From Acidimicrobiales bacterium (lineage in GTDB: Bacteria > Patescibacteriota > Minisyncoccia > Phycocordibacterales > UBA918): 64,000 bases of DNA. The DNA lies in the NCBI GenBank assembly GCA_047638595.1, contig JBLIMJ010000001.1:7768-71767 (forward strand). The letters run 5' to 3'. Positions 1 to 64,000 of the stretch are shown here, piece after piece. The position numbers and the translations under genes are program-made. Below the pieces are notes generated by a model, which was not told the origin of the DNA, searched no databases, and saw nothing but the letters and a program-made list of their open reading frames with translations. Each line of letters starts with the position of its first letter. The stretch's first letter is position 1.

Positions 1-1112
1 ATCCTGCACATCTTCAGCGAGATGTAGAACGTGCATTAAAGGCAAGGCAATTGTCAGGGTGTACTCTTGTAAAGAAGCTGTATTCAAACTGGGTACACTA
101 TTGAAGAATCGAATTTTTTTATCTGGGAACAATAGATACATGCGATTACCGATAAAGGAAATACGTATGTTTTTCTTTTTATCTTTCCACCAATCATACA
201 GATCACTCATGAAGTCTGTCGATAAAACATATCGAGCCTCAGCCTCATCAGTCGTTGCTACATGCAAGAGATTTTCAAAGTCATTCCACTCAAGAATGGT
301 CTCAACAGCACCAGTATCACGCAACCCGCTGAAGAAGGTACGATGTCCAAACCCTTTTTTGTCTCCCTCTGTTGAAATAAAGGTTTTTCCTTTTAAGGTT
401 TTAGTTAGATCTAATGAGCAAAAATATCCTTTGAATATTTTTTTAACTGATTTATGTTTCCCGCTTCCAGTCACATGTTTTAGTTCAAGTTCTGCAACAA
501 ACAACGCTTTTCCATCAATAGTCAGATTCATCATGTCATCACTCATCACCCTGTTGTGTGGTTCAGTTACTAGTTCTGAATGATTAAGGAGGTCCGAAAC
601 TTGATTATCTTCAGTAGACTTCGTTACCTTTTGAACACCTGTAAATGAGTTGATATCTTTTACCCAGAATGCCCCACCTTTCTCTGAGGAATCTTCAAAT
701 GTTTTCGTAGCCTGAGTGCCATCCAGACCAAATGTTGAAAATACTTTGGAGAAAATTAAAGCATTAAGCTGAGTATTAAATCTCTTAACCACCCCTTCCC
801 CGTCTCTCAATAGATAAATACCTCGCCCAATAAGACCTAACGAAACTGGAAGTATCACAATACCCAAAAATATAGCCAAACCTTCACCAAAAACGGATGA
901 CCATACAACATCAGTAGTCTCTAGAAGAGTCACTATAAGGGCACCCCCTATAAATACCATACCCATTCCAGCACCTTGTCGTTTTTTGATTCGTTTATAT
1001 TTCTGCTCAAGGTGCCCCACCTCCTTATACACCTCGTTAGTAAAATCGCCCCAATTTTCACCTATAGTCGATTGGACAGATTCTTCAGTTGGAAATTTTT
1101 CTTTGAAATCCA
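1..1112 (-). CDS. Membrane protein, partial (runs off left edge); two N-terminal TM helices plus a C-terminal globular domain, possibly DUF3137-like
   Basis: Reverse-complement reading from the ATG at 1110-1112 gives MDFKEKFPTEES... with hydrophobic segments GMGMVFIGGALIVTLL and GLAIFLGIVILPVSLGLIG, then an uninterrupted frame to position 1. Not in the ORF track because its stop lies outside the window. The listed plus-strand ORF 59..583 is antisense to it. Confidence 0.35.
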
Positions 1113-1119
1113 TAGTCTA

Positions 1120-2019
1120 TTACATATCCATCCCTCGGAGTTTTGCAATGCGGTCCTCAGCTGGCGGATGAGTCTGGAATAATCCGCCTATTCTCTGCAT
1201 CATACTTCGCTTTTTTGCACCCTGGAATGGGTCGGAGATGAAGAGGTGTGCGGTGGCGTTTGAGGCGTGTTGCATTGGTTGCGCATGAGACGAAATTTTC
1301 TCAAGTGCGGACGCAAGGCCTTCAGGGTACCGCGTAAGTAATGCGCCCGTAGCATCAGCTACAAATTCACGTTTTCGGGAAATAGTCATTTTAATCAGCT
1401 GTGCAGCAATTGGTGCGAGAATAATACCCACGATAGCGATAATGAGAAATGCTGGGTGTCGATCTTTATTATTACCTCCTCCGAAAAACATCGAACGCAT
1501 CATAATATCAGCAATAATTGCAATGAAGCCTGCAAGCACTACAGCCACAGTCATAATCAGCATATCTCTGTTGCCAATATGAGCCATCTCATGCGCGACT
1601 ACTCCTTCAAGCTCACTTCGATCGAGTATCTGCATAAGGCCAGTAGTTACCGCTACCACCGCATTCTCTGGGTTACGTCCTGTTGCAAACGCATTTGGTG
1701 AAGGGTCTTGTACGATATAGACCTTTGGCATTGGTAGACCTGCGGTAATCGCAAGGTTTTCTACAATGTTGTACAGCTCTCGATTATCTTCAAGTGTTGC
1801 AGGCCTTGCGTGAGTCATCTTCAAAACTATTTTATCTGAGAACCAGTAGCTCCCCACGTTCATCACGAGTGCAAAAATCACTGCGATATACAGAAGTGCA
1901 GGTGTCTGCATATACCAAGCAACCCCATATCCCACAGCCATTACCAACACTAAAAACATCGCCATTAAAAACCACGTCTTTCTAATATTCTGTCCTTGAT
2001 GTGTATAGAGTGTTGCCAT
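1120..2019 (-). CDS. htpX: M48 zinc metalloprotease HtpX
   Basis: HEMAHIGNRD (HExxH) motif, four TM segments, and length and layout typical of HtpX. Confidence 0.85.
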   Translation of the reverse strand: MATLYTHQGQNIRKTWFLMAMFLVLVMAVGYGVAWYMQTPALLYIAVIFALVMNVGSYWFSDKIVLKMTHARPATLEDNRELYNIVENLAITAGLPMPKVYIVQDPSPNAFATGRNPENAVVAVTTGLMQILDRSELEGVVAHEMAHIGNRDMLIMTVAVVLAGFIAIIADIMMRSMFFGGGNNKDRHPAFLIIAIVGIILAPIAAQLIKMTISRKREFVADATGALLTRYPEGLASALEKISSHAQPMQHASNATAHLFISDPFQGAKKRSMMQRIGGLFQTHPPAEDRIAKLRGMDM

Positions 2020-2037
2020 AAGTTAGCTCTTAGTCTA

Positions 2038-2249
2038 TTAGTCCTTAGCTTTTAGTAAATTTGGTATAAACTTATCGAGCATCATCCGTATCTCAATAAG
2101 ATCAGGATCTAGTTTATCAAATTCCATTTCTGAAATAAAACCTAGTCGTTTAGATATAATGAGTTGGGTTTCAAGTTCTGAACTTGAACCGAAAGAAATT
2201 TTAAGAAAACGTATAAACTCACCAGCAGATTTGCGTTCATGCCCTAAGG
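2038..2249 (-). pseudogene. Truncated remnant of a four-helix-bundle (23S rRNA intervening-sequence type) protein gene
   Basis: Minus-strand frame reads PLGHERKSAGEFIRFLKISFGSSSELETQLIISKRLGFISEMEFDKL... This matches the C-terminal half of that family (GS.SELETQL motif). An in-frame stop sits 4 codons upstream and there is no ATG. Confidence 0.4.
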
Positions 2250-2261
2250 GCTAAATGCTAA

Positions 2262-2636
2262 CTATTCTTTAACTCCTTGAGGAGTTTCGTTACTTACATA
2301 CTCTTTGTCATCTGACCAGTGAAGGAAGTGTTTACTGTTATAGAAACCTTTTTTCTGCACGTTTTCCTCGATGGCGATTTGTACATCAGCTTCGGAAAAT
2401 CCCATAGTTGCCGTCAGAGCATCCAGCACCACCATAAGGTCAGCATACTCATCTAAGAAGTCAGTGCGCGTACGCACATGAGACAAAGCAGTTGCTTCTT
2501 CACGAATTTTTTTCAGAAGTTCTTGCTGAAACTCATTTTCATCAGTAATCTCACGAACCTCACACTGTTCGTCTTTGAGCTCAATAGTCTCTTTAATCTT
2601 GTCTCGTACGAGTTTGTTGTAAAATACTTTACTCAT
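2262..2636 (-). CDS. MazG-like all-alpha nucleoside triphosphate pyrophosphohydrolase
   Basis: 124 aa with an acidic EExxE-type motif (REEATALSH...DEYADLMVVLDAL), typical of small MazG/house-cleaning NTP-PPases. Confidence 0.45.
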   Translation of the reverse strand: MSKVFYNKLVRDKIKETIELKDEQCEVREITDENEFQQELLKKIREEATALSHVRTRTDFLDEYADLMVVLDALTATMGFSEADVQIAIEENVQKKGFYNSKHFLHWSDDKEYVSNETPQGVKE

Positions 2637-2705
2637 ATCAATATTTACTACATTATCTTGTTCAAAAAATGATGAAATACAGTAAAGCAGTTCACTATTT
2701 TCAGA

Positions 2706-3290
2706 CTAAAAATCGACTTTGACGACTTCTCGTTCTTCAGAACCTTCTTCTAGCTCAAAGTATTCACGTTCTTTAAAGCCAAACATATTTCCAATCATGT
2801 TTGATGGGAAAGACTGAAGTTTGATAGCTAAATCACGCACATTTGCGTTATAGAAGCGTCGTGCTGCTTGGATCTTGTTTTCAGTGTCTGAAAGTTCCGT
2901 TTGTAGCTGTCCAAAGTTTTGGTTTGCCTTTAAGTCTGGATATGCTTCAGCAATCATCATCAACTTCCCTAGTGACGCTGAAAGAGCACCCTCAGCACCT
3001 GCCATAGCGGTAATCTGCTCTGGGGTGATGTTTGAAGGATCTACGTGTACCTGTGTCGCTGCTGCACGTGCGTTCACTACTGCGTCAAAGGTCTCTCGTT
3101 CGTGTGATGCATATCCTTTTACGGTCTCAATAAGGTTTGGGATAAGGTCGTACCGACGTTTCAGTTGTACATCAATATCTGCCCATGCCTCAATCGCTCG
3201 TTGTGTCAGTTTTACAAATGCATTGTATATAGCAATTGCATACACAATGGTCACTACAATTATCCCTACTATAATCCATGTTGTGGTCAT
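2706..3290 (-). CDS. lemA: LemA family membrane protein
   Basis: N-terminal TM helix plus conserved LemA core (WADIDVQLKRRYDLIPNL...AEAYPDLKAN...RRFYNANVRD). Confidence 0.85.
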   Translation of the reverse strand: MTTTWIIVGIIVVTIVYAIAIYNAFVKLTQRAIEAWADIDVQLKRRYDLIPNLIETVKGYASHERETFDAVVNARAAATQVHVDPSNITPEQITAMAGAEGALSASLGKLMMIAEAYPDLKANQNFGQLQTELSDTENKIQAARRFYNANVRDLAIKLQSFPSNMIGNMFGFKEREYFELEEGSEEREVVKVDF

Positions 3291-3354
3291 ATATCAAAAA
3301 AGTTTATGTCTGTAATATGCTATTTATTCTATCATGCAATGAGTTTGGTACAAT

Positions 3355-3395
3355 CAAAAAAAAGGCCCAACAATTACATGGGCCTTTCTTAGCTC
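3355..3395 (-). terminator. Rho-independent terminator candidate
   Basis: aaaaaaaaggccca-N10-tgggccttt: a GC stem with an adjacent A/T run, immediately downstream of the minus-strand gene ending at 3411. Confidence 0.4.
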
Positions 3396-3410
3396 ATCAC
3401 CAACTGATGA

Positions 3411-3905
3411 CTAAGCTGCTTGTGCGAATAGTGCTTCAGCTCGATGAAAATATAGATTCCTTGATAGACACACAATAACTCCCATTTGGAGTTCGGTAAT
3501 TAAATTAAACCGACGTGCTAGCGCAATACAAAGAGCTTCGTCCCAAAGTGGTGGATATCCTGAGAAAGCGAGGAAATCACCAGTTGAAAGCCTTATTCCT
3601 CCAGGGTAAACGGGAGGGATGGCTTCGGGGTTCGCTATGGGAAAACTCGAAGTTTTTTCATCAGTCTCAAACATAGCGCTACACTTATTGAATGCGTTAT
3701 CCATGAAACGTTTCTCATCTACACCAGGATTGCCGATGACCGCAATTTGATGCCATGAGCCATCGTGGCCAAAGAAACACAATGCGCCACCGGAACGTTC
3801 AGTTTCTGCATCAAAAAGACTTGAGACCCCCTGGGTAACCACAACCATTTCACGTGTCAACCCAAGAGCTGATTTCAGTGAACCGCTAAATAAAGTACTT
3901 GTCAT
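3411..3905 (-). CDS. Hypothetical protein (164 aa)
   Basis: Clean ORF with no family recognised by eye. Confidence 0.3.
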   Translation of the reverse strand: MTSTLFSGSLKSALGLTREMVVVTQGVSSLFDAETERSGGALCFFGHDGSWHQIAVIGNPGVDEKRFMDNAFNKCSAMFETDEKTSSFPIANPEAIPPVYPGGIRLSTGDFLAFSGYPPLWDEALCIALARRFNLITELQMGVIVCLSRNLYFHRAEALFAQAA

Positions 3906-3974
3906 TGTATCTCCTCCTTGTAAGACAATGAATTTAAATAACTATGACATATATTTTGTTTTGATGTAAGTGAC

Positions 3975-4012
3975 AAAAATTAATTACGTAATTAATTACG
4001 TAATTAATTGTG
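3975..4012. promoter_or_regulatory. Overlapping tandem copies of the palindrome TAATTACGTAATTA in a promoter region
   Basis: aattaattacgtaattaattacgtaattaattg. A related copy aaattacgtaattact lies at 43986-44001, also upstream of a minus-strand gene. Confidence 0.4.
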
Positions 4013-4271
4013 GTATTAATTTTACAAGTGAAACTCCCCTGACAGTGTCAGGGGGGGGGTCTTCTGCTAACACTTCGTGCGACCTTCGGTCTGCCACTTC
4101 CATCACCAGACAGAGCCTGGTGTTTTCTTGTGACAGAATAAATAAAGGTCCGGTAATTCACCAATGTACACTCCAATTACATTACTTGAATTTGTGACTT
4201 CTACTATACTTGGAACACTAGTTCTCGATTTTCTAATAAGTTCAAGGGAGCCATCCGTATAAGTAAGCCAC

Positions 4272-4305
4272 ATAAACAAAAACCTAGCGATATATCGCTA
4301 GGTTT
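4272..4305. terminator. Perfect palindrome, bidirectional terminator candidate
   Basis: aaaaacctagcgata|tatcgctaggttttt, with T/A runs on both sides; downstream of groEL. Confidence 0.4.
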
Positions 4306-4435
4306 TTGTTTCCGTAATTTTCTTAAATTGCGTTAGATACGAGGTGAGTGAAAAAAATAATTTGGGGTGTACCTAATGGTACGTTGAAAATCATTATTTG
4401 AAACTCAACGAAGTAGCTGACGTGATTTGGGGAAA

Positions 4436-6124
<1,689 letters not shown>

Positions 6125-6128
6125 TTAA

Positions 6129-6440
6129 TTATCCGATTACTGCGAGAATACTTGACTCTCCAACGATAAAGTATTCCTTATCTTCAACTTTCACTTCATC
6201 GAACCCATATTTTGAATACACCACACGATCACCTGCTTTTACGTCCATAGGTATTCGTTTTTCACCATCTTCATCCCATTTTCCCGCGCCAACCACCACG
6301 ACCACACCTTCTCCTGCTTGTTCTTTCTTCGCTGACTCTGGAAGGATAATACCGGAAACCGAAACGTTTCCTGACTCTTGATCTGTCAACGCCCGAACGA
6401 CAACACGGTCAGCCAACGGTGTAATGTTTACTTCTGCCAT
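6129..6440 (-). CDS. groES: Co-chaperonin GroES (Cpn10)
   Basis: 103 aa, placed immediately upstream of groEL; typical GroES sequence (PLADRVVV...GIILPESAKKEQ...AGDRVVYSKYG). Confidence 0.95.
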   Translation of the reverse strand: MAEVNITPLADRVVVRALTDQESGNVSVSGIILPESAKKEQAGEGVVVVVGAGKWDEDGEKRIPMDVKAGDRVVYSKYGFDEVKVEDKEYFIVGESSILAVIG

Positions 6441-6507
6441 ACTGTTAACAATTATTTAATATATTTTCGCTAGTGCTTATCTATAATCATCCATAGACTA
6501 TAAAAAG

Positions 6508-6532
6508 TTACGCTTTTTATAGTAAGCGAGCC
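6508..6532. promoter_or_regulatory. 10-bp perfect inverted repeat upstream of groES
   Basis: ctataaaaag-ttacg-ctttttatag. No canonical CIRCE (TTAGCACTC-N9-GAGTGCTAA) was found in this upstream region. Confidence 0.3.
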
Positions 6533-7028
6533 TAATTATACGTCAGGAAAAATCTATTGCAATTGTTTTAAAATTACGTCATGACAAATAAGTAACACTC
6601 CGGCAATTCTACTTACTTTCAGGGAGGAAGTTATGAGTACGCTAAAATCGAACAACGCATAAAACGCTTTACCACTATCGGTTTGGTATTATTTTTTCAG
6701 GATTTTTGTCCATGCTGACATTTTTTGATGTTTCCCCTGGTCCCCACTTTGGATTTTCATACCCAGGTATTTTACACGAGATCTATGGGTGGATTATCTT
6801 TGTAGGCATGGTCTTCATAGTTCTAGGAACTGCCTGTTATGTTCTGGTCCAATTCTGACACGGGGATTTGACCATACTGAAAAGACAAAAGGAAAGACCC
6901 CCATCTGGGTAAAGTAAGAGTTCTATAAGTGCAGACACGCTGCCCTTACCGCTGCAGGAATCTACGGTTTTTCTTTTACCCGTTTATATCTTGCTATCGG
7001 CAACTCTTTCTGATATTATCTTGCCACA

Positions 7029-7270
7029 TGGAATTCATACAAAACGTAGTGCTTCCGATACTACCATTTGTACAAATCATACTCTCAATCCTACTGATAG
7101 CTGGAATAATGCTTCAATCACGTGGATCGAGTCTCGGTGGTGCATTCGGAGGCGACAACTTTAGTGCAACCTTTCACAAGCGACGAGGGAGCGAACAATT
7201 TCTGTTTCGTGCGTCTATTGTTCTTGCGATACTTTTCGTAGCAAGTACACTTCTTACAGTCATTTTCTAA
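7029..7270 (+). CDS. secG: Preprotein translocase subunit SecG
   Basis: MEFIQNVVLPILPFVQIILSILLIAGIMLQSRGSSLGGAFGG... is the typical SecG two-TM pattern with a Gly-rich loop. The ORF-track start at 6929 is probably too far upstream, so the internal ATG at 7029 is taken. Confidence 0.65.
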
Positions 7271-7340
7271 CACGCTTAATGCGTTGTTATTTCTGAACAG
7301 CTAATCAGTAATTTACAGTGCCTGAACATCTGTATTCTTT

Positions 7341-9086
7341 ATGAACTTACAAAATAAAACGGGCTCACGCTCACTCCTTACTCGTTATTTCTCGTTTCTA
7401 CAACGGCGAAGTTACGGTGACCGATTTTTATTCCACATTGCCCTTATTGCGGTGTTTGTTTCACTTTTTTACGTACTAGGTATCGTCAATACACAATATG
7501 TAACTTCGGTACCAAGCAACGGAGGAACTCTTGTTGAAGGTATTGTTGGTACTCCGCGTTTTGTAAATCCAGTATTGTCAATCACTCGTGCTGATCATGA
7601 TATGGTTGCACTTATATATAGTGGGTTGATGAAACTTAATGAAGAAGGTACCCTGGTCCCTGATCTTGCACAATCAATAGAAATTTCTGAAAATGGAAGA
7701 ACATACCACGTCACACTCAAACAAGATATTCGATTTCACAATAATGATATTCTCACTACTCGCGACTTTGCATATACCATTGCACTCATTCAAAATCCGG
7801 ACCTCAAAAGTCCATTGCGTGGAAACTGGGATGGTGTACTTATTGAAGAGTTAGGAGAATACGAATTCAATATTATTCTTGAGGAAGTGTATGCTCCTTT
7901 TATGGAAAACCTTACTGTAGGTATTTTACCTCGTTCATTATGGGATGAACTTCCAACTGAACAACTTCCCTTCAGTCAAAACAACACAGAGCCAATTGGT
8001 GCGGGTCCCTATAAAGTAAGTGACGTGCTACGCAACAAATCAGGGTTGATAAATGCATACGAGCTAACCGTATCACCCTATACAAATGAAAATCCAAACA
8101 TAGACACACTTGTGTTCAACTTTTATCAAAATGAAGAAGAATTATTGGAAGCTCTTGAAAACAAAGAAATTGCAAGCACGCCAAGCCTTTCACCAGAATC
8201 ACTCTCATTGATTGATACTGATACCTATACAATAGTTGAAAAACCACTTCCTCGAACATTTTCAATCTTTTTCAATCAAAATAAATCAAGCGCACTACGT
8301 GATAAATCAGTAAGAGAAGCCCTTAATGTAGCCATTGATCGGTCTGAACTTATCGACACCATACTCTTCGGACACGGTATCCCCATCTCAACCCCTGTGC
8401 CGCCAGGCTTTATTACGATAGAATCTGAGGACGCATCACCGATACTTAGTACTGATAACCAAACACGAACAGAACAAGCAAAAATAATCCTAGAAGGTGG
8501 CGGATGGACACAGACAGATAAGGGTACCTGGGAAAAGGAAATTGATGAGCAACCTACTACTTTGTCAGTTGTTCTCACCACAGCAAACACTCCCCTTTTT
8601 GACCAAACTGCAACATTTATTGTAAAACAGTGGGAGGCACTGGGGGTGCAGGTCAGTACAGATCAATTTGAACAAACTGATCTTGTTCAAGCAATTATTC
8701 GACCACGGAGTTTTGAAGCACTCTTATTTGGAAATGATATTGGTCGGTCAGTTGACCTCTATCCATTTTGGCATTCTTCACAAAAAGACGATCCTGGGCT
8801 CAATATTGCACAGTATGCAAATATTGATACCGATGCCCTGCTTGAGAAAATTCGCACACAAACAGATCAAACAGTTCGTGCTGAAGCAATCACTGAGTTT
8901 ACAAACATCATTACTGAAGAAATACCTGCAATCTTTCTCTATACCCCAACCTTCAGTTACGTCATCGATGCTGATGTCTCAATAAATGCCTTATACAAGC
9001 TGAGTAAACCGTACGAACGCTTTGAGAATATCGCTTCATGGCATATGACCGCAAATAACCTCTGGCCTGTATTTAACAACAATTAA
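7341..9086 (+). CDS. Extracellular solute-binding protein, family 5 (peptide/nickel-type ABC substrate-binding protein), N-terminally membrane-anchored
   Basis: 581 aa with an N-terminal TM, and size and motifs consistent with SBP_bac_5. No cognate permease or ATPase genes are adjacent. Confidence 0.55.
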   Translation: MNLQNKTGSRSLLTRYFSFLQRRSYGDRFLFHIALIAVFVSLFYVLGIVNTQYVTSVPSNGGTLVEGIVGTPRFVNPVLSITRADHDMVALIYSGLMKLNEEGTLVPDLAQSIEISENGRTYHVTLKQDIRFHNNDILTTRDFAYTIALIQNPDLKSPLRGNWDGVLIEELGEYEFNIILEEVYAPFMENLTVGILPRSLWDELPTEQLPFSQNNTEPIGAGPYKVSDVLRNKSGLINAYELTVSPYTNENPNIDTLVFNFYQNEEELLEALENKEIASTPSLSPESLSLIDTDTYTIVEKPLPRTFSIFFNQNKSSALRDKSVREALNVAIDRSELIDTILFGHGIPISTPVPPGFITIESEDASPILSTDNQTRTEQAKIILEGGGWTQTDKGTWEKEIDEQPTTLSVVLTTANTPLFDQTATFIVKQWEALGVQVSTDQFEQTDLVQAIIRPRSFEALLFGNDIGRSVDLYPFWHSSQKDDPGLNIAQYANIDTDALLEKIRTQTDQTVRAEAITEFTNIITEEIPAIFLYTPTFSYVIDADVSINALYKLSKPYERFENIASWHMTANNLWPVFNNN

Positions 9087-9113
9087 CAACCTTCACTACT
9101 ACCTAATGAGTAT

Positions 9114-11159
9114 TTGAGAGTATCAATGTCTTACATAGATTTTCTCAACTATTCATTACGAAGTATAATTAGAAATAATATTATGAACAACCAAAACGAA
9201 AATAAAGAAGTTATTCAGAAGCCTGCTCATGCGAGTACGGGTACAAGTACTAACCGAAACCAGAACAACCGAAACCGTCGCCCTGGGCAAGGTCGTCCAG
9301 CAGGTGCTGGCACACATACCCAGAAACGATCACAAAATGGTCAAAGTGGTAACGGTGGACCAAAGAAACGAGGACGTGGCGGAAAACGTAACAACCAGCG
9401 TCGTCGGAGCATGACCAATCCAGCACTAACACACCGAATGGCTGAAAAGGATCACAAAGCACCAATCATTCCTGAAGTGCTTGATGACGACACAGTGCGT
9501 ATCATTCCTATGTCAGGAGTAGAGCAAATCGGTCGCAATATGACCATAGTGGAAACAAAGGACGACATCATCATCTTTGATATCGGCTTCCAATTTGTAT
9601 CTCCAGAAGCAAATGCACCAGGGATTAACTACATCCTGCCAAATACACAATACCTTGAAGAACGAAAACATAAAATCCGTGCATTGGTGGTCACACACGG
9701 TCACCTTGATCACATTGGTGGTATTCCATTTGTGATGGAACGAATTGGCAATCCACCAATCTACACACAGTACCTCACCTCTTTGATGATACTTAAACGA
9801 CAAGAGGAGTTCCCACATCTAGATCCGGTAATCATGAATGTTATCAAAGAGGGTGATTCATTTACTGTAGGGAAAACAAAAATTGAAACATTTCCTGTTA
9901 CACACTCTATTCCTGACGCAATGGGTGTATCAGTAAAAACTAAGCATGGTGACGTGGTTATCACTGGTGACATCAAACTGACACATGAAGATGGTGAAGT
10001 TATTCCTGAAGAACGAAAAGATTGGGAGGGAGTCGGGAAAAACAAAAACCTTATTCTTGTGTGTGACTCTACAAACGCAGACCGAAGTGGTTGGTCAGCA
10101 CCAGAGGGAGCTGTGTTTACAAACCTTGAAGAAATTATTCAAAACGCAACAGGACGTCTCATTATTGGTACGTTTGCTTCGCAGTTTGATCGACTTATCA
10201 GTATCATTGGCGCTTGTGAAAAATCTGGTAAGAAAGTGGTAATGGAAGGACGATCTATTAAAACCAACATCGATATTGCATTAACTGCTAAGTTATTTGA
10301 GGTAAAGTCAGACACATTCATAAATGCTGGCGACATGGGTGACTACCCTACCGACCGCATTGTTATTCTCTCTACCGGAGCACAAGGTGAAGAATTTGCA
10401 GCGCTTATGCGTATGGCGACCGATAAACACAAATTCATCAACCTCACTGACCGAGATACTATTGTTCTCTCTTCTTCAGTTATTCCAGGTAACGAAATTG
10501 CAGTACAGAAACTTAAAGATAATATTTATCGAAAAAATGTCCGAGTAATTAACTATCGCTCTGCTGCAGTACACTCTTCAGGACATGGAAATGCAGGTGA
10601 ACTTATCTGGGTACAACAAACAGTGAAGCCTAAGTTCCTCCTGCCTGTACATGGACACCACTATCACCTCAAGAGTCATATGTATGCTTCTGTTGAAAAT
10701 GGTTTTCCAAAGGAAAACATTACCGTTCCTGACAATGGATCAATTATTGACATCGTCAATGGAGAACAAATGATTGTACAAAAAGTAAAAGCTCCTAGTG
10801 ACATTATCATGGTGGATGGATTCACCGTAGGTGCTCGACAAGAAGTAGTACTACGTGACCGTCAGTCACTCTCTGAAGACGGTATGTTTGTGATTATTGC
10901 AACAGTAAACACCAAGACTGGTAAGTTACGAAAGTCACCAGACATTATCTCTCGTGGGTTTGTCTACCTCCGTGAAAACCAACAGCTTCTTTCAGAAGCA
11001 CGTGTTCTCATCAAGCGAACGGTAGAGAAAAATACTGAGGGTATGCACCCAATTGATTTAGACATGGTGAAGGATGAACTTGCTGATACCATCAGCGGAT
11101 TCCTTATGCAAAAAACATCCAAAAGCCCAATGGTCATCCCCGTACTCATCGGCATTTAA
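9114..11159 (+). CDS. rnj: Ribonuclease J (metallo-beta-lactamase/beta-CASP) with a long basic low-complexity N-terminal extension
   Basis: HGHLDHIGG motif, beta-CASP region and C-terminal domain. The N-terminal roughly 130 aa are N/R/G/Q-rich (NRNQNNRNRRPGQGRPAGAG...KKRGRGGKRNNQRRRS). Confidence 0.85.
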   Translation: MRVSMSYIDFLNYSLRSIIRNNIMNNQNENKEVIQKPAHASTGTSTNRNQNNRNRRPGQGRPAGAGTHTQKRSQNGQSGNGGPKKRGRGGKRNNQRRRSMTNPALTHRMAEKDHKAPIIPEVLDDDTVRIIPMSGVEQIGRNMTIVETKDDIIIFDIGFQFVSPEANAPGINYILPNTQYLEERKHKIRALVVTHGHLDHIGGIPFVMERIGNPPIYTQYLTSLMILKRQEEFPHLDPVIMNVIKEGDSFTVGKTKIETFPVTHSIPDAMGVSVKTKHGDVVITGDIKLTHEDGEVIPEERKDWEGVGKNKNLILVCDSTNADRSGWSAPEGAVFTNLEEIIQNATGRLIIGTFASQFDRLISIIGACEKSGKKVVMEGRSIKTNIDIALTAKLFEVKSDTFINAGDMGDYPTDRIVILSTGAQGEEFAALMRMATDKHKFINLTDRDTIVLSSSVIPGNEIAVQKLKDNIYRKNVRVINYRSAAVHSSGHGNAGELIWVQQTVKPKFLLPVHGHHYHLKSHMYASVENGFPKENITVPDNGSIIDIVNGEQMIVQKVKAPSDIIMVDGFTVGARQEVVLRDRQSLSEDGMFVIIATVNTKTGKLRKSPDIISRGFVYLRENQQLLSEARVLIKRTVEKNTEGMHPIDLDMVKDELADTISGFLMQKTSKSPMVIPVLIGI

Positions 11160-11164
11160 CCTAA

Positions 11165-11238
11165 CTTAAGACATCCGATGTCTTAAGTATCAGACATAAA
11201 TAAACGGTAGACTCTTCGAGTCTACCGTTTATTTATGT
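11165..11238 (+). terminator. Two adjacent perfect hairpins (10-bp and 21-bp stems) downstream of rnj
   Basis: cttaagacat-ccg-atgtcttaag, then acataaataaacggtagactc-ttc-gagtctaccgtttatttatgt. The first shares its GACATCCGATGTC apex with the REP-like hairpin at 27979-28039. Confidence 0.5.
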
Positions 11239-11259
11239 TCCGCTCTGCGTACTGTCCCC

Positions 11260-12510
11260 GTGGGACTTTATAATTCTGGAGTTAGGTTGTTACAATATGG
11301 ATACTATATGGGTATTCACCGACGACACGCACTGCACCGTGTGCGACATGGAGGTATTAGCTTCTGGCTGATTTATGTACTCTCTATTATCTTCACGTTC
11401 CACAGTCTTTTGATTGCCTACAGTAGTTCAACGTATATGGAACAGTTTGCTTCACCTGCAATGATTGGGGCTCTGTACACCATAGGTTCTTCAATAGCAG
11501 TCCTTGCCTTTCTGTTTATATCTAGAATACTGCGCAAGATTGGAAATGTCCGTCTGACGATATACCTCGCGGTCGCAGAAATAGGAGCACTGGTTGCACT
11601 CGGCCTGAGCCCCTCGGGAGCAACTGCAATTATTGCATTTGTCATATTCCTAATACTTAATCCACTTCTGTACCTGAGTATTGATATATTTTCTGAAAGC
11701 TTGATTGGGAGCGATGAAAAGGACACGGGAAGCAAACGAGGACTTACGCTCACACTCATGAGTCTCGCAGCAGTTTTTGGTCCTATCGCACTGAGTTTGA
11801 TTGTCGGTGATGACGATAGCAACCTCTACAAGACGTACCTTGTTTCTGCAGGAATATTCAGTCTCTTTGTGTTGCTAGTTCTTTCGCGCTTTCGAACCTT
11901 TCATGATCCAAAATACAAAGAGGTCAAGGTACTGAGCGCAATACAATCATTTTGGGATAAAAAAGATATTCGCAACGTGTTTCTTTCTCACTTTACTCTA
12001 CAAATATTTTTTGCGTGGATGACAATCTACTTCCCTCTTTACTTGGCTACAGAACTTGGATTCACTTGGGACATAATCGGTTCAATATTTGCCGTAGGTC
12101 TACTTGCCTATGTCCTCATTGAGTATCCAGTGGGCGTTATTGCTGATAGATATATAGGGGAAAAAGAGATGATGGCGGTAGGATTCCTGATACTTGCAGT
12201 CACTTCATCGTGGATATCCTTTATGGCTGAAGCTCCAGTAGTTGCATGGATGATTCTGGTATTTATAAGCCGAGTAGGATGTTCGTTGGTTGAGGCGACT
12301 ACTGAAAGCTATTTCTTTAAACATACCAAAGGTACTGACGCGAACATTATGAGCTTCTTCCGTCTTACACGTCCACTTGCGATGATTGCGGGTGCACTCC
12401 TTGGAAGTGCGACGCTTCTCTACCTCCCTTTTGAACTTATCTTTATTGTATTAGGACTCGTTATGGTACCAGGAATTTTCTTTACCATTGCCTTAAATGA
12501 TACAAAATAG
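11260..12510 (+). CDS. MFS-type transporter
   Basis: 416 aa with about 12 predicted TM helices in a 6+6 arrangement. Confidence 0.55.
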   Translation: MGLYNSGVRLLQYGYYMGIHRRHALHRVRHGGISFWLIYVLSIIFTFHSLLIAYSSSTYMEQFASPAMIGALYTIGSSIAVLAFLFISRILRKIGNVRLTIYLAVAEIGALVALGLSPSGATAIIAFVIFLILNPLLYLSIDIFSESLIGSDEKDTGSKRGLTLTLMSLAAVFGPIALSLIVGDDDSNLYKTYLVSAGIFSLFVLLVLSRFRTFHDPKYKEVKVLSAIQSFWDKKDIRNVFLSHFTLQIFFAWMTIYFPLYLATELGFTWDIIGSIFAVGLLAYVLIEYPVGVIADRYIGEKEMMAVGFLILAVTSSWISFMAEAPVVAWMILVFISRVGCSLVEATTESYFFKHTKGTDANIMSFFRLTRPLAMIAGALLGSATLLYLPFELIFIVLGLVMVPGIFFTIALNDTK

Positions 12511-12567
12511 TCACCATTAATTATTTTAGTTGAATAATTCTAATTTAGAGGTATAGTAATCTGCAAC

Positions 12568-12936
12568 ATGCCACTTCGCACAAATCAAATGAAAACAAAG
12601 TACACGGAAAACCAAGTTTTGTATGAGAATTTTCACGATACCAAAAATTTTGAAGAAGACAAAGAAAGAATCATTCATTCATACGAACACTGGGACATCA
12701 TTACCAATCTATTTCCCTATGACAAAATAGCTGAAGTGCATGACATGCTTGTACCTAAAAGAGTTTTTGGCAAAATGTCCGAGTGTAACAAAGAAGAATG
12801 GGCTGAGTATAAAATAATCATCAGTCAGTTTGAAGCTGATGCATACTATGATGCTATTTTAGAAAATTTCTCAAAAAATAAATCAGTTTCGCGCCATCTC
12901 CATATACACCTTATTATATTGAAAACACTTTCATAA
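12568..12936 (+). CDS. HIT-like (histidine triad) protein, paralog 1
   Basis: C-terminal HLHIHLII (H-phi-H-phi-H-phi-phi) motif, and WDIITNLFPYD...DMLVPK upstream of it. Confidence 0.45.
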   Translation: MPLRTNQMKTKYTENQVLYENFHDTKNFEEDKERIIHSYEHWDIITNLFPYDKIAEVHDMLVPKRVFGKMSECNKEEWAEYKIIISQFEADAYYDAILENFSKNKSVSRHLHIHLIILKTLS

Positions 12937-13314
12937 ATGAAAACTCCACGTCATACGAAAACTGAACAAGAATATCAAGAATTTAAAAAGAATCTTAATG
13001 GTGACCCTGCGCTTTTAGAATCTTTCAATTTTGACAATGAAGTAGTACTTCGTGAGTTTGAATACTGGGTTATTATCAAAAATAGATTTCCCTACGATCG
13101 TATGGCTCGCACTAATGACATGCTCGTCTCTAAGCAGCCTCTCTTAAACCGTTATGATGCTACTGGTGATGAACAAGCGGAATATGAGACGATTATAAAA
13201 CTCTTAGCAGAAGAAAATTTCTATGACGCACACATGGAAAATTTCCCCAAAACACGCTCCGTAAAAAAATATGTGCATGTGCACCTCATCCAATGGCACA
13301 ACACAGCTTTATAA
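12937..13314 (+). CDS. HIT-like (histidine triad) protein, paralog 2
   Basis: HVHVHLIQ motif and YWVIIKNRFPYD...DMLVSK. Its start codon directly abuts the stop of paralog 1 (taaATG), indicating tandem duplication. Confidence 0.45.
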   Translation: MKTPRHTKTEQEYQEFKKNLNGDPALLESFNFDNEVVLREFEYWVIIKNRFPYDRMARTNDMLVSKQPLLNRYDATGDEQAEYETIIKLLAEENFYDAHMENFPKTRSVKKYVHVHLIQWHNTAL

Positions 13315-13481
13315 ACATATTTTTGGCACAGTATTTAGTTGCCAATGTCTAATATCTCACTTCTTACAGAAGTTGTTCAGGTTGGCACTATTTCTCATCC
13401 TTCAAATAGCAGGCAACCTCTTGCAAAGCGCCCCAAGCTTTCTCACTGCACTCAAAACTAAACCATGAGGACATAACAAAA

Positions 13482-14303
13482 TTATGTGGGTAGGTGGTAG
13501 CTTCGTTTTGTTTTTACAACCATACCCTCTTGTAGTAACTTCTCTAATTGTATATCAACGCGTATGTCTTCAAATTGATTCAGGCTCTTTAATAATAAAG
13601 CTCTATTGTAAGGACACCCGCCTTTGGCGAGCGTCTTTACAATAGCACCTCGTATTTGTCTATCACTGCCCTGGAACTTTGATTGTTTAGTGTAGTGTTT
13701 ACTCTGGCTATTTGGATTACCATTTGTCTTTTTAAGGTGCGCTCCATAGTCCATCAGCGCCCAGTACCACTCTCGGGGATTCTGGGAATCTAAAGTGGGT
13801 TCGATATATCGTACTAACTGAGCATCAGTTACGTCAGTTTTATCGTTAAAGAAATGATGTATGAAGACGCTACGAATATTTGTTTCGATAATTGGTACAG
13901 GTGTATTGTATGCAAAGGCCATAACCGCACCTGCTGTATACGGACCGACTCCAGATAACTTTTGTAATTCAATAAATGTATCAGGAAATTTTCCATTACC
14001 GCTCGCCACTACCGCTTTAGCGCAATTGTGTAACATTTTTGCACGCCTGTTGTATCCGAGTCCCTGCCACTGTGTCAAAACATCTCCAAGGCTAGAATCT
14101 GCTAACTTCTGCGCTGTCGGAAATTCTTTTAGAAATGCGCTGTACTTTGGCAGTACCCTTTCAACCTGCGTTTGCTGAAGCATTATTTCAGAAATAAGTA
14201 TCTTATACGGATTCTTTGTTTTACGCCATGGAAGGCTTCGTCTTCCATGGCTCTCATAAAAATCCCATACTGTTTTCACAAACTCCCTCTCTTCCTTATT
14301 CAT
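13482..14303 (-). CDS. HhH-GPD DNA glycosylase, MutY (A/G-specific adenine glycosylase)-like catalytic domain
   Basis: LPWRKTKNPYKILISEIMLQQTQV...GLGYNRRAKML...LSGVGPYTAGAVMAFAYN. No C-terminal Cys4 Fe-S motif is seen. Confidence 0.6.
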   Translation of the reverse strand: MNKEEREFVKTVWDFYESHGRRSLPWRKTKNPYKILISEIMLQQTQVERVLPKYSAFLKEFPTAQKLADSSLGDVLTQWQGLGYNRRAKMLHNCAKAVVASGNGKFPDTFIELQKLSGVGPYTAGAVMAFAYNTPVPIIETNIRSVFIHHFFNDKTDVTDAQLVRYIEPTLDSQNPREWYWALMDYGAHLKKTNGNPNSQSKHYTKQSKFQGSDRQIRGAIVKTLAKGGCPYNRALLLKSLNQFEDIRVDIQLEKLLQEGMVVKTKRSYHLPT

Positions 14304-14391
14304 GCTGCTATTAAAACATACATTACCTTTAGAAACATACTAGTCAAAAACAAAAGCCTGGAAATTCCAGGCTTTGCATCAGAAGTTATCT

Positions 14392-14528
14392 TTGTTGTTC
14401 AATTTGAACTTTTGAAACTATTGCTGCTGCTTCGACAGCTTCGAATGCAGCTGTCGCTGCGCGTTCAAATGCTCCAAATGAAGATGACATCATTTGAGTA
14501 ATTGCGTATAAAACAATCACTGTACCTA
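14392..14528 (-). CDS. Possible small membrane protein (about 45 aa)
   Basis: Minus-strand reading gives MFRAIGTVIVLYAITQMMSSSFGAFERAATAAFEAVEAAAIVSKVQIEQQR. Unlisted short ORF; weak support. Confidence 0.2.
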
Positions 14529-14673
14529 TTGCTCTAAACATAATTAAATAAATTATATTCCCACGAAACCCTCAATTCGATATTGAGAGCAAAACTAAAT
14601 GTTTTTGGGAGTAATAGGTTTTGAAAGACTAATCTACTTAAATAGTACTACTAAATTCTAATTTGTCTAGTCT

Positions 14674-15429
14674 TTAATAATAATTCAGTAAACTACCAAT
14701 TCCTATAAATTCCAAGAACTGATATCCATACAACACCGTCAGGCCAAAGTTGTTAAACAAAAGTAAAAAACCAATACCTATCAATAACAGACCTCCTACA
14801 ATACTGACCAAGCGCGATACCTTTGAGTATTTTTCTATTAGATTTCCCGCACGTGCATACACCACAGCGGTGGCAATAAACGGCACCGCCAATCCAGCTG
14901 AAAATAAAGCGAGTAAAAACGCTCCACTGAGTACCGTAGCCTTAGTAGTTGCAATCAAGAGCACTGAAGCCAAAACTGGCCCTACACAAGGGGTCCACCC
15001 CAGTGCAAAGATACCTCCTATAAGGAAAGCACTACTTGATTCACCTGGTGTCACAAACTTTGGAAGTGTAAATTTATGCTCACGCATGAGTGGTGCAATA
15101 TGGATAATATCAAGCATCATCAGTCCAAACATAATAATGAACACACCCCCAACTTGTGAAAGCACTATACGATATTGACCAACAAAAGATCCAAAAAAGC
15201 CAGCGAGGATTCCAAACAATATAAAAACTGCTGAAAAACCAAGTGTGAAAGCAATTGCATTTTTTCGAATTTTTTTCCTCGCTTCTTTACTCCTCTTCGC
15301 ATCCTTTTCTTTCACTCCACTAATGAATGCCAAGTATGCAGGAACGAGTGGTAAGGTACAAGGAGCGAGGAACATGAGTAGACCTGCAACAAAAGCTGAC
15401 ACCGCAAATGCAAAATTAAGATCAAGCAT
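14674..15429 (-). CDS. ccdA: Cytochrome c-type biogenesis / thiol-disulfide electron transfer protein CcdA (DsbD TM domain)
   Basis: Six TM helices with conserved Cys in LAPCTLPLVPAYL and GWTPCVGPVL. Confidence 0.8.
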   Translation of the reverse strand: MLDLNFAFAVSAFVAGLLMFLAPCTLPLVPAYLAFISGVKEKDAKRSKEARKKIRKNAIAFTLGFSAVFILFGILAGFFGSFVGQYRIVLSQVGGVFIIMFGLMMLDIIHIAPLMREHKFTLPKFVTPGESSSAFLIGGIFALGWTPCVGPVLASVLLIATTKATVLSGAFLLALFSAGLAVPFIATAVVYARAGNLIEKYSKVSRLVSIVGGLLLIGIGFLLLFNNFGLTVLYGYQFLEFIGIGSLLNYY

Positions 15430-15431
15430 AT

Positions 15432-16004
15432 TTATTTATCAAGAGCAGTTATCGCTTGATTTGTGAGAGTCCTCATCTCTTCAATATCCATAAACCCACG
15501 TTTATGGATAACTATATTTCCTTCTCTATCATAGAACACCGTTTCAGGCATCGAGAATCCTCCTATTGAAGTATAGTAGGCATCAGAGAGATCTATCGCA
15601 AAATCAATGTAGGTAAACTCCCCAAGGGAGGAAAGGAAATGTTTTGCGCGTTCCCTTGGCTCTTTTCTGTTAATTGCTATAACTGCCACATTTTGCTCGC
15701 TGAATTCCTGCGCAAGCTGTTCAAAATCAGCAAGCTCATTAGTACAAAATGGGCACCAGCTCGCCCATGCATTGACTACACGCACCTGACCTCTATAATC
15801 GTCAAAGGAAAAAGGATTCCCTTCAAGATCAGTATAGGGGGCTTCCTCAGAAACAGTGAGTGTTCGTGACGCCTCAGAGTCCTTTTCCGCAACACGTGCT
15901 GTGTGCTGTATGGAATAGGTATACAAGCCAGCAAGGAAAAATATTGCTATGACAACCGCGAAGGTAATAATGGTACCTTTGTTCATAAGACTAGTTACTT
16001 CCAA
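15432..16004 (-). CDS. Membrane-anchored thioredoxin-like thiol:disulfide oxidoreductase (TlpA/ResA family)
   Basis: N-terminal TM plus a WASWCPFC (WCxxC) active site. Confidence 0.75.
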   Translation of the reverse strand: MEVTSLMNKGTIITFAVVIAIFFLAGLYTYSIQHTARVAEKDSEASRTLTVSEEAPYTDLEGNPFSFDDYRGQVRVVNAWASWCPFCTNELADFEQLAQEFSEQNVAVIAINRKEPRERAKHFLSSLGEFTYIDFAIDLSDAYYTSIGGFSMPETVFYDREGNIVIHKRGFMDIEEMRTLTNQAITALDK

Positions 16005-16686
16005 TTATTTGAGCCCAATTAGCATAAGGTAACGCACCAGAAGCTACTTTAGTAGTACCGTCTGCAAACTCAACGACATTAAATGGTGTTCCACTTCCCC
16101 CGAGAGAAATTGCCACAGCTAAATCCTTATCAACACGCTGAGCTACTTCATCTGAAACAAGGCAACTTTGGTATGCTTCTGTATCAATACCTAACTGTGA
16201 AGCCTCAGCCTCAAGAAAATCTGGTGTGAGAGAGCGTTGGTTTGCAAAAATAACATCCAAATAACTCCAAAAGGCGTCATTTCCAGCTAAGTCACCTACA
16301 CACTCTGATGCTATAGCGGCTGGCCGAGCACCTGCATGACTTGTCAGTGGTAAGTGTCGATATTCCCAGTTAACTGAACCTTCGGATTCATCCACCACTT
16401 GTTTGAGAGTTGGGTGTAATCGTGCACAAAACGAGCACTCCAAGTCAGAAAATTCAACTATAGTGGTTTCAGCTTCAAGGTTGCCATAGATACGACGCAA
16501 TGGACTTTCTTCTCGTTTAGGACTGCCCGCTCCAGTAACAGCAACTTGTTCGCCACCAGCTCCTACATACAATGTTGGTGATGTTGGTGAAGTTGGTGTG
16601 TTGGAAAAATAGATTGCTGCTGCTATAAGTGCAAAGCCTAAAAGAATTGAAGCTGCTAATGATGTGGTTTGATTTGTATTATTCAT
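15991..16686 (-). CDS. DsbA-like thioredoxin-fold protein
   Basis: N-terminal TM, a PTSPTSPT linker and a CSFC active site (DLECSFCARLHP). Confidence 0.65.
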   Translation of the reverse strand: MNNTNQTTSLAASILLGFALIAAAIYFSNTPTSPTSPTLYVGAGGEQVAVTGAGSPKREESPLRRIYGNLEAETTIVEFSDLECSFCARLHPTLKQVVDESEGSVNWEYRHLPLTSHAGARPAAIASECVGDLAGNDAFWSYLDVIFANQRSLTPDFLEAEASQLGIDTEAYQSCLVSDEVAQRVDKDLAVAISLGGSGTPFNVVEFADGTTKVASGALPYANWAQIIGSN

Positions 16687-16706
16687 AGTATTTATTTTTT
16701 AGTAAT

Positions 16707-17747
16707 TTATCGATTCCAAAGTAATGTCTCAGGGTGTGCCGCAACCCAAGAGAACCAAAATCCTTCTACGTCATTTATTATTACTCCAGCAACAGTAGTA
16801 AACGCTACTTCCCCATCGTTGTTTGTAATAATAATTTCATCATTGTTAATCATATCGCGAATTGTTCCTTCATGGAGAAGGTGACGTGGATATGCCTTAA
16901 AGGCACCGTCAACTTCTATGCCATATACATAGGTATCAGGAGTAAGTGGGGACGTCTCTGCATCGAAGTCAGGAGCAAAGCGTTGCGCAACTTCATAATA
17001 CGCACCACTGTAAGGGTCTCTTTGACTACCAGTATCAAGGACGGAACCCTTGGGGTGTCGTTCTGCCCAAGTACTAAACTGCATGATGTCCGAAGCAATT
17101 ATAGTTAATTGTGCACCTGTATCATCACCCACCACTGCCTCACCAAGCACTTGAGACCATAGATTCCTATCAGCAATATTGTCTGAGCGGTTGTACATAA
17201 GTAGATTCGACTGCCAAAGCATGCCCGATACTCCAAACTCATATACTAATCCATTTATTGTTCTATCAAACACAATACCAGTACCACACAATGGACAATA
17301 GGTTATCAACAAGGCGTCTCCTGCAACTACATCATTAACAATCTCTTTGGTCACCAACATACTAAACGGATAAAACCTATGCTCTCCTTTGTAGGACAGT
17401 GCTATACCAATCTGTTTATTATCAATTTTTGTAAGTGCTATATCTAATGAGATAAATTGAGGTGAATCAACTGATGGAATACAATCTTGTCGTGAGCACC
17501 CCTGACGAATCTCTGCCAGAGGAATTGAGTGTTTTACCTTCTGATTTGGAACAATGTCTTCAATGGGGAGTGTAGCAGATGGAGTTATAGATAAAACCCT
17601 GTCTGACGTAACCGACATCCGTTGTGACATTTTTTGTGGTTCAGGCGAATCATTTTGCTCAGTATTAAAATATTTTACACTAAACTGAATAGTAACAATT
17701 ACAATTACAAGAACAAATGCTATCTGTGCGTATTTTGGTACTTCCAT
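16707..17747 (-). CDS. DUF3179-like membrane-anchored protein
   Basis: Motifs recalled for DUF3179 are present (IPSVDSPQF, YCPLCGTG, NLWSQ...GEAVVGD). It sits last in the disulfide-oxidoreductase gene block. Confidence 0.5.
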   Translation of the reverse strand: MEVPKYAQIAFVLVIVIVTIQFSVKYFNTEQNDSPEPQKMSQRMSVTSDRVLSITPSATLPIEDIVPNQKVKHSIPLAEIRQGCSRQDCIPSVDSPQFISLDIALTKIDNKQIGIALSYKGEHRFYPFSMLVTKEIVNDVVAGDALLITYCPLCGTGIVFDRTINGLVYEFGVSGMLWQSNLLMYNRSDNIADRNLWSQVLGEAVVGDDTGAQLTIIASDIMQFSTWAERHPKGSVLDTGSQRDPYSGAYYEVAQRFAPDFDAETSPLTPDTYVYGIEVDGAFKAYPRHLLHEGTIRDMINNDEIIITNNDGEVAFTTVAGVIINDVEGFWFSWVAAHPETLLWNR

Positions 17748-17929
17748 ATTTAAAATGTATAGTTAGTCTACACCATATAGATACGTTTTGAATCAAAGTT
17801 TATTTCAAAAAACAGCTGCATACTCAAAGTGTAGTACATTTTGGTGTGTTTAGCTGTTTTGTCCCAAAATGGGCAAAGGAGGAGGTATAGGCTAAGAAAA
17901 ATAGTGTGATACCCTCCTATTCCTTTGTC

Positions 17930-18098
17930 TAGAAGGTGTCAAAAATTACTTCTTCCTGGATTTCAGCTTTTTTAAGTAGAGCAAAAGTAAACATACCTCC
18001 AACGATGAGGACAAATAATACACTGGCAATAATTATTGCCTTCCTATCCACCTTATGTGGGGACACCTGTTTCTGACCATTATTTTCAAATTGATCCA
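17930..18098 (-). CDS. Possible small membrane protein (56 aa)
   Basis: Minus-strand reading gives MDQFENNGQKQVSPHKVDRKAIIIASVLFVLIVGGMFTFALLKKAEIQEEVIFDTF. Unlisted short ORF. Confidence 0.2.
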
Positions 18099-18165
18099 TA
18101 GTTACTATAAGTTATAGAATAAATATTCTACACTAATAATGTATTGAGTATACATCAAAATATCA

Positions 18166-19794
18166 CTACTGACTTTCAGTATGATCGTTACCGATAAATA
18201 CAGAAATATTTGCTAGACTCGTTGTAAGGTCATCAGGACGAGCAGACAACAACGCTCCATCAAGCAACTTACTCAATACACGGGCATCTTCTTGTATAGC
18301 AATGTCATACACTATTACAGTGTGTTTCTTAGACTCTTCAAAGTCAGACTTCAGCGCCTCTATTGCATACCCTTGAGACTCAAGTTCTGTTTGCATAGCT
18401 GCGGCAACGCCCGGGGTATCACTTGAATTGATGAGTATCAATTCAAAATCTTGGGAAACCACCTCAGCAGCAGGAATAGACACTTCTTCTACTTGCGGTG
18501 TACTTGCACTATTTTTTTCATAAATAATCTCTTCCGATGATAGAGTTACCGACGTGTCGGGATTTTCAATAGTAACCTCATAATCGCGCTGTAAAGTAGT
18601 TACCTCAATAAGGAAATACCATACTGCTAAAGAGGCTACTATTAGTAAGAGCGCACTTACAAAGAATTTTTTATAGGTGAGTACAAAACTGAAAAGCGTC
18701 TTTACGGTATCGAGAAAAGCATGCGTTTTTGAAAGGCGTGATTGCAAATCTTTTACCCCACCCAGTAGCGGGGCTCGTACCGACGGACGACTCTCAATAA
18801 CCACATCTCCTTGCATGGCAAAGCGTTGTGACCGAGGCACGTACTCTTGCACTCCAGACATAGAAAGCATTTTTCGTACATATGTGCGGATACTCCAAGT
18901 GAGGAGGAAAATAATTGCCGCTAAACTACCAAGGACCATCAACACCGCTTTGACTGGTATGACCCAAAAATAGGTTGGCTGTGTCACAAAATTACGAACA
19001 TCTTGTCCATATGCCAGCGTCAGCACTGCTGTATAGCGACCGATGTCAGTAAATGACTGCTCTCCTTTCCAGGTAAAATTGAACTGACGAATACTCTCGG
19101 GTAATACATTGCCAAAATGAGTTTGGTGGTTAATCGGTACAATACCACGCTCCTTCCCCCACATGTTGGTAATAACAATTTCTCCTTGTGGCTGTAGATG
19201 TACATTCCCTTTATTTTCAAACCGTACTTCAAAATCAACTTCAGGGACATCAAAAAATGTTTTCTCTGTCCTAAAGGTGCGAACATTTCCTTTTTCTATA
19301 ATATCTCCCGCAACACGAACAAAAAACAATGAGGTGACAATCTGAGCAGTCTTTACTTGAAATGGATTGTCAGAATTAAGTGGACGGGTCCCAATCATAA
19401 TCGCAGCATAATGTCCTCCAGGAGATGCATCTTCAGGTACATTAATCGTTAACGGTACCGCAACACTACTTTCGCGAGGTATAACGTAAGGTTCTTCAGA
19501 AACAGTGATCCATTCGGCAAGTGTCTTTCCTTCTGTAAAGTCTTCAAAGACAGGTAAGAACTTTCCTTGTCCAGTTTCTCCTTGTGGGGCAAAATTTACA
19601 ACATTAGCATAGACAGTAATATCTTGCGGATTGTTGTTTATTACCTTTACTGAACTATTCCATGCCTGCAACGGAACCGCTGACATCTCAAAAAGTGTTG
19701 GGGACACACTTAATGACAATCCGGCAGCAAACAAACTCTGTGGCAGTAACAGAGTTCCAAGTATCAATACTGTAAATATTTTATGCTTCATCAT
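18166..19794 (-). CDS. Cell-surface protein, DUF916/DUF3324-like two-domain ectodomain with 2 TM segments and a C-terminal LytR_C-like domain
   Basis: Signal peptide. The N-terminal half is paralogous to the products of 19781..20803 and 53866..54813 (LSVSP..., KVINNNPQDITVYANVVNF, WITVSEEP...PGGHYAAIMIG, FENKGNVHLQPQGEI). The C-terminal about 90 aa (ELILINSSDTPGVAAAMQTELESQGYAIEALKSD...VIVYD...ARVLSKLL) resemble LytR_C. Confidence 0.5.
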   Translation of the reverse strand: MMKHKIFTVLILGTLLLPQSLFAAGLSLSVSPTLFEMSAVPLQAWNSSVKVINNNPQDITVYANVVNFAPQGETGQGKFLPVFEDFTEGKTLAEWITVSEEPYVIPRESSVAVPLTINVPEDASPGGHYAAIMIGTRPLNSDNPFQVKTAQIVTSLFFVRVAGDIIEKGNVRTFRTEKTFFDVPEVDFEVRFENKGNVHLQPQGEIVITNMWGKERGIVPINHQTHFGNVLPESIRQFNFTWKGEQSFTDIGRYTAVLTLAYGQDVRNFVTQPTYFWVIPVKAVLMVLGSLAAIIFLLTWSIRTYVRKMLSMSGVQEYVPRSQRFAMQGDVVIESRPSVRAPLLGGVKDLQSRLSKTHAFLDTVKTLFSFVLTYKKFFVSALLLIVASLAVWYFLIEVTTLQRDYEVTIENPDTSVTLSSEEIIYEKNSASTPQVEEVSIPAAEVVSQDFELILINSSDTPGVAAAMQTELESQGYAIEALKSDFEESKKHTVIVYDIAIQEDARVLSKLLDGALLSARPDDLTTSLANISVFIGNDHTESQ

Positions 19795-20803
19795 TTTTAC
19801 TCAAATCTAAATCATGGTCCTGATTATCAGACGTCCCCTCTCGTACATACATTGCGACATTTTCAGAGCCATCTCCCACATCTCCCCCACCGTCATATCG
19901 TCGATGCGCATACAAAGCAATAAGAATCGTCAGTACGAGAATTATAAAGAAAATTATAATAAGCTGTTTCAAAGGCATAATGTAGAAAAAGGCTGTGTCG
20001 TGTACAGAAGCAGTTAAATGTTCTCCATACTCAACCGAGAGAAATGCTTTATATTTACCCAATGTCAAAGCATCAGGTACATCCATAGAAAATGATGCTT
20101 CACCATCTGCAGGTACCTTACTTTGCTGAACATTTACTGGAAGCGAGTCAACCTCAACACCCTTATTATTATAGAAGATAACCTCGCCTGAGGGGATGAT
20201 GTCGACTCCACCTGGATTAGTAAGTGTGAACAACATGGTTTCTCCATCAGTTGCAGTTACAAATCTATCTACATCAAACTTTTCTAGTCGAAGAAATTGA
20301 TCTTGTGTTTGATCTACTGAGATATGAACAATAGTCCCCGGGGCCAAACCCTGAGCAACTTTTGATGCTGCATTGGGTCTATTTGAACCTTCTGCAAAAC
20401 CTATAAAAACGTTGTAGTCACCCGGTTCAGTCAATGGATTCATACGAATAGTGAACGGTACCTCACGCACTTCACCTGGTTTCAATTCCATGCGCTGACG
20501 TGATATCTCTATCCACGTAGTTGCTGTAGTGCCCTTGTCAGCAACCACTTTTTGTTCAAAACTCTCAACCACACCTCCTTCCATCGCTACATTATTTACC
20601 GACGCATACACACGCACCATTCGTTCCGAGGTGTTGGTGAGCGTTATATATTCCGTAATTATATCTCTCTTCTCAAGATTGAAGTTCAACACCAAAGGGG
20701 TCACAAGGTGATTAGCAGCAAAAACACTTGTGGTTGTCCCTACAAAACAGACAACAGCGATTACGGCGACGGAAAATAAATGTAAATTTGAAATTTTTAT
20801 CAT
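19781..20803 (-). CDS. Cell-surface protein, DUF916/DUF3324-like, C-terminal TM anchor
   Basis: Signal peptide, two beta-rich domains (TLTNTSERMVRVYASVNNV, WIEISRQRMELKPGEVREVPFTI...PGDYNVFIGF, TNPGGVDIIPSGEVIF), then C-terminal TM FIILVLTILIALYAHRRY. Overlaps both neighbours by a few bp, so it is operonic. Confidence 0.5.
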   Translation of the reverse strand: MIKISNLHLFSVAVIAVVCFVGTTTSVFAANHLVTPLVLNFNLEKRDIITEYITLTNTSERMVRVYASVNNVAMEGGVVESFEQKVVADKGTTATTWIEISRQRMELKPGEVREVPFTIRMNPLTEPGDYNVFIGFAEGSNRPNAASKVAQGLAPGTIVHISVDQTQDQFLRLEKFDVDRFVTATDGETMLFTLTNPGGVDIIPSGEVIFYNNKGVEVDSLPVNVQQSKVPADGEASFSMDVPDALTLGKYKAFLSVEYGEHLTASVHDTAFFYIMPLKQLIIIFFIILVLTILIALYAHRRYDGGGDVGDGSENVAMYVREGTSDNQDHDLDLSKNDEA

Positions 20804-20804
20804 A

Positions 20805-23800
20805 CTAGAATACTGGTACTGCTATATAAGTAATAGTGTTGTAATAATCTCCCGATGGCTGTTCATCACCAATTTGGATTTTATATACAATATCATGAGA
20901 TTCGTTCGCGGGGGTAGATCTATACATCACTTCTTGTGGTACGGTTGAAAAAGCTGCGTATGTATCATCAGCGCCAAACCTCACATCTCCTCCCTGAAGG
21001 AGGTCATCACCAACATGATATCCGAAACAGCCTATGGCTGAAGATGGACACCCACCAGAATTCCAACCAGTTGGAGCAGCATTTGTTCCAACAACAGTCG
21101 GGACAGTTGAACCGGATGAATTTGTTAAATCTTGGTCAGTGTACATAAGAATCTGGTATCCTTCAGTAGCATTTGTGTCCACAGTCAACCTCTGTGCTGC
21201 TTCTATCTCAATATCGAAAGGTATCGACCCAAAAAGAATCGACGTTGCTGTCGTTGTTGCATCAGTAGTAATTCCTTCGGTCACTTCACCAGAATCTAAC
21301 CCTGCAAGGGTGAATACGAGACTTGATCCTTCAATTTGAACACTGGGATAGGTTGAGCTTGCTGATGCTGAAACGTCATTTGTTACGTTATAGAGTCTGA
21401 AGTAATACACCGCGTTCACACGTGGATTTTTGGGTTTTAGTGTAAATTCATACTCCATGCTCGATAATAGTGGTTGTGTATGTGTAGAAATGGTCGTTGG
21501 AATTTCATTATGTAAACCACAGCCATTACCGACACCTGCGGTACACGCATCAGCATCACTTAAAACAGCAAAATCAATAACGGCATTGTCATCACCTGCA
21601 CCATCCACATAACACCATGTAGAAGTGGCTGAACACAAGTGCGAAGCAACGACATCATACACTCCAGTACTGAAATCTACATACTCAGAGTATTGCAACT
21701 TGAATTTAACATTTATCCCAGGAGCTCTCTCAACCTCAATTGCAGTCGCGCGTAATTTTATTTCATTTTCTGGTGCAAGATTTACAGGAGTTTCTTCCTC
21801 AGCGCCTAGTGGAGTCAGAGGGGTGGCGTTTGTGGCATCATCGTACCACCGCCACTTTCCAATAACCGGCGTAAACCTTGCAGTTTGTAACGTTGGATAA
21901 TTATTGTAACCATCAAGCAGAGTCCCATCACTTTCAACCATTCGAAAACAATAATCAGAAAATTGTGTCGCCCCATTCTGTTCCACATGCCAATCATATT
22001 CAACGTCTTCTCCAACATCTATTGCATACGGATTAATCGCTGAGTTATTTTGCTCTTGGTATGTACCGGCCACATCAGAAACAGATATGTTTAAGGTCCC
22101 TGCCGCAGGAGTACTGGTAGCAACCTCCGTACCATCAACTACCGCACCATCGTATCCACGCCAGACAGTTCCACTACCAGGTGCTCCTATGTCAGTCCAA
22201 GATGAAATAGCCCCACAGGTGAGCACTCGCAAACCATATTGTAGTTTAAATACGGTTGTACTTTCCGGAAGTGTTGCATTGTTAATGCCTAATGTCATGC
22301 GTACACGAACTCGCTCACCTTCCCCCAGAGGGTCGTCAGTTTCGGTAATTGAGGTATTTTCACCCAAGTCTGAGGCTCCGACAGGCCAAGGATCGGTTGG
22401 ATCAATTGCATCATTATCTACGTAAAATCTATAGTAATTTTGCCGTATAGATGTTTCCGCTGTTGGCCACTCTACTACCTCTACTCTAAATTCCATGTCG
22501 TTATTTGTGTCACTTCGAAAAACTTCATAGCTAGTTGAGGACGCTATTGAAAAACCGGTATGTAACCGTGGATACGTAGTATCTGTACCTGCTGTTGTGT
22601 TGTTTCCAAAAATACTTGCGGTGGAGGTTTTTACTGTGCCTCCAATTGAAACACTGTAAATAGCAGGTTCAGGATCAGCATCAATGAATTCACCATCAGA
22701 TTGATAGGATGTCATCTCGCCAACACCTGTTTGTGTGTTTTCTATAACCCATGCGACCGACACGTGACTGGACGGTGTTTGTGCTGTATCTCGTAGTTCA
22801 AAAGTAACAGCTCCAATACTTGATATAAATACCAAATGACCTCCATCAGAAATAGTATTCAACCCTTCTCCAACCCGTTTTTGAGTATGCGTAAATGCTT
22901 TAGATATTGAATTAATTGCACTCATAGATTCAGTTTCTGCTGCACCAGAACTTGTATAAGTATGCTCTATTCTTTGTGTGCTCCAGTTTAAACCAGTGAA
23001 CTCAACAACAGCATATCCCAGATCAGCGCTTGAATCAGCGTCATCACGCTCAAATGTAGGCTGATTAGCAACGTCATCCCACTCGGCTGTAAAGAGACCA
23101 TCGTTATAATTCGTTGTATTTGGATCTTGATTTTGCTGTCCGGTAATAAAGACCACTACGTCAGAGTCGTCAGACACGTCAGTAACAACAGACCCTGAAT
23201 CAGTAAATTCTGTTGAGACAAGTGACACCTCACCAACTCCTCTTACTATCATTTCGTTATCAGTCCCAGGTAAACCAATGAACTCAACTATTTCCCAACT
23301 CACTTGTGTATTTGAAGTAGCAGAAGAAGGACGTGAGATAATGAAAGATGACGTGATATCACTTTGGTCAGAAATATAGGCAGTTACATCGTCTGCATTT
23401 TGGCCATTAGTACCCACATTGTTTCCTGCACCGGTTAAGTGTGCATTTGTAATACGGACAAAAGCGCTTGATGTAGCAGAAGGAGCTTCATAATCAACTC
23501 CTGCAGTAAGTGTTGTACTGGTCCCAGAGACTGTTTCTGTTCCTCTTTGAATATAAAAATCTTTTCGTTCTATAGTAGTAAGCTCTGCATAATTGTCGTA
23601 TACAGGCAGTGGGTCTCCTGACGAAGTAACCCTAAAGCAGTAATCTGTATCGTAATCTGCTTCAACATTTGTTTGGATTGAATACTCTAATTCAGTATAT
23701 TGGTTATTAAAAAGTATGATCGCTCCAGACGTGGCAGTTAACTCTCTTAATGCGCCCGTTCCAAGTAATGTGAAATTTTCCTCTGTCATTGCCCCATTTG

Positions 23801-25049
23801 CTGCGTTGTCTATATCTGTAGTATTACCATCGGATATATGTGAGCTTGTTGACATATCAAATGCACCGCCAGTTTCTCCAACGTTTATCCATGGACTTAC
23901 AAGATCACAGCTAACTGATTTAGCTCCGTATTCAAGAATATATTCAGTTGATGTTGAAGTCATACCACCTTTATTGGAAACCTGTAGACGCAAACGGTTG
24001 CTTGACTCAAGCTTAACATCTATAACAGCTGTATCTTCAGATCCGCCTGTTGCAGACGTTGCCCCTGTATCAGTTTCATCTCCATCATCATTTCTCCAGT
24101 GATAATGTGTTTGTGCGAGTTGTTCTGGGTCATTAGAAAAATCACTGGTATCGGTTGATACAGTCCCGTCACTAAATGCTCTACCGACATACGTTGACCC
24201 AGCCCCTACAGATATAGCACCAGTAGACACTACAACTCCAACAAAACGAGTACCTGCTCCTTGAGAAGGGGCACCATTTATTGCCCAAAAAATGTTTTTA
24301 GCGAGTGGGCCATTCGCTCCATTCTCAACACCATCTTCATTCTGAAGAACCATCTTAGCCTGAGCCGCTTGAGTCTTAGCTCCATTTATCTGAAAGATCC
24401 AGATATCAGTAGAACTACCTCGTAATATTAGGCCTGTAGCCATTGAAGTTGCACCAGTATAATTATATATACCACGACCTTTAACACCAGCAGCGCTGAT
24501 ATTGATAGCTGCCGCAGTTTCATCATATGGATGAGTGGTTTGATTGAGGGCATCTAAATAGGCCGCACCGGAGTCAATATTGGCAGCACTTAATTTAGCA
24601 TTATCAGCCGTGACAGTACCGGGCGTGGTAATACAGCCAACTGGAGTAGCAGGTGCAGTAATAGTATACATTCTTCCCGTTGTCATATTGGGACAGGTTA
24701 CAAGAGTGAGCCCTGCTGCGCCAGTTGGACTCACACCAATATTTCCTCCGAATGTAGAGAGGTTATCACCGGTAATCGCCGTCTTACCAATTGCAATAAA
24801 ATCAGCCGCTGATCCAATATCTATAGGAGCTGGGTTGTCCCATGGACCATAGGCAGACACATTTTGTGGAAAAAGGGAAAAAGCAAAAAAGAAAATAGCG
24901 AGTGTCACTGTCAGCAAGAAAATTTGTACAGGGGTACGGTAAAATGCGCTTGTGGATTTTACCTTCCCACTCTCTCTTTCCCCCGCTGGATTTTGATTAA
25001 AATTTGCTTGATGCATAATCTTGTTAGTATTATAGCGCTTTTTCCGCAA
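20805..25049 (-). CDS. Giant (1414 aa) membrane-anchored surface protein, N-terminal ice-binding-like (DUF3494-like) domain plus repeated beta-sandwich-like modules
   Basis: Cytoplasmic basic N-tail and TM helix; then IDIGSAADFIAIGKTAITGDNLSTFGGNIGVSPTGAAGLT (DUF3494-like); then T/S/G/D-rich modules starting HYHWRNDDGDE / YYRFYVDNDA / WRWYDDATN and ending YCFRV / YCFRM. C-terminus ...DYYNTITYIAVPVF. Confidence 0.7.
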   Translation of the reverse strand: MRKKRYNTNKIMHQANFNQNPAGERESGKVKSTSAFYRTPVQIFLLTVTLAIFFFAFSLFPQNVSAYGPWDNPAPIDIGSAADFIAIGKTAITGDNLSTFGGNIGVSPTGAAGLTLVTCPNMTTGRMYTITAPATPVGCITTPGTVTADNAKLSAANIDSGAAYLDALNQTTHPYDETAAAINISAAGVKGRGIYNYTGATSMATGLILRGSSTDIWIFQINGAKTQAAQAKMVLQNEDGVENGANGPLAKNIFWAINGAPSQGAGTRFVGVVVSTGAISVGAGSTYVGRAFSDGTVSTDTSDFSNDPEQLAQTHYHWRNDDGDETDTGATSATGGSEDTAVIDVKLESSNRLRLQVSNKGGMTSTSTEYILEYGAKSVSCDLVSPWINVGETGGAFDMSTSSHISDGNTTDIDNAANGAMTEENFTLLGTGALRELTATSGAIILFNNQYTELEYSIQTNVEADYDTDYCFRVTSSGDPLPVYDNYAELTTIERKDFYIQRGTETVSGTSTTLTAGVDYEAPSATSSAFVRITNAHLTGAGNNVGTNGQNADDVTAYISDQSDITSSFIISRPSSATSNTQVSWEIVEFIGLPGTDNEMIVRGVGEVSLVSTEFTDSGSVVTDVSDDSDVVVFITGQQNQDPNTTNYNDGLFTAEWDDVANQPTFERDDADSSADLGYAVVEFTGLNWSTQRIEHTYTSSGAAETESMSAINSISKAFTHTQKRVGEGLNTISDGGHLVFISSIGAVTFELRDTAQTPSSHVSVAWVIENTQTGVGEMTSYQSDGEFIDADPEPAIYSVSIGGTVKTSTASIFGNNTTAGTDTTYPRLHTGFSIASSTSYEVFRSDTNNDMEFRVEVVEWPTAETSIRQNYYRFYVDNDAIDPTDPWPVGASDLGENTSITETDDPLGEGERVRVRMTLGINNATLPESTTVFKLQYGLRVLTCGAISSWTDIGAPGSGTVWRGYDGAVVDGTEVATSTPAAGTLNISVSDVAGTYQEQNNSAINPYAIDVGEDVEYDWHVEQNGATQFSDYCFRMVESDGTLLDGYNNYPTLQTARFTPVIGKWRWYDDATNATPLTPLGAEEETPVNLAPENEIKLRATAIEVERAPGINVKFKLQYSEYVDFSTGVYDVVASHLCSATSTWCYVDGAGDDNAVIDFAVLSDADACTAGVGNGCGLHNEIPTTISTHTQPLLSSMEYEFTLKPKNPRVNAVYYFRLYNVTNDVSASASSTYPSVQIEGSSLVFTLAGLDSGEVTEGITTDATTTATSILFGSIPFDIEIEAAQRLTVDTNATEGYQILMYTDQDLTNSSGSTVPTVVGTNAAPTGWNSGGCPSSAIGCFGYHVGDDLLQGGDVRFGADDTYAAFSTVPQEVMYRSTPANESHDIVYKIQIGDEQPSGDYYNTITYIAVPVF

Positions 25050-25326
25050 ATAATATTTAAAGTACCCTTATCAAGACTAAGTCTCATTTGATAGTCCAGA
25101 CGGTCAGTAGAAGCTACTACATCATCATGAACCGTAACAACTCCTAAACCGTCAATAGTGGTTTCATTAATTACAGCACCTAAGTGAGGTGAATGGTAAC
25201 AGTGGGTAAGAATGGAAGATTTATGATTGACTGTAGGTCTGAAAATACTAAAACGACTGTTTTTGTATAAGTAAAAAGCATCGGTTTTTAAACCTCCATG
25301 TGTTCATGTCGGTCAGCATATACATT

Positions 25327-27393
25327 TTAACCCACTTCATTTGTAGTTGTTCCCATAAAAGGTGGTATAACTACGTCATTTATGTGTGATACATCTTCCT
25401 CTGGTTTTACTAATACTTCGGCAGTGAGTGCTGCTTCCACAGCATCCAGTGTCGACGTGGCTGCCATATCAAGTGGAGCAATGACCAAATCACCCGAAAG
25501 TAGATCGGAAGTCGTAGCTGTAGTTGGATTTGTCGACGTTCCAGCACTAGATGGAACTGTCTGGACATCTTCAGTCTCACCATCACGCGTGGATGGTTTA
25601 GCTTGAATAAGTGCCCGTGTCTCACCTGTCTGGTCAGGCTCAGGAACCTTTTCTGGCATTTCTGCAGGAAGACTTCCCAGAGCAAAAGACGATCCGGAAC
25701 CAAAATCATATCCAAGAGTGCGCACGTCCCCCACCTTATCAGTACTATCATATACAAGAACAAAACGAGGATTTGCCACACCTGAGCCATCGCTGTCAGC
25801 AATGTAGCTCACTTTCTGTGTTTTCTGGTCAAAAAGTGACACTTTCCAACCTTCAGCAAACTGCGTTTGCCACATGATGTATCCATCTCGCATCTGTGGT
25901 GTGATGTCATTCATATCATTATCAGTCAGTTGCATCACTTCTCCATTGTCCGAAAGCATTATCTCCCAATTGTCACCAATCCATGCCTGCCACATAACAA
26001 TATCTCCATACGCAACAGGTTCTGTGTTGTTGTATGTAGCATCAGTCAAATACTCAACTGAACCATCATCCACTGTGTATTGTGCAATCTGGAAACGGTC
26101 ATTTAGCATACTATGCCACACAATAGTATCTGAGATACCATCGTACTGTGGTGCGGCATCATCAACAGTATTATGTGTAATCTGAGTTGTTTTACCTCCA
26201 ATAGTGACAAATATCTCAGTATCACCGTCACTGTCAGGTGCCGAAAATACCCTGTCTTCTATATACTCTGGTGCGGTCTCAGCCTCTGAACAATAGAACG
26301 ACCCATCACCGACAGCAACACACTCCTTGTCTGAAAACTGATGTCTGTTATCGTTGCTGATTACTGTAGCTACCTCACTTACGACAGGAACTACCTTTGT
26401 GGTTGTTGATGCAACAGTTTCTTGTACTGTGGTAGCCTCAGCTGTATCCACCTCCGCAATTTCTTCGGTTGTAGATGAATCTTCTGATGATTCTCCGTCC
26501 GTCTCTGTTTCTTCTGTTTCTGTAGCGTATTCTGTCTCGCTAGTTTCTTCTGATGTAGACTCAGCAGCAGTTTCATTAGCACTTCCAGATGTGTTAGTGT
26601 CTTCAGAATTTTCCTCAGCCTGATCATTGTCAGCAACTGTTCCTTGCGTTGTAGAAGTGCCTGCAACTTCACCTACAGACCCTTCAACAGTATTACTCGA
26701 ACCTGAAAGGAGTACACTTAACTCCTCCAAATCTGTATCGTCAGCAATTTCAAGTTCAGGAGAACCGGATTCTTCAACATCATCCTCTACGGGGTCCTCA
26801 GGCCCTTCTTCAGAGTCTTCCTCTGAAGAACCTGATCCGCCTGAAATAGATTCATCTAAGGTTTCTGGCCATTCATCACCTTGTACTAAAATAGCATCTT
26901 CACCAACTGACTCTTCCATATCTTCATTTGCTTCTTCATTACTGTCTGAAAAAATGTCTACAGGCTCTTCAATATTACTTTCTGAAGGTTCATCTAAAAT
27001 TAGGTCAACCTCCTCCATTTCACCTTCTGATTCTTGTTGAGTTTCAACAACAGATTCTTTCACATCTTCAGCAACCTCTTCTCCTGGCTCTTCTTCTAGA
27101 TCTGGTGCTAACTCCGGTTCTGGTTCTGGCTCTTCTTCTAGCTCTGGTGCTAACTCCGGTTCTGGTTCTGGTGCTAACTCCGGTTCTGGTTCTGGTTCTG
27201 GTTCTAAAGCAACTTCTTCAACAGTGTCAGCCTCTATAGCAACATCCTCTGCTGCAAGCGCAGGAACTACAGGATGAAGTACAAAAAATATGAAGAGGAA
27301 CGCAACTACATACCGTACAGCAACTACATCAAATATCACGTTATATAACGTAGATTTCTGGACTCTATTTTGCTGTACGCCTGAACAACTCAT
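25327..27393 (-). CDS. Membrane-anchored secreted protein with an extreme acidic PEPEPE-type linker and a C-terminal W-rich repeat (propeller-like) region
   Basis: N-terminal TM, then PEPEPEPELAPEPEPELAPELEEEPEPEPELAPD..., a long D/E/S/T-rich region, then a repeated W..W.GD.WEI / YIMWQTQFAEGWKV motif. Confidence 0.5.
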   Translation of the reverse strand: MSCSGVQQNRVQKSTLYNVIFDVVAVRYVVAFLFIFFVLHPVVPALAAEDVAIEADTVEEVALEPEPEPEPELAPEPEPELAPELEEEPEPEPELAPDLEEEPGEEVAEDVKESVVETQQESEGEMEEVDLILDEPSESNIEEPVDIFSDSNEEANEDMEESVGEDAILVQGDEWPETLDESISGGSGSSEEDSEEGPEDPVEDDVEESGSPELEIADDTDLEELSVLLSGSSNTVEGSVGEVAGTSTTQGTVADNDQAEENSEDTNTSGSANETAAESTSEETSETEYATETEETETDGESSEDSSTTEEIAEVDTAEATTVQETVASTTTKVVPVVSEVATVISNDNRHQFSDKECVAVGDGSFYCSEAETAPEYIEDRVFSAPDSDGDTEIFVTIGGKTTQITHNTVDDAAPQYDGISDTIVWHSMLNDRFQIAQYTVDDGSVEYLTDATYNNTEPVAYGDIVMWQAWIGDNWEIMLSDNGEVMQLTDNDMNDITPQMRDGYIMWQTQFAEGWKVSLFDQKTQKVSYIADSDGSGVANPRFVLVYDSTDKVGDVRTLGYDFGSGSSFALGSLPAEMPEKVPEPDQTGETRALIQAKPSTRDGETEDVQTVPSSAGTSTNPTTATTSDLLSGDLVIAPLDMAATSTLDAVEAALTAEVLVKPEEDVSHINDVVIPPFMGTTTNEVG
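27090..27230. repeat. Tandem DNA repeat (about 42-nt unit with shorter sub-units) inside the CDS
   Basis: ggctcttcttctagctctggtgctaactccggttctggttct is repeated, followed by ggtgctaactccggttctggttct units; it encodes the PEPEPELAPE repeats. Confidence 0.7.
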
Positions 27394-27400
27394 GTGTAGT

Positions 27401-27808
27401 TTATATAGAAGACATTGTGATTACTTCTTCAGCTAGCTGAACATCAGCCGATTCGGACATGTACAAACTACTGATTCCAGCATCTATTGAGACATACAAA
27501 ACATACTGCATAAACAATAGAGCGACTGCACATAAGGCGATTAGTCCGTACAGAACGTACGAAGACATTTGCTGTAACACAGCAAAATCAGCAGGTGTAT
27601 CATTATCAACTGTTCTTCCTTTATCTTTCATGTATGCAGCAACCTCATCTTCAGTGGTTACCCACGCTACATTGTTATAGACTTGTTCTCCTTTAATTTT
27701 TCCTCCACGAATAAGCTGACCAACATAGTCAGGCGTATAATTCGCAATTTTGGCTGCTTCTTTAAGGGTAATATACCCTTTTTCTTCGGCTCTACGTTGA
27801 TCGAGCAT
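27401..27808 (-). CDS. Membrane-tethered helix-turn-helix protein (excisionase/MerR-like HTH plus a single TM)
   Basis: GYITLKEAAKIANYTPDYVGQLIRGGKIKGEQV, then the TM SSYVLYGLIALCAVALLFMQYVLYV. Lies 8 bp upstream of the 25327..27393 gene on the same strand. Confidence 0.4.
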   Translation of the reverse strand: MLDQRRAEEKGYITLKEAAKIANYTPDYVGQLIRGGKIKGEQVYNNVAWVTTEDEVAAYMKDKGRTVDNDTPADFAVLQQMSSYVLYGLIALCAVALLFMQYVLYVSIDAGISSLYMSESADVQLAEEVITMSSI

Positions 27809-27978
27809 ATCTATAAATAGTGTTAATTTACAACATATCTCGACTCCCGAGGTTCAGCCCTCGATAGCCGAGAACGTCCCCATCACACTCCTATATTGTA
27901 CCTCTCACAGAAAAATGGTTTTAGGAGTTATACACAGGCTCATTGATCTATAAAACTAAATATTCGGAAGTAAAAACT

Positions 27979-28039
27979 AACCTACAGTTTCACACTACAG
28001 GGGACATCCGATGTCTCCTGTAGTGTGAAACTGTAGGTT
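27979..28039. repeat. REP-like giant hairpin (29-bp stem, 3-nt loop), related to the hairpins flanking the Y1 transposase
   Basis: aacctacagtttcacactacaggggacat-ccg-atgtctcctgtagtgtgaaactgtaggtt, with one G-T wobble. Shares the core tacagggga...tcccctgta with 51962-51989 and 52664-52691. Lies just downstream of the T4P operon. Confidence 0.6.
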
Positions 28040-28173
28040 CACGATACATTCTCGTATTACCCCTTGATACAGCCTGGAGCGTATTAATGTCCTCCTCTAT
28101 GCTTTGTATGATGCAGTTATATATACAAAAACAAGGACCAGGAGTCCTTGTTTTTGTATGTCATTTGTTAGCA

Positions 28174-28632
28174 TTACTTTGTCACACTAATCAATTCACC
28201 GTTGTAAGTAGTTTGAGCACATACTGATACCCTTCCTGATGAACTCTGCATAACTGCATACCCTGTATAGGTGGCACTTGAGGCTGTTGGGTCAAGTGGT
28301 AAATCATTAAGGTACACTCTGCCAGAGACAAGTGGGTCTAATGAGGTTCCGGCACAAATTGTATCTACAAGACAAATATCTTCCCCATCATCTAGACAGG
28401 TAGTACCTACTGCAATACCACTCGGCAAAGCTCCACTATTATCGAGCGAATACTGAATGATGCCGTCAAGGATTGCACGTACATCACTCTGTCGCTGCAC
28501 ATTCTGTGCTTCCCCAAATTGTTTTGCAGGGTTGATAGCTACAATCACAATTGCAGCAAGTATTGCCATAATGGCAATTACTAATAGGATTTCAATGAGC
28601 GTAAATCCTGACTCTTTTTTACAAATATTCAT
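28174..28632 (-). CDS. Type IV pilin / pseudopilin (prepilin-type N-terminus)
   Basis: MNICKKESG|FTLIEILLVIAIMAILAAIVIVAINP (prepilin peptidase site with Glu at +5), and a Cys-containing C-terminal domain. Confidence 0.75.
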   Translation of the reverse strand: MNICKKESGFTLIEILLVIAIMAILAAIVIVAINPAKQFGEAQNVQRQSDVRAILDGIIQYSLDNSGALPSGIAVGTTCLDDGEDICLVDTICAGTSLDPLVSGRVYLNDLPLDPTASSATYTGYAVMQSSSGRVSVCAQTTYNGELISVTK

Positions 28633-28711
28633 TGTGCATGTTGTTTAATATACTTCAGTATACCAATACTTAAAAGTAATCTATTGTTCTTATACACACC
28701 ATGTATGTGCA

Positions 28712-29158
28712 TTATTGTGTAATAATTATTATTTTATTCTCTGAGCTTGATGCGTTTATCAGAAGCCGGCCATTGGCGGTGAGGTTTACAAAATAACCAG
28801 TTCCATTTGAAGTACATGTACTTGCACACAATGGATCAACTGGTGCACTTACAAGATACGCTTCCCCATCAGTCAACACAGACAAATCAATCACACTTGT
28901 GCAATTCAGGGCGTCGGTTGCACAAATTTCAGTTTCCACAGTTGTGATGGAGGATGGAAATGAACCTTCATTATCTGCTGCGTACTGGTAGATTGCTGAC
29001 ACAATACTAAACACATCAGACTCACGTTGCGCATCACGACTATCTGCAAGTTGTTTTGGTGGATTGATAGCAAAAATAACAATCGACGTAAGAATCGCCA
29101 TTAGAGAAATTACTAATAGGATTTCAATGAGTGTAAATCCTTTTTCCTTTTTCATGTA
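28712..29158 (-). CDS. Type IV pilin / pseudopilin, paralog of 28174..28632
   Basis: MKKEKG|FTLIEILLVISLMAILTSIVIFAINP. Start taken at the internal ATG (29158), not the ORF-track start (29281). The C-terminal domain is paralogous (QRESDV...QYAADN). Confidence 0.75.
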   Translation of the reverse strand, partial: YMKKEKGFTLIEILLVISLMAILTSIVIFAINPPKQLADSRDAQRESDVFSIVSAIYQYAADNEGSFPSSITTVETEICATDALNCTSVIDLSVLTDGEAYLVSAPVDPLCASTCTSNGTGYFVNLTANGRLLINASSSENKIIIITQ

Positions 29159-29180
29159 TGTATGCAGAGTTCTGTGCATA

Positions 29181-30389
29181 CTAGATAAGATATAAAGATA
29201 ATACATACCCCAAAACAACAAGGGTGACGACCAGAAAAGCAACAGTACCAAGCAGGGCAGTTTGGTCATGTTTAGAAGCATAGGTTTTTTTCAAAAAAGC
29301 TAAAGCGCCCTGTATGGTCTTCTTTAGATCAAATGTCATAAATGTGGGAGCTAGGGTGAGTCGTCCCTTATTTTCAGCAGCTTCATCTGCTGGAAGTAAA
29401 TTAATATGTGGCATGGTGCGATCCACTCCATACAAAGCCAAGCCTATAGTGTTCGCAAAAGATACTGGGGAGGTAACGTCTACAAAAATATCAGTATTAC
29501 GTATACGGCTATATGGATTAGCTATCGAAACTTCGACTTCAAGAGTGGCACCTATGCGAGCAACAAAGTCTTTTGTGTCTTGTAGCTGCCCAGTTATTAG
29601 AACCTTAGTGATTGTTTCCCCTGTATGTTCCAGAAAATCTTCCATAACATGTGAAATATCAGCAACAATGGAATTAATCGCCTCTTCTTTCCCCAAGGAA
29701 TCAGTACCACCAGCAGACTTCGAGGTCTTTTCATGTTCAATATCATGCTTTGAAACAAAATTTTGTAGCGCAACATATGGCGCCGCATTTTCATCAAAGG
29801 CACCTATGGTCGTGCGTCGATGACCAACATCAATAATTATATAATTATCAGATCCAAAGGATTCTGGCAACACTGCACGAGCCACTGAGAAAAAATTACT
29901 TCCTATAAAATCAATTTTTAATGCAACTTTATCAAGACAAGTAAGGTATTGGTCAACCACAGCCCTTTGTGCACCCACAAACGTCCCATATTGTGCATCA
30001 CGTATCTTTGATACGGTGAACGATGTATACAGCTCTGACAACTCAAACGGGATAACCTTAGCGGCTTCTTGAGTTATATATTGCCCATACTCCTTCTCTG
30101 ATACTTCTGATGGGATACGCACAGTATGTGACCATACTTTATCCTCAGGCAATGAGACAATAGCATGTGGTTTAATAAAATAACCCTGTACAGAAACAGG
30201 CTTTATATGGTCTAAGATATATGTACATTTTTCCACAAATAGCTCATGGTCAGTAATCAAGCCATCTGTCACTATTCCTGCAGGTAGAGAAAAATCCCCG
30301 TACGTGACGGCAGCTTTATTTTCATCTATCTGTACCACCTTGATAGCAACATCACTAATATCAAGACCAATTACATTCTTATATATCAT
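29181..30389 (-). CDS. pilM: Type IV pilus assembly protein PilM (actin-like ATPase fold) with a C-terminal TM segment
   Basis: N-terminal IGLDISDVAIKVVQI, and a C-terminal hydrophobic helix LLGTVAFLVVTLVVLGYVLSLYLI suggesting a PilM-PilN-like fusion. Confidence 0.7.
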   Translation of the reverse strand: MIYKNVIGLDISDVAIKVVQIDENKAAVTYGDFSLPAGIVTDGLITDHELFVEKCTYILDHIKPVSVQGYFIKPHAIVSLPEDKVWSHTVRIPSEVSEKEYGQYITQEAAKVIPFELSELYTSFTVSKIRDAQYGTFVGAQRAVVDQYLTCLDKVALKIDFIGSNFFSVARAVLPESFGSDNYIIIDVGHRRTTIGAFDENAAPYVALQNFVSKHDIEHEKTSKSAGGTDSLGKEEAINSIVADISHVMEDFLEHTGETITKVLITGQLQDTKDFVARIGATLEVEVSIANPYSRIRNTDIFVDVTSPVSFANTIGLALYGVDRTMPHINLLPADEAAENKGRLTLAPTFMTFDLKKTIQGALAFLKKTYASKHDQTALLGTVAFLVVTLVVLGYVLSLYLI

Positions 30390-30397
30390 ACGTTATA

Positions 30398-30793
30398 TTA
30401 AAAAGTTACTACTGACTGATAACTGCTCACTACTACCTCAGGATATATCTCCGCTACCTCTACTATAACGCGATAGACATAACTGTTAACATCACCTTGT
30501 GTGCGTATCGTACGGGTACCATCCACCTCTTCTGCAATTAAAAATATGTCACACTGACCTGAGTCAAATGTAAGTGTTTCATCTCCTAAATAATGAAGCT
30601 CCGTAGAGAGCTGAGCTAATGCATGTGCAGCGCATGCATGAGCAAGCGATACTGCCCGTTCATGGTCCTGTGATGCAATACCTCTCACCGATGCGCCAAG
30701 AGAACGTGAGGTAGCACCCACTGCAAGCGACAAAAACAAGGTACTTAATACCAATACTGAAGTAATTGCTATAAATCCTTGTTGTTTTTTCAT
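30398..30793 (-). CDS. Minor pilin-like protein (PilX-like non-canonical leader)
   Basis: MKKQQGFIAITSVLVLSTLFLSLAV, a prepilin-like N-terminus lacking the conserved Glu. Confidence 0.35.
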   Translation of the reverse strand: MKKQQGFIAITSVLVLSTLFLSLAVGATSRSLGASVRGIASQDHERAVSLAHACAAHALAQLSTELHYLGDETLTFDSGQCDIFLIAEEVDGTRTIRTQGDVNSYVYRVIVEVAEIYPEVVVSSYQSVVTF

Positions 30794-31311
30794 GGTGTAT
30801 ATTGAAGTGTGAGTGTGGTAGCAGTTTCCAAGTGTGCCTGTTCAGAAGCAAGCAGACTTTCTGTTACGATTGAAACACCAAGCTGTACCTGCACTGAGTG
30901 ATATCCATCCAGAGGTGATTTATTTGAATACGTTACCGTACTCTGCATATCATTACTATGGAGCGGTATCGGTGCTGCTGTCCCCTCTTGCAGGTAAAGT
31001 ACCCCATCAACCAATGATACCACTGAAGGGTCCAGCAACGGGTCATACATCGAAAAAGTCACACTACTGGATGTTGCAGTACTAGCAGGATTAGTCACCG
31101 CATAGGCGCCGGAAGAAATACGCTGTAGTGTCGCCAGTACAAATGAACTAACATACCCAACTTCCTGAAGATTCTCTGTCTTTTGTGAGGCGCGGAGCAT
31201 GTCAATACTGACACCACTGATAACAAACACTATTACTGAAGAGATAGCCATATAGAGCAAGAGCTCAATGAGTGTAAATCCTTTTTGTTTGTTGAGGGTA
31301 TGTGTATACAT
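30790..31311 (-). CDS. Minor pilin / pseudopilin
   Basis: KQKG|FTLIELLLYMAISSVIVFVISG. Confidence 0.6.
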   Translation of the reverse strand: MYTHTLNKQKGFTLIELLLYMAISSVIVFVISGVSIDMLRASQKTENLQEVGYVSSFVLATLQRISSGAYAVTNPASTATSSSVTFSMYDPLLDPSVVSLVDGVLYLQEGTAAPIPLHSNDMQSTVTYSNKSPLDGYHSVQVQLGVSIVTESLLASEQAHLETATTLTLQYTP

Positions 31312-31314
31312 ATA

Positions 31315-32127
31315 TTATGATTGGACCCGCGTGTAACGCTTACTGCCGTCACTTAGATATGTCGTGATAAGGACGTCCGTAGCACGCATGTCTGAAGTAA
31401 AGAGTAACGGGCCAAACGTCACTGGCACACCGTCACTACCTATAAGTATATCAATCGTATCTACCAACTCTCCAGAAACCGCCGCCTCACTGGTAGTTGC
31501 CGAATATACAACCAAACCATCAATAGATACTCCTGAGAGCTTGGCACCCCCATCCCACTCTGCGCTGAGTTGCGTTATGGTGAGATTGGCAGATGATTGT
31601 GTGTTAGCGACAGTTATACCCTCAATAGATGTACCCCCCGAAGCATATAGCACTGCACTGGTGTCAAAATACAGGTATGCTGCATCATCAGCCGTCTGCT
31701 CCCAATTTGATACATAGGTTGTATATGAAACGGTACCTGTACGTGCAGCGGTAATATCCCAAGTGACGGTACTTACCACAAGATATGTCTGCTCATCAAC
31801 GGTGGTGATTACTACCGTACGAGTATATTTCCCGGAGGTATCTACGCTTCCAGAAAACCCCCATACACCATCTGTTACTGCCAGACCATGCGTCCCAACA
31901 GATAAAGAATCAAACGAATTTTGAGAGATGGATGTAACTGCGGCAAGACCCTCTTGTGCAAGTTCCTGTGCTTGTACTTGTTCAGTAGACTGACGTACTG
32001 ATACTTGTGTTTGAAAAATTAAGTACGCTACCGTACTTATGGAGACCACTGCCAAACTCATTGCAAATAGAGCCTCAATCAAAGACTGGCCTTGTATACG
32101 ATGTAGTTTGGATTGGTAATATATCAT
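31315..32127 (-). CDS. Minor pilin (PilW-like)
   Basis: GQSLIEALFAMSLAVVSISTVAYLIF N-terminus; 270 aa. Confidence 0.55.
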   Translation of the reverse strand: MIYYQSKLHRIQGQSLIEALFAMSLAVVSISTVAYLIFQTQVSVRQSTEQVQAQELAQEGLAAVTSISQNSFDSLSVGTHGLAVTDGVWGFSGSVDTSGKYTRTVVITTVDEQTYLVVSTVTWDITAARTGTVSYTTYVSNWEQTADDAAYLYFDTSAVLYASGGTSIEGITVANTQSSANLTITQLSAEWDGGAKLSGVSIDGLVVYSATTSEAAVSGELVDTIDILIGSDGVPVTFGPLLFTSDMRATDVLITTYLSDGSKRYTRVQS

Positions 32128-32131
32128 GACA

Positions 32132-32554
32132 TTATTTTACAAAACCTGAATCATAGACCAGTAACGTCTGGGTTGCATGTGCATATGTAAAGGTAAGTGT
32201 CCCAGTTGCAGAAGGATAGCCTGTATGCTGTGCAAAGACTATTTCATCAACACCACTGTATTGAAGTGTGCTCGGTAGGGCGAATGAGGCGTCCTGTGCA
32301 CCGTCGCGCGTGCTGTATGAGTCGCCTTGAAATAATACATACTGACCAGACAGCATCTTTACGCCGTGGGAGCTATCGTTTTTTTGTGTCACTGCATACA
32401 TCTGGGCATTACGTATTGAAGTCTCTACCCCACCTTCAATTTCAGACAGCACTTGTGCATTGTAGAATGACAACGATACAGGAAAAGCAAAAACGGTAAC
32501 AATACCAAATAACGCCACCACCAATATAAATTCAATAAGAGAAAATCCTGTCAT
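32132..32554 (-). CDS. Minor pilin / pseudopilin (FimT/GspH-like)
   Basis: MTG|FSLIEFILVVALFGIVTVFAFP. Confidence 0.6.
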   Translation of the reverse strand: MTGFSLIEFILVVALFGIVTVFAFPVSLSFYNAQVLSEIEGGVETSIRNAQMYAVTQKNDSSHGVKMLSGQYVLFQGDSYSTRDGAQDASFALPSTLQYSGVDEIVFAQHTGYPSATGTLTFTYAHATQTLLVYDSGFVK

Positions 32555-32569
32555 GTACGAAGAGACTCG

Positions 32570-33622
32570 TTAATTAATACTTCCGGTTAACTTATAAATT
32601 GGTAAAATAATCGCCAATGCAACCATCCCTACAACCATCGCTGTAAAAATCAAAAGTATAGGCTCAATGATTGTTGGAAGCTGCTTTGCTTTTGCCTTCA
32701 CTTCTTTTGTATAAAATTCTGTTAAATACCCAAAAGAATCTGACAAAGTACCACTTTGTTCCCCTACGGACACAATGCCAATACACATAGCTGGGTACAA
32801 TCGAGGATACTGTTTCATAGCCTGAGAAAGTGTCTTTCCAGAAACCGCACTTTGCTCCATGGTTGTTACTGATTCTTTAAAGCGTTGATTAGGCACTGCT
32901 TTACGTACTACTTCGATAGACTGTGTAATAGGTAATCCGCTATGTAACAATGTTGCGAAAAGCTGGGTCATTAGTGCGAGTTGGTACTGTAAAAGAATGG
33001 GGCCAATAAATGGAGTGTAGATTTGCAGGGTGTCTAAAAAATAACGTACTTTGGGGAAGCGTTTGATTATTGCTAAAAACACCACGGTCATCACAACACC
33101 AAGAATACACCATAGCCATTGCGCCTGAAGAAATGTGGAAACAGACAGTAGTATTTTTGTAATCAAAGGGAGCTCAACATCCAACCGTCCAAACAGTGAC
33201 ATGAGTCGGGGCAATATCAACACTGCTAATGCACCACCAAGCAGTACCGTTGCACCAAAAACGAGCTTCGGATACAGTGTTGCTCCATCAACCTCACGTT
33301 TGAGATCGGCAGCCCGTTCAAACCAATCAGCCAGAAAAGTAAGATTTTCTCTAAGAGTTCCACTTTCCTCTCCTGCAGCAACAAGACTCACAAAAATATC
33401 GCCAAACACTTTTCTTTCATTTGAAAATGAAACTGAGAGAAGTGTTCCGTTGCGAACACTCTCTGATACGTTCATGATCGATTTCTTAAAATAAGGTGAC
33501 GCTGCAAGCTCAGCAAGCGTTTCAAGTGCTTGGTCGATAGTAATACCACTCTTAAGCATCACAGAGAGATTGTTCGCAAACTGTGCCTGATCTTGTACTG
33601 ATACTTTGTTGAAGATACCCAT
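32570..33622 (-). CDS. pilC: Type IV pilus platform protein PilC (GspF family)
   Basis: 350 aa with three TM segments and duplicated GspF-type cytoplasmic domains. Confidence 0.85.
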   Translation of the reverse strand: MGIFNKVSVQDQAQFANNLSVMLKSGITIDQALETLAELAASPYFKKSIMNVSESVRNGTLLSVSFSNERKVFGDIFVSLVAAGEESGTLRENLTFLADWFERAADLKREVDGATLYPKLVFGATVLLGGALAVLILPRLMSLFGRLDVELPLITKILLSVSTFLQAQWLWCILGVVMTVVFLAIIKRFPKVRYFLDTLQIYTPFIGPILLQYQLALMTQLFATLLHSGLPITQSIEVVRKAVPNQRFKESVTTMEQSAVSGKTLSQAMKQYPRLYPAMCIGIVSVGEQSGTLSDSFGYLTEFYTKEVKAKAKQLPTIIEPILLIFTAMVVGMVALAIILPIYKLTGSIN

Positions 33623-33626
33623 ACTA

Positions 33627-35306
33627 TTATGAATATGTTGATTTAATTACTTCTTCGACAGTTGTCTGACCGGATAGTGCCTTAAAAATTCCATCATAAA
33701 GCAAAGGTTTCATACCCCTCTCTACAGCAGCCTGATGAATCTCATCTGACGTTGCGTCATTTGAAACCAACACTTTAATCGGATTATCTATGACCAGAAC
33801 TTCAAAAATAGCCGATCGTCCCTGGAACCCTGATTTATGACATATTTTACACCCAACGCCGCGGTAAAAACGTATTTTGGCAATATTTTTCTTGCCACTA
33901 ATCTCCAGAATGTAGGCATACGCTACCTTTTCGCTTTTTACAACTTCTTGCTCTTCTTTTGACAAGAAATAACTCTCTTTACAGTGTAGACAAACAGTTC
34001 TCACTAAACGCAAGGAAACGATAATACGCACAGAAGTCGCCACCAAGAATGACTTCACTCCCATCTCCGCAAGGCGAGGGAATGTTGTTGCCGCGTCATT
34101 AGTATGCAACGTTGAAAGCAGCAGGTGTCCAGTCATCGCAGCATTCACTGAAATATCAGCCGTTTCTTCATCACGAATCTCCCCCACCATTATAATATCG
34201 GGATCTTGACGTACAATCGATCGCAAACCTGTAGAAAACAGAAGATCCTTACTCTTATTTACCTGTGTCTGTTGCACACTTTCAATATCATACTCAACTG
34301 GATCTTCAATGGTCATAATGTTTACCTCAGGTGTATTCAAATGTTCCAATATTGAATATAAAACCGTTGTCTTACCCGAACCAGTGGGGCCAACTGTAAG
34401 TATCATGCCATGAGGTTGCTGCATTGCATGAAGTATTTTTTCATAGTTATCGCTTGAAAAACCAAGTGATTCCAAGCTGTACTGACGCGCACTTGAGGAC
34501 AGGAGTCGCATTACGATGTTTTCTCCACTTGTAACAGGAATAATTGATACACGAATATCAAAGGTACCTTCTGACTGAGTGTAAGAAAAACGTCCATCTT
34601 GAGGCTTGCTTCGCTCATCTGTCTGGAGTTGAGAAAGAATTTTTACACGAAACGAGATTTGTTCATGAACTGATCGTGGGTATGTGATGACCTCATGCAA
34701 CATCCCATCAACACGAAATCTTATACGCACCTTAGACTCCAGTGGTTCAAAATGAATGTCTGATGCTTTACTTTCATGACCATATTCAAGAAACAGATCC
34801 ACCAACTGTACCACCACACCTTCTGTGTTACCCTCAATACACTGTGCAACCAGGACTCCAATGCGTTTTTTATAATCACCTTTATATAAACCAATCGCTT
34901 GGGTAAGCGCGCCCTGTGCAACATAGGCAAATTGTACTTTTTTACCAATCTTTTTTTCAAGTAATTTCTGGAACTCAAAATTGTCAGGAAACAGTGTCGC
35001 AACCATAAGTACATCTTCAGTTTCACCATATACAACTGCTTTTTGTTCTTGAGCGACAATCTCAGGAATAATCTCCAGAAATCGATCTTCTATAGTCACT
35101 TTTTTAAGATCAAAAAACGTATACTCACAAGAATCAGCAATAGTTTTTGCAAGATTGTAATCACTAATAAGACCCAGCGTCACCAATTGAAATTCAACAG
35201 TGGTTTTACTCTTTAATGCCACCTCAGCTGTATATAAAAAATCCTGTTCAGAAACGTGCCCTGGTGACACGAGGACTTCCTTCAGCTGATCAGCAGTAAT
35301 AGACAT
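33627..35306 (-). CDS. pilB: Type IV pilus assembly ATPase PilB (GspE family)
   Basis: Walker A LTVGPTGSGKTT, Asp and His boxes, and a C-terminal tetracysteine CLHC...CKIC. Confidence 0.9.
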   Translation of the reverse strand: MSITADQLKEVLVSPGHVSEQDFLYTAEVALKSKTTVEFQLVTLGLISDYNLAKTIADSCEYTFFDLKKVTIEDRFLEIIPEIVAQEQKAVVYGETEDVLMVATLFPDNFEFQKLLEKKIGKKVQFAYVAQGALTQAIGLYKGDYKKRIGVLVAQCIEGNTEGVVVQLVDLFLEYGHESKASDIHFEPLESKVRIRFRVDGMLHEVITYPRSVHEQISFRVKILSQLQTDERSKPQDGRFSYTQSEGTFDIRVSIIPVTSGENIVMRLLSSSARQYSLESLGFSSDNYEKILHAMQQPHGMILTVGPTGSGKTTVLYSILEHLNTPEVNIMTIEDPVEYDIESVQQTQVNKSKDLLFSTGLRSIVRQDPDIIMVGEIRDEETADISVNAAMTGHLLLSTLHTNDAATTFPRLAEMGVKSFLVATSVRIIVSLRLVRTVCLHCKESYFLSKEEQEVVKSEKVAYAYILEISGKKNIAKIRFYRGVGCKICHKSGFQGRSAIFEVLVIDNPIKVLVSNDATSDEIHQAAVERGMKPLLYDGIFKALSGQTTVEEVIKSTYS

Positions 35307-35326
35307 AATATATAGTCACCATACCA

Positions 35327-35710
35327 TTAACTTGGTAAGTAACTCTGCACTTTTTCAGCCAGTTCTTTTAGTGAGATATTTGACTTAATTAAGAAACCCG
35401 CTGCACCCAACTTCATGGCTTCATCAATGTCGGACTGCTGACCTAAATTTGAGGTAACTAGTATTGGGATCTTTTTTACATCCTCATTTTTATCTTTTTG
35501 GATCTCAGCCAAAACCTCAAAACCAGATTTTACAGGCATCATCAAGTCTAGGAGCACCAAGTCAGGTGCGTCAGAGCGAATGCACACAAGTGCTTTTTCC
35601 CCATCTTGAGCATGTATTACTGTATATCCATCAAGTTCAAGCTTACGAATATACGAGCGTGCGACAAACTTCTCGTCATCACAAAGCAAAATAGTGTGTG
35701 TATTTTTCAT
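35327..35710 (-). CDS. Single-domain CheY-like response regulator (PilH-like), first gene of the T4P operon
   Basis: 127 aa receiver with conserved Asp residues (LLCDDE..., LVLLDLMMPVKSG). Confidence 0.8.
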   Translation of the reverse strand: MKNTHTILLCDDEKFVARSYIRKLELDGYTVIHAQDGEKALVCIRSDAPDLVLLDLMMPVKSGFEVLAEIQKDKNEDVKKIPILVTSNLGQQSDIDEAMKLGAAGFLIKSNISLKELAEKVQSYLPS

Positions 35711-36037
35711 AAAATAGTAAATGATTATGTGTAAATATAGATTTATACCTTTTTCTCCTGAAGCGCTTTTTCTTTAAGTTGTGGTAATTCTTTAGGTACG
35801 GTCTCGTATTTCTATATAACAGAAACACAAATTTTTATCATAGTGGATAAACACGCAAAAAACATTATAAAATTAATTTCTACCCGTAGAGATTAACTGG
35901 ATTTCAATTTTAAAATAGGTAGTTAAAACTCATACCATTAACAATACGTGTCATTCATATAGTGTAACCTTTATAAATATCACAAAAAATAGCTAATTTA
36001 ATGCTAAAATTAAGTTCAAATATAAATAAAATCAAGA

Positions 36038-36706
36038 ATGCGTGTATTAGTTGTTGAGGATGAAGAAAAAATCAGAATATTTCTTAAGAAAAGCCTTGAA
36101 GCTGAATGTTTTGCTGTGGATGCTGTAAGTGATGGGAATGAGGGTCTAGAACTCGCTTTACTCAATGAGTACGATATCATCCTTCTTGATAATGTCTTAC
36201 CCAACAAAACAGGCCTTGAAATCTGTAGTGATATCCGACATGCTGGGAAAATGGTACCAATAATCATGCTCTCAGTCCGTTCAGAAACTGACATTAAGGT
36301 GAGGGCACTCAACGCCGGTGCGGATGACTATCTTACAAAGCCATTTTCATTTGAAGAGCTAGTGGCTCGTGTCCACGCACTCCTGCGACGACCCGCTATT
36401 CTTGAAGAAGAAATCCTTACCATTAGTGACGTAACACTTGACACAAAACAACACGTCGTTACACGAAGAAAAGAAGAGATAAAGCTCACACGAAAAGAGT
36501 TTATGCTACTTGAGTATCTTATGAAAAATGAAGGAATAGTTCTTTCGCGAGGAATGCTTATGGAGCATGTATGGGACATGAATGCTGACCCATTTTCAAA
36601 TACCATCGAGTCACACATTTTAAGTTTACGAAGAAAACTTGGACACACTAAAAGAAACGACCTCATCCAGACTGTTCCTGGCAGAGGATATAAAATCATG
36701 CCCTAA
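36038..36706 (+). CDS. OmpR-family two-component response regulator
   Basis: Receiver domain (VLVVEDE, DIILLDNVLP) plus a winged-helix effector domain (LTRKEFMLLEYLMKNEGIVLSR...GYKI). Confidence 0.85.
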   Translation: MRVLVVEDEEKIRIFLKKSLEAECFAVDAVSDGNEGLELALLNEYDIILLDNVLPNKTGLEICSDIRHAGKMVPIIMLSVRSETDIKVRALNAGADDYLTKPFSFEELVARVHALLRRPAILEEEILTISDVTLDTKQHVVTRRKEEIKLTRKEFMLLEYLMKNEGIVLSRGMLMEHVWDMNADPFSNTIESHILSLRRKLGHTKRNDLIQTVPGRGYKIMP

Positions 36707-36840
36707 ACAACTTATAAAAATTACAGTTTTTATTGACTTTTACTAAGTTGATTTTCTATTTTTAAGTAAGTATCTCTTCATACTGTTTTTTTTATAGTTA
36801 AAAGGTACAGATCTTTACAATTGAAAAAAGGAAGAATGAA

Positions 36841-37593
36841 ATGGAAGAAAATAACACTATATACGCAGCATGGGATAAATATGCAAAAGTGTATGATACT
36901 CTATGCACATTAACTCCATATATGGAGCTTGTGACACAGGTTACAAATACTGTTTCCTGTAGTAGAGATTCCCACATACTCGATGTTGGTTGTGGTACAG
37001 GAAATTTGTTAGCTTCGTTACAAACTCGTCACCCACGAGTAAAATTAACTGGTGTTGACGGATCATGCACAATGCTCGCAGAGGTATCTAGAAAGTATCC
37101 GGAATCTCAATTCATATTACGTAGGGCAAACTTCAATGAAAAATTACCTTTTGCTGCTGATGTTTTTACACATCTTGTAAGTGTAAATGTACTGTATGCA
37201 GTTGAAGACCCTATATACACACTCAGTGAAATGTATCGTGTATTAAAAAAGGGTGGATCACTCACACTGGTCACACCTAAAATAGGGTATGAGAATGGAC
37301 TTATTCTAAAAGAGCATGCCAAAAGTAATAAAACCGACCAGTATTGGAAGGGTGCACATATTTCGGAAGAGCGCGAACTTGCGCTCATCAAAGAAGCGGT
37401 GCACGACCAAAAGTTACAAAATGCACTAATGGAAATTGCCTCACATAACAGACAAATAGCATCCACTAGTACATTCCATTTTTTTAATCAATCCGGCTTG
37501 ATACATCTTGTTAAAAGCATAGGCTTTTCTCTAATCTCAACAGTTTCTTGTTATGCAAAGCAAGGACTGTTACTTCAAGCTCGAAAGGAGTAA
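36841..37593 (+). CDS. Class I SAM-dependent methyltransferase
   Basis: ILDVGCGTGNL (motif I) and VLKKGGSLTLV. Confidence 0.7.
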   Translation: MEENNTIYAAWDKYAKVYDTLCTLTPYMELVTQVTNTVSCSRDSHILDVGCGTGNLLASLQTRHPRVKLTGVDGSCTMLAEVSRKYPESQFILRRANFNEKLPFAADVFTHLVSVNVLYAVEDPIYTLSEMYRVLKKGGSLTLVTPKIGYENGLILKEHAKSNKTDQYWKGAHISEERELALIKEAVHDQKLQNALMEIASHNRQIASTSTFHFFNQSGLIHLVKSIGFSLISTVSCYAKQGLLLQARKE

Positions 37594-37597
37594 CATA

Positions 37598-38203
37598 ATG
37601 AAAAAAATTGAACTCTTTGGGTCCGATAGCGCTGGATACCCAGCAGTATCCACTTTTGCACAAGAGATTTACTGGAGTAAGCTGTCTTTTTCACTCAACC
37701 ACTTCCCTGAACTTTTTTTTGCGATTACGGAAGATGATCATATTTTAGGTTGTATGGGACTTAATACAAATGTGCGATCTCCCCTTTTTCTCAACAACTT
37801 TTATTTCAAGCAATACACAGCGAATCAGGGTAAAAATATTAAAATTTCTGAGCAAAGTGTGCTTGCTTTAAACAGGTACAGCTTAGGGCTTCCTATATTG
37901 ATTTCTGTGACAGCGGCTTACGCACACAGTATAGATATTCAAAGAATTGTGTACGCAGGGATCGACGTTTCCTGTAAAGCAATCGAGAGCCTTGGATATC
38001 AGGTAACAAAATGTGGACAAGTGGACCTTGGAACACTTCCACACCAGGAACAAAAGAATTATATTCCTTGGAGAGAAACTTATAATCCTGAAATATACAT
38101 CCTTGATACTCAACCATCAAACACTATCTGCTCACTACTGATGGAACGTTTGCAGACAAAAATTAAAATGTCAGCTAATCTTAGACGACTAATACAGCTA
38201 TAG
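37598..38203 (+). CDS. Hypothetical protein (about 200 aa)
   Basis: Start taken at the ATG preceded by aaaggag; no family recognised by eye. Confidence 0.3.
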   Translation: MKKIELFGSDSAGYPAVSTFAQEIYWSKLSFSLNHFPELFFAITEDDHILGCMGLNTNVRSPLFLNNFYFKQYTANQGKNIKISEQSVLALNRYSLGLPILISVTAAYAHSIDIQRIVYAGIDVSCKAIESLGYQVTKCGQVDLGTLPHQEQKNYIPWRETYNPEIYILDTQPSNTICSLLMERLQTKIKMSANLRRLIQL

Positions 38204-38204
38204 A

Positions 38205-38230
38205 CATAACCCCCGCCTAAACTAGGCGGG
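38205..38230 (+). terminator. Rho-independent terminator
   Basis: cccccgcct-aaact-aggcgggg followed by a T-rich tract. Confidence 0.5.
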
Positions 38231-38324
38231 GCTTATTATTTTTAATGACTCACTGACATAAATATATTTTGCAAGCTACTAAATACTTTATTTTTAGGCA
38301 ATTTATGTATACACTGCAGAGGCC

Positions 38325-40304
38325 ATGGGGATATTGAGTATAGTTATCAAAATAACCTTAGTAATAACAATCTTGTTAGATGGATTACTGTGTATTGTTG
38401 TTTTTAATGCACATAAATTTAAACTACTAAATACTCTTTTATTGATACATCTTTTAGGTATTTCTGTTTGGGCGTTTAGTGTTTTGTATCTACTTATTCA
38501 CAACAGTGTATTTGCTGCCCAGAGCACATACGCAGCGGCACTTATTCTTTCAATTGCAAAATTTTATTTTGTTCTCTCATTTCCTGAAAATACACCACCA
38601 AAAAATATATTGTGGTACGTGCCCTTAGTGCCGGCGATCTACGTTTTATACGCATCCTTTATTAGTAATACATATTTCTTATCTTTTACTGTTGTTAATG
38701 GTTATTATATTTCTGTTGAGAACGGACCTCTTGCCTCTGTATATGCACTTTGTGTAACTTTTTTCCTTATTACACCAATTATACTCCTACACAGAAAACA
38801 TACACGGATTAAGTACGGGACACTCATTAGTAAACAAATCAAATATTTACTATACGGTACATCCTTCTTTTTCATTCTTGGTCTTGTAACCAACTCTCTC
38901 CTCCCTGTTTTCTTTGGTATCTACTTTTTTAATGGAATAGGCCCTTCTTTCGCACTCGTACTTGCAGGTTTCATTGTATTTATAATTTCAAAACATCATT
39001 TTCTCGACCTTCGTCTTGTTATTCAGAGAGGGTTAATCTATATAATGTTGTTAATAGTAATTATTGGATTTTACCTATCTATTCTCACGATATTCGGAAT
39101 GATTGCCCACCAAGTAGCCCCCATAGTGAGTGCTGCCATCACAACAATCATTGGAATTTTCAGCGTTCCATATATCGACGCATTCCTCAGAAAGAAAACA
39201 GACCCCTTTTTCTTTAAGAATATATATCGATATCGTGAGGCAATGCAAGAATTAAGTGAAATACTTAATCTAAACATCTCATTTGATACTATTACTACGG
39301 AATTTTCACTTAAACTCCAAGAAATATTGAAATCATCTGCAGTAACCCTCCAGCTTGATAATAAAAACCAATCATTCCTGCTTAACACAGAAAACACCCT
39401 GTCTATACCTATAACGTCCAATATTGGGAAAATAGGAGTACTTTTTTTAGGGGAAAAAAGATCTGGTGATCCTTATACAAAAACAGATAAACAACTTTTA
39501 GAGACTCTCTCTCATCAAATAGCAACAGCGTTGACACGTGCAAAACTCCATAAGCAAGTCAAGGACTATTCTCATAGACTTGAAAAGAAGGTGAGAGAGA
39601 GAACTTTGCAGTTAGAAGATGCTCAAGAACGTCAGCGACAGATGATACATAATATTTCACACAGTTTACAAACACCATTAACAATTATGAAGAGTGAGTT
39701 AGGCTACATAAAATCAAAAACAACTGAATTTGAGCAATTTGAAGCTATTGAAACAGTCATCGATGATGTGTCTACTTTTATATATGATTTACTCAAACTC
39801 GCAGAGTTCGAATCAGTAACGGAGCAACCAGACATGAAAAAACTAAATATAAGTCTACTTTTAAACGAAATTGTAGAATATATAACCATCATTGCTACAG
39901 AGAAGAACATCATTCTTTCACATTCAATACTTCCTGATATATATGTCTATGGTTCATCACGGAAACTTAAAGAACTTTTTTTGAGCATCATCAGCAACTC
40001 CATGAAATATATGAATGAAACTGGTCAACATAAAATATCTATCGGTGCAACATCAATCAATACAAATGTCATTATTTCTATTTCCGACACAGGTATAGGT
40101 ATCGACAAAAATGAACTCCAACAGATATTCAGGAGACTTTACAGATCCCCAAATGTTAAAAATCTCAGAGGTTCAGGCCTAGGACTCTCGATTGCAAAAA
40201 CAATTGCACAGGCTCACAAAGGAGACATAGCTGTAGAAAGCATCCTCTTTAAAGGAAGTACTTTTACCGTTACCTTACCTAAGGCAGATAGCGAAACACC
40301 CTAA
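38325..40304 (+). CDS. Sensor histidine kinase with a polytopic (about 7-8 TM) N-terminal sensor domain
   Basis: HisKA box HNISHSLQTPLT and HATPase_c box GSGLGLSIAKTIA. Confidence 0.8.
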   Translation: MGILSIVIKITLVITILLDGLLCIVVFNAHKFKLLNTLLLIHLLGISVWAFSVLYLLIHNSVFAAQSTYAAALILSIAKFYFVLSFPENTPPKNILWYVPLVPAIYVLYASFISNTYFLSFTVVNGYYISVENGPLASVYALCVTFFLITPIILLHRKHTRIKYGTLISKQIKYLLYGTSFFFILGLVTNSLLPVFFGIYFFNGIGPSFALVLAGFIVFIISKHHFLDLRLVIQRGLIYIMLLIVIIGFYLSILTIFGMIAHQVAPIVSAAITTIIGIFSVPYIDAFLRKKTDPFFFKNIYRYREAMQELSEILNLNISFDTITTEFSLKLQEILKSSAVTLQLDNKNQSFLLNTENTLSIPITSNIGKIGVLFLGEKRSGDPYTKTDKQLLETLSHQIATALTRAKLHKQVKDYSHRLEKKVRERTLQLEDAQERQRQMIHNISHSLQTPLTIMKSELGYIKSKTTEFEQFEAIETVIDDVSTFIYDLLKLAEFESVTEQPDMKKLNISLLLNEIVEYITIIATEKNIILSHSILPDIYVYGSSRKLKELFLSIISNSMKYMNETGQHKISIGATSINTNVIISISDTGIGIDKNELQQIFRRLYRSPNVKNLRGSGLGLSIAKTIAQAHKGDIAVESILFKGSTFTVTLPKADSETP

Positions 40305-40313
40305 TAAAATATA

Positions 40314-42605
40314 CTAACTCTCGCGATCAGGTAAATCAGACACTTTCTGACGAGGGAGTCGTACAATAAATGTAGTACCCTCATCCTCTACTGACTCAAA
40401 TGAGATGGAGCCACCAAATGATTCCACAATTGATTTTACAATGTACAGACCCAAACCGGAACCGCTACCTGGAACCATTGCGGTATTTGATGCCCGGTAA
40501 AATCGTCCAAACAACTTAGCTTGTTCGGCTTGAGGAATACCAATACCATCATCAGCGAGTTTCATAATTAATGAGGAATCATCGACTGCATACGAAACAG
40601 AAAGTGACCCCGGGTGACTACTATATTTAATAGCATTATCCATCAGATTTTGGAGCACTTGGCGCACACGTAACTTATCAACATATACAGTGACATTCTC
40701 CTCTAATCTATTATGTGAGATAGTAAACTGCTGTCGTTGTGCATATTCAGAAAGATCTGAAATAATCGAGTCGACAACAGGAGCAATAGCCACATCAGAT
40801 AAATTCAAATCAAGGATCTTCCCCTCTATCTTGGTAATATCGAGCATGTCGTTTACCATCATTATTAAACGCACTGTAGAAACTTCCACGTCATCAAGAA
40901 GCTCTTTCTGTTTCTTATTAAGCGCACCATAACTTTCATCCACAAGCATTTCAACGTTACCTCGCATAGAAGTAAGTGGAGTACGTAACTGATGAGAAGC
41001 TATCGCAACAAGTTCACTCTTAGAGCGTTCCAGGAGTTTTTCGTCAGTAATGTCATGTATGAAAATTACCGTACCATTGATATTGGACTGATTATGATAG
41101 TCAACCTCAATATTCCTTATCATGAACGTATACACTCTTCCATGCAGGTCTACTTCATTAATTTCGTCAGATATTCTGTCGAGGGCACAGCGCATGATAG
41201 TTTTTTTAATCTCTGGATCAGAAAACTTTTCAAACAAAGTCGGCATGATTATGAGTGGTTCAAACGAATCAATAGCTAGTAATCTTAATAACGCACCATT
41301 TACAAACTGAACTTGCCCATGTGTATCAATAAGAATTGCTGATGCGACCATACGCTCAGTAACAACACCGAGCTTCCATTTTTCCTGTGTTAACTCATAG
41401 GTACGTTCAGTGACTGTTTTTTCAATAATTTTTTTCTCACTGTCTAAATCCTCAAGGATATTGAGCGTTGCACTTCTACTATTCTCCAGTTCAGCATTGC
41501 GCTTCTTTGACATCTGCACAGAAATTTCAAGTTCTTTCGTTCTTTCCTCCACTTTCTTTTCTAGATTTTTCAGTGAATCCTTCAGTTTTGATGTCATCAC
41601 AGTGAAGGAGTTGGCCAAGTTGCCAATCTCATTCTTTAAATTATGATAGAGCGTAGTATCAAGTTCCCCATCACTAATCCTGAGCACACCTTGAGTGAGC
41701 TCAGTAAGTGGACTTAAAACTTTCTTGTGTAATAAAAATAATGCAATAATTAAATACAACACAAAAGAAAATATCAATATTCCTGATACTGTTAAGGAAA
41801 TTTGTAAATTTTTATATACGCTTTTTTGTGAAATTTCTACTACTACTCCCCATGAAGACAAAGGTATTTCTCTCCATGTACTAATTACGTTTTCATTATC
41901 TATACCTTGATATCTTGACAATTGTTGTTCTTTTTCAACAAAATTTTGAACTCCTTGAAAAGAATTTATTAACTCTTGTGAAGGAGGTTCCAATAAATTT
42001 TGTGATACAAGCAACTGCCCGTTTTTATCCACGACATACGCTTGTCCGTCTGGCACCCCTGCAATAATGCCCCAGAGGGAGCTCAGATCAATAGTTGCCA
42101 CCATAAGTCCTATTACTTGATCCCGTGCATCATAAATCGGTAAAGACCAAAAAAGAAACGGAACCCCAAAAGAGGACTGGTACGGACTAGAGATAAATTC
42201 AGAGCCACTGATTGACTGAATAAAGAAATTCTCTGAACTTACATTTTTAAGTTTTTTCTCAGTTTCAAAAGTGGAACCTTGAATATTTTTTATGAACTCA
42301 CCTGATTTATCATACGCATATAATTCCAAAATTGATGAATTGTTGTTTATAATTTCATTAAGAAAAGGATTATTTTTATCCGATGTAGCGATGTGTTTAC
42401 TTGCTAAAAGCAAATCACTTTGTATAGTGCCAAGTAGTCCAGAAACTTGAGTCTCAATTTTTATTGCTAGCTGATATGGGATTTGTTCGGCAGTTGATTT
42501 ATTGTTTTGATATTGAAACAATACAGAAAAATAGAGAACAACCCCCATAAAGAGCAACATAACAACTAGTGGGATGCCAAGCTGGAAAATAATCTTGTTT
42601 CTCAT
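40314..42605 (-). CDS. Sensor histidine kinase with extracytoplasmic Cache-like domain, HAMP and PAS
   Basis: Two TM segments flank a roughly 250-aa extracellular domain; HisKA ASHQLRTPLTSMRG; HATPase GSGLGLYIVKSIVE. Confidence 0.8.
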   Translation of the reverse strand: MRNKIIFQLGIPLVVMLLFMGVVLYFSVLFQYQNNKSTAEQIPYQLAIKIETQVSGLLGTIQSDLLLASKHIATSDKNNPFLNEIINNNSSILELYAYDKSGEFIKNIQGSTFETEKKLKNVSSENFFIQSISGSEFISSPYQSSFGVPFLFWSLPIYDARDQVIGLMVATIDLSSLWGIIAGVPDGQAYVVDKNGQLLVSQNLLEPPSQELINSFQGVQNFVEKEQQLSRYQGIDNENVISTWREIPLSSWGVVVEISQKSVYKNLQISLTVSGILIFSFVLYLIIALFLLHKKVLSPLTELTQGVLRISDGELDTTLYHNLKNEIGNLANSFTVMTSKLKDSLKNLEKKVEERTKELEISVQMSKKRNAELENSRSATLNILEDLDSEKKIIEKTVTERTYELTQEKWKLGVVTERMVASAILIDTHGQVQFVNGALLRLLAIDSFEPLIIMPTLFEKFSDPEIKKTIMRCALDRISDEINEVDLHGRVYTFMIRNIEVDYHNQSNINGTVIFIHDITDEKLLERSKSELVAIASHQLRTPLTSMRGNVEMLVDESYGALNKKQKELLDDVEVSTVRLIMMVNDMLDITKIEGKILDLNLSDVAIAPVVDSIISDLSEYAQRQQFTISHNRLEENVTVYVDKLRVRQVLQNLMDNAIKYSSHPGSLSVSYAVDDSSLIMKLADDGIGIPQAEQAKLFGRFYRASNTAMVPGSGSGLGLYIVKSIVESFGGSISFESVEDEGTTFIVRLPRQKVSDLPDRES

Positions 42606-42637
42606 GCTTTGTTGCGATACATATTAATAAGTATTTA

Positions 42638-43858
42638 TTACTGAACCCCTGCTGGTGCAGTAAGTATGTTAACAAATTCGAAAACTCCATCTTTTATAAT
42701 AGCTCCACTCATTAATATATTGTTGGTATCACCAAAATCATCAAAAGACCATGTATCGAGTAAGGCACCGAAATCATTAGTTTGTCTGACTGCTTCCATG
42801 ACAGCAACTCTATCCCTCTCCCCCTCTACGCTTTTCAGAGCTTCTATAACAACATGTGCAGTCTCATACCCTAAAACAGCAAACGGACCCGGCTCCGTTT
42901 GATATCTGGCCATGTAGGCATCATTAAATCTGAGGGATTCTTTTGTTCCGATATCTACAGCACTTACTCCAATTGTCGTAGCATATACACCTTCCGCTAG
43001 ATCTCGCCCTACTAAGTCAATAAAATCTTGACCTGCAATGCCATCAGGACCCATAATTTTTGAAGTAATTCCAATGGCACGCATTTCTTGTATAAACAAT
43101 GCAATTGCACTGAGTGTGGTTCCACCATAATAGACAAGGTCAGGTTCATTCTCTTGTATCGTCTGCAAAATATTCTGATAAGAGCTCGCTTTTTTATCGA
43201 TGGTGATGTCACCCAACACTTCCAAACCAATGCTGAGAGCTTTTTTCTTAAACAAACTGGAGATACCGGCACCATATGCACCACCATCATTAATTATATA
43301 TATTGATTTAAAACCGAGCTCATCCGCCCAGATAGCTCCAGCTGGACCCTGCTGATCATCAGTGGTGCATACTCTAAAATAGTTTCTTGTACCCGTTGGA
43401 TAAAATATTCCGGGTTCACCTGGTGTAAATCCAGATTTCGTAAGGCCAGGCCATGTGTTCCCCGGGCTAATTTGAACGAGATTGCCTTTGTTTAGAATAG
43501 GTATACTGATTTTTGCTGCACCACTATTGTACGTACCTATGTATGCCATTACATCGGGATCAGCTACTGCAATCTCGGCATTTTCACGCTCAATATCTTC
43601 ACCCCAGACACCATTCTCATCACCACCATCGAGAAAAAGTAATTCAATGTCAAAGTCACCCACCTTATAATCAAGTTCCGTAAATGCTAGTTCCACTGCA
43701 TTGGCAATTGACTCACCTGCAGTACCGCTTTCAGGAACACTGACAGCTATTTTAACAACCGAAGATGTCTCGAAAATTTTTATTGCAAAGAACACCATAG
43801 CAAGTACGGAAAAGAGACCTAGTAGGATAAATAGATACACACTTTTACGAATAGTCAT
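42638..43858 (-). CDS. Periplasmic binding protein (Leu/Ile/Val-binding, Peripla_BP_6-like), membrane-anchored
   Basis: N-terminal TM; type I PBP fold features (GTYNSGAAKISIPILNKGNLVQISPGNTWPGLT). Confidence 0.55.
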   Translation of the reverse strand: MTIRKSVYLFILLGLFSVLAMVFFAIKIFETSSVVKIAVSVPESGTAGESIANAVELAFTELDYKVGDFDIELLFLDGGDENGVWGEDIERENAEIAVADPDVMAYIGTYNSGAAKISIPILNKGNLVQISPGNTWPGLTKSGFTPGEPGIFYPTGTRNYFRVCTTDDQQGPAGAIWADELGFKSIYIINDGGAYGAGISSLFKKKALSIGLEVLGDITIDKKASSYQNILQTIQENEPDLVYYGGTTLSAIALFIQEMRAIGITSKIMGPDGIAGQDFIDLVGRDLAEGVYATTIGVSAVDIGTKESLRFNDAYMARYQTEPGPFAVLGYETAHVVIEALKSVEGERDRVAVMEAVRQTNDFGALLDTWSFDDFGDTNNILMSGAIIKDGVFEFVNILTAPAGVQ

Positions 43859-44117
43859 ACTTTAATTTGTTACAAAATAATTAGGTACCAATATAAATGT
43901 GAATAATCTGAAATGGACACTTTACTTGACACCATGGGATAGTAGCTATTTTAATAATAACATTAAAAAATTAGTTATATTACTAAAATTACGTAATTAC
44001 TGTATATAATTAAATATCACACACACAACAAAATTTCAGTTTTACTTGTAAAAGAATATCGAGGCCCCTGACTAATTTATTTCACATGTCTACTCAATGA
44101 CTATACGTATTTATATA

Positions 44118-45659
44118 TTATGATGTATAGTCGCCAAACTTTGCCTTAAGCTCTTCGATTTCTTTCTTAAGGGCTATCATTTTAAGCTCTCGATTCACAG
44201 TGACACTTTGGAACTTTTCAAGCTCCAAGAGCTTGGACTCTAGATCAAGCTGTGCATCTTGTAATGCTTTTGTTCTCTCCTGCACATTCTCTTCAAGATG
44301 TTCCTGCGATTCTGTGAGTGTTCGCATCGTCATATTATACACTTCGATCAAACGAGCTATTTCACCCCTTCCCTTTACCTTTACCTTAATCGTTTTAGTG
44401 AAATCACCAACCGCAGTCATGTTTGCTGCATTTGTTAATACAGTAATTGGATGAGTGACTGAAATCAACAAAAATAATATGATACAACTGAAAATAAATC
44501 CGAAGATAAGAGTGGCGAGTATTACGAATCTATCAAACGCATCGTCTGAATCTTCCCGCACCTCAAGAACCTCATGTTCCATGGTGAGTACCCATGGTAG
44601 ATAAATATCACTATCTTTTTGTTTAGAGTAGGCATATCCTGTAGAATGCGCAAGAAGCACTTCGTTGCCTGTGGCAAGAGTAACAAAATGATAGTCACCA
44701 ATATCATTCTCAATCCCATGATTATGCTCGTTACGGGCCAACAAATCATTAGGATTATTTTGACTGTTGGAATATATAAGTGTGTTATCTGTCTCAGCAA
44801 GGGTAAAGTACATTGACCTATGAGACTCATGCCCATGTGATACATGAATAGCAGACTCCTCTTCATCTCCATTATTCAGTGTGGTGAATATTTTTATTGT
44901 GTCAATAATTTCTGCAATATTTAGCACAGCTATTATAACTCCAGCCATCTCACCAGATTCATCAGCAATTGAAACTGCAATATCCATTGAGAACACTTCA
45001 GCGCTCTCATCATACACAACTGGTCCAACATAGATTCCCTCTGCAACTGCATGCTGCCACCAAGCCTCATCTGCTTGGTAATAATCAGTTGTTCTCCCTG
45101 TTTGGGCAATATTGGCACCATATACATTGGTTACAAATATTTCAGAGTAGACAGGGTATTCATACTCCTCAACAAAAAAACCTGATAATTCACGTAGCTC
45201 ATGTGACAATTCATTTTGCAACAAGCTATTCATAAGCTCTGTTGTTGTTCCCGCGGAAGTTGCAATCCATTGAGCATCCCGTTCCTGTATTGTACGAGCA
45301 ACATCATCTATCTTTGCAAAATTTTCATTGGAGTGCCTCAATACTGACTGAAGGGTGGTGTCACGAGTATATGCATGTATATACTCAACCCTTTTATTTA
45401 TATCACTCTGAATTTTATCCATCGCTTGTTGCACCACAACTACGGCATTCTCACCCATATCTTTACGAAATACATCCTCTGCATATTCAATAAAAAAGTA
45501 ATTCATTAATAAAAAACTTGCTGTACCTACAGTAAGAAGAAAGAGAGTAATTCTAATTACTATCCGTTGAAAAAAGGGCACTTTATATAGGTTTTTTATA
45601 TTTTCTGAAGCTTCTTTTTTTACTTTTTTTTCTGTATTCATAAAAAGAACATTGGTCAA
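44118..45659 (-). CDS. Membrane sensor protein with extracytoplasmic Cache-like domain, HAMP and coiled coil, with no recognisable output domain
   Basis: Two TM segments, a HAMP-like segment, then a heptad-repeat tail (ERTKALQDAQLDLESKLLELEKFQ...). Confidence 0.5.
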   Translation of the reverse strand: MTNVLFMNTEKKVKKEASENIKNLYKVPFFQRIVIRITLFLLTVGTASFLLMNYFFIEYAEDVFRKDMGENAVVVVQQAMDKIQSDINKRVEYIHAYTRDTTLQSVLRHSNENFAKIDDVARTIQERDAQWIATSAGTTTELMNSLLQNELSHELRELSGFFVEEYEYPVYSEIFVTNVYGANIAQTGRTTDYYQADEAWWQHAVAEGIYVGPVVYDESAEVFSMDIAVSIADESGEMAGVIIAVLNIAEIIDTIKIFTTLNNGDEEESAIHVSHGHESHRSMYFTLAETDNTLIYSNSQNNPNDLLARNEHNHGIENDIGDYHFVTLATGNEVLLAHSTGYAYSKQKDSDIYLPWVLTMEHEVLEVREDSDDAFDRFVILATLIFGFIFSCIILFLLISVTHPITVLTNAANMTAVGDFTKTIKVKVKGRGEIARLIEVYNMTMRTLTESQEHLEENVQERTKALQDAQLDLESKLLELEKFQSVTVNRELKMIALKKEIEELKAKFGDYTS

Positions 45660-46032
45660 AAATACTTCTACTACACAACTCTAGCCGTCAACTGTATCTA
45701 AATAATAACATCCTTTACGTTGTCTATTTTGGAATATACACTTAACAAAAAAAAGGGAGTGTACTATACTCGTTTCCTTACTTAGTCTAGGGATTTTGCC
45801 CAGGAAAGCACAAAGTCCAGAACTGTCCAATTTTTAATGACTGGAAGGGATCACTTCGTCGTATGAAAAACATAGTCGTTATCACTCCTTGTTTTACACA
45901 ATAAAAATGGAAATACTCTTGGGGTAAAATTCGAAATAGGATCTTCGACACTTTTCTCATTTGGTCCAGCGATTTGCCCAAGGGCAGAACAAATCGGGAC
46001 ATAAATTCGACATAGTCGTTACACTCCTTGTC

Positions 46033-46800
46033 TCATTTAAAGAAGGAATCAGAGAGAATAACAGCGAAATCTCTAAAGGTCATACGTCCATCCCCCGTAA
46101 AGTCATACACTTCTGTTTTCGAAGTCCATGCTGCCATAAAGCGGCTCAAGTCAGCTAAAGACACTTTTCCATCACCATTAATATCAGTCACAATCCTGAC
46201 AGTTACTGAGCCTTCTACAGAAGAACCATTTGATGGGTCATATTTTCCATCTTCATTAGCAACGTACAGCTGAGTACTTTCTTCTCCGCTATCAGTAACA
46301 GCCACTTCTAAACCAGAACCATCTCCAGCAATTAACCTACTGTCAGCGATTTCAAATGTTGCAAGTCCTGAGGTATTTGCTTTTGCCCTAACTGTTGCTA
46401 TCAAATGATCACCGAGGAACCCCTTGCGAAACGTCCCCCCACGAAGTACAACAGTATTGTCCTGCACATAGGGCTGTTCAGTCCACAAAGTAATCACAGA
46501 CTGACCAGTATCAATACCAAGGACTTCTACCTGCACATCTGGAAAAGCTAAAGCGATATCTATCGCATTTACAGGAACATGCGCAGAGACAAATACATTA
46601 ATTTTAAAAATTTCACCTTCGCGGACAGAACTCGCTGATGATTCAATTCGAATGTTCGTCTGTGACGTTGAATCAATTACACTCGCACCAAGAAAAGCAG
46701 CCACAACAAAAAGCAGCGGGAAAGCAAAACGCACCGTACGACTTTTATTGGGCCGGTATGGTGCGAAAATATTATTTAGTATTTTTTTTATAAGGTTCAT
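46033..46800 (-). CDS. Secreted cohesin-domain protein with a C-terminal type-I dockerin
   Basis: Cohesin-like beta-sandwich (GEIFKINVFVSAHVPVNAIDIALAFPDVQVEVLGIDTG...GLATFEIADSRLIAGDGSGLEV) plus a dockerin duplication DINGDGKVSLADLSRFMAAW / DFTGDGRMTFRDFAVILSD. Confidence 0.6.
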   Translation of the reverse strand: MNLIKKILNNIFAPYRPNKSRTVRFAFPLLFVVAAFLGASVIDSTSQTNIRIESSASSVREGEIFKINVFVSAHVPVNAIDIALAFPDVQVEVLGIDTGQSVITLWTEQPYVQDNTVVLRGGTFRKGFLGDHLIATVRAKANTSGLATFEIADSRLIAGDGSGLEVAVTDSGEESTQLYVANEDGKYDPSNGSSVEGSVTVRIVTDINGDGKVSLADLSRFMAAWTSKTEVYDFTGDGRMTFRDFAVILSDSFFK

Positions 46801-47462
46801 AATCCAATTATATCTTCACGTATAGCATCAATTTTAACACCAATATACGAAAGGGTATCATTTACCTCTTGTGCTTTAGTCACCTCGCTAAGCATTTGCG
46901 CTGACTGTACAGAAACCCCGTCGAGCAAGGCCTGGATAATATCCTTCTGAATCACTACTAACTCAGAAGAAAGACTGCTTCTTTGAAGCTCAAATGAAGC
47001 TAGTTCTGACCATTTTGCTACTGGATAGAATATTTGTTCTGATCTTGAATCCACAATATCTAAAAGAGTGACGTAGTCTTGATACACTTCAAACTCCCGA
47101 TTAAGACGTGCGACCATTAATGCTTTTCGTTCTGCATAGAAATCACCACAAGCGCCAAAGAGTTGATCTACTTCAACTAACTCTGCTTTATTAAGTGTTC
47201 CTAGGTTTCCAAGCAATTCATCAAACTTTTGTCGATCTTGTGTATCACAATCCTTCACAATCTCCGCAACAACAGCATCTGCTCCATTACGATCAGTCAC
47301 TTCAGCAATAGAAATGAGGGTGGTCTCTTGTTCTGAGACGAGCAACTTCATGGTAGAGACATACTCAGCTTGTTGTGTGTGTATATAAAGAGAAACTCCA
47401 TAAAACACAGATCCTAAAATTATAAGGCTACCAAAGATGTACTTCTTTTCAATATTTTTCAT
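46797..47462 (-). CDS. Membrane-anchored alpha-helical/coiled-coil protein (hypothetical)
   Basis: N-terminal TM; overlaps both neighbours by 4 bp, so it is operonic. Confidence 0.35.
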   Translation of the reverse strand: MKNIEKKYIFGSLIILGSVFYGVSLYIHTQQAEYVSTMKLLVSEQETTLISIAEVTDRNGADAVVAEIVKDCDTQDRQKFDELLGNLGTLNKAELVEVDQLFGACGDFYAERKALMVARLNREFEVYQDYVTLLDIVDSRSEQIFYPVAKWSELASFELQRSSLSSELVVIQKDIIQALLDGVSVQSAQMLSEVTKAQEVNDTLSYIGVKIDAIREDIIGL

Positions 47463-47465
47463 AGA

Positions 47466-49199
47466 CTATTCAACAATTTTTTCTACATCAGTAATCTCCT
47501 TTTCAACCTTCTTTTGAGCACTCTGAAGTGCCTCCTCTACCGCCTCAATAAGCACAGCCTCTGCCTTAGTTAACTTTTTTGTTTTTCGTGAAGAAGATAA
47601 CAAATCTGAATGGGTCCGAACGACTTTCCTTAAAGCCTCAAACTCAGCACCCAACATGACTAACGCTTCATCAGTTTCTCTAGTAACACCAGTTCGCAAC
47701 CGTCGTAGTCGGACAAACAAGAACCAAAGGCCTAGTATAGACAGTATAGTCAACGCAAGCAATGGAATCAGCACAGAGAGGATACTTACCACAACTGAGC
47801 CTATTCGAATATAACCTGGCTGTTGTACAGCAATACGGACTACATCACTCATCTCACTCTGTGCTCCGCGTTCATCAACAGCCACAGCAGAAAGCTCATA
47901 GACACCTAAAGAAAGCCTCCCTTCAGGGATAAAGATGAACTCTCCTGTTTCAGAACTTAGGATCGATATCTCCTGTGTATCACTTCCTATTTTAGTAAAC
48001 AACACTTTCACTTCAGCATTTGGTCGAGTAATACCTTTTATAACAGGAATAACGTCCTTTGAAACCTCAGACGGGTACTCAGTAAACTGAGGCTTATCAA
48101 ATGCAAGAACACCAAACGATATAGAGTCAATCAAGCTGTTTCCAGCACTATCAAAAGCTTCAATAATTACACTATGATGACCAGGCTCAAGTGATGGCAA
48201 GACCAGCTGACCCTTCTCATCTTCATCGATAAATTCAAAAGGTTCTCCACCGTCAATCTGTATCAAAAATCTTACTACAGCAGAGGTGTCATCCTCGGTC
48301 TTCAATACTAAAGTTTGTATAGGACTTGTTAAATCCACCCCTTCAGACAGTGTTACCTTAAAAGATGTCGGGGGTTTTGAATCAATCGCAATTCTATAGT
48401 GTGCTACACGCCCCCAACCATCGCCATTTCTAAACTGCATATGGAAATACTGCACACCTTCATCTAGGTCTGACAGTGAAATGCTCGAAATAGGTGTATC
48501 GTAGACTTTTGTTGGGATAGAACCACTATTCTCGTCTAAACGTGTCCTTACGGCAGTGACCCCTGCCGGCAGCGCCCACGATAACTCAGCAGACTTCTCT
48601 GTATACCAACCCTCCGGTTCAGGATGTGTTTTCGAGTTAATTACTGGAGCTGCAGGTGTATTTGCGGGTGCGATGTATTCTATTGTTTCTGGCTCAGGAC
48701 TCACTTCTGCAGAGACTATAGTAAACGAGCCCCCATTCATTGAAGTAAGAACATTGGTTCCACGTCCGTCTGCTGCGAGCACTGCCCCGCTGGTAAAAGA
48801 AACTCTAGGGTTCCCAGCGCCCTTAGTTCGGAAGGTTACAGAGATTACCGATCCTCCGCTCCCTGTGTAGCCGGTTGGACTACCTCCACTAAAGGAAATG
48901 GTTCCCGCACTATTTGAGAAAGAAGGTTCGGCTGTCCAAAGATTAAAAATTGAACCTTTAGTGACTCGCACAACACTCAACTCTCCAGGCTTGAAAGAAA
49001 GTTTTCCTTCCGCAGCGTTTATATTTTTACCCGAAGTATTTACCACCACGCGAGCAGTGAAAGTCTGACCAGCTGTGTACACACCTGTGCCTGGTGAAAC
49101 AGAAAGTGTAGCTGCATATGATGATGATGCTACACCACAAATAACTGCAAGTAAGAGCATTTTTATTGCAATAACAAAGTTGTGGTGTGTCAGATGCAT
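47466..49199 (-). CDS. Cohesin-domain surface protein with Ig-like middle region, C-terminal TM and cytoplasmic coiled-coil tail
   Basis: Signal peptide. Cohesin-like segment LSVSPGTGVYTAGQTFTARVVVNTSGKNINAAEGKLSFKPGELSVVRVTKGSIFNLW...GSVISVTFRTKGAGNPRVSF. TM IGSVVVSILSVLIPLLALTILSILGLWFLFV, then a basic/coiled-coil tail. Confidence 0.55.
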   Translation of the reverse strand: MHLTHHNFVIAIKMLLLAVICGVASSSYAATLSVSPGTGVYTAGQTFTARVVVNTSGKNINAAEGKLSFKPGELSVVRVTKGSIFNLWTAEPSFSNSAGTISFSGGSPTGYTGSGGSVISVTFRTKGAGNPRVSFTSGAVLAADGRGTNVLTSMNGGSFTIVSAEVSPEPETIEYIAPANTPAAPVINSKTHPEPEGWYTEKSAELSWALPAGVTAVRTRLDENSGSIPTKVYDTPISSISLSDLDEGVQYFHMQFRNGDGWGRVAHYRIAIDSKPPTSFKVTLSEGVDLTSPIQTLVLKTEDDTSAVVRFLIQIDGGEPFEFIDEDEKGQLVLPSLEPGHHSVIIEAFDSAGNSLIDSISFGVLAFDKPQFTEYPSEVSKDVIPVIKGITRPNAEVKVLFTKIGSDTQEISILSSETGEFIFIPEGRLSLGVYELSAVAVDERGAQSEMSDVVRIAVQQPGYIRIGSVVVSILSVLIPLLALTILSILGLWFLFVRLRRLRTGVTRETDEALVMLGAEFEALRKVVRTHSDLLSSSRKTKKLTKAEAVLIEAVEEALQSAQKKVEKEITDVEKIVE

Positions 49200-49205
49200 A
49201 CGTTT

Positions 49206-50267
49206 TTAATTATCTTCATCTTCTAATTCATCTTCGCTATCAACATCTTCACCAGTTTCAGCAGCACTCTTTCGTCTGAAGAAGAACAATACAGTAAATA
49301 CAAAACCTGAAAGGACAAAGATCCCGATACCTGTCGCAATCAACGCAATCATCACTTTCACCTCTGCAGTCATTGTTCGTTGTGCTTCGTCTGGCACGTA
49401 TATCGCAACATATTCATTCCCAGCCTTGTCTATAGCACGCACTCGAATAGTACTATTAAGTGTCTGATCTTTTAGTACATAAGGACTTTTTACTTCCTTC
49501 CATGGAGCGTCTTCACGTCCCCAATTAAATAAACTAGCTTCAGTCATAGACTCCTCAATTACTTCATAGTGATCAATACCTGACTGCTTGTCAGTAGTAT
49601 TAAAAACAATAAAATAATCATTACTAAATGCATTTTTTGTTCTTTCCAGAGTAATACTGAACTCTTCTGGGTCTATCTCGTCAGCGTTTACAATATCACC
49701 CCATTCATTATTAATGCTTGAGCCAGGTGTTTTTGAAAGCTCGATACTAGTACCTAATAATGTTAATGGTGCCAATGTTCCAAAACCGTCATTGAGTAAT
49801 ACTTGTGTCTGTTGACCAAAAGCAATTTGTCCCTGGTTTGTATCTCCGGATGCTCCAATAACAAAACCGGGAGACTGAAAAAGTAAATCAACAACAACAT
49901 TTGTTAAACGAGGATCACCTGCAATACGGCCACAATAGCCATTAGGTATACCTCCTGCAAAAGTAATAGTTTTATTAGAACGATCAATAATTGGTTCCTC
50001 AACCCACATACTCAGAATAGAAGCACCACGTGAGATGTCGACAGGTTGGATATTATCCGAGTATTTAATAACACCATCAACAACATTTACACATTCATCC
50101 TCATCAGTGTCCAACCGAACAGAGACTTTAAGAGTATCGCCTCGAGATAGTTCAGCGTGGTTGGGATCCATATACAATGTTGCCGCTTGAGTCTGAGTTG
50201 CCCCCAACAAAAAGACTGCAAAGAGACCAACGATAAGTTTCCTATTCATATAGTGTAAGTATAGCAA
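49206..50267 (-). CDS. Cohesin-domain surface protein with C-terminal TM and acidic cytoplasmic tail
   Basis: Signal peptide; GDTLKVSVRLDTDEDECVNVVDGVIKYSDNIQPVDISRGASILSMWVEEP...ITFAGGIPNGY; TM MIALIATGIGIFVLSGFVFTVLFFF; tail EDVDSEDELEDEDN. Confidence 0.5.
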   Translation of the reverse strand: MLYLHYMNRKLIVGLFAVFLLGATQTQAATLYMDPNHAELSRGDTLKVSVRLDTDEDECVNVVDGVIKYSDNIQPVDISRGASILSMWVEEPIIDRSNKTITFAGGIPNGYCGRIAGDPRLTNVVVDLLFQSPGFVIGASGDTNQGQIAFGQQTQVLLNDGFGTLAPLTLLGTSIELSKTPGSSINNEWGDIVNADEIDPEEFSITLERTKNAFSNDYFIVFNTTDKQSGIDHYEVIEESMTEASLFNWGREDAPWKEVKSPYVLKDQTLNSTIRVRAIDKAGNEYVAIYVPDEAQRTMTAEVKVMIALIATGIGIFVLSGFVFTVLFFFRRKSAAETGEDVDSEDELEDEDN

Positions 50268-50431
50268 TCGTACGGCAATCTAACATGTGTTTTATGCACA
50301 AAACATAAACAAAGACCATTGATATTAAAATAATTTTAGCCATGTTCGTCCGGTAATTTCTTTTAGGGAAAGAAAGAAATTGGGACCTGAATTCACAAAT
50401 ACCCTTCGGCTATTTGTTCACTCAAAGAGAA

Positions 50432-50468
50432 AAACCCGTCTCGTGGTGGGAGATAGGGTTTTTCTATA
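50432..50468 (-). terminator. Terminator-like hairpin downstream of the 50575..51663 gene
   Basis: aaaaacccgtctc-gtggtgg-gagatagggttttt (imperfect stem with flanking T/A runs). Confidence 0.35.
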
Positions 50469-50574
50469 TGCTCTATTCTATTGCAATTCAGAATTGGGCG
50501 AACTACTACGCGACGTAGTTTTGTTTGTTTTTGAATTGATACGCGACTCAATTCATTTTTGTTTTAAGTTGAAC

Positions 50575-51663
50575 TTAAAACGTTGGTGTTGCTATGTACG
50601 TTAGGACTGCAGAGTAGTCGTCTCCAGCTTCCTGAAGCGCAGAGATTTCTGTCTTGAATCCAATAGTAGTAGTACCAACACCTACACCTGTTCCACTTGC
50701 TGGACCATCATTTCCCATAACAGCTCGGGGAGTTGTTGTTGCGCCAATGAATTGACCTGCAACAAACTGAGTTCCTCGCGAAGTGATAGTAGTATCATCA
50801 GATGAGATACCCCACCATCCGTATGTGCTATCAACACCTAATGTAGGTGATGTGGGTGATACCCAGTTTCCTGGAACATCAGCGTCATTGATTCCATCAA
50901 TGTCAGCACCTGTTGATGATTCTAGTGCACCGTCCACTTGGACAGTAACTACATATCCATTAGATGCGTTTGTTGAAACAGACAGCTCATGAGCTGAAGA
51001 CGTTGCAACTAATGCATCTAACTTACCAAAGGTAACTGAAGTTGAAGCAGCAGCACCAGTTGTAGTTGCTCCTCCTGAACTTAGTTCAGTGTTAGCAGCT
51101 GTACCAGATACCGTAAAGGTAAAGATGGTATCAACTGTAGCTGTAACTGTAACTGCAGTAAGAATTACAATTCGTGTTGATCCTGTGTCAGTCATGGATC
51201 CTCCGAGAAGAATCTCGTATGAACCTTCAGAACCAGGACTTGTGACGAAGTTTGTAACACCTACGACAACATCGACAACGCTTGCAGCTGCAATGCTACC
51301 AGTAGCAACAGTCAAGGTAACAATTTGACCTGCACCAGCTGCTGATACGTTAGCACTAATGTCTGACGAATCATCATCAATAGTTACATCACCATCAACG
51401 ATTGAACCAATTCCTGTAAACCCTGAAGGGAAAGTGAAAGTGATTGTCTCCCCGTTCGCCACTCCAGTTGGAGTGACGAAAGAAAAAGTATGTGTTGGTG
51501 CAGCACTAGGCGATGAATCAGTAATTGTGTCGCTAAACGAACTCACGTTCGCAGCGTCCACAAAGCGAAGTGACGGCAAGCCAAGCGACCATAAAAGAAT
51601 CGCGAAACCTGCAATCATTGCAATAGTTTTGAGCATTCCGACAGATTTTTCTGTTCGAAACAT
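50575..51663 (-). CDS. Secreted T/S/G-rich surface protein with a WxL-like C-terminal domain
   Basis: Signal peptide, then low-complexity T/S/G/V-rich beta-type sequence. The C-terminal block (...GWWGISSDD...DDYSAVLTYIATPTF) is shared with the C-terminus of the 1414-aa protein (...DYYNTITYIAVPVF). Confidence 0.45.
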   Translation of the reverse strand: MFRTEKSVGMLKTIAMIAGFAILLWSLGLPSLRFVDAANVSSFSDTITDSSPSAAPTHTFSFVTPTGVANGETITFTFPSGFTGIGSIVDGDVTIDDDSSDISANVSAAGAGQIVTLTVATGSIAAASVVDVVVGVTNFVTSPGSEGSYEILLGGSMTDTGSTRIVILTAVTVTATVDTIFTFTVSGTAANTELSSGGATTTGAAASTSVTFGKLDALVATSSAHELSVSTNASNGYVVTVQVDGALESSTGADIDGINDADVPGNWVSPTSPTLGVDSTYGWWGISSDDTTITSRGTQFVAGQFIGATTTPRAVMGNDGPASGTGVGVGTTTIGFKTEISALQEAGDDYSAVLTYIATPTF

Positions 51664-51957
51664 ATGCTCTACGTTGAATTAGCTTACAGACCCTTACTCA
51701 TAATAAAGCGTTGTACAGCTTTATTGAGAAGTTAGTTTTGGTCGTGGTACAACAAAAACTGCTACAACGTAAAAGTCTCCACCCCTTTACGTATGTAAAA
51801 ACTATAAGCATACTTGTTCTATAACACCCGGCTGAGGTGCCCGTCGCATACGCGACTACTAGACGCAGTGGTTATAAATCCCCACCTCTACAACAAGTAC
51901 TTACATATTGTATCCCACCCACCAAAACCTCACCTTCTACTTCTCCCCACTCTCCCC

Positions 51958-52696
51958 CTATTACAGGGGACACCGAGTGTCCCCTGTAGTAAAATCTATA
52001 TATTGCTATGGAATTCTATCATGTAATAAATAGAGGAGTTGATAAACGTACTACCTTTCAAGAGGAGGGTGACTACTTACGTTTTATACAAAACCTTCAC
52101 ATATACAACAGCACAGAATCGGCGCCACATAATGTCTGGTCAACATCTGCCCGCATGAAAATAATGCCTGTAAAAAAATTAGTGACTATTCATGCGTACT
52201 GCCTCATGCCTAACCATTATCACCTTTTACTCTCACCTCTTGTCGATGACGGAATCACTAAGTTCATGCATAAGGTCGGCATGGGATACTCAAAATATTT
52301 TAATGAGAAAAATGAGCGTACTGGTGTCTTATGGCAAGGTAAATATAAAAGCATAAATATTACAACTGACGCACAGTTAAACTACATCCCTTACTATATA
52401 AATCTTAACGCTCTAGATCTTTCACACCCACAATGGAGACGCGGTGCTGTTACAAACACACAAAATGCATTAACTCGGCTACAGCAATACAAGTGGAGTA
52501 GTCATTCTCTATTTTTATACCCTGAAAAAATAGACACATCAATCCTTAGTGGAAGTTTTTTTACTAAAGAGCTAAGTCAGGCAAAATATATACAGGAAAT
52601 AGTAAATATTATTTCCGACAAAACCCTGGCTCAATATAGCGAAAGTATTGAACTAAAATAAATTACAGGGGACACCGAGTGTCCCCTGTAATTTAT
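51958..52696 (+). mobile_element. IS200-like minimal insertion element / RAYT-type unit: Y1 transposase gene bounded by identical perfect hairpins
   Basis: The left hairpin tacaggggacac-cgag-gtgtcccctgta (51962-51989) and an identical right hairpin (52664-52691) flank a single HUH transposase ORF. The unit is about 0.74 kb, typical of IS200. Confidence 0.6.
52008..52661 (+). CDS. tnpA: Y1 HUH transposase (IS200/IS605 TnpA / REP-associated tyrosine transposase family)
   Basis: HUH motif in HAYCLMPNHYHLLL, and a catalytic-Tyr region GMGYSKYFNEKNERTGVLWQGKYKS. Confidence 0.8.
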   Translation: MEFYHVINRGVDKRTTFQEEGDYLRFIQNLHIYNSTESAPHNVWSTSARMKIMPVKKLVTIHAYCLMPNHYHLLLSPLVDDGITKFMHKVGMGYSKYFNEKNERTGVLWQGKYKSINITTDAQLNYIPYYINLNALDLSHPQWRRGAVTNTQNALTRLQQYKWSSHSLFLYPEKIDTSILSGSFFTKELSQAKYIQEIVNIISDKTLAQYSESIELK

Positions 52697-52706
52697 TTTT
52701 CGGTTG

Positions 52707-53909
52707 TTAACCTGTCCAGTTGAAGAGCAGTATGGAAAAATCCTCTAGGCCGACTCTGTCGTTGCCGTTTATATCAGCTGGGGGGTTTGAGTTGCCGCCT
52801 GTTGTTCCCCACCAGAATATTAAAATGGAGAAGTCAATCAAATTAATAAGACCATCACGGTTTAGGTCTGAAGGTGTTGTTGGTGACCCATCCACTCCTA
52901 AAAATAACTGTAACGTAGAACTAAAACTACTTTCTGTAGTAAGAGAACCTGAACCAAGAATAAAACGGGCACGAGCTGTATATTCAGCTGCAGAGAGTCC
53001 ACTTGTATCAAAATCAATGTTCCAATAACCACCACTATCAGAAATGGTTGTGAGAACTTGGTCACTATCGCCAATGTGGACTTCAAGTGAAGTGTTCTGA
53101 ACAGCCTGTCCTGCAAAAGTGATAGTATCCCCAGGATTGATTGTAGAATCAGATACTACAATTGTTGGTGGAACAAGAATCCCTGCAACCTTTGTGATTG
53201 CTCCTTGCGTCACATCAAATGTAGTACCAAATGTAATCGATCGAATGTTATCGTCATCTTCAACCCAAAAACCCATTGAAATAGTCCCGGGTGAAGTATT
53301 AGAGGTAAACTCAAAATTACCAGCACTGTCAGCCTTCACGGTACCCACAGATTTAGCATCAAGAATAATGTTGACTTTCGCTCGCGGGATAGTTTTACCA
53401 GTTACATTTACCTGAGTATCACCAAAATCCTCATCACTTCCGCCAGACGGCTGAGTACCGCCACCTGAAGAACCGCCACTTCCAGAACCAGCTGGCTCAA
53501 TGGTACAGTCTGCATTACAGAAGTCACCTGAAATATTATTCCCATCATCACACTCCTCAGCATAGATAGTCTGCAAAATACTGTCCCCGCAATACGGTCC
53601 AAAATCACAATCCACATCGCACTGTCTACCTAAGATAGAAGTGCTGTATGCACCTGTTTCACCCAACACATCACAAGTCTCATCAACATCAACAATTTCA
53701 TTTCCACAGATACTTGTCGTTAAACTAGTTGTTGCAATATAACCCCCAGATATTACTTGCGCAGTAGCTACCTGACTTAGCAAGAAAAAACACCCTACTA
53801 CAGCAAGTGCAGCAGGTAGGGCGTTTAACTCATGCAAAAAAGTAACAAATTGTCTCATGGTAAAACTACGCCCGTGTCCGCCTACGACGTTCCCTGTACG
53901 TATGCGCAA
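52707..53909 (-). CDS. Secreted protein with Myxococcus-type cysteine-rich repeats, Ig-like domains and a C-terminal type-I dockerin
   Basis: Signal peptide; CGNEIVDVDETCD...YCGDSILQTIYAEECDDGNNISGDFCNADC (CxxCGDG...ECDDGN pattern); C-terminal DLNRDGLINLIDFSILIFWW / DINGNDRVGLEDFSILLFNW. Confidence 0.55.
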   Translation of the reverse strand: MRIRTGNVVGGHGRSFTMRQFVTFLHELNALPAALAVVGCFFLLSQVATAQVISGGYIATTSLTTSICGNEIVDVDETCDVLGETGAYSTSILGRQCDVDCDFGPYCGDSILQTIYAEECDDGNNISGDFCNADCTIEPAGSGSGGSSGGGTQPSGGSDEDFGDTQVNVTGKTIPRAKVNIILDAKSVGTVKADSAGNFEFTSNTSPGTISMGFWVEDDDNIRSITFGTTFDVTQGAITKVAGILVPPTIVVSDSTINPGDTITFAGQAVQNTSLEVHIGDSDQVLTTISDSGGYWNIDFDTSGLSAAEYTARARFILGSGSLTTESSFSSTLQLFLGVDGSPTTPSDLNRDGLINLIDFSILIFWWGTTGGNSNPPADINGNDRVGLEDFSILLFNWTG

Positions 53910-54813
53910 GGAGTAACATCAGAACAAGTAAAGATAAGATTGGAAGCAATACAGACAGCTTGTGTGCTGATGAGAGACCAGTAAATCCAAATCCAGCAGT
54001 TTGCAATGTCCCGTACGGCAGAATATTGAGATTAAGTTCACCTTGATACTTCACATCTTCATCATTCATGATTTCATAACGTGCAAGGTACGAACCTGTA
54101 GGTAGACGAGTCGGAACCTCAGCTACAATTTCTTCAGTTCCAAATGGTTCAATTTTTGTCAATTTACCCTTATTTGTTGTCTCTTCAAGTAATACAGTCC
54201 CTGAAGTATCATAAATTTTAAATACAATTTCTGAAGGAGATACATCAACGTTACCTGTATTTTCAAGGAGCATCGCAAAATTTATTTTTCCTGGAAAGTA
54301 AAGCCATCCGACTTTTGTACCTTCATTTAGATCATTGACCCCTACTTTACGAAGTCTAAAATCTTTTATAACTTTATCAATAACATGTAATTCAATATCA
54401 ATTTGAGCGCCGAGAGATATATTAACCGCACCTGTAGCAACAGCATCGTCAGTTGCCCCAGTTTTAATTCTTATAGCTCCTGTATACGTTTTAAAATCAG
54501 CATCATCGGGTACGGTAACACGGACAGTCATAGGAACCTTTTGTTCACCACGAGGGAGCGTAAAAGTTTCCCCTTGAATAATCTCAATCCAGTCAGATAT
54601 AGCTGGTGCGTCAACAGTAATAGATGCTTTTAGAGGTGTAGTGGGGTCTCCTCGAACAAGAAGGATTTGTTGTTCATAGGTCGAATTTCGAGTAAGACTC
54701 GTATTTCGAACAAATGGTGGAGTGACCCCAAAACCAGCCAGCACAGAATCAGCACCAAAGAGTACAAATATCACAATTGCTAATAGTACAGTTTTTGTAA
54801 AGAGGGTAGTCAT
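53866..54813 (-). CDS. Cell-surface protein, DUF916/DUF3324-like, C-terminal TM anchor (third paralog)
   Basis: GFGVTPPFVRN..., WIEIIQGETFTLPRGEQKVPMTVRVTVPDDADFKTYTGAIRIK, LENTGNVDVSPSEIVF, then TM plus RERRRRTRA tail. Overlaps the downstream gene by 44 bp. Confidence 0.5.
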   Translation of the reverse strand: MTTLFTKTVLLAIVIFVLFGADSVLAGFGVTPPFVRNTSLTRNSTYEQQILLVRGDPTTPLKASITVDAPAISDWIEIIQGETFTLPRGEQKVPMTVRVTVPDDADFKTYTGAIRIKTGATDDAVATGAVNISLGAQIDIELHVIDKVIKDFRLRKVGVNDLNEGTKVGWLYFPGKINFAMLLENTGNVDVSPSEIVFKIYDTSGTVLLEETTNKGKLTKIEPFGTEEIVAEVPTRLPTGSYLARYEIMNDEDVKYQGELNLNILPYGTLQTAGFGFTGLSSAHKLSVLLPILSLLVLMLLLAHTYRERRRRTRA

Positions 54814-54908
54814 TGGAAATCGACGTTATATTTCAACTTAATTATCCCAAGTTGGTTCAGATAAAGCAAGAACCACTGTTGGGATAACAGTGGTTCTGCA
54901 TAGTTTTA

Positions 54909-56789
54909 CTACCAATCAGCAGGTTCGGCTGTCTTTGCAGTGAATGTATTCTCCCCAGTGTATGCTCCGGCTAATGTAATTGCCACAGGCACTTCAATTC
55001 CCCAGAATGTTACACCTAGTGACTGTGTAGCAGTGGACGTTGATTTTTTAATATCAATCTCTAGTTCTACTGGTGTAGAAGAAGAAAGTATGAATCCGCT
55101 ACTAGTTGCTGATCCGTACGTTACTGATGAAGTTGCAAACACCTGATAATTGGCTTGAATTGTTGAAGATGATGAGTTTGGACACGTAATTGCCGAGGTG
55201 TATGTTCCACACATAGCTTGACCTGAGAGCATTTGATCCATACCTACATTTCCAACTGCCCGCACAGTAGTAGTCGCAACTAAAGGATCTGTCCTATCTC
55301 CTGGTTCAAGAGAACCAAATGGAATTGCTGCTGTATCAAGTACAAGCGCAAGGAAACTAACTACATCTTGGGCAATTGAACTTGTTGCAAGTGTTCCAGT
55401 TGCAAAGTTGTCGTCAACTGGTGCCACAGCTGCAGACCAGTCACTGGCAAAGTGCACGGTGTTTGTTGCTCCACCATCAGTAGGGTCAGCAATGTACCAA
55501 AGCGGGAATGTGCAATCAAACCGCATAGTTAAGTCAGTTGCTCCTAAACAACTTGTTGTAGATGCTGTACATGCGACATTCCAAGTAGTCGTTGGTACCG
55601 TACTTGTATAACAATCATTTGCATCATATTCTCCAGACGCATCACAATTATCCCACCCACCAGGAAGATTGGACCTAAATACTGATATTTCATATCCTAC
55701 TAATTCGTCGCCAGCACTTGCATTTAAACAACTATTGTTGTCCGAGGCATTGAAATAGAGTTCCATACCTGTTGTTTCTCCAGCTTCCACAGTCAGCGTC
55801 ATGTCAGCACCATTATTAAGGGTTATGTCACTGTCTGAAACAAAGGGTGTTGCATTTGCTACAGTTAAAACTGAGTCAGCTCCCTGTTGGCCTCCCAAGG
55901 CGACATGACCATGGTTATCCACGATGTAACCATATGAACCGTAGTTCTGGTCTCGCGTCGGAATTACAATAGTATATGCACCACTTTGTTGTGTCGCGGT
56001 AAAGGTGGACGTTGCAAGCGTTGTTGCGTTACAACTTGTACTTGTTGCTGAAAAGCTTGCAGTTGAACATACATGTAACTGTATGGTGTCAGCTGCATCC
56101 ACAACATCACTATCTGATGAGGTAGCATAGAATGTGACCGAATTACCAGGTAATCCAGGTGAATCATCTGAAAATGCTACTAGAACTGGGCGGTGATTCA
56201 CGTTGAATGGTGAGGCTGTTGTAGCTGTTCCTTGTTTATAGGTCGTGCTACAACGTGGACTTACCGGGTCGTCGTCACAAATCCACGCGTACCAGTCATT
56301 TGACTCTGCAAGACCCTCACTTGTTGTGGTAGTAGCAGTTACCGCAGACCCACTTGGTGTACTCGTTGAAACCGCCCACTGGGTCGTTGATGTTGGACTA
56401 CAATCAGGTGGTGCAGTTCCAAGTGACTCAGGACCTGCTGCGGCATTTGGTGTTGGCAGATTTGCTGTATTACAAATCAGCAAGAAGTATGGTGCACCAT
56501 TGGAGTCAGCACCAGTTGCTGTCCATGAAACAGTATCACCTGAATTAGTTGGTGTTGTTGTGGAGGATTCAAATAACTCTTGCGCATCTATAGTCCACTG
56601 AGGAGGAGTGTTTAACACTGTGATTGATGTAGTAGCGACACCTTGTGCTTCTACCTGTTGTAATTCTTGTGCACCCAAATTGAGAAGAAAAACAAAAGCA
56701 AAAACCACCACTCCTATAAATGAAGTCAAAACCGTTATCTTACCTGCAGTGTGTAAGTACTTTGGAAACTCTTGCATGTTGTACGACAT
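54909..56789 (-). CDS. Large (626 aa) T/S/A-rich membrane-anchored surface protein
   Basis: N-terminal signal-anchor ITVLTSFIGVVVFAFVFLLNLGA, then a long T/S/A/G/D-rich beta-type sequence with scattered Cys pairs. Confidence 0.55.
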   Translation of the reverse strand: MSYNMQEFPKYLHTAGKITVLTSFIGVVVFAFVFLLNLGAQELQQVEAQGVATTSITVLNTPPQWTIDAQELFESSTTTPTNSGDTVSWTATGADSNGAPYFLLICNTANLPTPNAAAGPESLGTAPPDCSPTSTTQWAVSTSTPSGSAVTATTTTSEGLAESNDWYAWICDDDPVSPRCSTTYKQGTATTASPFNVNHRPVLVAFSDDSPGLPGNSVTFYATSSDSDVVDAADTIQLHVCSTASFSATSTSCNATTLATSTFTATQQSGAYTIVIPTRDQNYGSYGYIVDNHGHVALGGQQGADSVLTVANATPFVSDSDITLNNGADMTLTVEAGETTGMELYFNASDNNSCLNASAGDELVGYEISVFRSNLPGGWDNCDASGEYDANDCYTSTVPTTTWNVACTASTTSCLGATDLTMRFDCTFPLWYIADPTDGGATNTVHFASDWSAAVAPVDDNFATGTLATSSIAQDVVSFLALVLDTAAIPFGSLEPGDRTDPLVATTTVRAVGNVGMDQMLSGQAMCGTYTSAITCPNSSSSTIQANYQVFATSSVTYGSATSSGFILSSSTPVELEIDIKKSTSTATQSLGVTFWGIEVPVAITLAGAYTGENTFTAKTAEPADW

Positions 56790-56872
56790 ATAATAATGAT
56801 ATTTACTATATAGTATATTAAATTTTTAAATAAAACGTGGGTTATACACAGTTTTATGCAAAGGATTGGACA

Positions 56873-58087
56873 CTATTCGTAACGAATTGCATCCAAGGGA
56901 TTGAGTGTTGCTGCACGTTTTGCTGGAAAAATACCAGTAAGATACCCTACCCCAGCAGAGAAAACGGCGATAAATGTAAGGAAATCAAGAGGAAAAGCAA
57001 ACAGATTTACGGACTGACCACCATATTGACTTGCTGCAAAATTGAGCATTAAGTTTACGATAGTACCCAAAGCTACCCCCATAATGATACCTGTAACACC
57101 CCCCAAAAATCCTACAACTATCGACTCGGAAACAAAGAGCCACTTAATATCACTCGGTGAAGCTCCAATAGTTCGCATGATTCCAATCTCTTTTGTTCGC
57201 TCAAGAAGTGTCACTGTCATGGTATTAAACATACCAATGGCTGATACAAGAAGCGCAATACCTCCAAAGGTTGCAAGTACGGCCTGTACACCCTGAAAGA
57301 TTTTAGTAGCTTGCTCAACAGTTTTTGACAACGCTGTCACACGATACCCAGCTTCGATGAGCTCACCCTCAACTATCGGGAGAAATTCATTAGTATCTAC
57401 ACGAACCTGGATACGTTCATACTCTTCAATACCAACGTGACTCCGCAACTCAGGCAGCATCATTAATGCATTAAGTACCCCCTCTTCCTTTGTAATACCT
57501 TTTACGGTGTACTCCTTATCTATATAAATCTCATTAACCTCATCTGTACCATCTTCAGCAGGTACTAAAAGACGGAATTTTACCTTTTCTCCAATAAATT
57601 TATCTATTTCCTCATCCTCGACACCAAAAAGTTTTAATACAGCAGGGGAAAGCATAATTTCGTTAGTGTTATCAATGTCTTCATCATCAAATACCTCCCC
57701 ATAAGATGCAATAATACCTGCATAACGAACATATGGGGGCTCTGCACCCTGAATAAACAAGTTCCCAGTAAGACCTTTGTAGGTAACCAACGCTGGAAAC
57801 CGAGCAAGAGGAGCTGCATCAAGCACGTGTTCATTTTCTTCAAACTCTACAACTGTTTGTGCTGTCAACTGCAAATTCTGTGCACCTGTAGCTGACACAC
57901 CAAGAGACAGGAGCGTTTCCCCAAACACGATTTGCTCTAGAATAATCTGCTGTAGGCCAAAACCAAGACCTACAAGAACAACCACAGCACCGGTTCCCAC
58001 TCCCATGCCTAAAATAGTCAACCAAGTACGCATGGGGTTGGTTTTAAAAGCTCGTGTTGAAAGCTGTGCTAAATCTTGAACGCGCAT
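56873..58087 (-). CDS. ABC transporter permease, FtsX/MacB family
   Basis: 404 aa with TM1, a large extracytoplasmic domain and three C-terminal TM helices, which is the FtsX-type topology. Confidence 0.8.
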   Translation of the reverse strand: MRVQDLAQLSTRAFKTNPMRTWLTILGMGVGTGAVVVLVGLGFGLQQIILEQIVFGETLLSLGVSATGAQNLQLTAQTVVEFEENEHVLDAAPLARFPALVTYKGLTGNLFIQGAEPPYVRYAGIIASYGEVFDDEDIDNTNEIMLSPAVLKLFGVEDEEIDKFIGEKVKFRLLVPAEDGTDEVNEIYIDKEYTVKGITKEEGVLNALMMLPELRSHVGIEEYERIQVRVDTNEFLPIVEGELIEAGYRVTALSKTVEQATKIFQGVQAVLATFGGIALLVSAIGMFNTMTVTLLERTKEIGIMRTIGASPSDIKWLFVSESIVVGFLGGVTGIIMGVALGTIVNLMLNFAASQYGGQSVNLFAFPLDFLTFIAVFSAGVGYLTGIFPAKRAATLNPLDAIRYE

Positions 58088-58115
58088 AATGTTTTTCTAA
58101 GTATACGACACTGTG

Positions 58116-59438
58116 TTACGTTTTATAACTTACGTCCACACCTTGAGCAATAAGTTTTTCAAAATATCGTGTAATATCGTCTGCCTCTTTAAGGGTCAAA
58201 GCCAAACCACCAGTACTGACTCCTTTCTGAATACATTCATGGAATATATCTTCCCCAGATACACCAACGACACGGTCAGCAATAACCTCAATAAGGTTAT
58301 CTTCTTTCTTCTTGGTCAGTTTCATTCGGTGCGCCTTTAGGAGATGCTCATGTAGCCGCTCTGCCAACTTGTGCTGATCAAAAAAAGAGTGGGTTTTATC
58401 CTGTTGATTACGGAAGCGACGAATATCATCTGCTTGATTTAAAATGAGGGCTGAAGTTTTTGACATACGTCTTGCTTCACGCTCTGGAATACCAACTCCT
58501 CCACGTTCATACGGAAGAACGAGCGTTTTAATAAAAGTATCTTTAGAAATCTTTCCTGATATAAAGAAATTAACAACTCTCTCCATACGTTCCAACTGGT
58601 CGTATGTATAATCCTGAGTAAGGAAATTAACGAGACTTTTTACGCGAAGTGTTTCAATTGAGTCGTAAGGAAATAGTCGAGCAAGTTGTTCAAGCTCGGT
58701 TACAATCGTCTCCCCTTCTCTCACCGGCTTTATCTGTTTCCTCTGAGGATTCACAACTTCACGTACAATTACACCATCTTTAAGATAATACACTCGATGG
58801 GCGTAGCTTAAGTGGGCAGCATTGTGCGACACCATAATAACCGTACGTCTATCAAACGTATTAATCTCGTCAATCTTATCCATAACCTGTTGGGTAGATA
58901 CAGAGTCGAGGTTCCCTGTCGGCTCATCAGCAAGAAGAATTCTCGGATCATTAATCATTGAGCGAGATACAGACACTCGCTGCTGCTGACCTCCTGAGAG
59001 CATGGGAGTAATCTTGTGTGATACATGCCCCACACCAAACCTATCCAACAATGACTGAGCCCTTCTATTACGTGTGGCCTTGTCCTTGTTTGCAAAAATC
59101 ATTGGTAGTGCAACATTGTCGAGCACGGTGAGTGATGGAATGAGGTTAAACTGCTGGAAAATAATTCCCATAACATACCGCTGGAAATACACACGCTCAT
59201 CTATGGAAATTGCATAAATATCTTCACCTCCAATAAGCATCGTTCCATTACCTGGTGGCAATGAACCCTGAATAGAATACATGAGTGTCGACTTACCAGA
59301 GCCCGAAGCACCAAAAAGAATGATGTACTCACCTTCATAGATGTCAGTGCTCGCACCAGAAAGAGCCTTGAATTCATTACTCTTTCCTTTGTTGTATATA
59401 ATGTCAAGATCTCGACAGATAATCAGTGGTTTTGCCAT
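58116..59438 (-). CDS. ABC transporter ATP-binding protein (MacB/LolD-like) with an unusual roughly 200-aa C-terminal extension
   Basis: Walker A GASGSGKST, signature LSGGQQQRVSVSRSM, Walker B ILLADEPTG. The preferred start is the ATG giving MAKPLIICRDL, whereas the ORF track begins at an upstream TTG (59483). The C-terminal half has no recognisable family. Confidence 0.8.
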   Translation of the reverse strand: MAKPLIICRDLDIIYNKGKSNEFKALSGASTDIYEGEYIILFGASGSGKSTLMYSIQGSLPPGNGTMLIGGEDIYAISIDERVYFQRYVMGIIFQQFNLIPSLTVLDNVALPMIFANKDKATRNRRAQSLLDRFGVGHVSHKITPMLSGGQQQRVSVSRSMINDPRILLADEPTGNLDSVSTQQVMDKIDEINTFDRRTVIMVSHNAAHLSYAHRVYYLKDGVIVREVVNPQRKQIKPVREGETIVTELEQLARLFPYDSIETLRVKSLVNFLTQDYTYDQLERMERVVNFFISGKISKDTFIKTLVLPYERGGVGIPEREARRMSKTSALILNQADDIRRFRNQQDKTHSFFDQHKLAERLHEHLLKAHRMKLTKKKEDNLIEVIADRVVGVSGEDIFHECIQKGVSTGGLALTLKEADDITRYFEKLIAQGVDVSYKT

Positions 59439-59864
59439 GAAGAAATTAAATGAAGAAGGGAGTGTAACGACTATGACGCCCAATTTTTAATGGCTGAAAG
59501 GAATATAAAATTGGAGGTACACTTGGGATGAATTTAGTTCCAAATTTGAACCTGCTATAGGTAAATTCCTGGAATTTCTAATCATAACCACACTCAGAAA
59601 TTTTCTTAAAAATCTCTATAATAATATCATCCCACCACTAAAAACATGTTTGCTGTATCCCCACATATTATCTTAAATCGTTTCTGTCTAGGAACAGTAG
59701 GTGCTCAATAGACTGTTTTCATACAAACATACGATTTCAGTACAGATATTTCTGTACTGTTGGTAAAGAAAATTCTGGTCGTAAGTGACAGTATCGGAGT
59801 GCGCCTCTCCTATCCATGCTTCGGCTAAAGTCTCACATCGGGATTCCCGACTCCTGTCGGGATC

Positions 59865-59887
59865 AGATAAAAAGTCCTCAGGGACTT
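59865..59887 (-). terminator. Rho-independent terminator
   Basis: aaaaagtcc-tcag-ggacttttt, immediately after the stop of the 59889..61352 gene. Confidence 0.5.
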
Positions 59888-59888
59888 T

Positions 59889-61352
59889 TTATCCAGTGAT
59901 ATTCTTGACCCATCCAAACGTACTTTCGAAGTTTTCTAGAATTAGATCGATAATACTTTTTTCCTGAATCGGAGTGAAGAGTACGAAGTTCTCTGACTGG
60001 ACAGTGTTTTGAGCCTCATCCCAACAGTTTAACCAGAATTGGTACACAGTTGCAGGTGCAAAGTCGACAATCACCTCTACGTGTCGCTCAGCGTAACTAA
60101 TTTCATCAGCCTCGATAACAGTGGGCTCGACTCCTGCGGCGACACCTTCAGTGTAGGCCATCGTGCAATATGCAGGTTCATCTGTTTTCCATTCAACAAT
60201 ACTCTGAATACGGGCAGTATCTCCTGGAAACAGTGTTGATTCGTTGTTTACGTTTGAAATAAGCGGGGGTGCTGTATCACGTACAGTGATAAAGGTCATC
60301 GGCTGACTCTTTACACGATCGCCACCGCTATTTTCAGCGATAACAAACGCTACATACCTAGTTCCTAAAGTTAGATCGGCAATACGCATTTGATGTGTTG
60401 TCGCAAGTGTCGGCCTTCCTTTTGAATTTTGTACACCAGTAGTAAGATCTTGATATTCAATCAAAGCCTTTGCAGGTACCGTTGTTTCCCATGCAAGTGT
60501 TGCTGCATTTTCTTCCACTTTTACAATACGCAAGTTGCGAATATTTGGTAAGGAAGCTTTGGTTTTAAACGTATAATCAAGAGACTCACCTGTGACATTT
60601 AGTGAATCAGTAGATTGTACTTTGAAATGATATTCAGTGAATGCCTCTAGCCCAATAAGCTGTACTTCATGGTTTTTTGCATTTCCATCGGTACTAGATT
60701 GGGAGAATGAGTATGACCCAGGAACATATTCAGCGGCGGAGGAAAAAAGAACTGTTGAGTTAGATTCACGGTCGGTGGTCCACTTAACCAAAGCGCTAAT
60801 GGTTTCAGGGATAACTATAGGTGGACCTACAATAGCGAGAGCATCTGTGATACCTTGAATTGCTTCAATAGTTACATCAAGAATTTCTTGAAGTTGTTCA
60901 ACTTGTGTAATTTGTTTAATATCTTCAATAATTTCCTGTGTGGTACTTTCACTTGATCCAACCCCTGTTCCATCCTGATCTTGTATAATATCACCTGTCT
61001 GTACTTTGTAATCTGCAGAGATACCCTGATTCCCTTCCTCATCTGCAGAAACTACACGGAAGTGATACACGCGATTTGCCTCGAGATCATCAAGTGTAAT
61101 AGAGTGAGTCTGCCTGTCAGATACCGGAAGACGAACGATACCGTAGTCCTCTAAGAGACCGTAGTTCACCAACGAGTCAGCATCTTCATCAGTTTCCCAA
61201 GTAATAGTAATGGACGTCTCAGAGTTATTTACAACCTGCACGTTTGAAAGTTCAGGCGGCACAATATCATCTACTGCTGCATATGCAACAGTAGTGACAG
61301 AAAGAACACTCATCAAAATACCTAAAAGCTTGGCCTTCATTAGGTTAATCAT
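59889..61352 (-). CDS. Secreted protein with tandem fibronectin type III-like domains
   Basis: Signal peptide, then repeated FN3-like units (ITITWETDEDADSLVNYG...YHFRVVSADEEGNQG; ATLAWETTVPAKALIEYQ...YVAFVIAENSGGD). Confidence 0.6.
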   Translation of the reverse strand: MINLMKAKLLGILMSVLSVTTVAYAAVDDIVPPELSNVQVVNNSETSITITWETDEDADSLVNYGLLEDYGIVRLPVSDRQTHSITLDDLEANRVYHFRVVSADEEGNQGISADYKVQTGDIIQDQDGTGVGSSESTTQEIIEDIKQITQVEQLQEILDVTIEAIQGITDALAIVGPPIVIPETISALVKWTTDRESNSTVLFSSAAEYVPGSYSFSQSSTDGNAKNHEVQLIGLEAFTEYHFKVQSTDSLNVTGESLDYTFKTKASLPNIRNLRIVKVEENAATLAWETTVPAKALIEYQDLTTGVQNSKGRPTLATTHQMRIADLTLGTRYVAFVIAENSGGDRVKSQPMTFITVRDTAPPLISNVNNESTLFPGDTARIQSIVEWKTDEPAYCTMAYTEGVAAGVEPTVIEADEISYAERHVEVIVDFAPATVYQFWLNCWDEAQNTVQSENFVLFTPIQEKSIIDLILENFESTFGWVKNITG

Positions 61353-61397
61353 AGCACTAGTGGTTTATGAAACAGTGAAAGAAGTCCCCAAATATTT

Positions 61398-64000
61398 CTA
61401 AAAAGGACTAATCGGTGTGAATGTAACTCCACCAGTATGTGTTGCACTTGATACACCAAATGGAATTGAGATTCCCCAGAACACATCATCAATAATTGCA
61501 GAGATTGTTGTTGTTGGCTTCGCAAGATCTACCCGGTAACTCGTTGCAGTGGTTGCAAGGGACGTACAACTTACACACAATGGGTAATTGAAGGTACTTG
61601 TAGCAAAGATCTGTTCAGATGCTGGAATACTTGAGTCGTATCCATCAGTCAACGCGGTACCCTCAATATCGATATCAATCTCAACATTACCGAGATTCTC
61701 TAACGTTGACGAAGCATTTATTGCCCCTGTGTCAGAACTTGGTGATAACGAAACATAATTAATTGCATTATTTACATCCAGTGCTCGAAGCGTCTGCACC
61801 TCCACACTCGGGCTGGTACCAAAGCCGTATCCACCCAACACATCTTCTACTTCAAAGAATGCCCACCATTGATTTGCTCCATCAGTATCGGTTGCATCAG
61901 CGTGGTAAAAGAAGTCTGCATAACACATGAGTGTGCAACTATTTCCTGCACAATTACTAAATGAACACTGTGACGACGTAGTCTCTACGTAACAATCGTT
62001 ATTATCAGGCGTACACAACGCCCCCGCTGAGGTGGTATACATAGTTGATGATGCAACTGTCAATTCATTGTACCCGTTGAGGTCTGTTACGGTACTACTT
62101 GCATACACACGTGTGGTTGTTCCTGGAACCAGTGAAATATCAGCCCCATCGTTAAAGGTTACTGCACCAAATGTCGGATCAAACCTCAGTGTCATTTTTG
62201 CAACACTCAAGTAGGTGTCTAATTCAGCACCCCCATCAGTAACCCGTAAACAGATATTTTCATCAAACGCACTTAATGTTGGGGTAATAACATATTCGAG
62301 TTCTGTGTACTCGTCTTGCTCCAAGGTAACCGTACCAGCAGGGTTAGAGGGATCTTCAGTGAGTTTACCACTAGTAAATGTACCATTAGCAATGGAAAGG
62401 AGGTCAGTAGTGCTCTCACCATCGATTACATTACCTGAACTTTGCATACACACCGGTGAGACTCCACAACTTACCTGCGGTGGCACTGCTGCATAGCCAG
62501 CACCATCAACTGCTTCACAACTTGGCGCTACGCCTTGTTCTGCGAATTCAAGAAGGTAAGATGATCCGGCTATCTGTGGTCCAGAATTTTCAACCAACAA
62601 CCGTAAACGTGCAGTGTCTCCAGGACTAAGGTCTGATGTGAACGTATCAATATCAGCGCGCCATGAGGCACCCCCACCAACCTGCTCTGCTCCGAAGTAC
62701 ACAGTCGGCTCAGTATCCACTCTCACTCGTGAGGTGATACCGTCCCAGCCTCCATTGTTAAACCAGTAGGTAAATCCAATACCCCCCTGAGTGTAACTGT
62801 TGTCGTTTGCAGTTGTCGAAGCAACTTCACTTCCATCCTTACTGAGCGTCACAGTGATATTATCGTTGGTCTGCCAGTCAATCTCAACTTCATACCATCC
62901 AGATGTGTATGCAACACTTGTTGACGCGAGTATGGTTCCACTACTGTCTACATCAACTACATTCTTAGCTAATGATATACGGTCAGTACCAGGCACTTGC
63001 TCGGTACACACTGCATAATTATCGTTACCACTTCCTGGATCCTGCACCGCGAACAAAGTACACACTTCATCACCACCACCTGAGGTATCGATATACTGCA
63101 TATAGCGAATAATTTCCCCCTGACTGGTTGTTGCACTTGTATGGTTGTAAATACCATCAATCGCCTGCAATCCTTCGCTACCGGTGTTATCCAACCCGTA
63201 TGACCCACCAAACGCGAATGTTGCGTCTACCGCAAACTTACCCGTGTCTCCAGAGTATTCTGCGATATCTCCATCTTCAAAGTCATCTCCCATAATAAAT
63301 GTCGTATCAATTGAACTAGATGATAGCGCTACTGCGTTCTCATAGTACATAAAGACTGTTGCAATATCATTTGCAGGCAATGTTGGTACCTGCACCCATA
63401 CTGTCGCCGCTACACTAGCGGTGAGAGTCTCTACCCAGAATGGAATCTCCGTCATTCCTGAGTTATCGGTGAAACGAAGATCATCAAATCCAGCCTGCAT
63501 GTCAGCGTCATAAGTTACTTCAATTTTTACTGATGTTGAGCTATATGTGGCTGAATCTTGATTTTGTATACGAACCCTCTTTCTTTTGTCCCAGTTAGTA
63601 TTGAACCATTCTGAGTCTGGTACACCCAGCCCGCCATCGTCATTTCTCCAACGGTAATGTGTCTGTTCTATAAGAAAGCAGAGACTATCGTCCCATCGGA
63701 GGAATCCACAGGCATCCATACCGTCGTCATCAAATGCCTCACCATATATATTTCCGTCAGAGCCGGTGAATTCCCACGTATTATTCGTGGTACCCAATAA
63801 AAGCGCAGCGTTAAACCCAGTAATCGCACCCAGAGTTGAGAAAGCGACATTAGTAAACACCTTAGGTGAATTCGCATTAAGTGCCTCTGCAGACACCGTG
63901 ATCGATGAGCCACTGTCTACAGTGAGTATATACGACCCATTAGATAAATCTGAAATTGTTGGAGTATTACTAATATTAAGACCATAAATATCGGTATTGG
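61398..64000 (-). CDS. Very large surface protein, partial (N-terminus beyond the right edge)
   Basis: The frame stays open upstream of the track start (a GTG at 63896) through position 64000 (...TDIYGLNISNTPTISDLSNGSYILTVDSGSSITVSAEALN...). It contains QTHYRWRNDDGG...ENICLRVTDGG modules like the 1414-aa protein. C-terminus ...THTGGVTFTPISPF. Confidence 0.55.
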   Translation of the reverse strand, partial: NTDIYGLNISNTPTISDLSNGSYILTVDSGSSITVSAEALNANSPKVFTNVAFSTLGAITGFNAALLLGTTNNTWEFTGSDGNIYGEAFDDDGMDACGFLRWDDSLCFLIEQTHYRWRNDDGGLGVPDSEWFNTNWDKRKRVRIQNQDSATYSSTSVKIEVTYDADMQAGFDDLRFTDNSGMTEIPFWVETLTASVAATVWVQVPTLPANDIATVFMYYENAVALSSSSIDTTFIMGDDFEDGDIAEYSGDTGKFAVDATFAFGGSYGLDNTGSEGLQAIDGIYNHTSATTSQGEIIRYMQYIDTSGGGDEVCTLFAVQDPGSGNDNYAVCTEQVPGTDRISLAKNVVDVDSSGTILASTSVAYTSGWYEVEIDWQTNDNITVTLSKDGSEVASTTANDNSYTQGGIGFTYWFNNGGWDGITSRVRVDTEPTVYFGAEQVGGGASWRADIDTFTSDLSPGDTARLRLLVENSGPQIAGSSYLLEFAEQGVAPSCEAVDGAGYAAVPPQVSCGVSPVCMQSSGNVIDGESTTDLLSIANGTFTSGKLTEDPSNPAGTVTLEQDEYTELEYVITPTLSAFDENICLRVTDGGAELDTYLSVAKMTLRFDPTFGAVTFNDGADISLVPGTTTRVYASSTVTDLNGYNELTVASSTMYTTSAGALCTPDNNDCYVETTSSQCSFSNCAGNSCTLMCYADFFYHADATDTDGANQWWAFFEVEDVLGGYGFGTSPSVEVQTLRALDVNNAINYVSLSPSSDTGAINASSTLENLGNVEIDIDIEGTALTDGYDSSIPASEQIFATSTFNYPLCVSCTSLATTATSYRVDLAKPTTTISAIIDDVFWGISIPFGVSSATHTGGVTFTPISPF

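Follow-up and report, generated by a model that had tools for sequence, protein, structure and literature searches.

Genes and features of the locus

The window, that is, the whole 64,000-nucleotide stretch of DNA that was analyzed, carries a section of an extensive, conserved cell-surface locus from a Paceibacteria/Kaiserbacteria-type member of the ultrasmall CPR bacteria, with the following genes and signals:

61398..64000, minus strand: giant DUF2341 surface protein, C-terminal part (DUF2341, E 3.5e-15; the frame runs past the window end)
59889..61352, minus strand: secreted FN3-repeat protein, 487 aa (fn3/Pur_ac_phosph_N matches)
59866..59894, minus strand: terminator-like hairpin over the FN3 stop codon (folding energy)
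58116..59438, minus strand: ABC ATPase, 440 aa (ABC_tran)
56873..58087, minus strand: FtsX-family permease, 404 aa (MacB_PCD and FtsX Pfam matches, hydropathy)
56841..56850, minus strand: conserved TGTGTATAAC box, putative promoter/regulator site (motif conservation)
54909..56789, minus strand: 626-aa Cys- and Thr/Ser-rich surface protein (composition, sequence comparison)
54869..54897, minus strand: intrinsic terminator after the 626-aa gene (stem and U-rich tract, covariation)
54841..54846, minus strand: GATAAT -10-like box before the 315-aa gene (motif conservation)
53866..54813, minus strand: WxLIP/PamC-D-like membrane-anchored protein, 315 aa (AlphaFold model, Foldseek, topology)
52707..53858, minus strand: secreted Cys-rich-repeat/Ig-like/dockerin protein, 383 aa from Met18 (domain matches, ortholog spacing)
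52008..52661, plus strand: IS200-like Y1 transposase-family gene (Y1_Tnp, E 1.9e-9)
50575..51663, minus strand: 362-aa Pam-pilin-like protein (CPR_Pam_pilin_C match, sub-threshold)
47466..50267, minus strand: two membrane-anchored proteins, 353 aa and 577 aa (Cohesin match, paralogy, topology, synteny)

All five minus-strand open reading frames that a sequence-only reading had proposed as a string, from the ATPase to the dockerin protein, are present where it had placed them. The gene order giant DUF2341, FN3, ABC, FtsX, 626-aa, 315-aa, and dockerin protein, the ABC-to-dockerin part of which that reading had put forward for a conservation check, holds in practically all of ~80 species-level Paceibacteria/Kaiserbacteria-type genomes, although protein identities among these species representatives drop to 40-60%, and recurs in three more divergent lineages, in which the identity of the ATPase C-terminal extension is only 37-45%. 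Two in-clade exceptions (L034 and L074) lack the 626-aa and 315-aa genes and retain the FN3-tail protein, ABC, and FtsX; in L034, the genes flanking ABC/FtsX are swapped for other surface proteins, with the adjacency of the pair intact. Synteny inside one clade can result from descent alone. The window also contains another WxLIP-like/adhesin cluster, which has no ABC/FtsX.

The ABC/FtsX pair and the FN3-repeat protein upstream

In the longest ORF (455 aa), the ABC_tran domain spans residues 42-189 (Pfam, E 3.7e-30). The start at 59438 is the right one because the orthologs have the resulting length, 440 aa, in the majority of 80 genomes. The nucleotide-binding domain (NBD) is of the MacB type, with the Walker A, signature, Walker B, and H-loop motifs all legible in the translation (GASGSGKST, LSGGQQQR, ILLADEPT, and VSHN); its best NCBIfam matches are DarD, LolD, MacB, and FtsE, each under the cut-off. 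A conserved linker connects this MacB/LolD-like NBD to a C-terminal extension of ~205 aa (about 58119-58736, minus strand), which consists of two ~64-aa helical repeats (hhalign internal repeat, probability 96%, E 2e-9), with both copies present in 50 of 53 members. The extension family comprises 124 matches and, in a separate count, 274 clusters at 50% identity, and has no relative in Pfam, NCBIfam, or PDB sequences, as had been surmised for an extension of roughly 200 aa, and represents a novel, previously undescribed domain.

The permease gene begins 28 nt past the ATPase stop, and FtsX adjoins the ATPase with this extension in every lineage with readable sequence after the ATPase gene; in one distant lineage, the contig ends inside the FtsX gene directly after the ATPase. 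The permease matches MacB_PCD (PF12704, 56.7 bits) and FtsX (PF02687, 67.9 bits), both over the cut-off, and has 4 TM helices with a ~220-aa MacB_PCD ectodomain (about residues 42-262) between TM1 and TM2, as judged by hydropathy. Together with the ABC_tran domain, these features bear out the assignment to MacB/FtsX-type transporters, and identify the pair as a MacB-type ABC system. Members of this class, type VII ABC systems such as MacB, LolCDE, and FtsEX, act by mechanotransmission onto extracytoplasmic partners.

Like these systems, the pair combines an NBD, which can be separate or fused, with a 4-TM FtsX-fold permease that has a large TM1-TM2 ectodomain. Unlike in these systems, no MacA/HlyD adaptor, LolA-like, or hydrolase partner was detected here, the NBD bears the two-repeat helical domain, and the conserved partner gene codes for an FN3-repeat protein whose tail is invariant. 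Assignment to a narrower class fails in each case. The equivalog models fall short for LolCDE (LolD versus the ATPase, 171.2 bits, cut-off 307.75; lolCE versus the permease, 75.7 bits, cut-off 362.45) as well as for FtsEX (FtsE, 161.8 bits, cut-off 264.85; FtsX_Gpos, 45.9 bits, cut-off 225, over the C-terminal TM region only), for which the MacB_PCD ectodomain and the lack of a hydrolase neighbor also do not fit. A tripartite MacAB-TolC pump was rejected as well, with MacA/HlyD adaptor and outer-membrane channel domains being absent from the neighboring proteins and related loci.

The gene upstream of the ATPase, which lies outside the interval covered by the sequence-only reading, encodes a protein that begins with a signal peptide, contains about 4 FN3 domains, and lacks a C-terminal TM helix; in the last two features, it differs from PamR. 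Its C-terminus is a near-invariant amphipathic tail (...FVLFTPIQEKSIIDLILENFESTFGWVKNITG, about 59892-59996, minus strand), which shows 90% or higher conservation across 80 species and is the most conserved portion of the protein. The tail motif was found in 81 of the 95 loci that encode the ATPase with the C-terminal extension versus none of 80 control loci (generic MacB-type ABC loci, 723 kb in total).

We compared six deeper lineages with the same ATPase architecture, five of which have downstream DNA. The upstream FN3-tail protein is linked to the pair in three of the six, with orthologs that include FN3 proteins of 1410 and 1659 aa encoded ahead of the ABC gene and with the tail retained 3-7 residues before the stop codon. 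The 626-aa/315-aa/dockerin string is absent from all five lineages with downstream DNA. In one distant locus, UvrA-like, sigma-70, and YceG/MltG-family genes lie downstream of the pair, and in another, a second FtsX/ABC pair adjoins. No FN3 or surface gene was found near the pair in L092/93, which has UvrC upstream and only 1.8 kb available on that side, or within 10 kb on each side in L176, where genes for EF-P, S15, PNPase, and the CCA-adding enzyme surround it. The proposal that the transporter serves the linked surface genes is partly supported: it agrees with the order kept inside the clade but is weakened by the missing downstream string in the deeper lineages, in two of which the pair is not linked to surface genes in the available DNA. 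Of all neighbors of the ABC/FtsX pair, the FN3-repeat protein is the most deeply conserved.

Surface proteins and transcription signals around the pair

The frame of the giant DUF2341 gene, located outside the interval of the earlier reading, is open to base 63998, and its orthologs are longer than 2400 aa, the largest having 7458 aa. The label of giant adhesin, which had been attached to the 626-aa protein, was misplaced and belongs to this upstream protein, which extends from 61398 to beyond 64000. The C-termini of the two proteins match each other (E 2e-11). The 626-aa protein is indeed T/S-rich, with 25.9% Ser+Thr and 14 Cys, and has no family match in domain-model searches; the family shows neither a WxL Pfam match nor a Pam-pilin signal. 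Its N-terminal helix is very hydrophobic (Kyte-Doolittle 2.73), and 19 of 42 orthologs have a weak, sub-threshold TadE/G-like N-terminus, a match that may reflect only TM-helix composition.

The 315-aa protein, which has 1213 homologues, consists of a signal peptide, two tandem Ig-like beta-sandwich domains, a C-terminal TM helix, and a basic tail. The three top PDB matches of its AlphaFold (AF2) model (pLDDT 82.2) in a Foldseek search are Enterococcus faecium WxLIP structures (9i25_C/9i1y, E 5e-9 to 7e-8), followed by FimC, PapD, CfaA, and RbmA. The TM-scores to WxLIP are only 0.28-0.35, which is consistent with a different angle between the two domains in the model. No Pfam match to DUF916 or DUF3324 (PF06030, PF11797) was obtained for the window protein even at E<1 or for 41 of 42 orthologs, with a weak WxLIP_HBD match in the remaining one, and the relationship to the two other paralogs is weak (hhalign E 2e-4 and 4e-5). 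The description of this protein as a third DUF916/DUF3324-like paralog is therefore valid at the level of fold and architecture, because WxLIP structures are the top three PDB matches, but not by Pfam gathering score, and the paralogy is weak.

WxL clusters of Lactobacillales and Bacillales encode small WxL, large WxL, and WxLIP (DUF916-DUF3324-TM) proteins, and the 315-aa protein shares the topology and fold of the last. Differences from these clusters are that there is no sequence match here to PF06030, PF11797, or WxL and that the host is a CPR bacterium and not a Firmicute. The locus was not classed as a WxL cluster proper: neither the 626-aa family nor the neighbors include a WxL-domain partner, the shared C-terminal domain being only analogous. 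WxL clusters generally are not known to include an ABC transporter. Adjacent small and very large proteins sharing a C-terminal domain are, likewise, a feature of WxL clusters; WxLIP is reported to complete the beta-sandwich of its partner by a donated strand, and the paper describing it contains no occurrence of ABC transporter (PMC10599100).

In the Pam pilus of Ca. Mycosynbacter amalyticus, donor-strand exchange is reported between pilins and membrane-anchored PapD-like chaperones, with PamC/D completing the partner beta-sandwich by a donated strand; no dedicated machinery is reported, and ABC, FtsX, and Paceibacteria are not mentioned (preprint 10.64898/2026.03.03.709456). The present locus resembles this CPR-specific system in encoding membrane-anchored, chaperone-like proteins built of two beta-domains and a TM helix at the C-terminus, the fold being modeled here, and a 362-aa protein whose C-terminal domain aligns over the whole CPR_Pam_pilin_C model (26.3 bits, E 6e-6). 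This score is under the curated cut-off of 55, as are the matches in 32 of 41 orthologs, so that the protein does not count as a Pam pilin but is a sub-threshold relative of it; its C-terminus resembles that of a 1414-aa protein.

The dockerin protein has DUF4215/myxo_disulf_rpt matches over the cut-off, in agreement with its proposed Cys-rich repeats, whereas Dockerin_1 is marginal (22.3 bits versus a cut-off of 22.9) and clearer in orthologs, with a strong match in L086. Its supposed 44-bp overlap with the 315-aa gene is an artefact of the longest ORF: the start is most likely ATG 53858, an independent gene call for an identical contig has the gene begin 8 nt past the 315-aa stop, the gap in orthologs has a median of 3 nt, and the two genes are probably translationally coupled. 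The 577-aa protein contains Cohesin (31.8 bits, cut-off 24.1) and Big_13 domains, and both it and the 353-aa protein are anchored by C-terminal TM helices; the two are likely docking partners of dockerin proteins. The locus resembles cohesin-dockerin assemblies in combining a membrane-anchored cohesin protein with one or more putative dockerin proteins; glycoside hydrolase context is missing here. The Y1 transposase gene is inserted in the variable spacer between the dockerin and pilin-like genes (241-2052 nt in relatives) and does not belong to the conserved locus.

A stable hairpin (-16.2 kcal/mol, z -5.0) spans the FN3 stop codon. In the spacer ahead of the 626-aa gene, the TGTGTATAAC box precedes a TAnAAT -10 element; exact copies of the motif are present in this spacer in about 55 loci, and about 12 loci carry one before the 362-aa pilin-like gene. 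The terminator after the 626-aa gene, made up of a 12-13 bp stem with a U-rich tract behind it (-20 kcal/mol, z -7.1), covaries across 64 sequences, with 89.3% of cells paired and 83 double-sided changes versus 21.5 in shuffles (0/500). A GATAAT box precedes the 315-aa gene by about 25 nt and is found in 51 of 58 spacers. Because of the covarying terminator and the conserved promoter boxes, the conserved string is predicted to comprise at least three transcription units, with the 626-aa gene probably also having a transcript of its own. The tight spacing, which had been taken to suggest that the transporter serves the surface proteins, does not imply a single operon, and given the separate signals of the FN3, 626-aa, and 315-aa genes, co-transcription with ABC/FtsX is not indicated.

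Proposed mechanotransmission and alternative readings

The explanation we prefer, and hold tentatively, is that the pair is a CPR-specific MacB-type mechanotransducer which works with the FN3-tail protein and which, by recruitment, became part of a WxL/Pam-like surface locus in this clade. The core module would consist of the FN3-tail protein, the ATPase with its two-repeat helical cytoplasmic domain, and the 4-TM permease with the MacB ectodomain. The analogy is based on the partner pairs MacB-MacA, LolC-LolA, and FtsX-EnvC/PcsB: cytoplasmic ATP hydrolysis, which the C-terminal domain might gate or regulate, would be relayed via the permease to the ectodomain, which would hold the FN3 protein, probably through its tail, so that mechanical work would be done on extracytoplasmic surface proteins instead of solute pumping.

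Less probable, and on balance rather doubtful, is that the pair is a neighbor by descent, an ancient envelope transporter with a housekeeping role in CPR bacteria that exports, for instance, a lipid, peptide, or toxic compound in the manner of MacB, HrtBA, or BceAB-type systems and whose position among surface genes is a frozen accident of the clade. The housekeeping contexts in the distant lineages fit this possibility, as do the exporter ATPases (DarD, MacB) among the best NBD matches, the separate transcription signals in the window, and the existence of WxLIP/Pam-type clusters without ABC/FtsX. However, the adjacency persists in ~80 species even where other surface proteins replace the flanks (L034), the FN3-tail protein accompanies the pair in half of the distant lineages and in no control locus, and a tail so extremely conserved speaks for a specific binding partner.

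It is improbable that the pair is a LolCDE-like extractor, which would correspond to the release function suggested in the sequence-only reading. Such an extractor would pull strongly hydrophobic N-terminal helices, that of the 626-aa protein and maybe those of other subunits, from the membrane and pass the protein to the membrane-anchored WxLIP-like protein for assembly. Permease residues 21-404 do align end to end with LolC/E model positions 24-411, the helix is very hydrophobic with the Tad-like signature, and the 626-aa gene directly follows FtsX with no conserved terminator between them among the spacers listed; yet the 626-aa gene is missing beside the pair in every distant lineage with downstream DNA and in L034/L074, the Lol models score far under their cut-offs, and the Tad match is sub-threshold and possibly compositional. 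Least likely of all is an FtsEX-type regulator that activates a peptidoglycan hydrolase, in division or in opening the wall for giant adhesins or filaments: FtsE and FtsX models are among the matches, ftsEX is routinely annotated in CPR genomes (PMC11809585), and YceG/MltG-family and sigma genes lie downstream in one distant locus, but the scores are low, the ectodomain is MacB_PCD and not of the FtsX type, no hydrolase or coiled-coil activator domain was found in the neighbors, and FtsE proteins lack the 205-aa extension.

In the preferred reading, the core module came to lie among WxL/Pam-type surface genes in this clade. The membrane-anchored WxLIP-like two-Ig protein presumably uses beta-strand complementation to hold the C-terminal domain common to the 626-aa and giant DUF2341 proteins, and the Pam-pilin-like protein and the cohesin/dockerin partners are further members of the set. 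Functional coupling of ABC/FtsX to the downstream string is plausible, but the phyletic distribution points to the upstream FN3-repeat protein, not the downstream genes, as the oldest gene partner of the pair.

Gene order in relatives and the FN3 tail

Five minus-strand ORFs are present at 52707-59483, encoding in order an ABC ATPase, an FtsX-type permease, a Cys/Thr/Ser-rich surface protein of 626 aa, a 315-aa WxLIP-like anchor (WxLIP being the DUF916-DUF3324 protein of Firmicute WxL clusters) and a dockerin protein. Scanning of species-representative genomes with a profile of the C-terminal extension of the ATPase (C-extension) yielded 136 relatives, the best 80 of which were fetched. All relatives are Patescibacteria (CPR), labelled Kaiserbacteria, Paceibacteria, Nomurabacteria or Parcubacteria, so the source probably owes its label "Acidimicrobiales bacterium" to an error of binning or taxonomy. 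Practically every long-enough locus among these best 80 of 136 has the order giant DUF2341 protein, secreted FN3-repeat protein, ABC ATPase, FtsX permease, 626-aa protein, 315-aa protein, dockerin protein, 362-aa Pam-pilin-like protein, 353-aa protein and cohesin protein; identities are 71-87% at the upper end (ATPase) and 39-52% at the lower (362-aa protein). Lineages with just 37-45% identity in the C-extension retain the ABC, FtsX, ~626-aa, ~310-376-aa, dockerin and cohesin genes, and the gene order picked out in the sequence-only reading is thus strongly conserved in related genomes. In two exceptions within the clade (L034 and L074), the 626-aa and 315-aa genes have been lost and the FN3 gene with its C-terminal tail and the ABC and FtsX genes retained; the proteins of L034 gave no significant match to the 626-aa and 315-aa families.

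The comparison was carried deeper with six lineages sharing 31-40% ATPase identity, one of them without upstream DNA and another on a contig that ends in the FtsX gene. Downstream DNA is available for five of the six, and the string of 626-aa, 315-aa and dockerin genes is absent from all of them. UvrC lies upstream of the pair in one deeper lineage, and in the distant lineage L176 the pair sits among the housekeeping genes for EF-P, S15, PNPase and the CCA-adding enzyme. These surroundings favor the main rival explanation, in which the pair would be a housekeeping envelope transporter that owes its place here to descent and not to function; we consider this unlikely but by no means negligible. 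The upstream partner speaks against it: a large FN3-repeat protein is encoded immediately 5' of the ATPase gene in three of the six deeper lineages (in one with a response regulator between). In locus L095, a response-regulator receiver gene (822-1259) separates the FN3-tail and ATPase genes, a hint that the module may be regulated.

The FN3 proteins encoded upstream are orthologs of one another (E 1e-25 to 3e-70), and at their extreme C-terminus they have a common tail, ...TP.QEK.IIDLILENFE.TFGWVKN..., in which conservation across 80 species is higher than anywhere else in the protein. A regular expression for this tail matches 81 of the 95 loci carrying an ATPase with the C-extension, nine of the 14 misses being without upstream DNA, and none of 80 generic MacB-type ABC loci, a control set of NBD-only matches from a metagenome scan keyed to generic ABC motifs. 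Judged by sequence comparison, the most conserved module is the ABC(+C-extension)/FtsX pair, usually together with the FN3-tail protein, and the invariant tail peptide marks a candidate extracytoplasmic partner of the transporter. Our preferred reading, which we put forward tentatively, is that of a MacB-style mechanotransducer whose ectodomain would grip the tail of the FN3 protein and which, in this clade, would act for a WxL/Pam-like surface assembly, Pam being a CPR-specific pilus.

The ABC ATPase, its C-terminal extension and the permease

The ATPase gave an ABC_tran match (E 4e-30, Pfam), and the permease contains MacB_PCD and FtsX domains, each above the Pfam cut-off; hydropathy predicts four TM helices and a ~220-residue ectodomain for the permease. 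The nearest NCBIfam models were DarD, LolD, MacB and FtsE for the nucleotide-binding domain and MacB and LolC/E for the permease. Thus, the MacB/FtsX-type identity first proposed for the pair is supported and, because every NCBIfam score was well under the equivalog cut-off, the pair is assigned by sequence to the MacB type outside all named subfamilies. These same models bear on two further alternatives. The 626-aa protein, anchored at its N-terminus, could be the substrate of a LolCDE-like extractor, which would fit the proximity of Lol models to both proteins, at those low scores; loci that keep the pair without a 626-aa gene speak against this reading, and we regard it as quite improbable. 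An FtsEX-type hydrolase regulator, with FtsE among the nearest models of the ATPase and likewise far below its cut-off, is very improbable.

ATPase residues ~235-440 have no relative in Pfam, NCBIfam or PDB in sequence and profile searches, which bears out the earlier description of a ~200-aa C-terminal extension of no known family. The extension is itself a conserved family, with 124 matches in a word-indexed search; of 120 C-extension matches from that search, none was full length. It nearly always occupies residues ~215-435 in proteins of ~425-460 aa; among longer proteins (545-775 aa), no informative fusion was found. A strongly conserved linker, QIKPVxxGETIVTELEQLARLYPYDS..., is followed by two ~64-residue units that are related to each other (hhalign probability 96%, E 2e-9), and exactly two copies are present in 50 of 53 full-length members. 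This is a cytoplasmic domain so far undescribed on a MacB-type ATPase, and it spans 274 clusters at 50% identity in an exhaustive profile search.

At 440 aa, the ATPase orthologs confirm the start at 59438. In a few long contigs (L001 9520-10843, L002 9191-10519, L003 7115-8568; also L057, L071 and L031), single-base frameshifts break up the ortholog, at positions that differ between contigs; strikingly, L002 has three, all in the ATPase gene alone. A pseudogene or recoded gene, considered because of the splits in three long contigs, was rejected: nearly all of the 80 MAGs representing species encode an intact protein of ~440 aa, and several assemblies with a split ATPase have other broken genes. 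We judge the splits to be assembly noise, the gene being intact in Illumina-type MAGs. The FtsX partner in L176 (11387-13315) is 642 aa long, of which the N-terminal 240 residues are an extension with additional hydrophobic helices.

Transcription units and surface proteins

A hairpin of 12-13 bp followed by a U-rich tract lies 3' of the 626-aa gene. Across 64 species, 89% of cells are paired, with 83 double-sided changes versus 21.5 in shuffles (0/500), and pairing drops to 31-66% when the partners are slid; the hairpin is a predicted, conserved intrinsic terminator. Between it and the 315-aa gene, a conserved TTTTCGATAAT box occurs in 51 of 58 spacers, and the spacer between the FtsX and 626-aa genes has a conserved TGTGTATAAC box and a TAnAAT element. 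The exact TGTGTATAAC motif precedes the 626-aa gene in ~55 loci/species (loci L002-L086) and the 362-aa pilin-like gene in ~12 loci, and the box is possibly a promoter or regulator site common to genes for abundant surface filaments. Within the window it is also found 5' of type IV pilin genes, at a window-only count not above chance.

Copies of the TGTGTATAAC box and genes of the type IV pilus locus
56841-56850, minus strand, TGTGTATAAC box
27927-27936, minus strand, TGTGTATAAC box
28689-28698, minus strand, TGTGTATAAC box (1 mismatch)
28174-35306, minus strand, type IV pilus locus
28174-28632, 28712-29281 and probably 30790-31311, minus strand, prepilin-type pilins
32570-33622, minus strand, PilC-like T2SSF
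33627-35306, minus strand, PilB-like T2SSE ATPase

Together with a stable hairpin at the end of the FN3 gene, the terminator and the conserved boxes point to at least three transcription units: ABC-FtsX; the 626-aa gene, maybe also reached by read-through; and 315-dockerin. The inference of the sequence-only reading is accordingly borne out in part: gene order is strongly conserved, whereas the single operon it assumed fails and the deepest partner lies outside its coordinates. The FN3-ATPase spacer (59439-59888) is non-coding and unusually long (~450 nt, versus a median of ~190 nt in relatives), without an Rfam match; Rfam and tRNA scans of the window gave no match. Histidine kinases are encoded at 38325-45659.

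Other surface-related genes of the window
18166-25049, minus strand, second surface cluster: 1414-aa protein, then two WxLIP-like paralogs
14674-16686, just downstream of the second surface cluster, disulfide-bond genes (DsbD_TM, redoxin, DsbA-like)
46033-50267 and 52707-53858, minus strand, cohesin/dockerin modules in the CPR surface locus, with the 577-aa cohesin/Big_13 protein and its 353-aa paralog
52008-52661, plus strand, IS200-like Y1 transposase-family gene in the dockerin-pilin spacer, opposite to its neighbors

The 315-aa protein had been taken for a third DUF916/DUF3324-like paralog. Neither it nor its orthologs match DUF916 or DUF3324 in Pfam, and its relation to the two paralogs at 18-21 kb, themselves sub-threshold matches to WxLIP_PGBD, is only weak, but the best matches of its predicted fold are WxLIP structures. 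The AlphaFold model from a 74-sequence alignment (pLDDT 82.2; the single-sequence model, at 49.5, was not usable) shows two beta-sandwich domains between a signal peptide and a C-terminal TM helix. In Foldseek searches against the PDB, ranks 1-3 were 2026 E. faecium WxLIP structures, one complexed with a WxL protein, followed by RbmA and the pilus chaperones FimC/PapD/DraB/CfaA; PDB sequence-profile searches with the 315-aa and 362-aa families gave no match. The 44-bp overlap reported between the 315-aa and dockerin genes is a longest-ORF artefact: an independent gene call on an identical contig starts the dockerin gene 8 nt past the preceding stop, and orthologs have a median gap of 3 nt.

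It is the upstream DUF2341 protein, and not the 626-aa protein as had been supposed, that is the giant adhesin; its reading frame leaves the window, and it reaches 7458 aa in one relative. The two proteins share a C-terminal domain. Another C-terminal domain is common to the 362-aa and 1414-aa proteins, the latter combining an ice-binding-like domain with a Pam-pilin-like C-terminus. The 362-aa protein aligns with the full CPR_Pam_pilin_C model (NCBIfam) at a sub-threshold score, as do 32 of 41 orthologs; the 626-aa family gave no such signal, and hhalign found no C-terminal relation between the two families. WxL clusters likewise place small and very large proteins with a common C-terminal domain beside a WxLIP-like anchor. 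The WxLIP-like paralogs of the second cluster are 340 aa and 542 aa long, the longer with a LytR_C domain, and no ABC/FtsX genes lie near that cluster in the window. Two dockerin-like proteins (383 and 255 aa) are encoded in the main locus, the 577-aa and 353-aa proteins both have a C-terminal TM anchor, and the dockerin-pilin spacer measures 241-2052 nt in relatives.

Implications for CPR surface structures

Attachment to other cells is the way of life of CPR bacteria, and to our knowledge little is understood of the means by which they build and power their surface structures. The only structural study known to us of a pilus specific to CPR is a preprint describing donor-strand pilins and PapD-like chaperones that carry a C-terminal TM helix; it found no assembly machine and makes no mention of ABC, FtsX, MacB, WxL or Paceibacteria (10.64898/2026.03.03.709456). 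No paper joining FN3, WxL or Pam genes of CPR to an ABC/FtsX module came up in our literature search. Beyond the preferred mechanotransducer reading, a bolder proposal, to which we assign a low probability, is that the FN3-tail protein, the ABC ATPase with its two-repeat C-domain and FtsX form a CPR-specific, ATP-powered mechanotransduction machine that would assemble, tension or release both non-type-IV surface filaments and giant adhesins, of the WxL/Pam kind. If true, this would be the energy-coupled machinery missing from the Pam study. The fold-level evidence links the chaperone-like anchors of CPR to Firmicute WxLIP proteins, and under the same proposal Firmicute WxL clusters and CPR Pam pili would belong to a single ancient surface system based on strand complementation. 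A real coupling would put the MacB principle of mechanotransmission to a new use, in what is presumably a monoderm bacterium.
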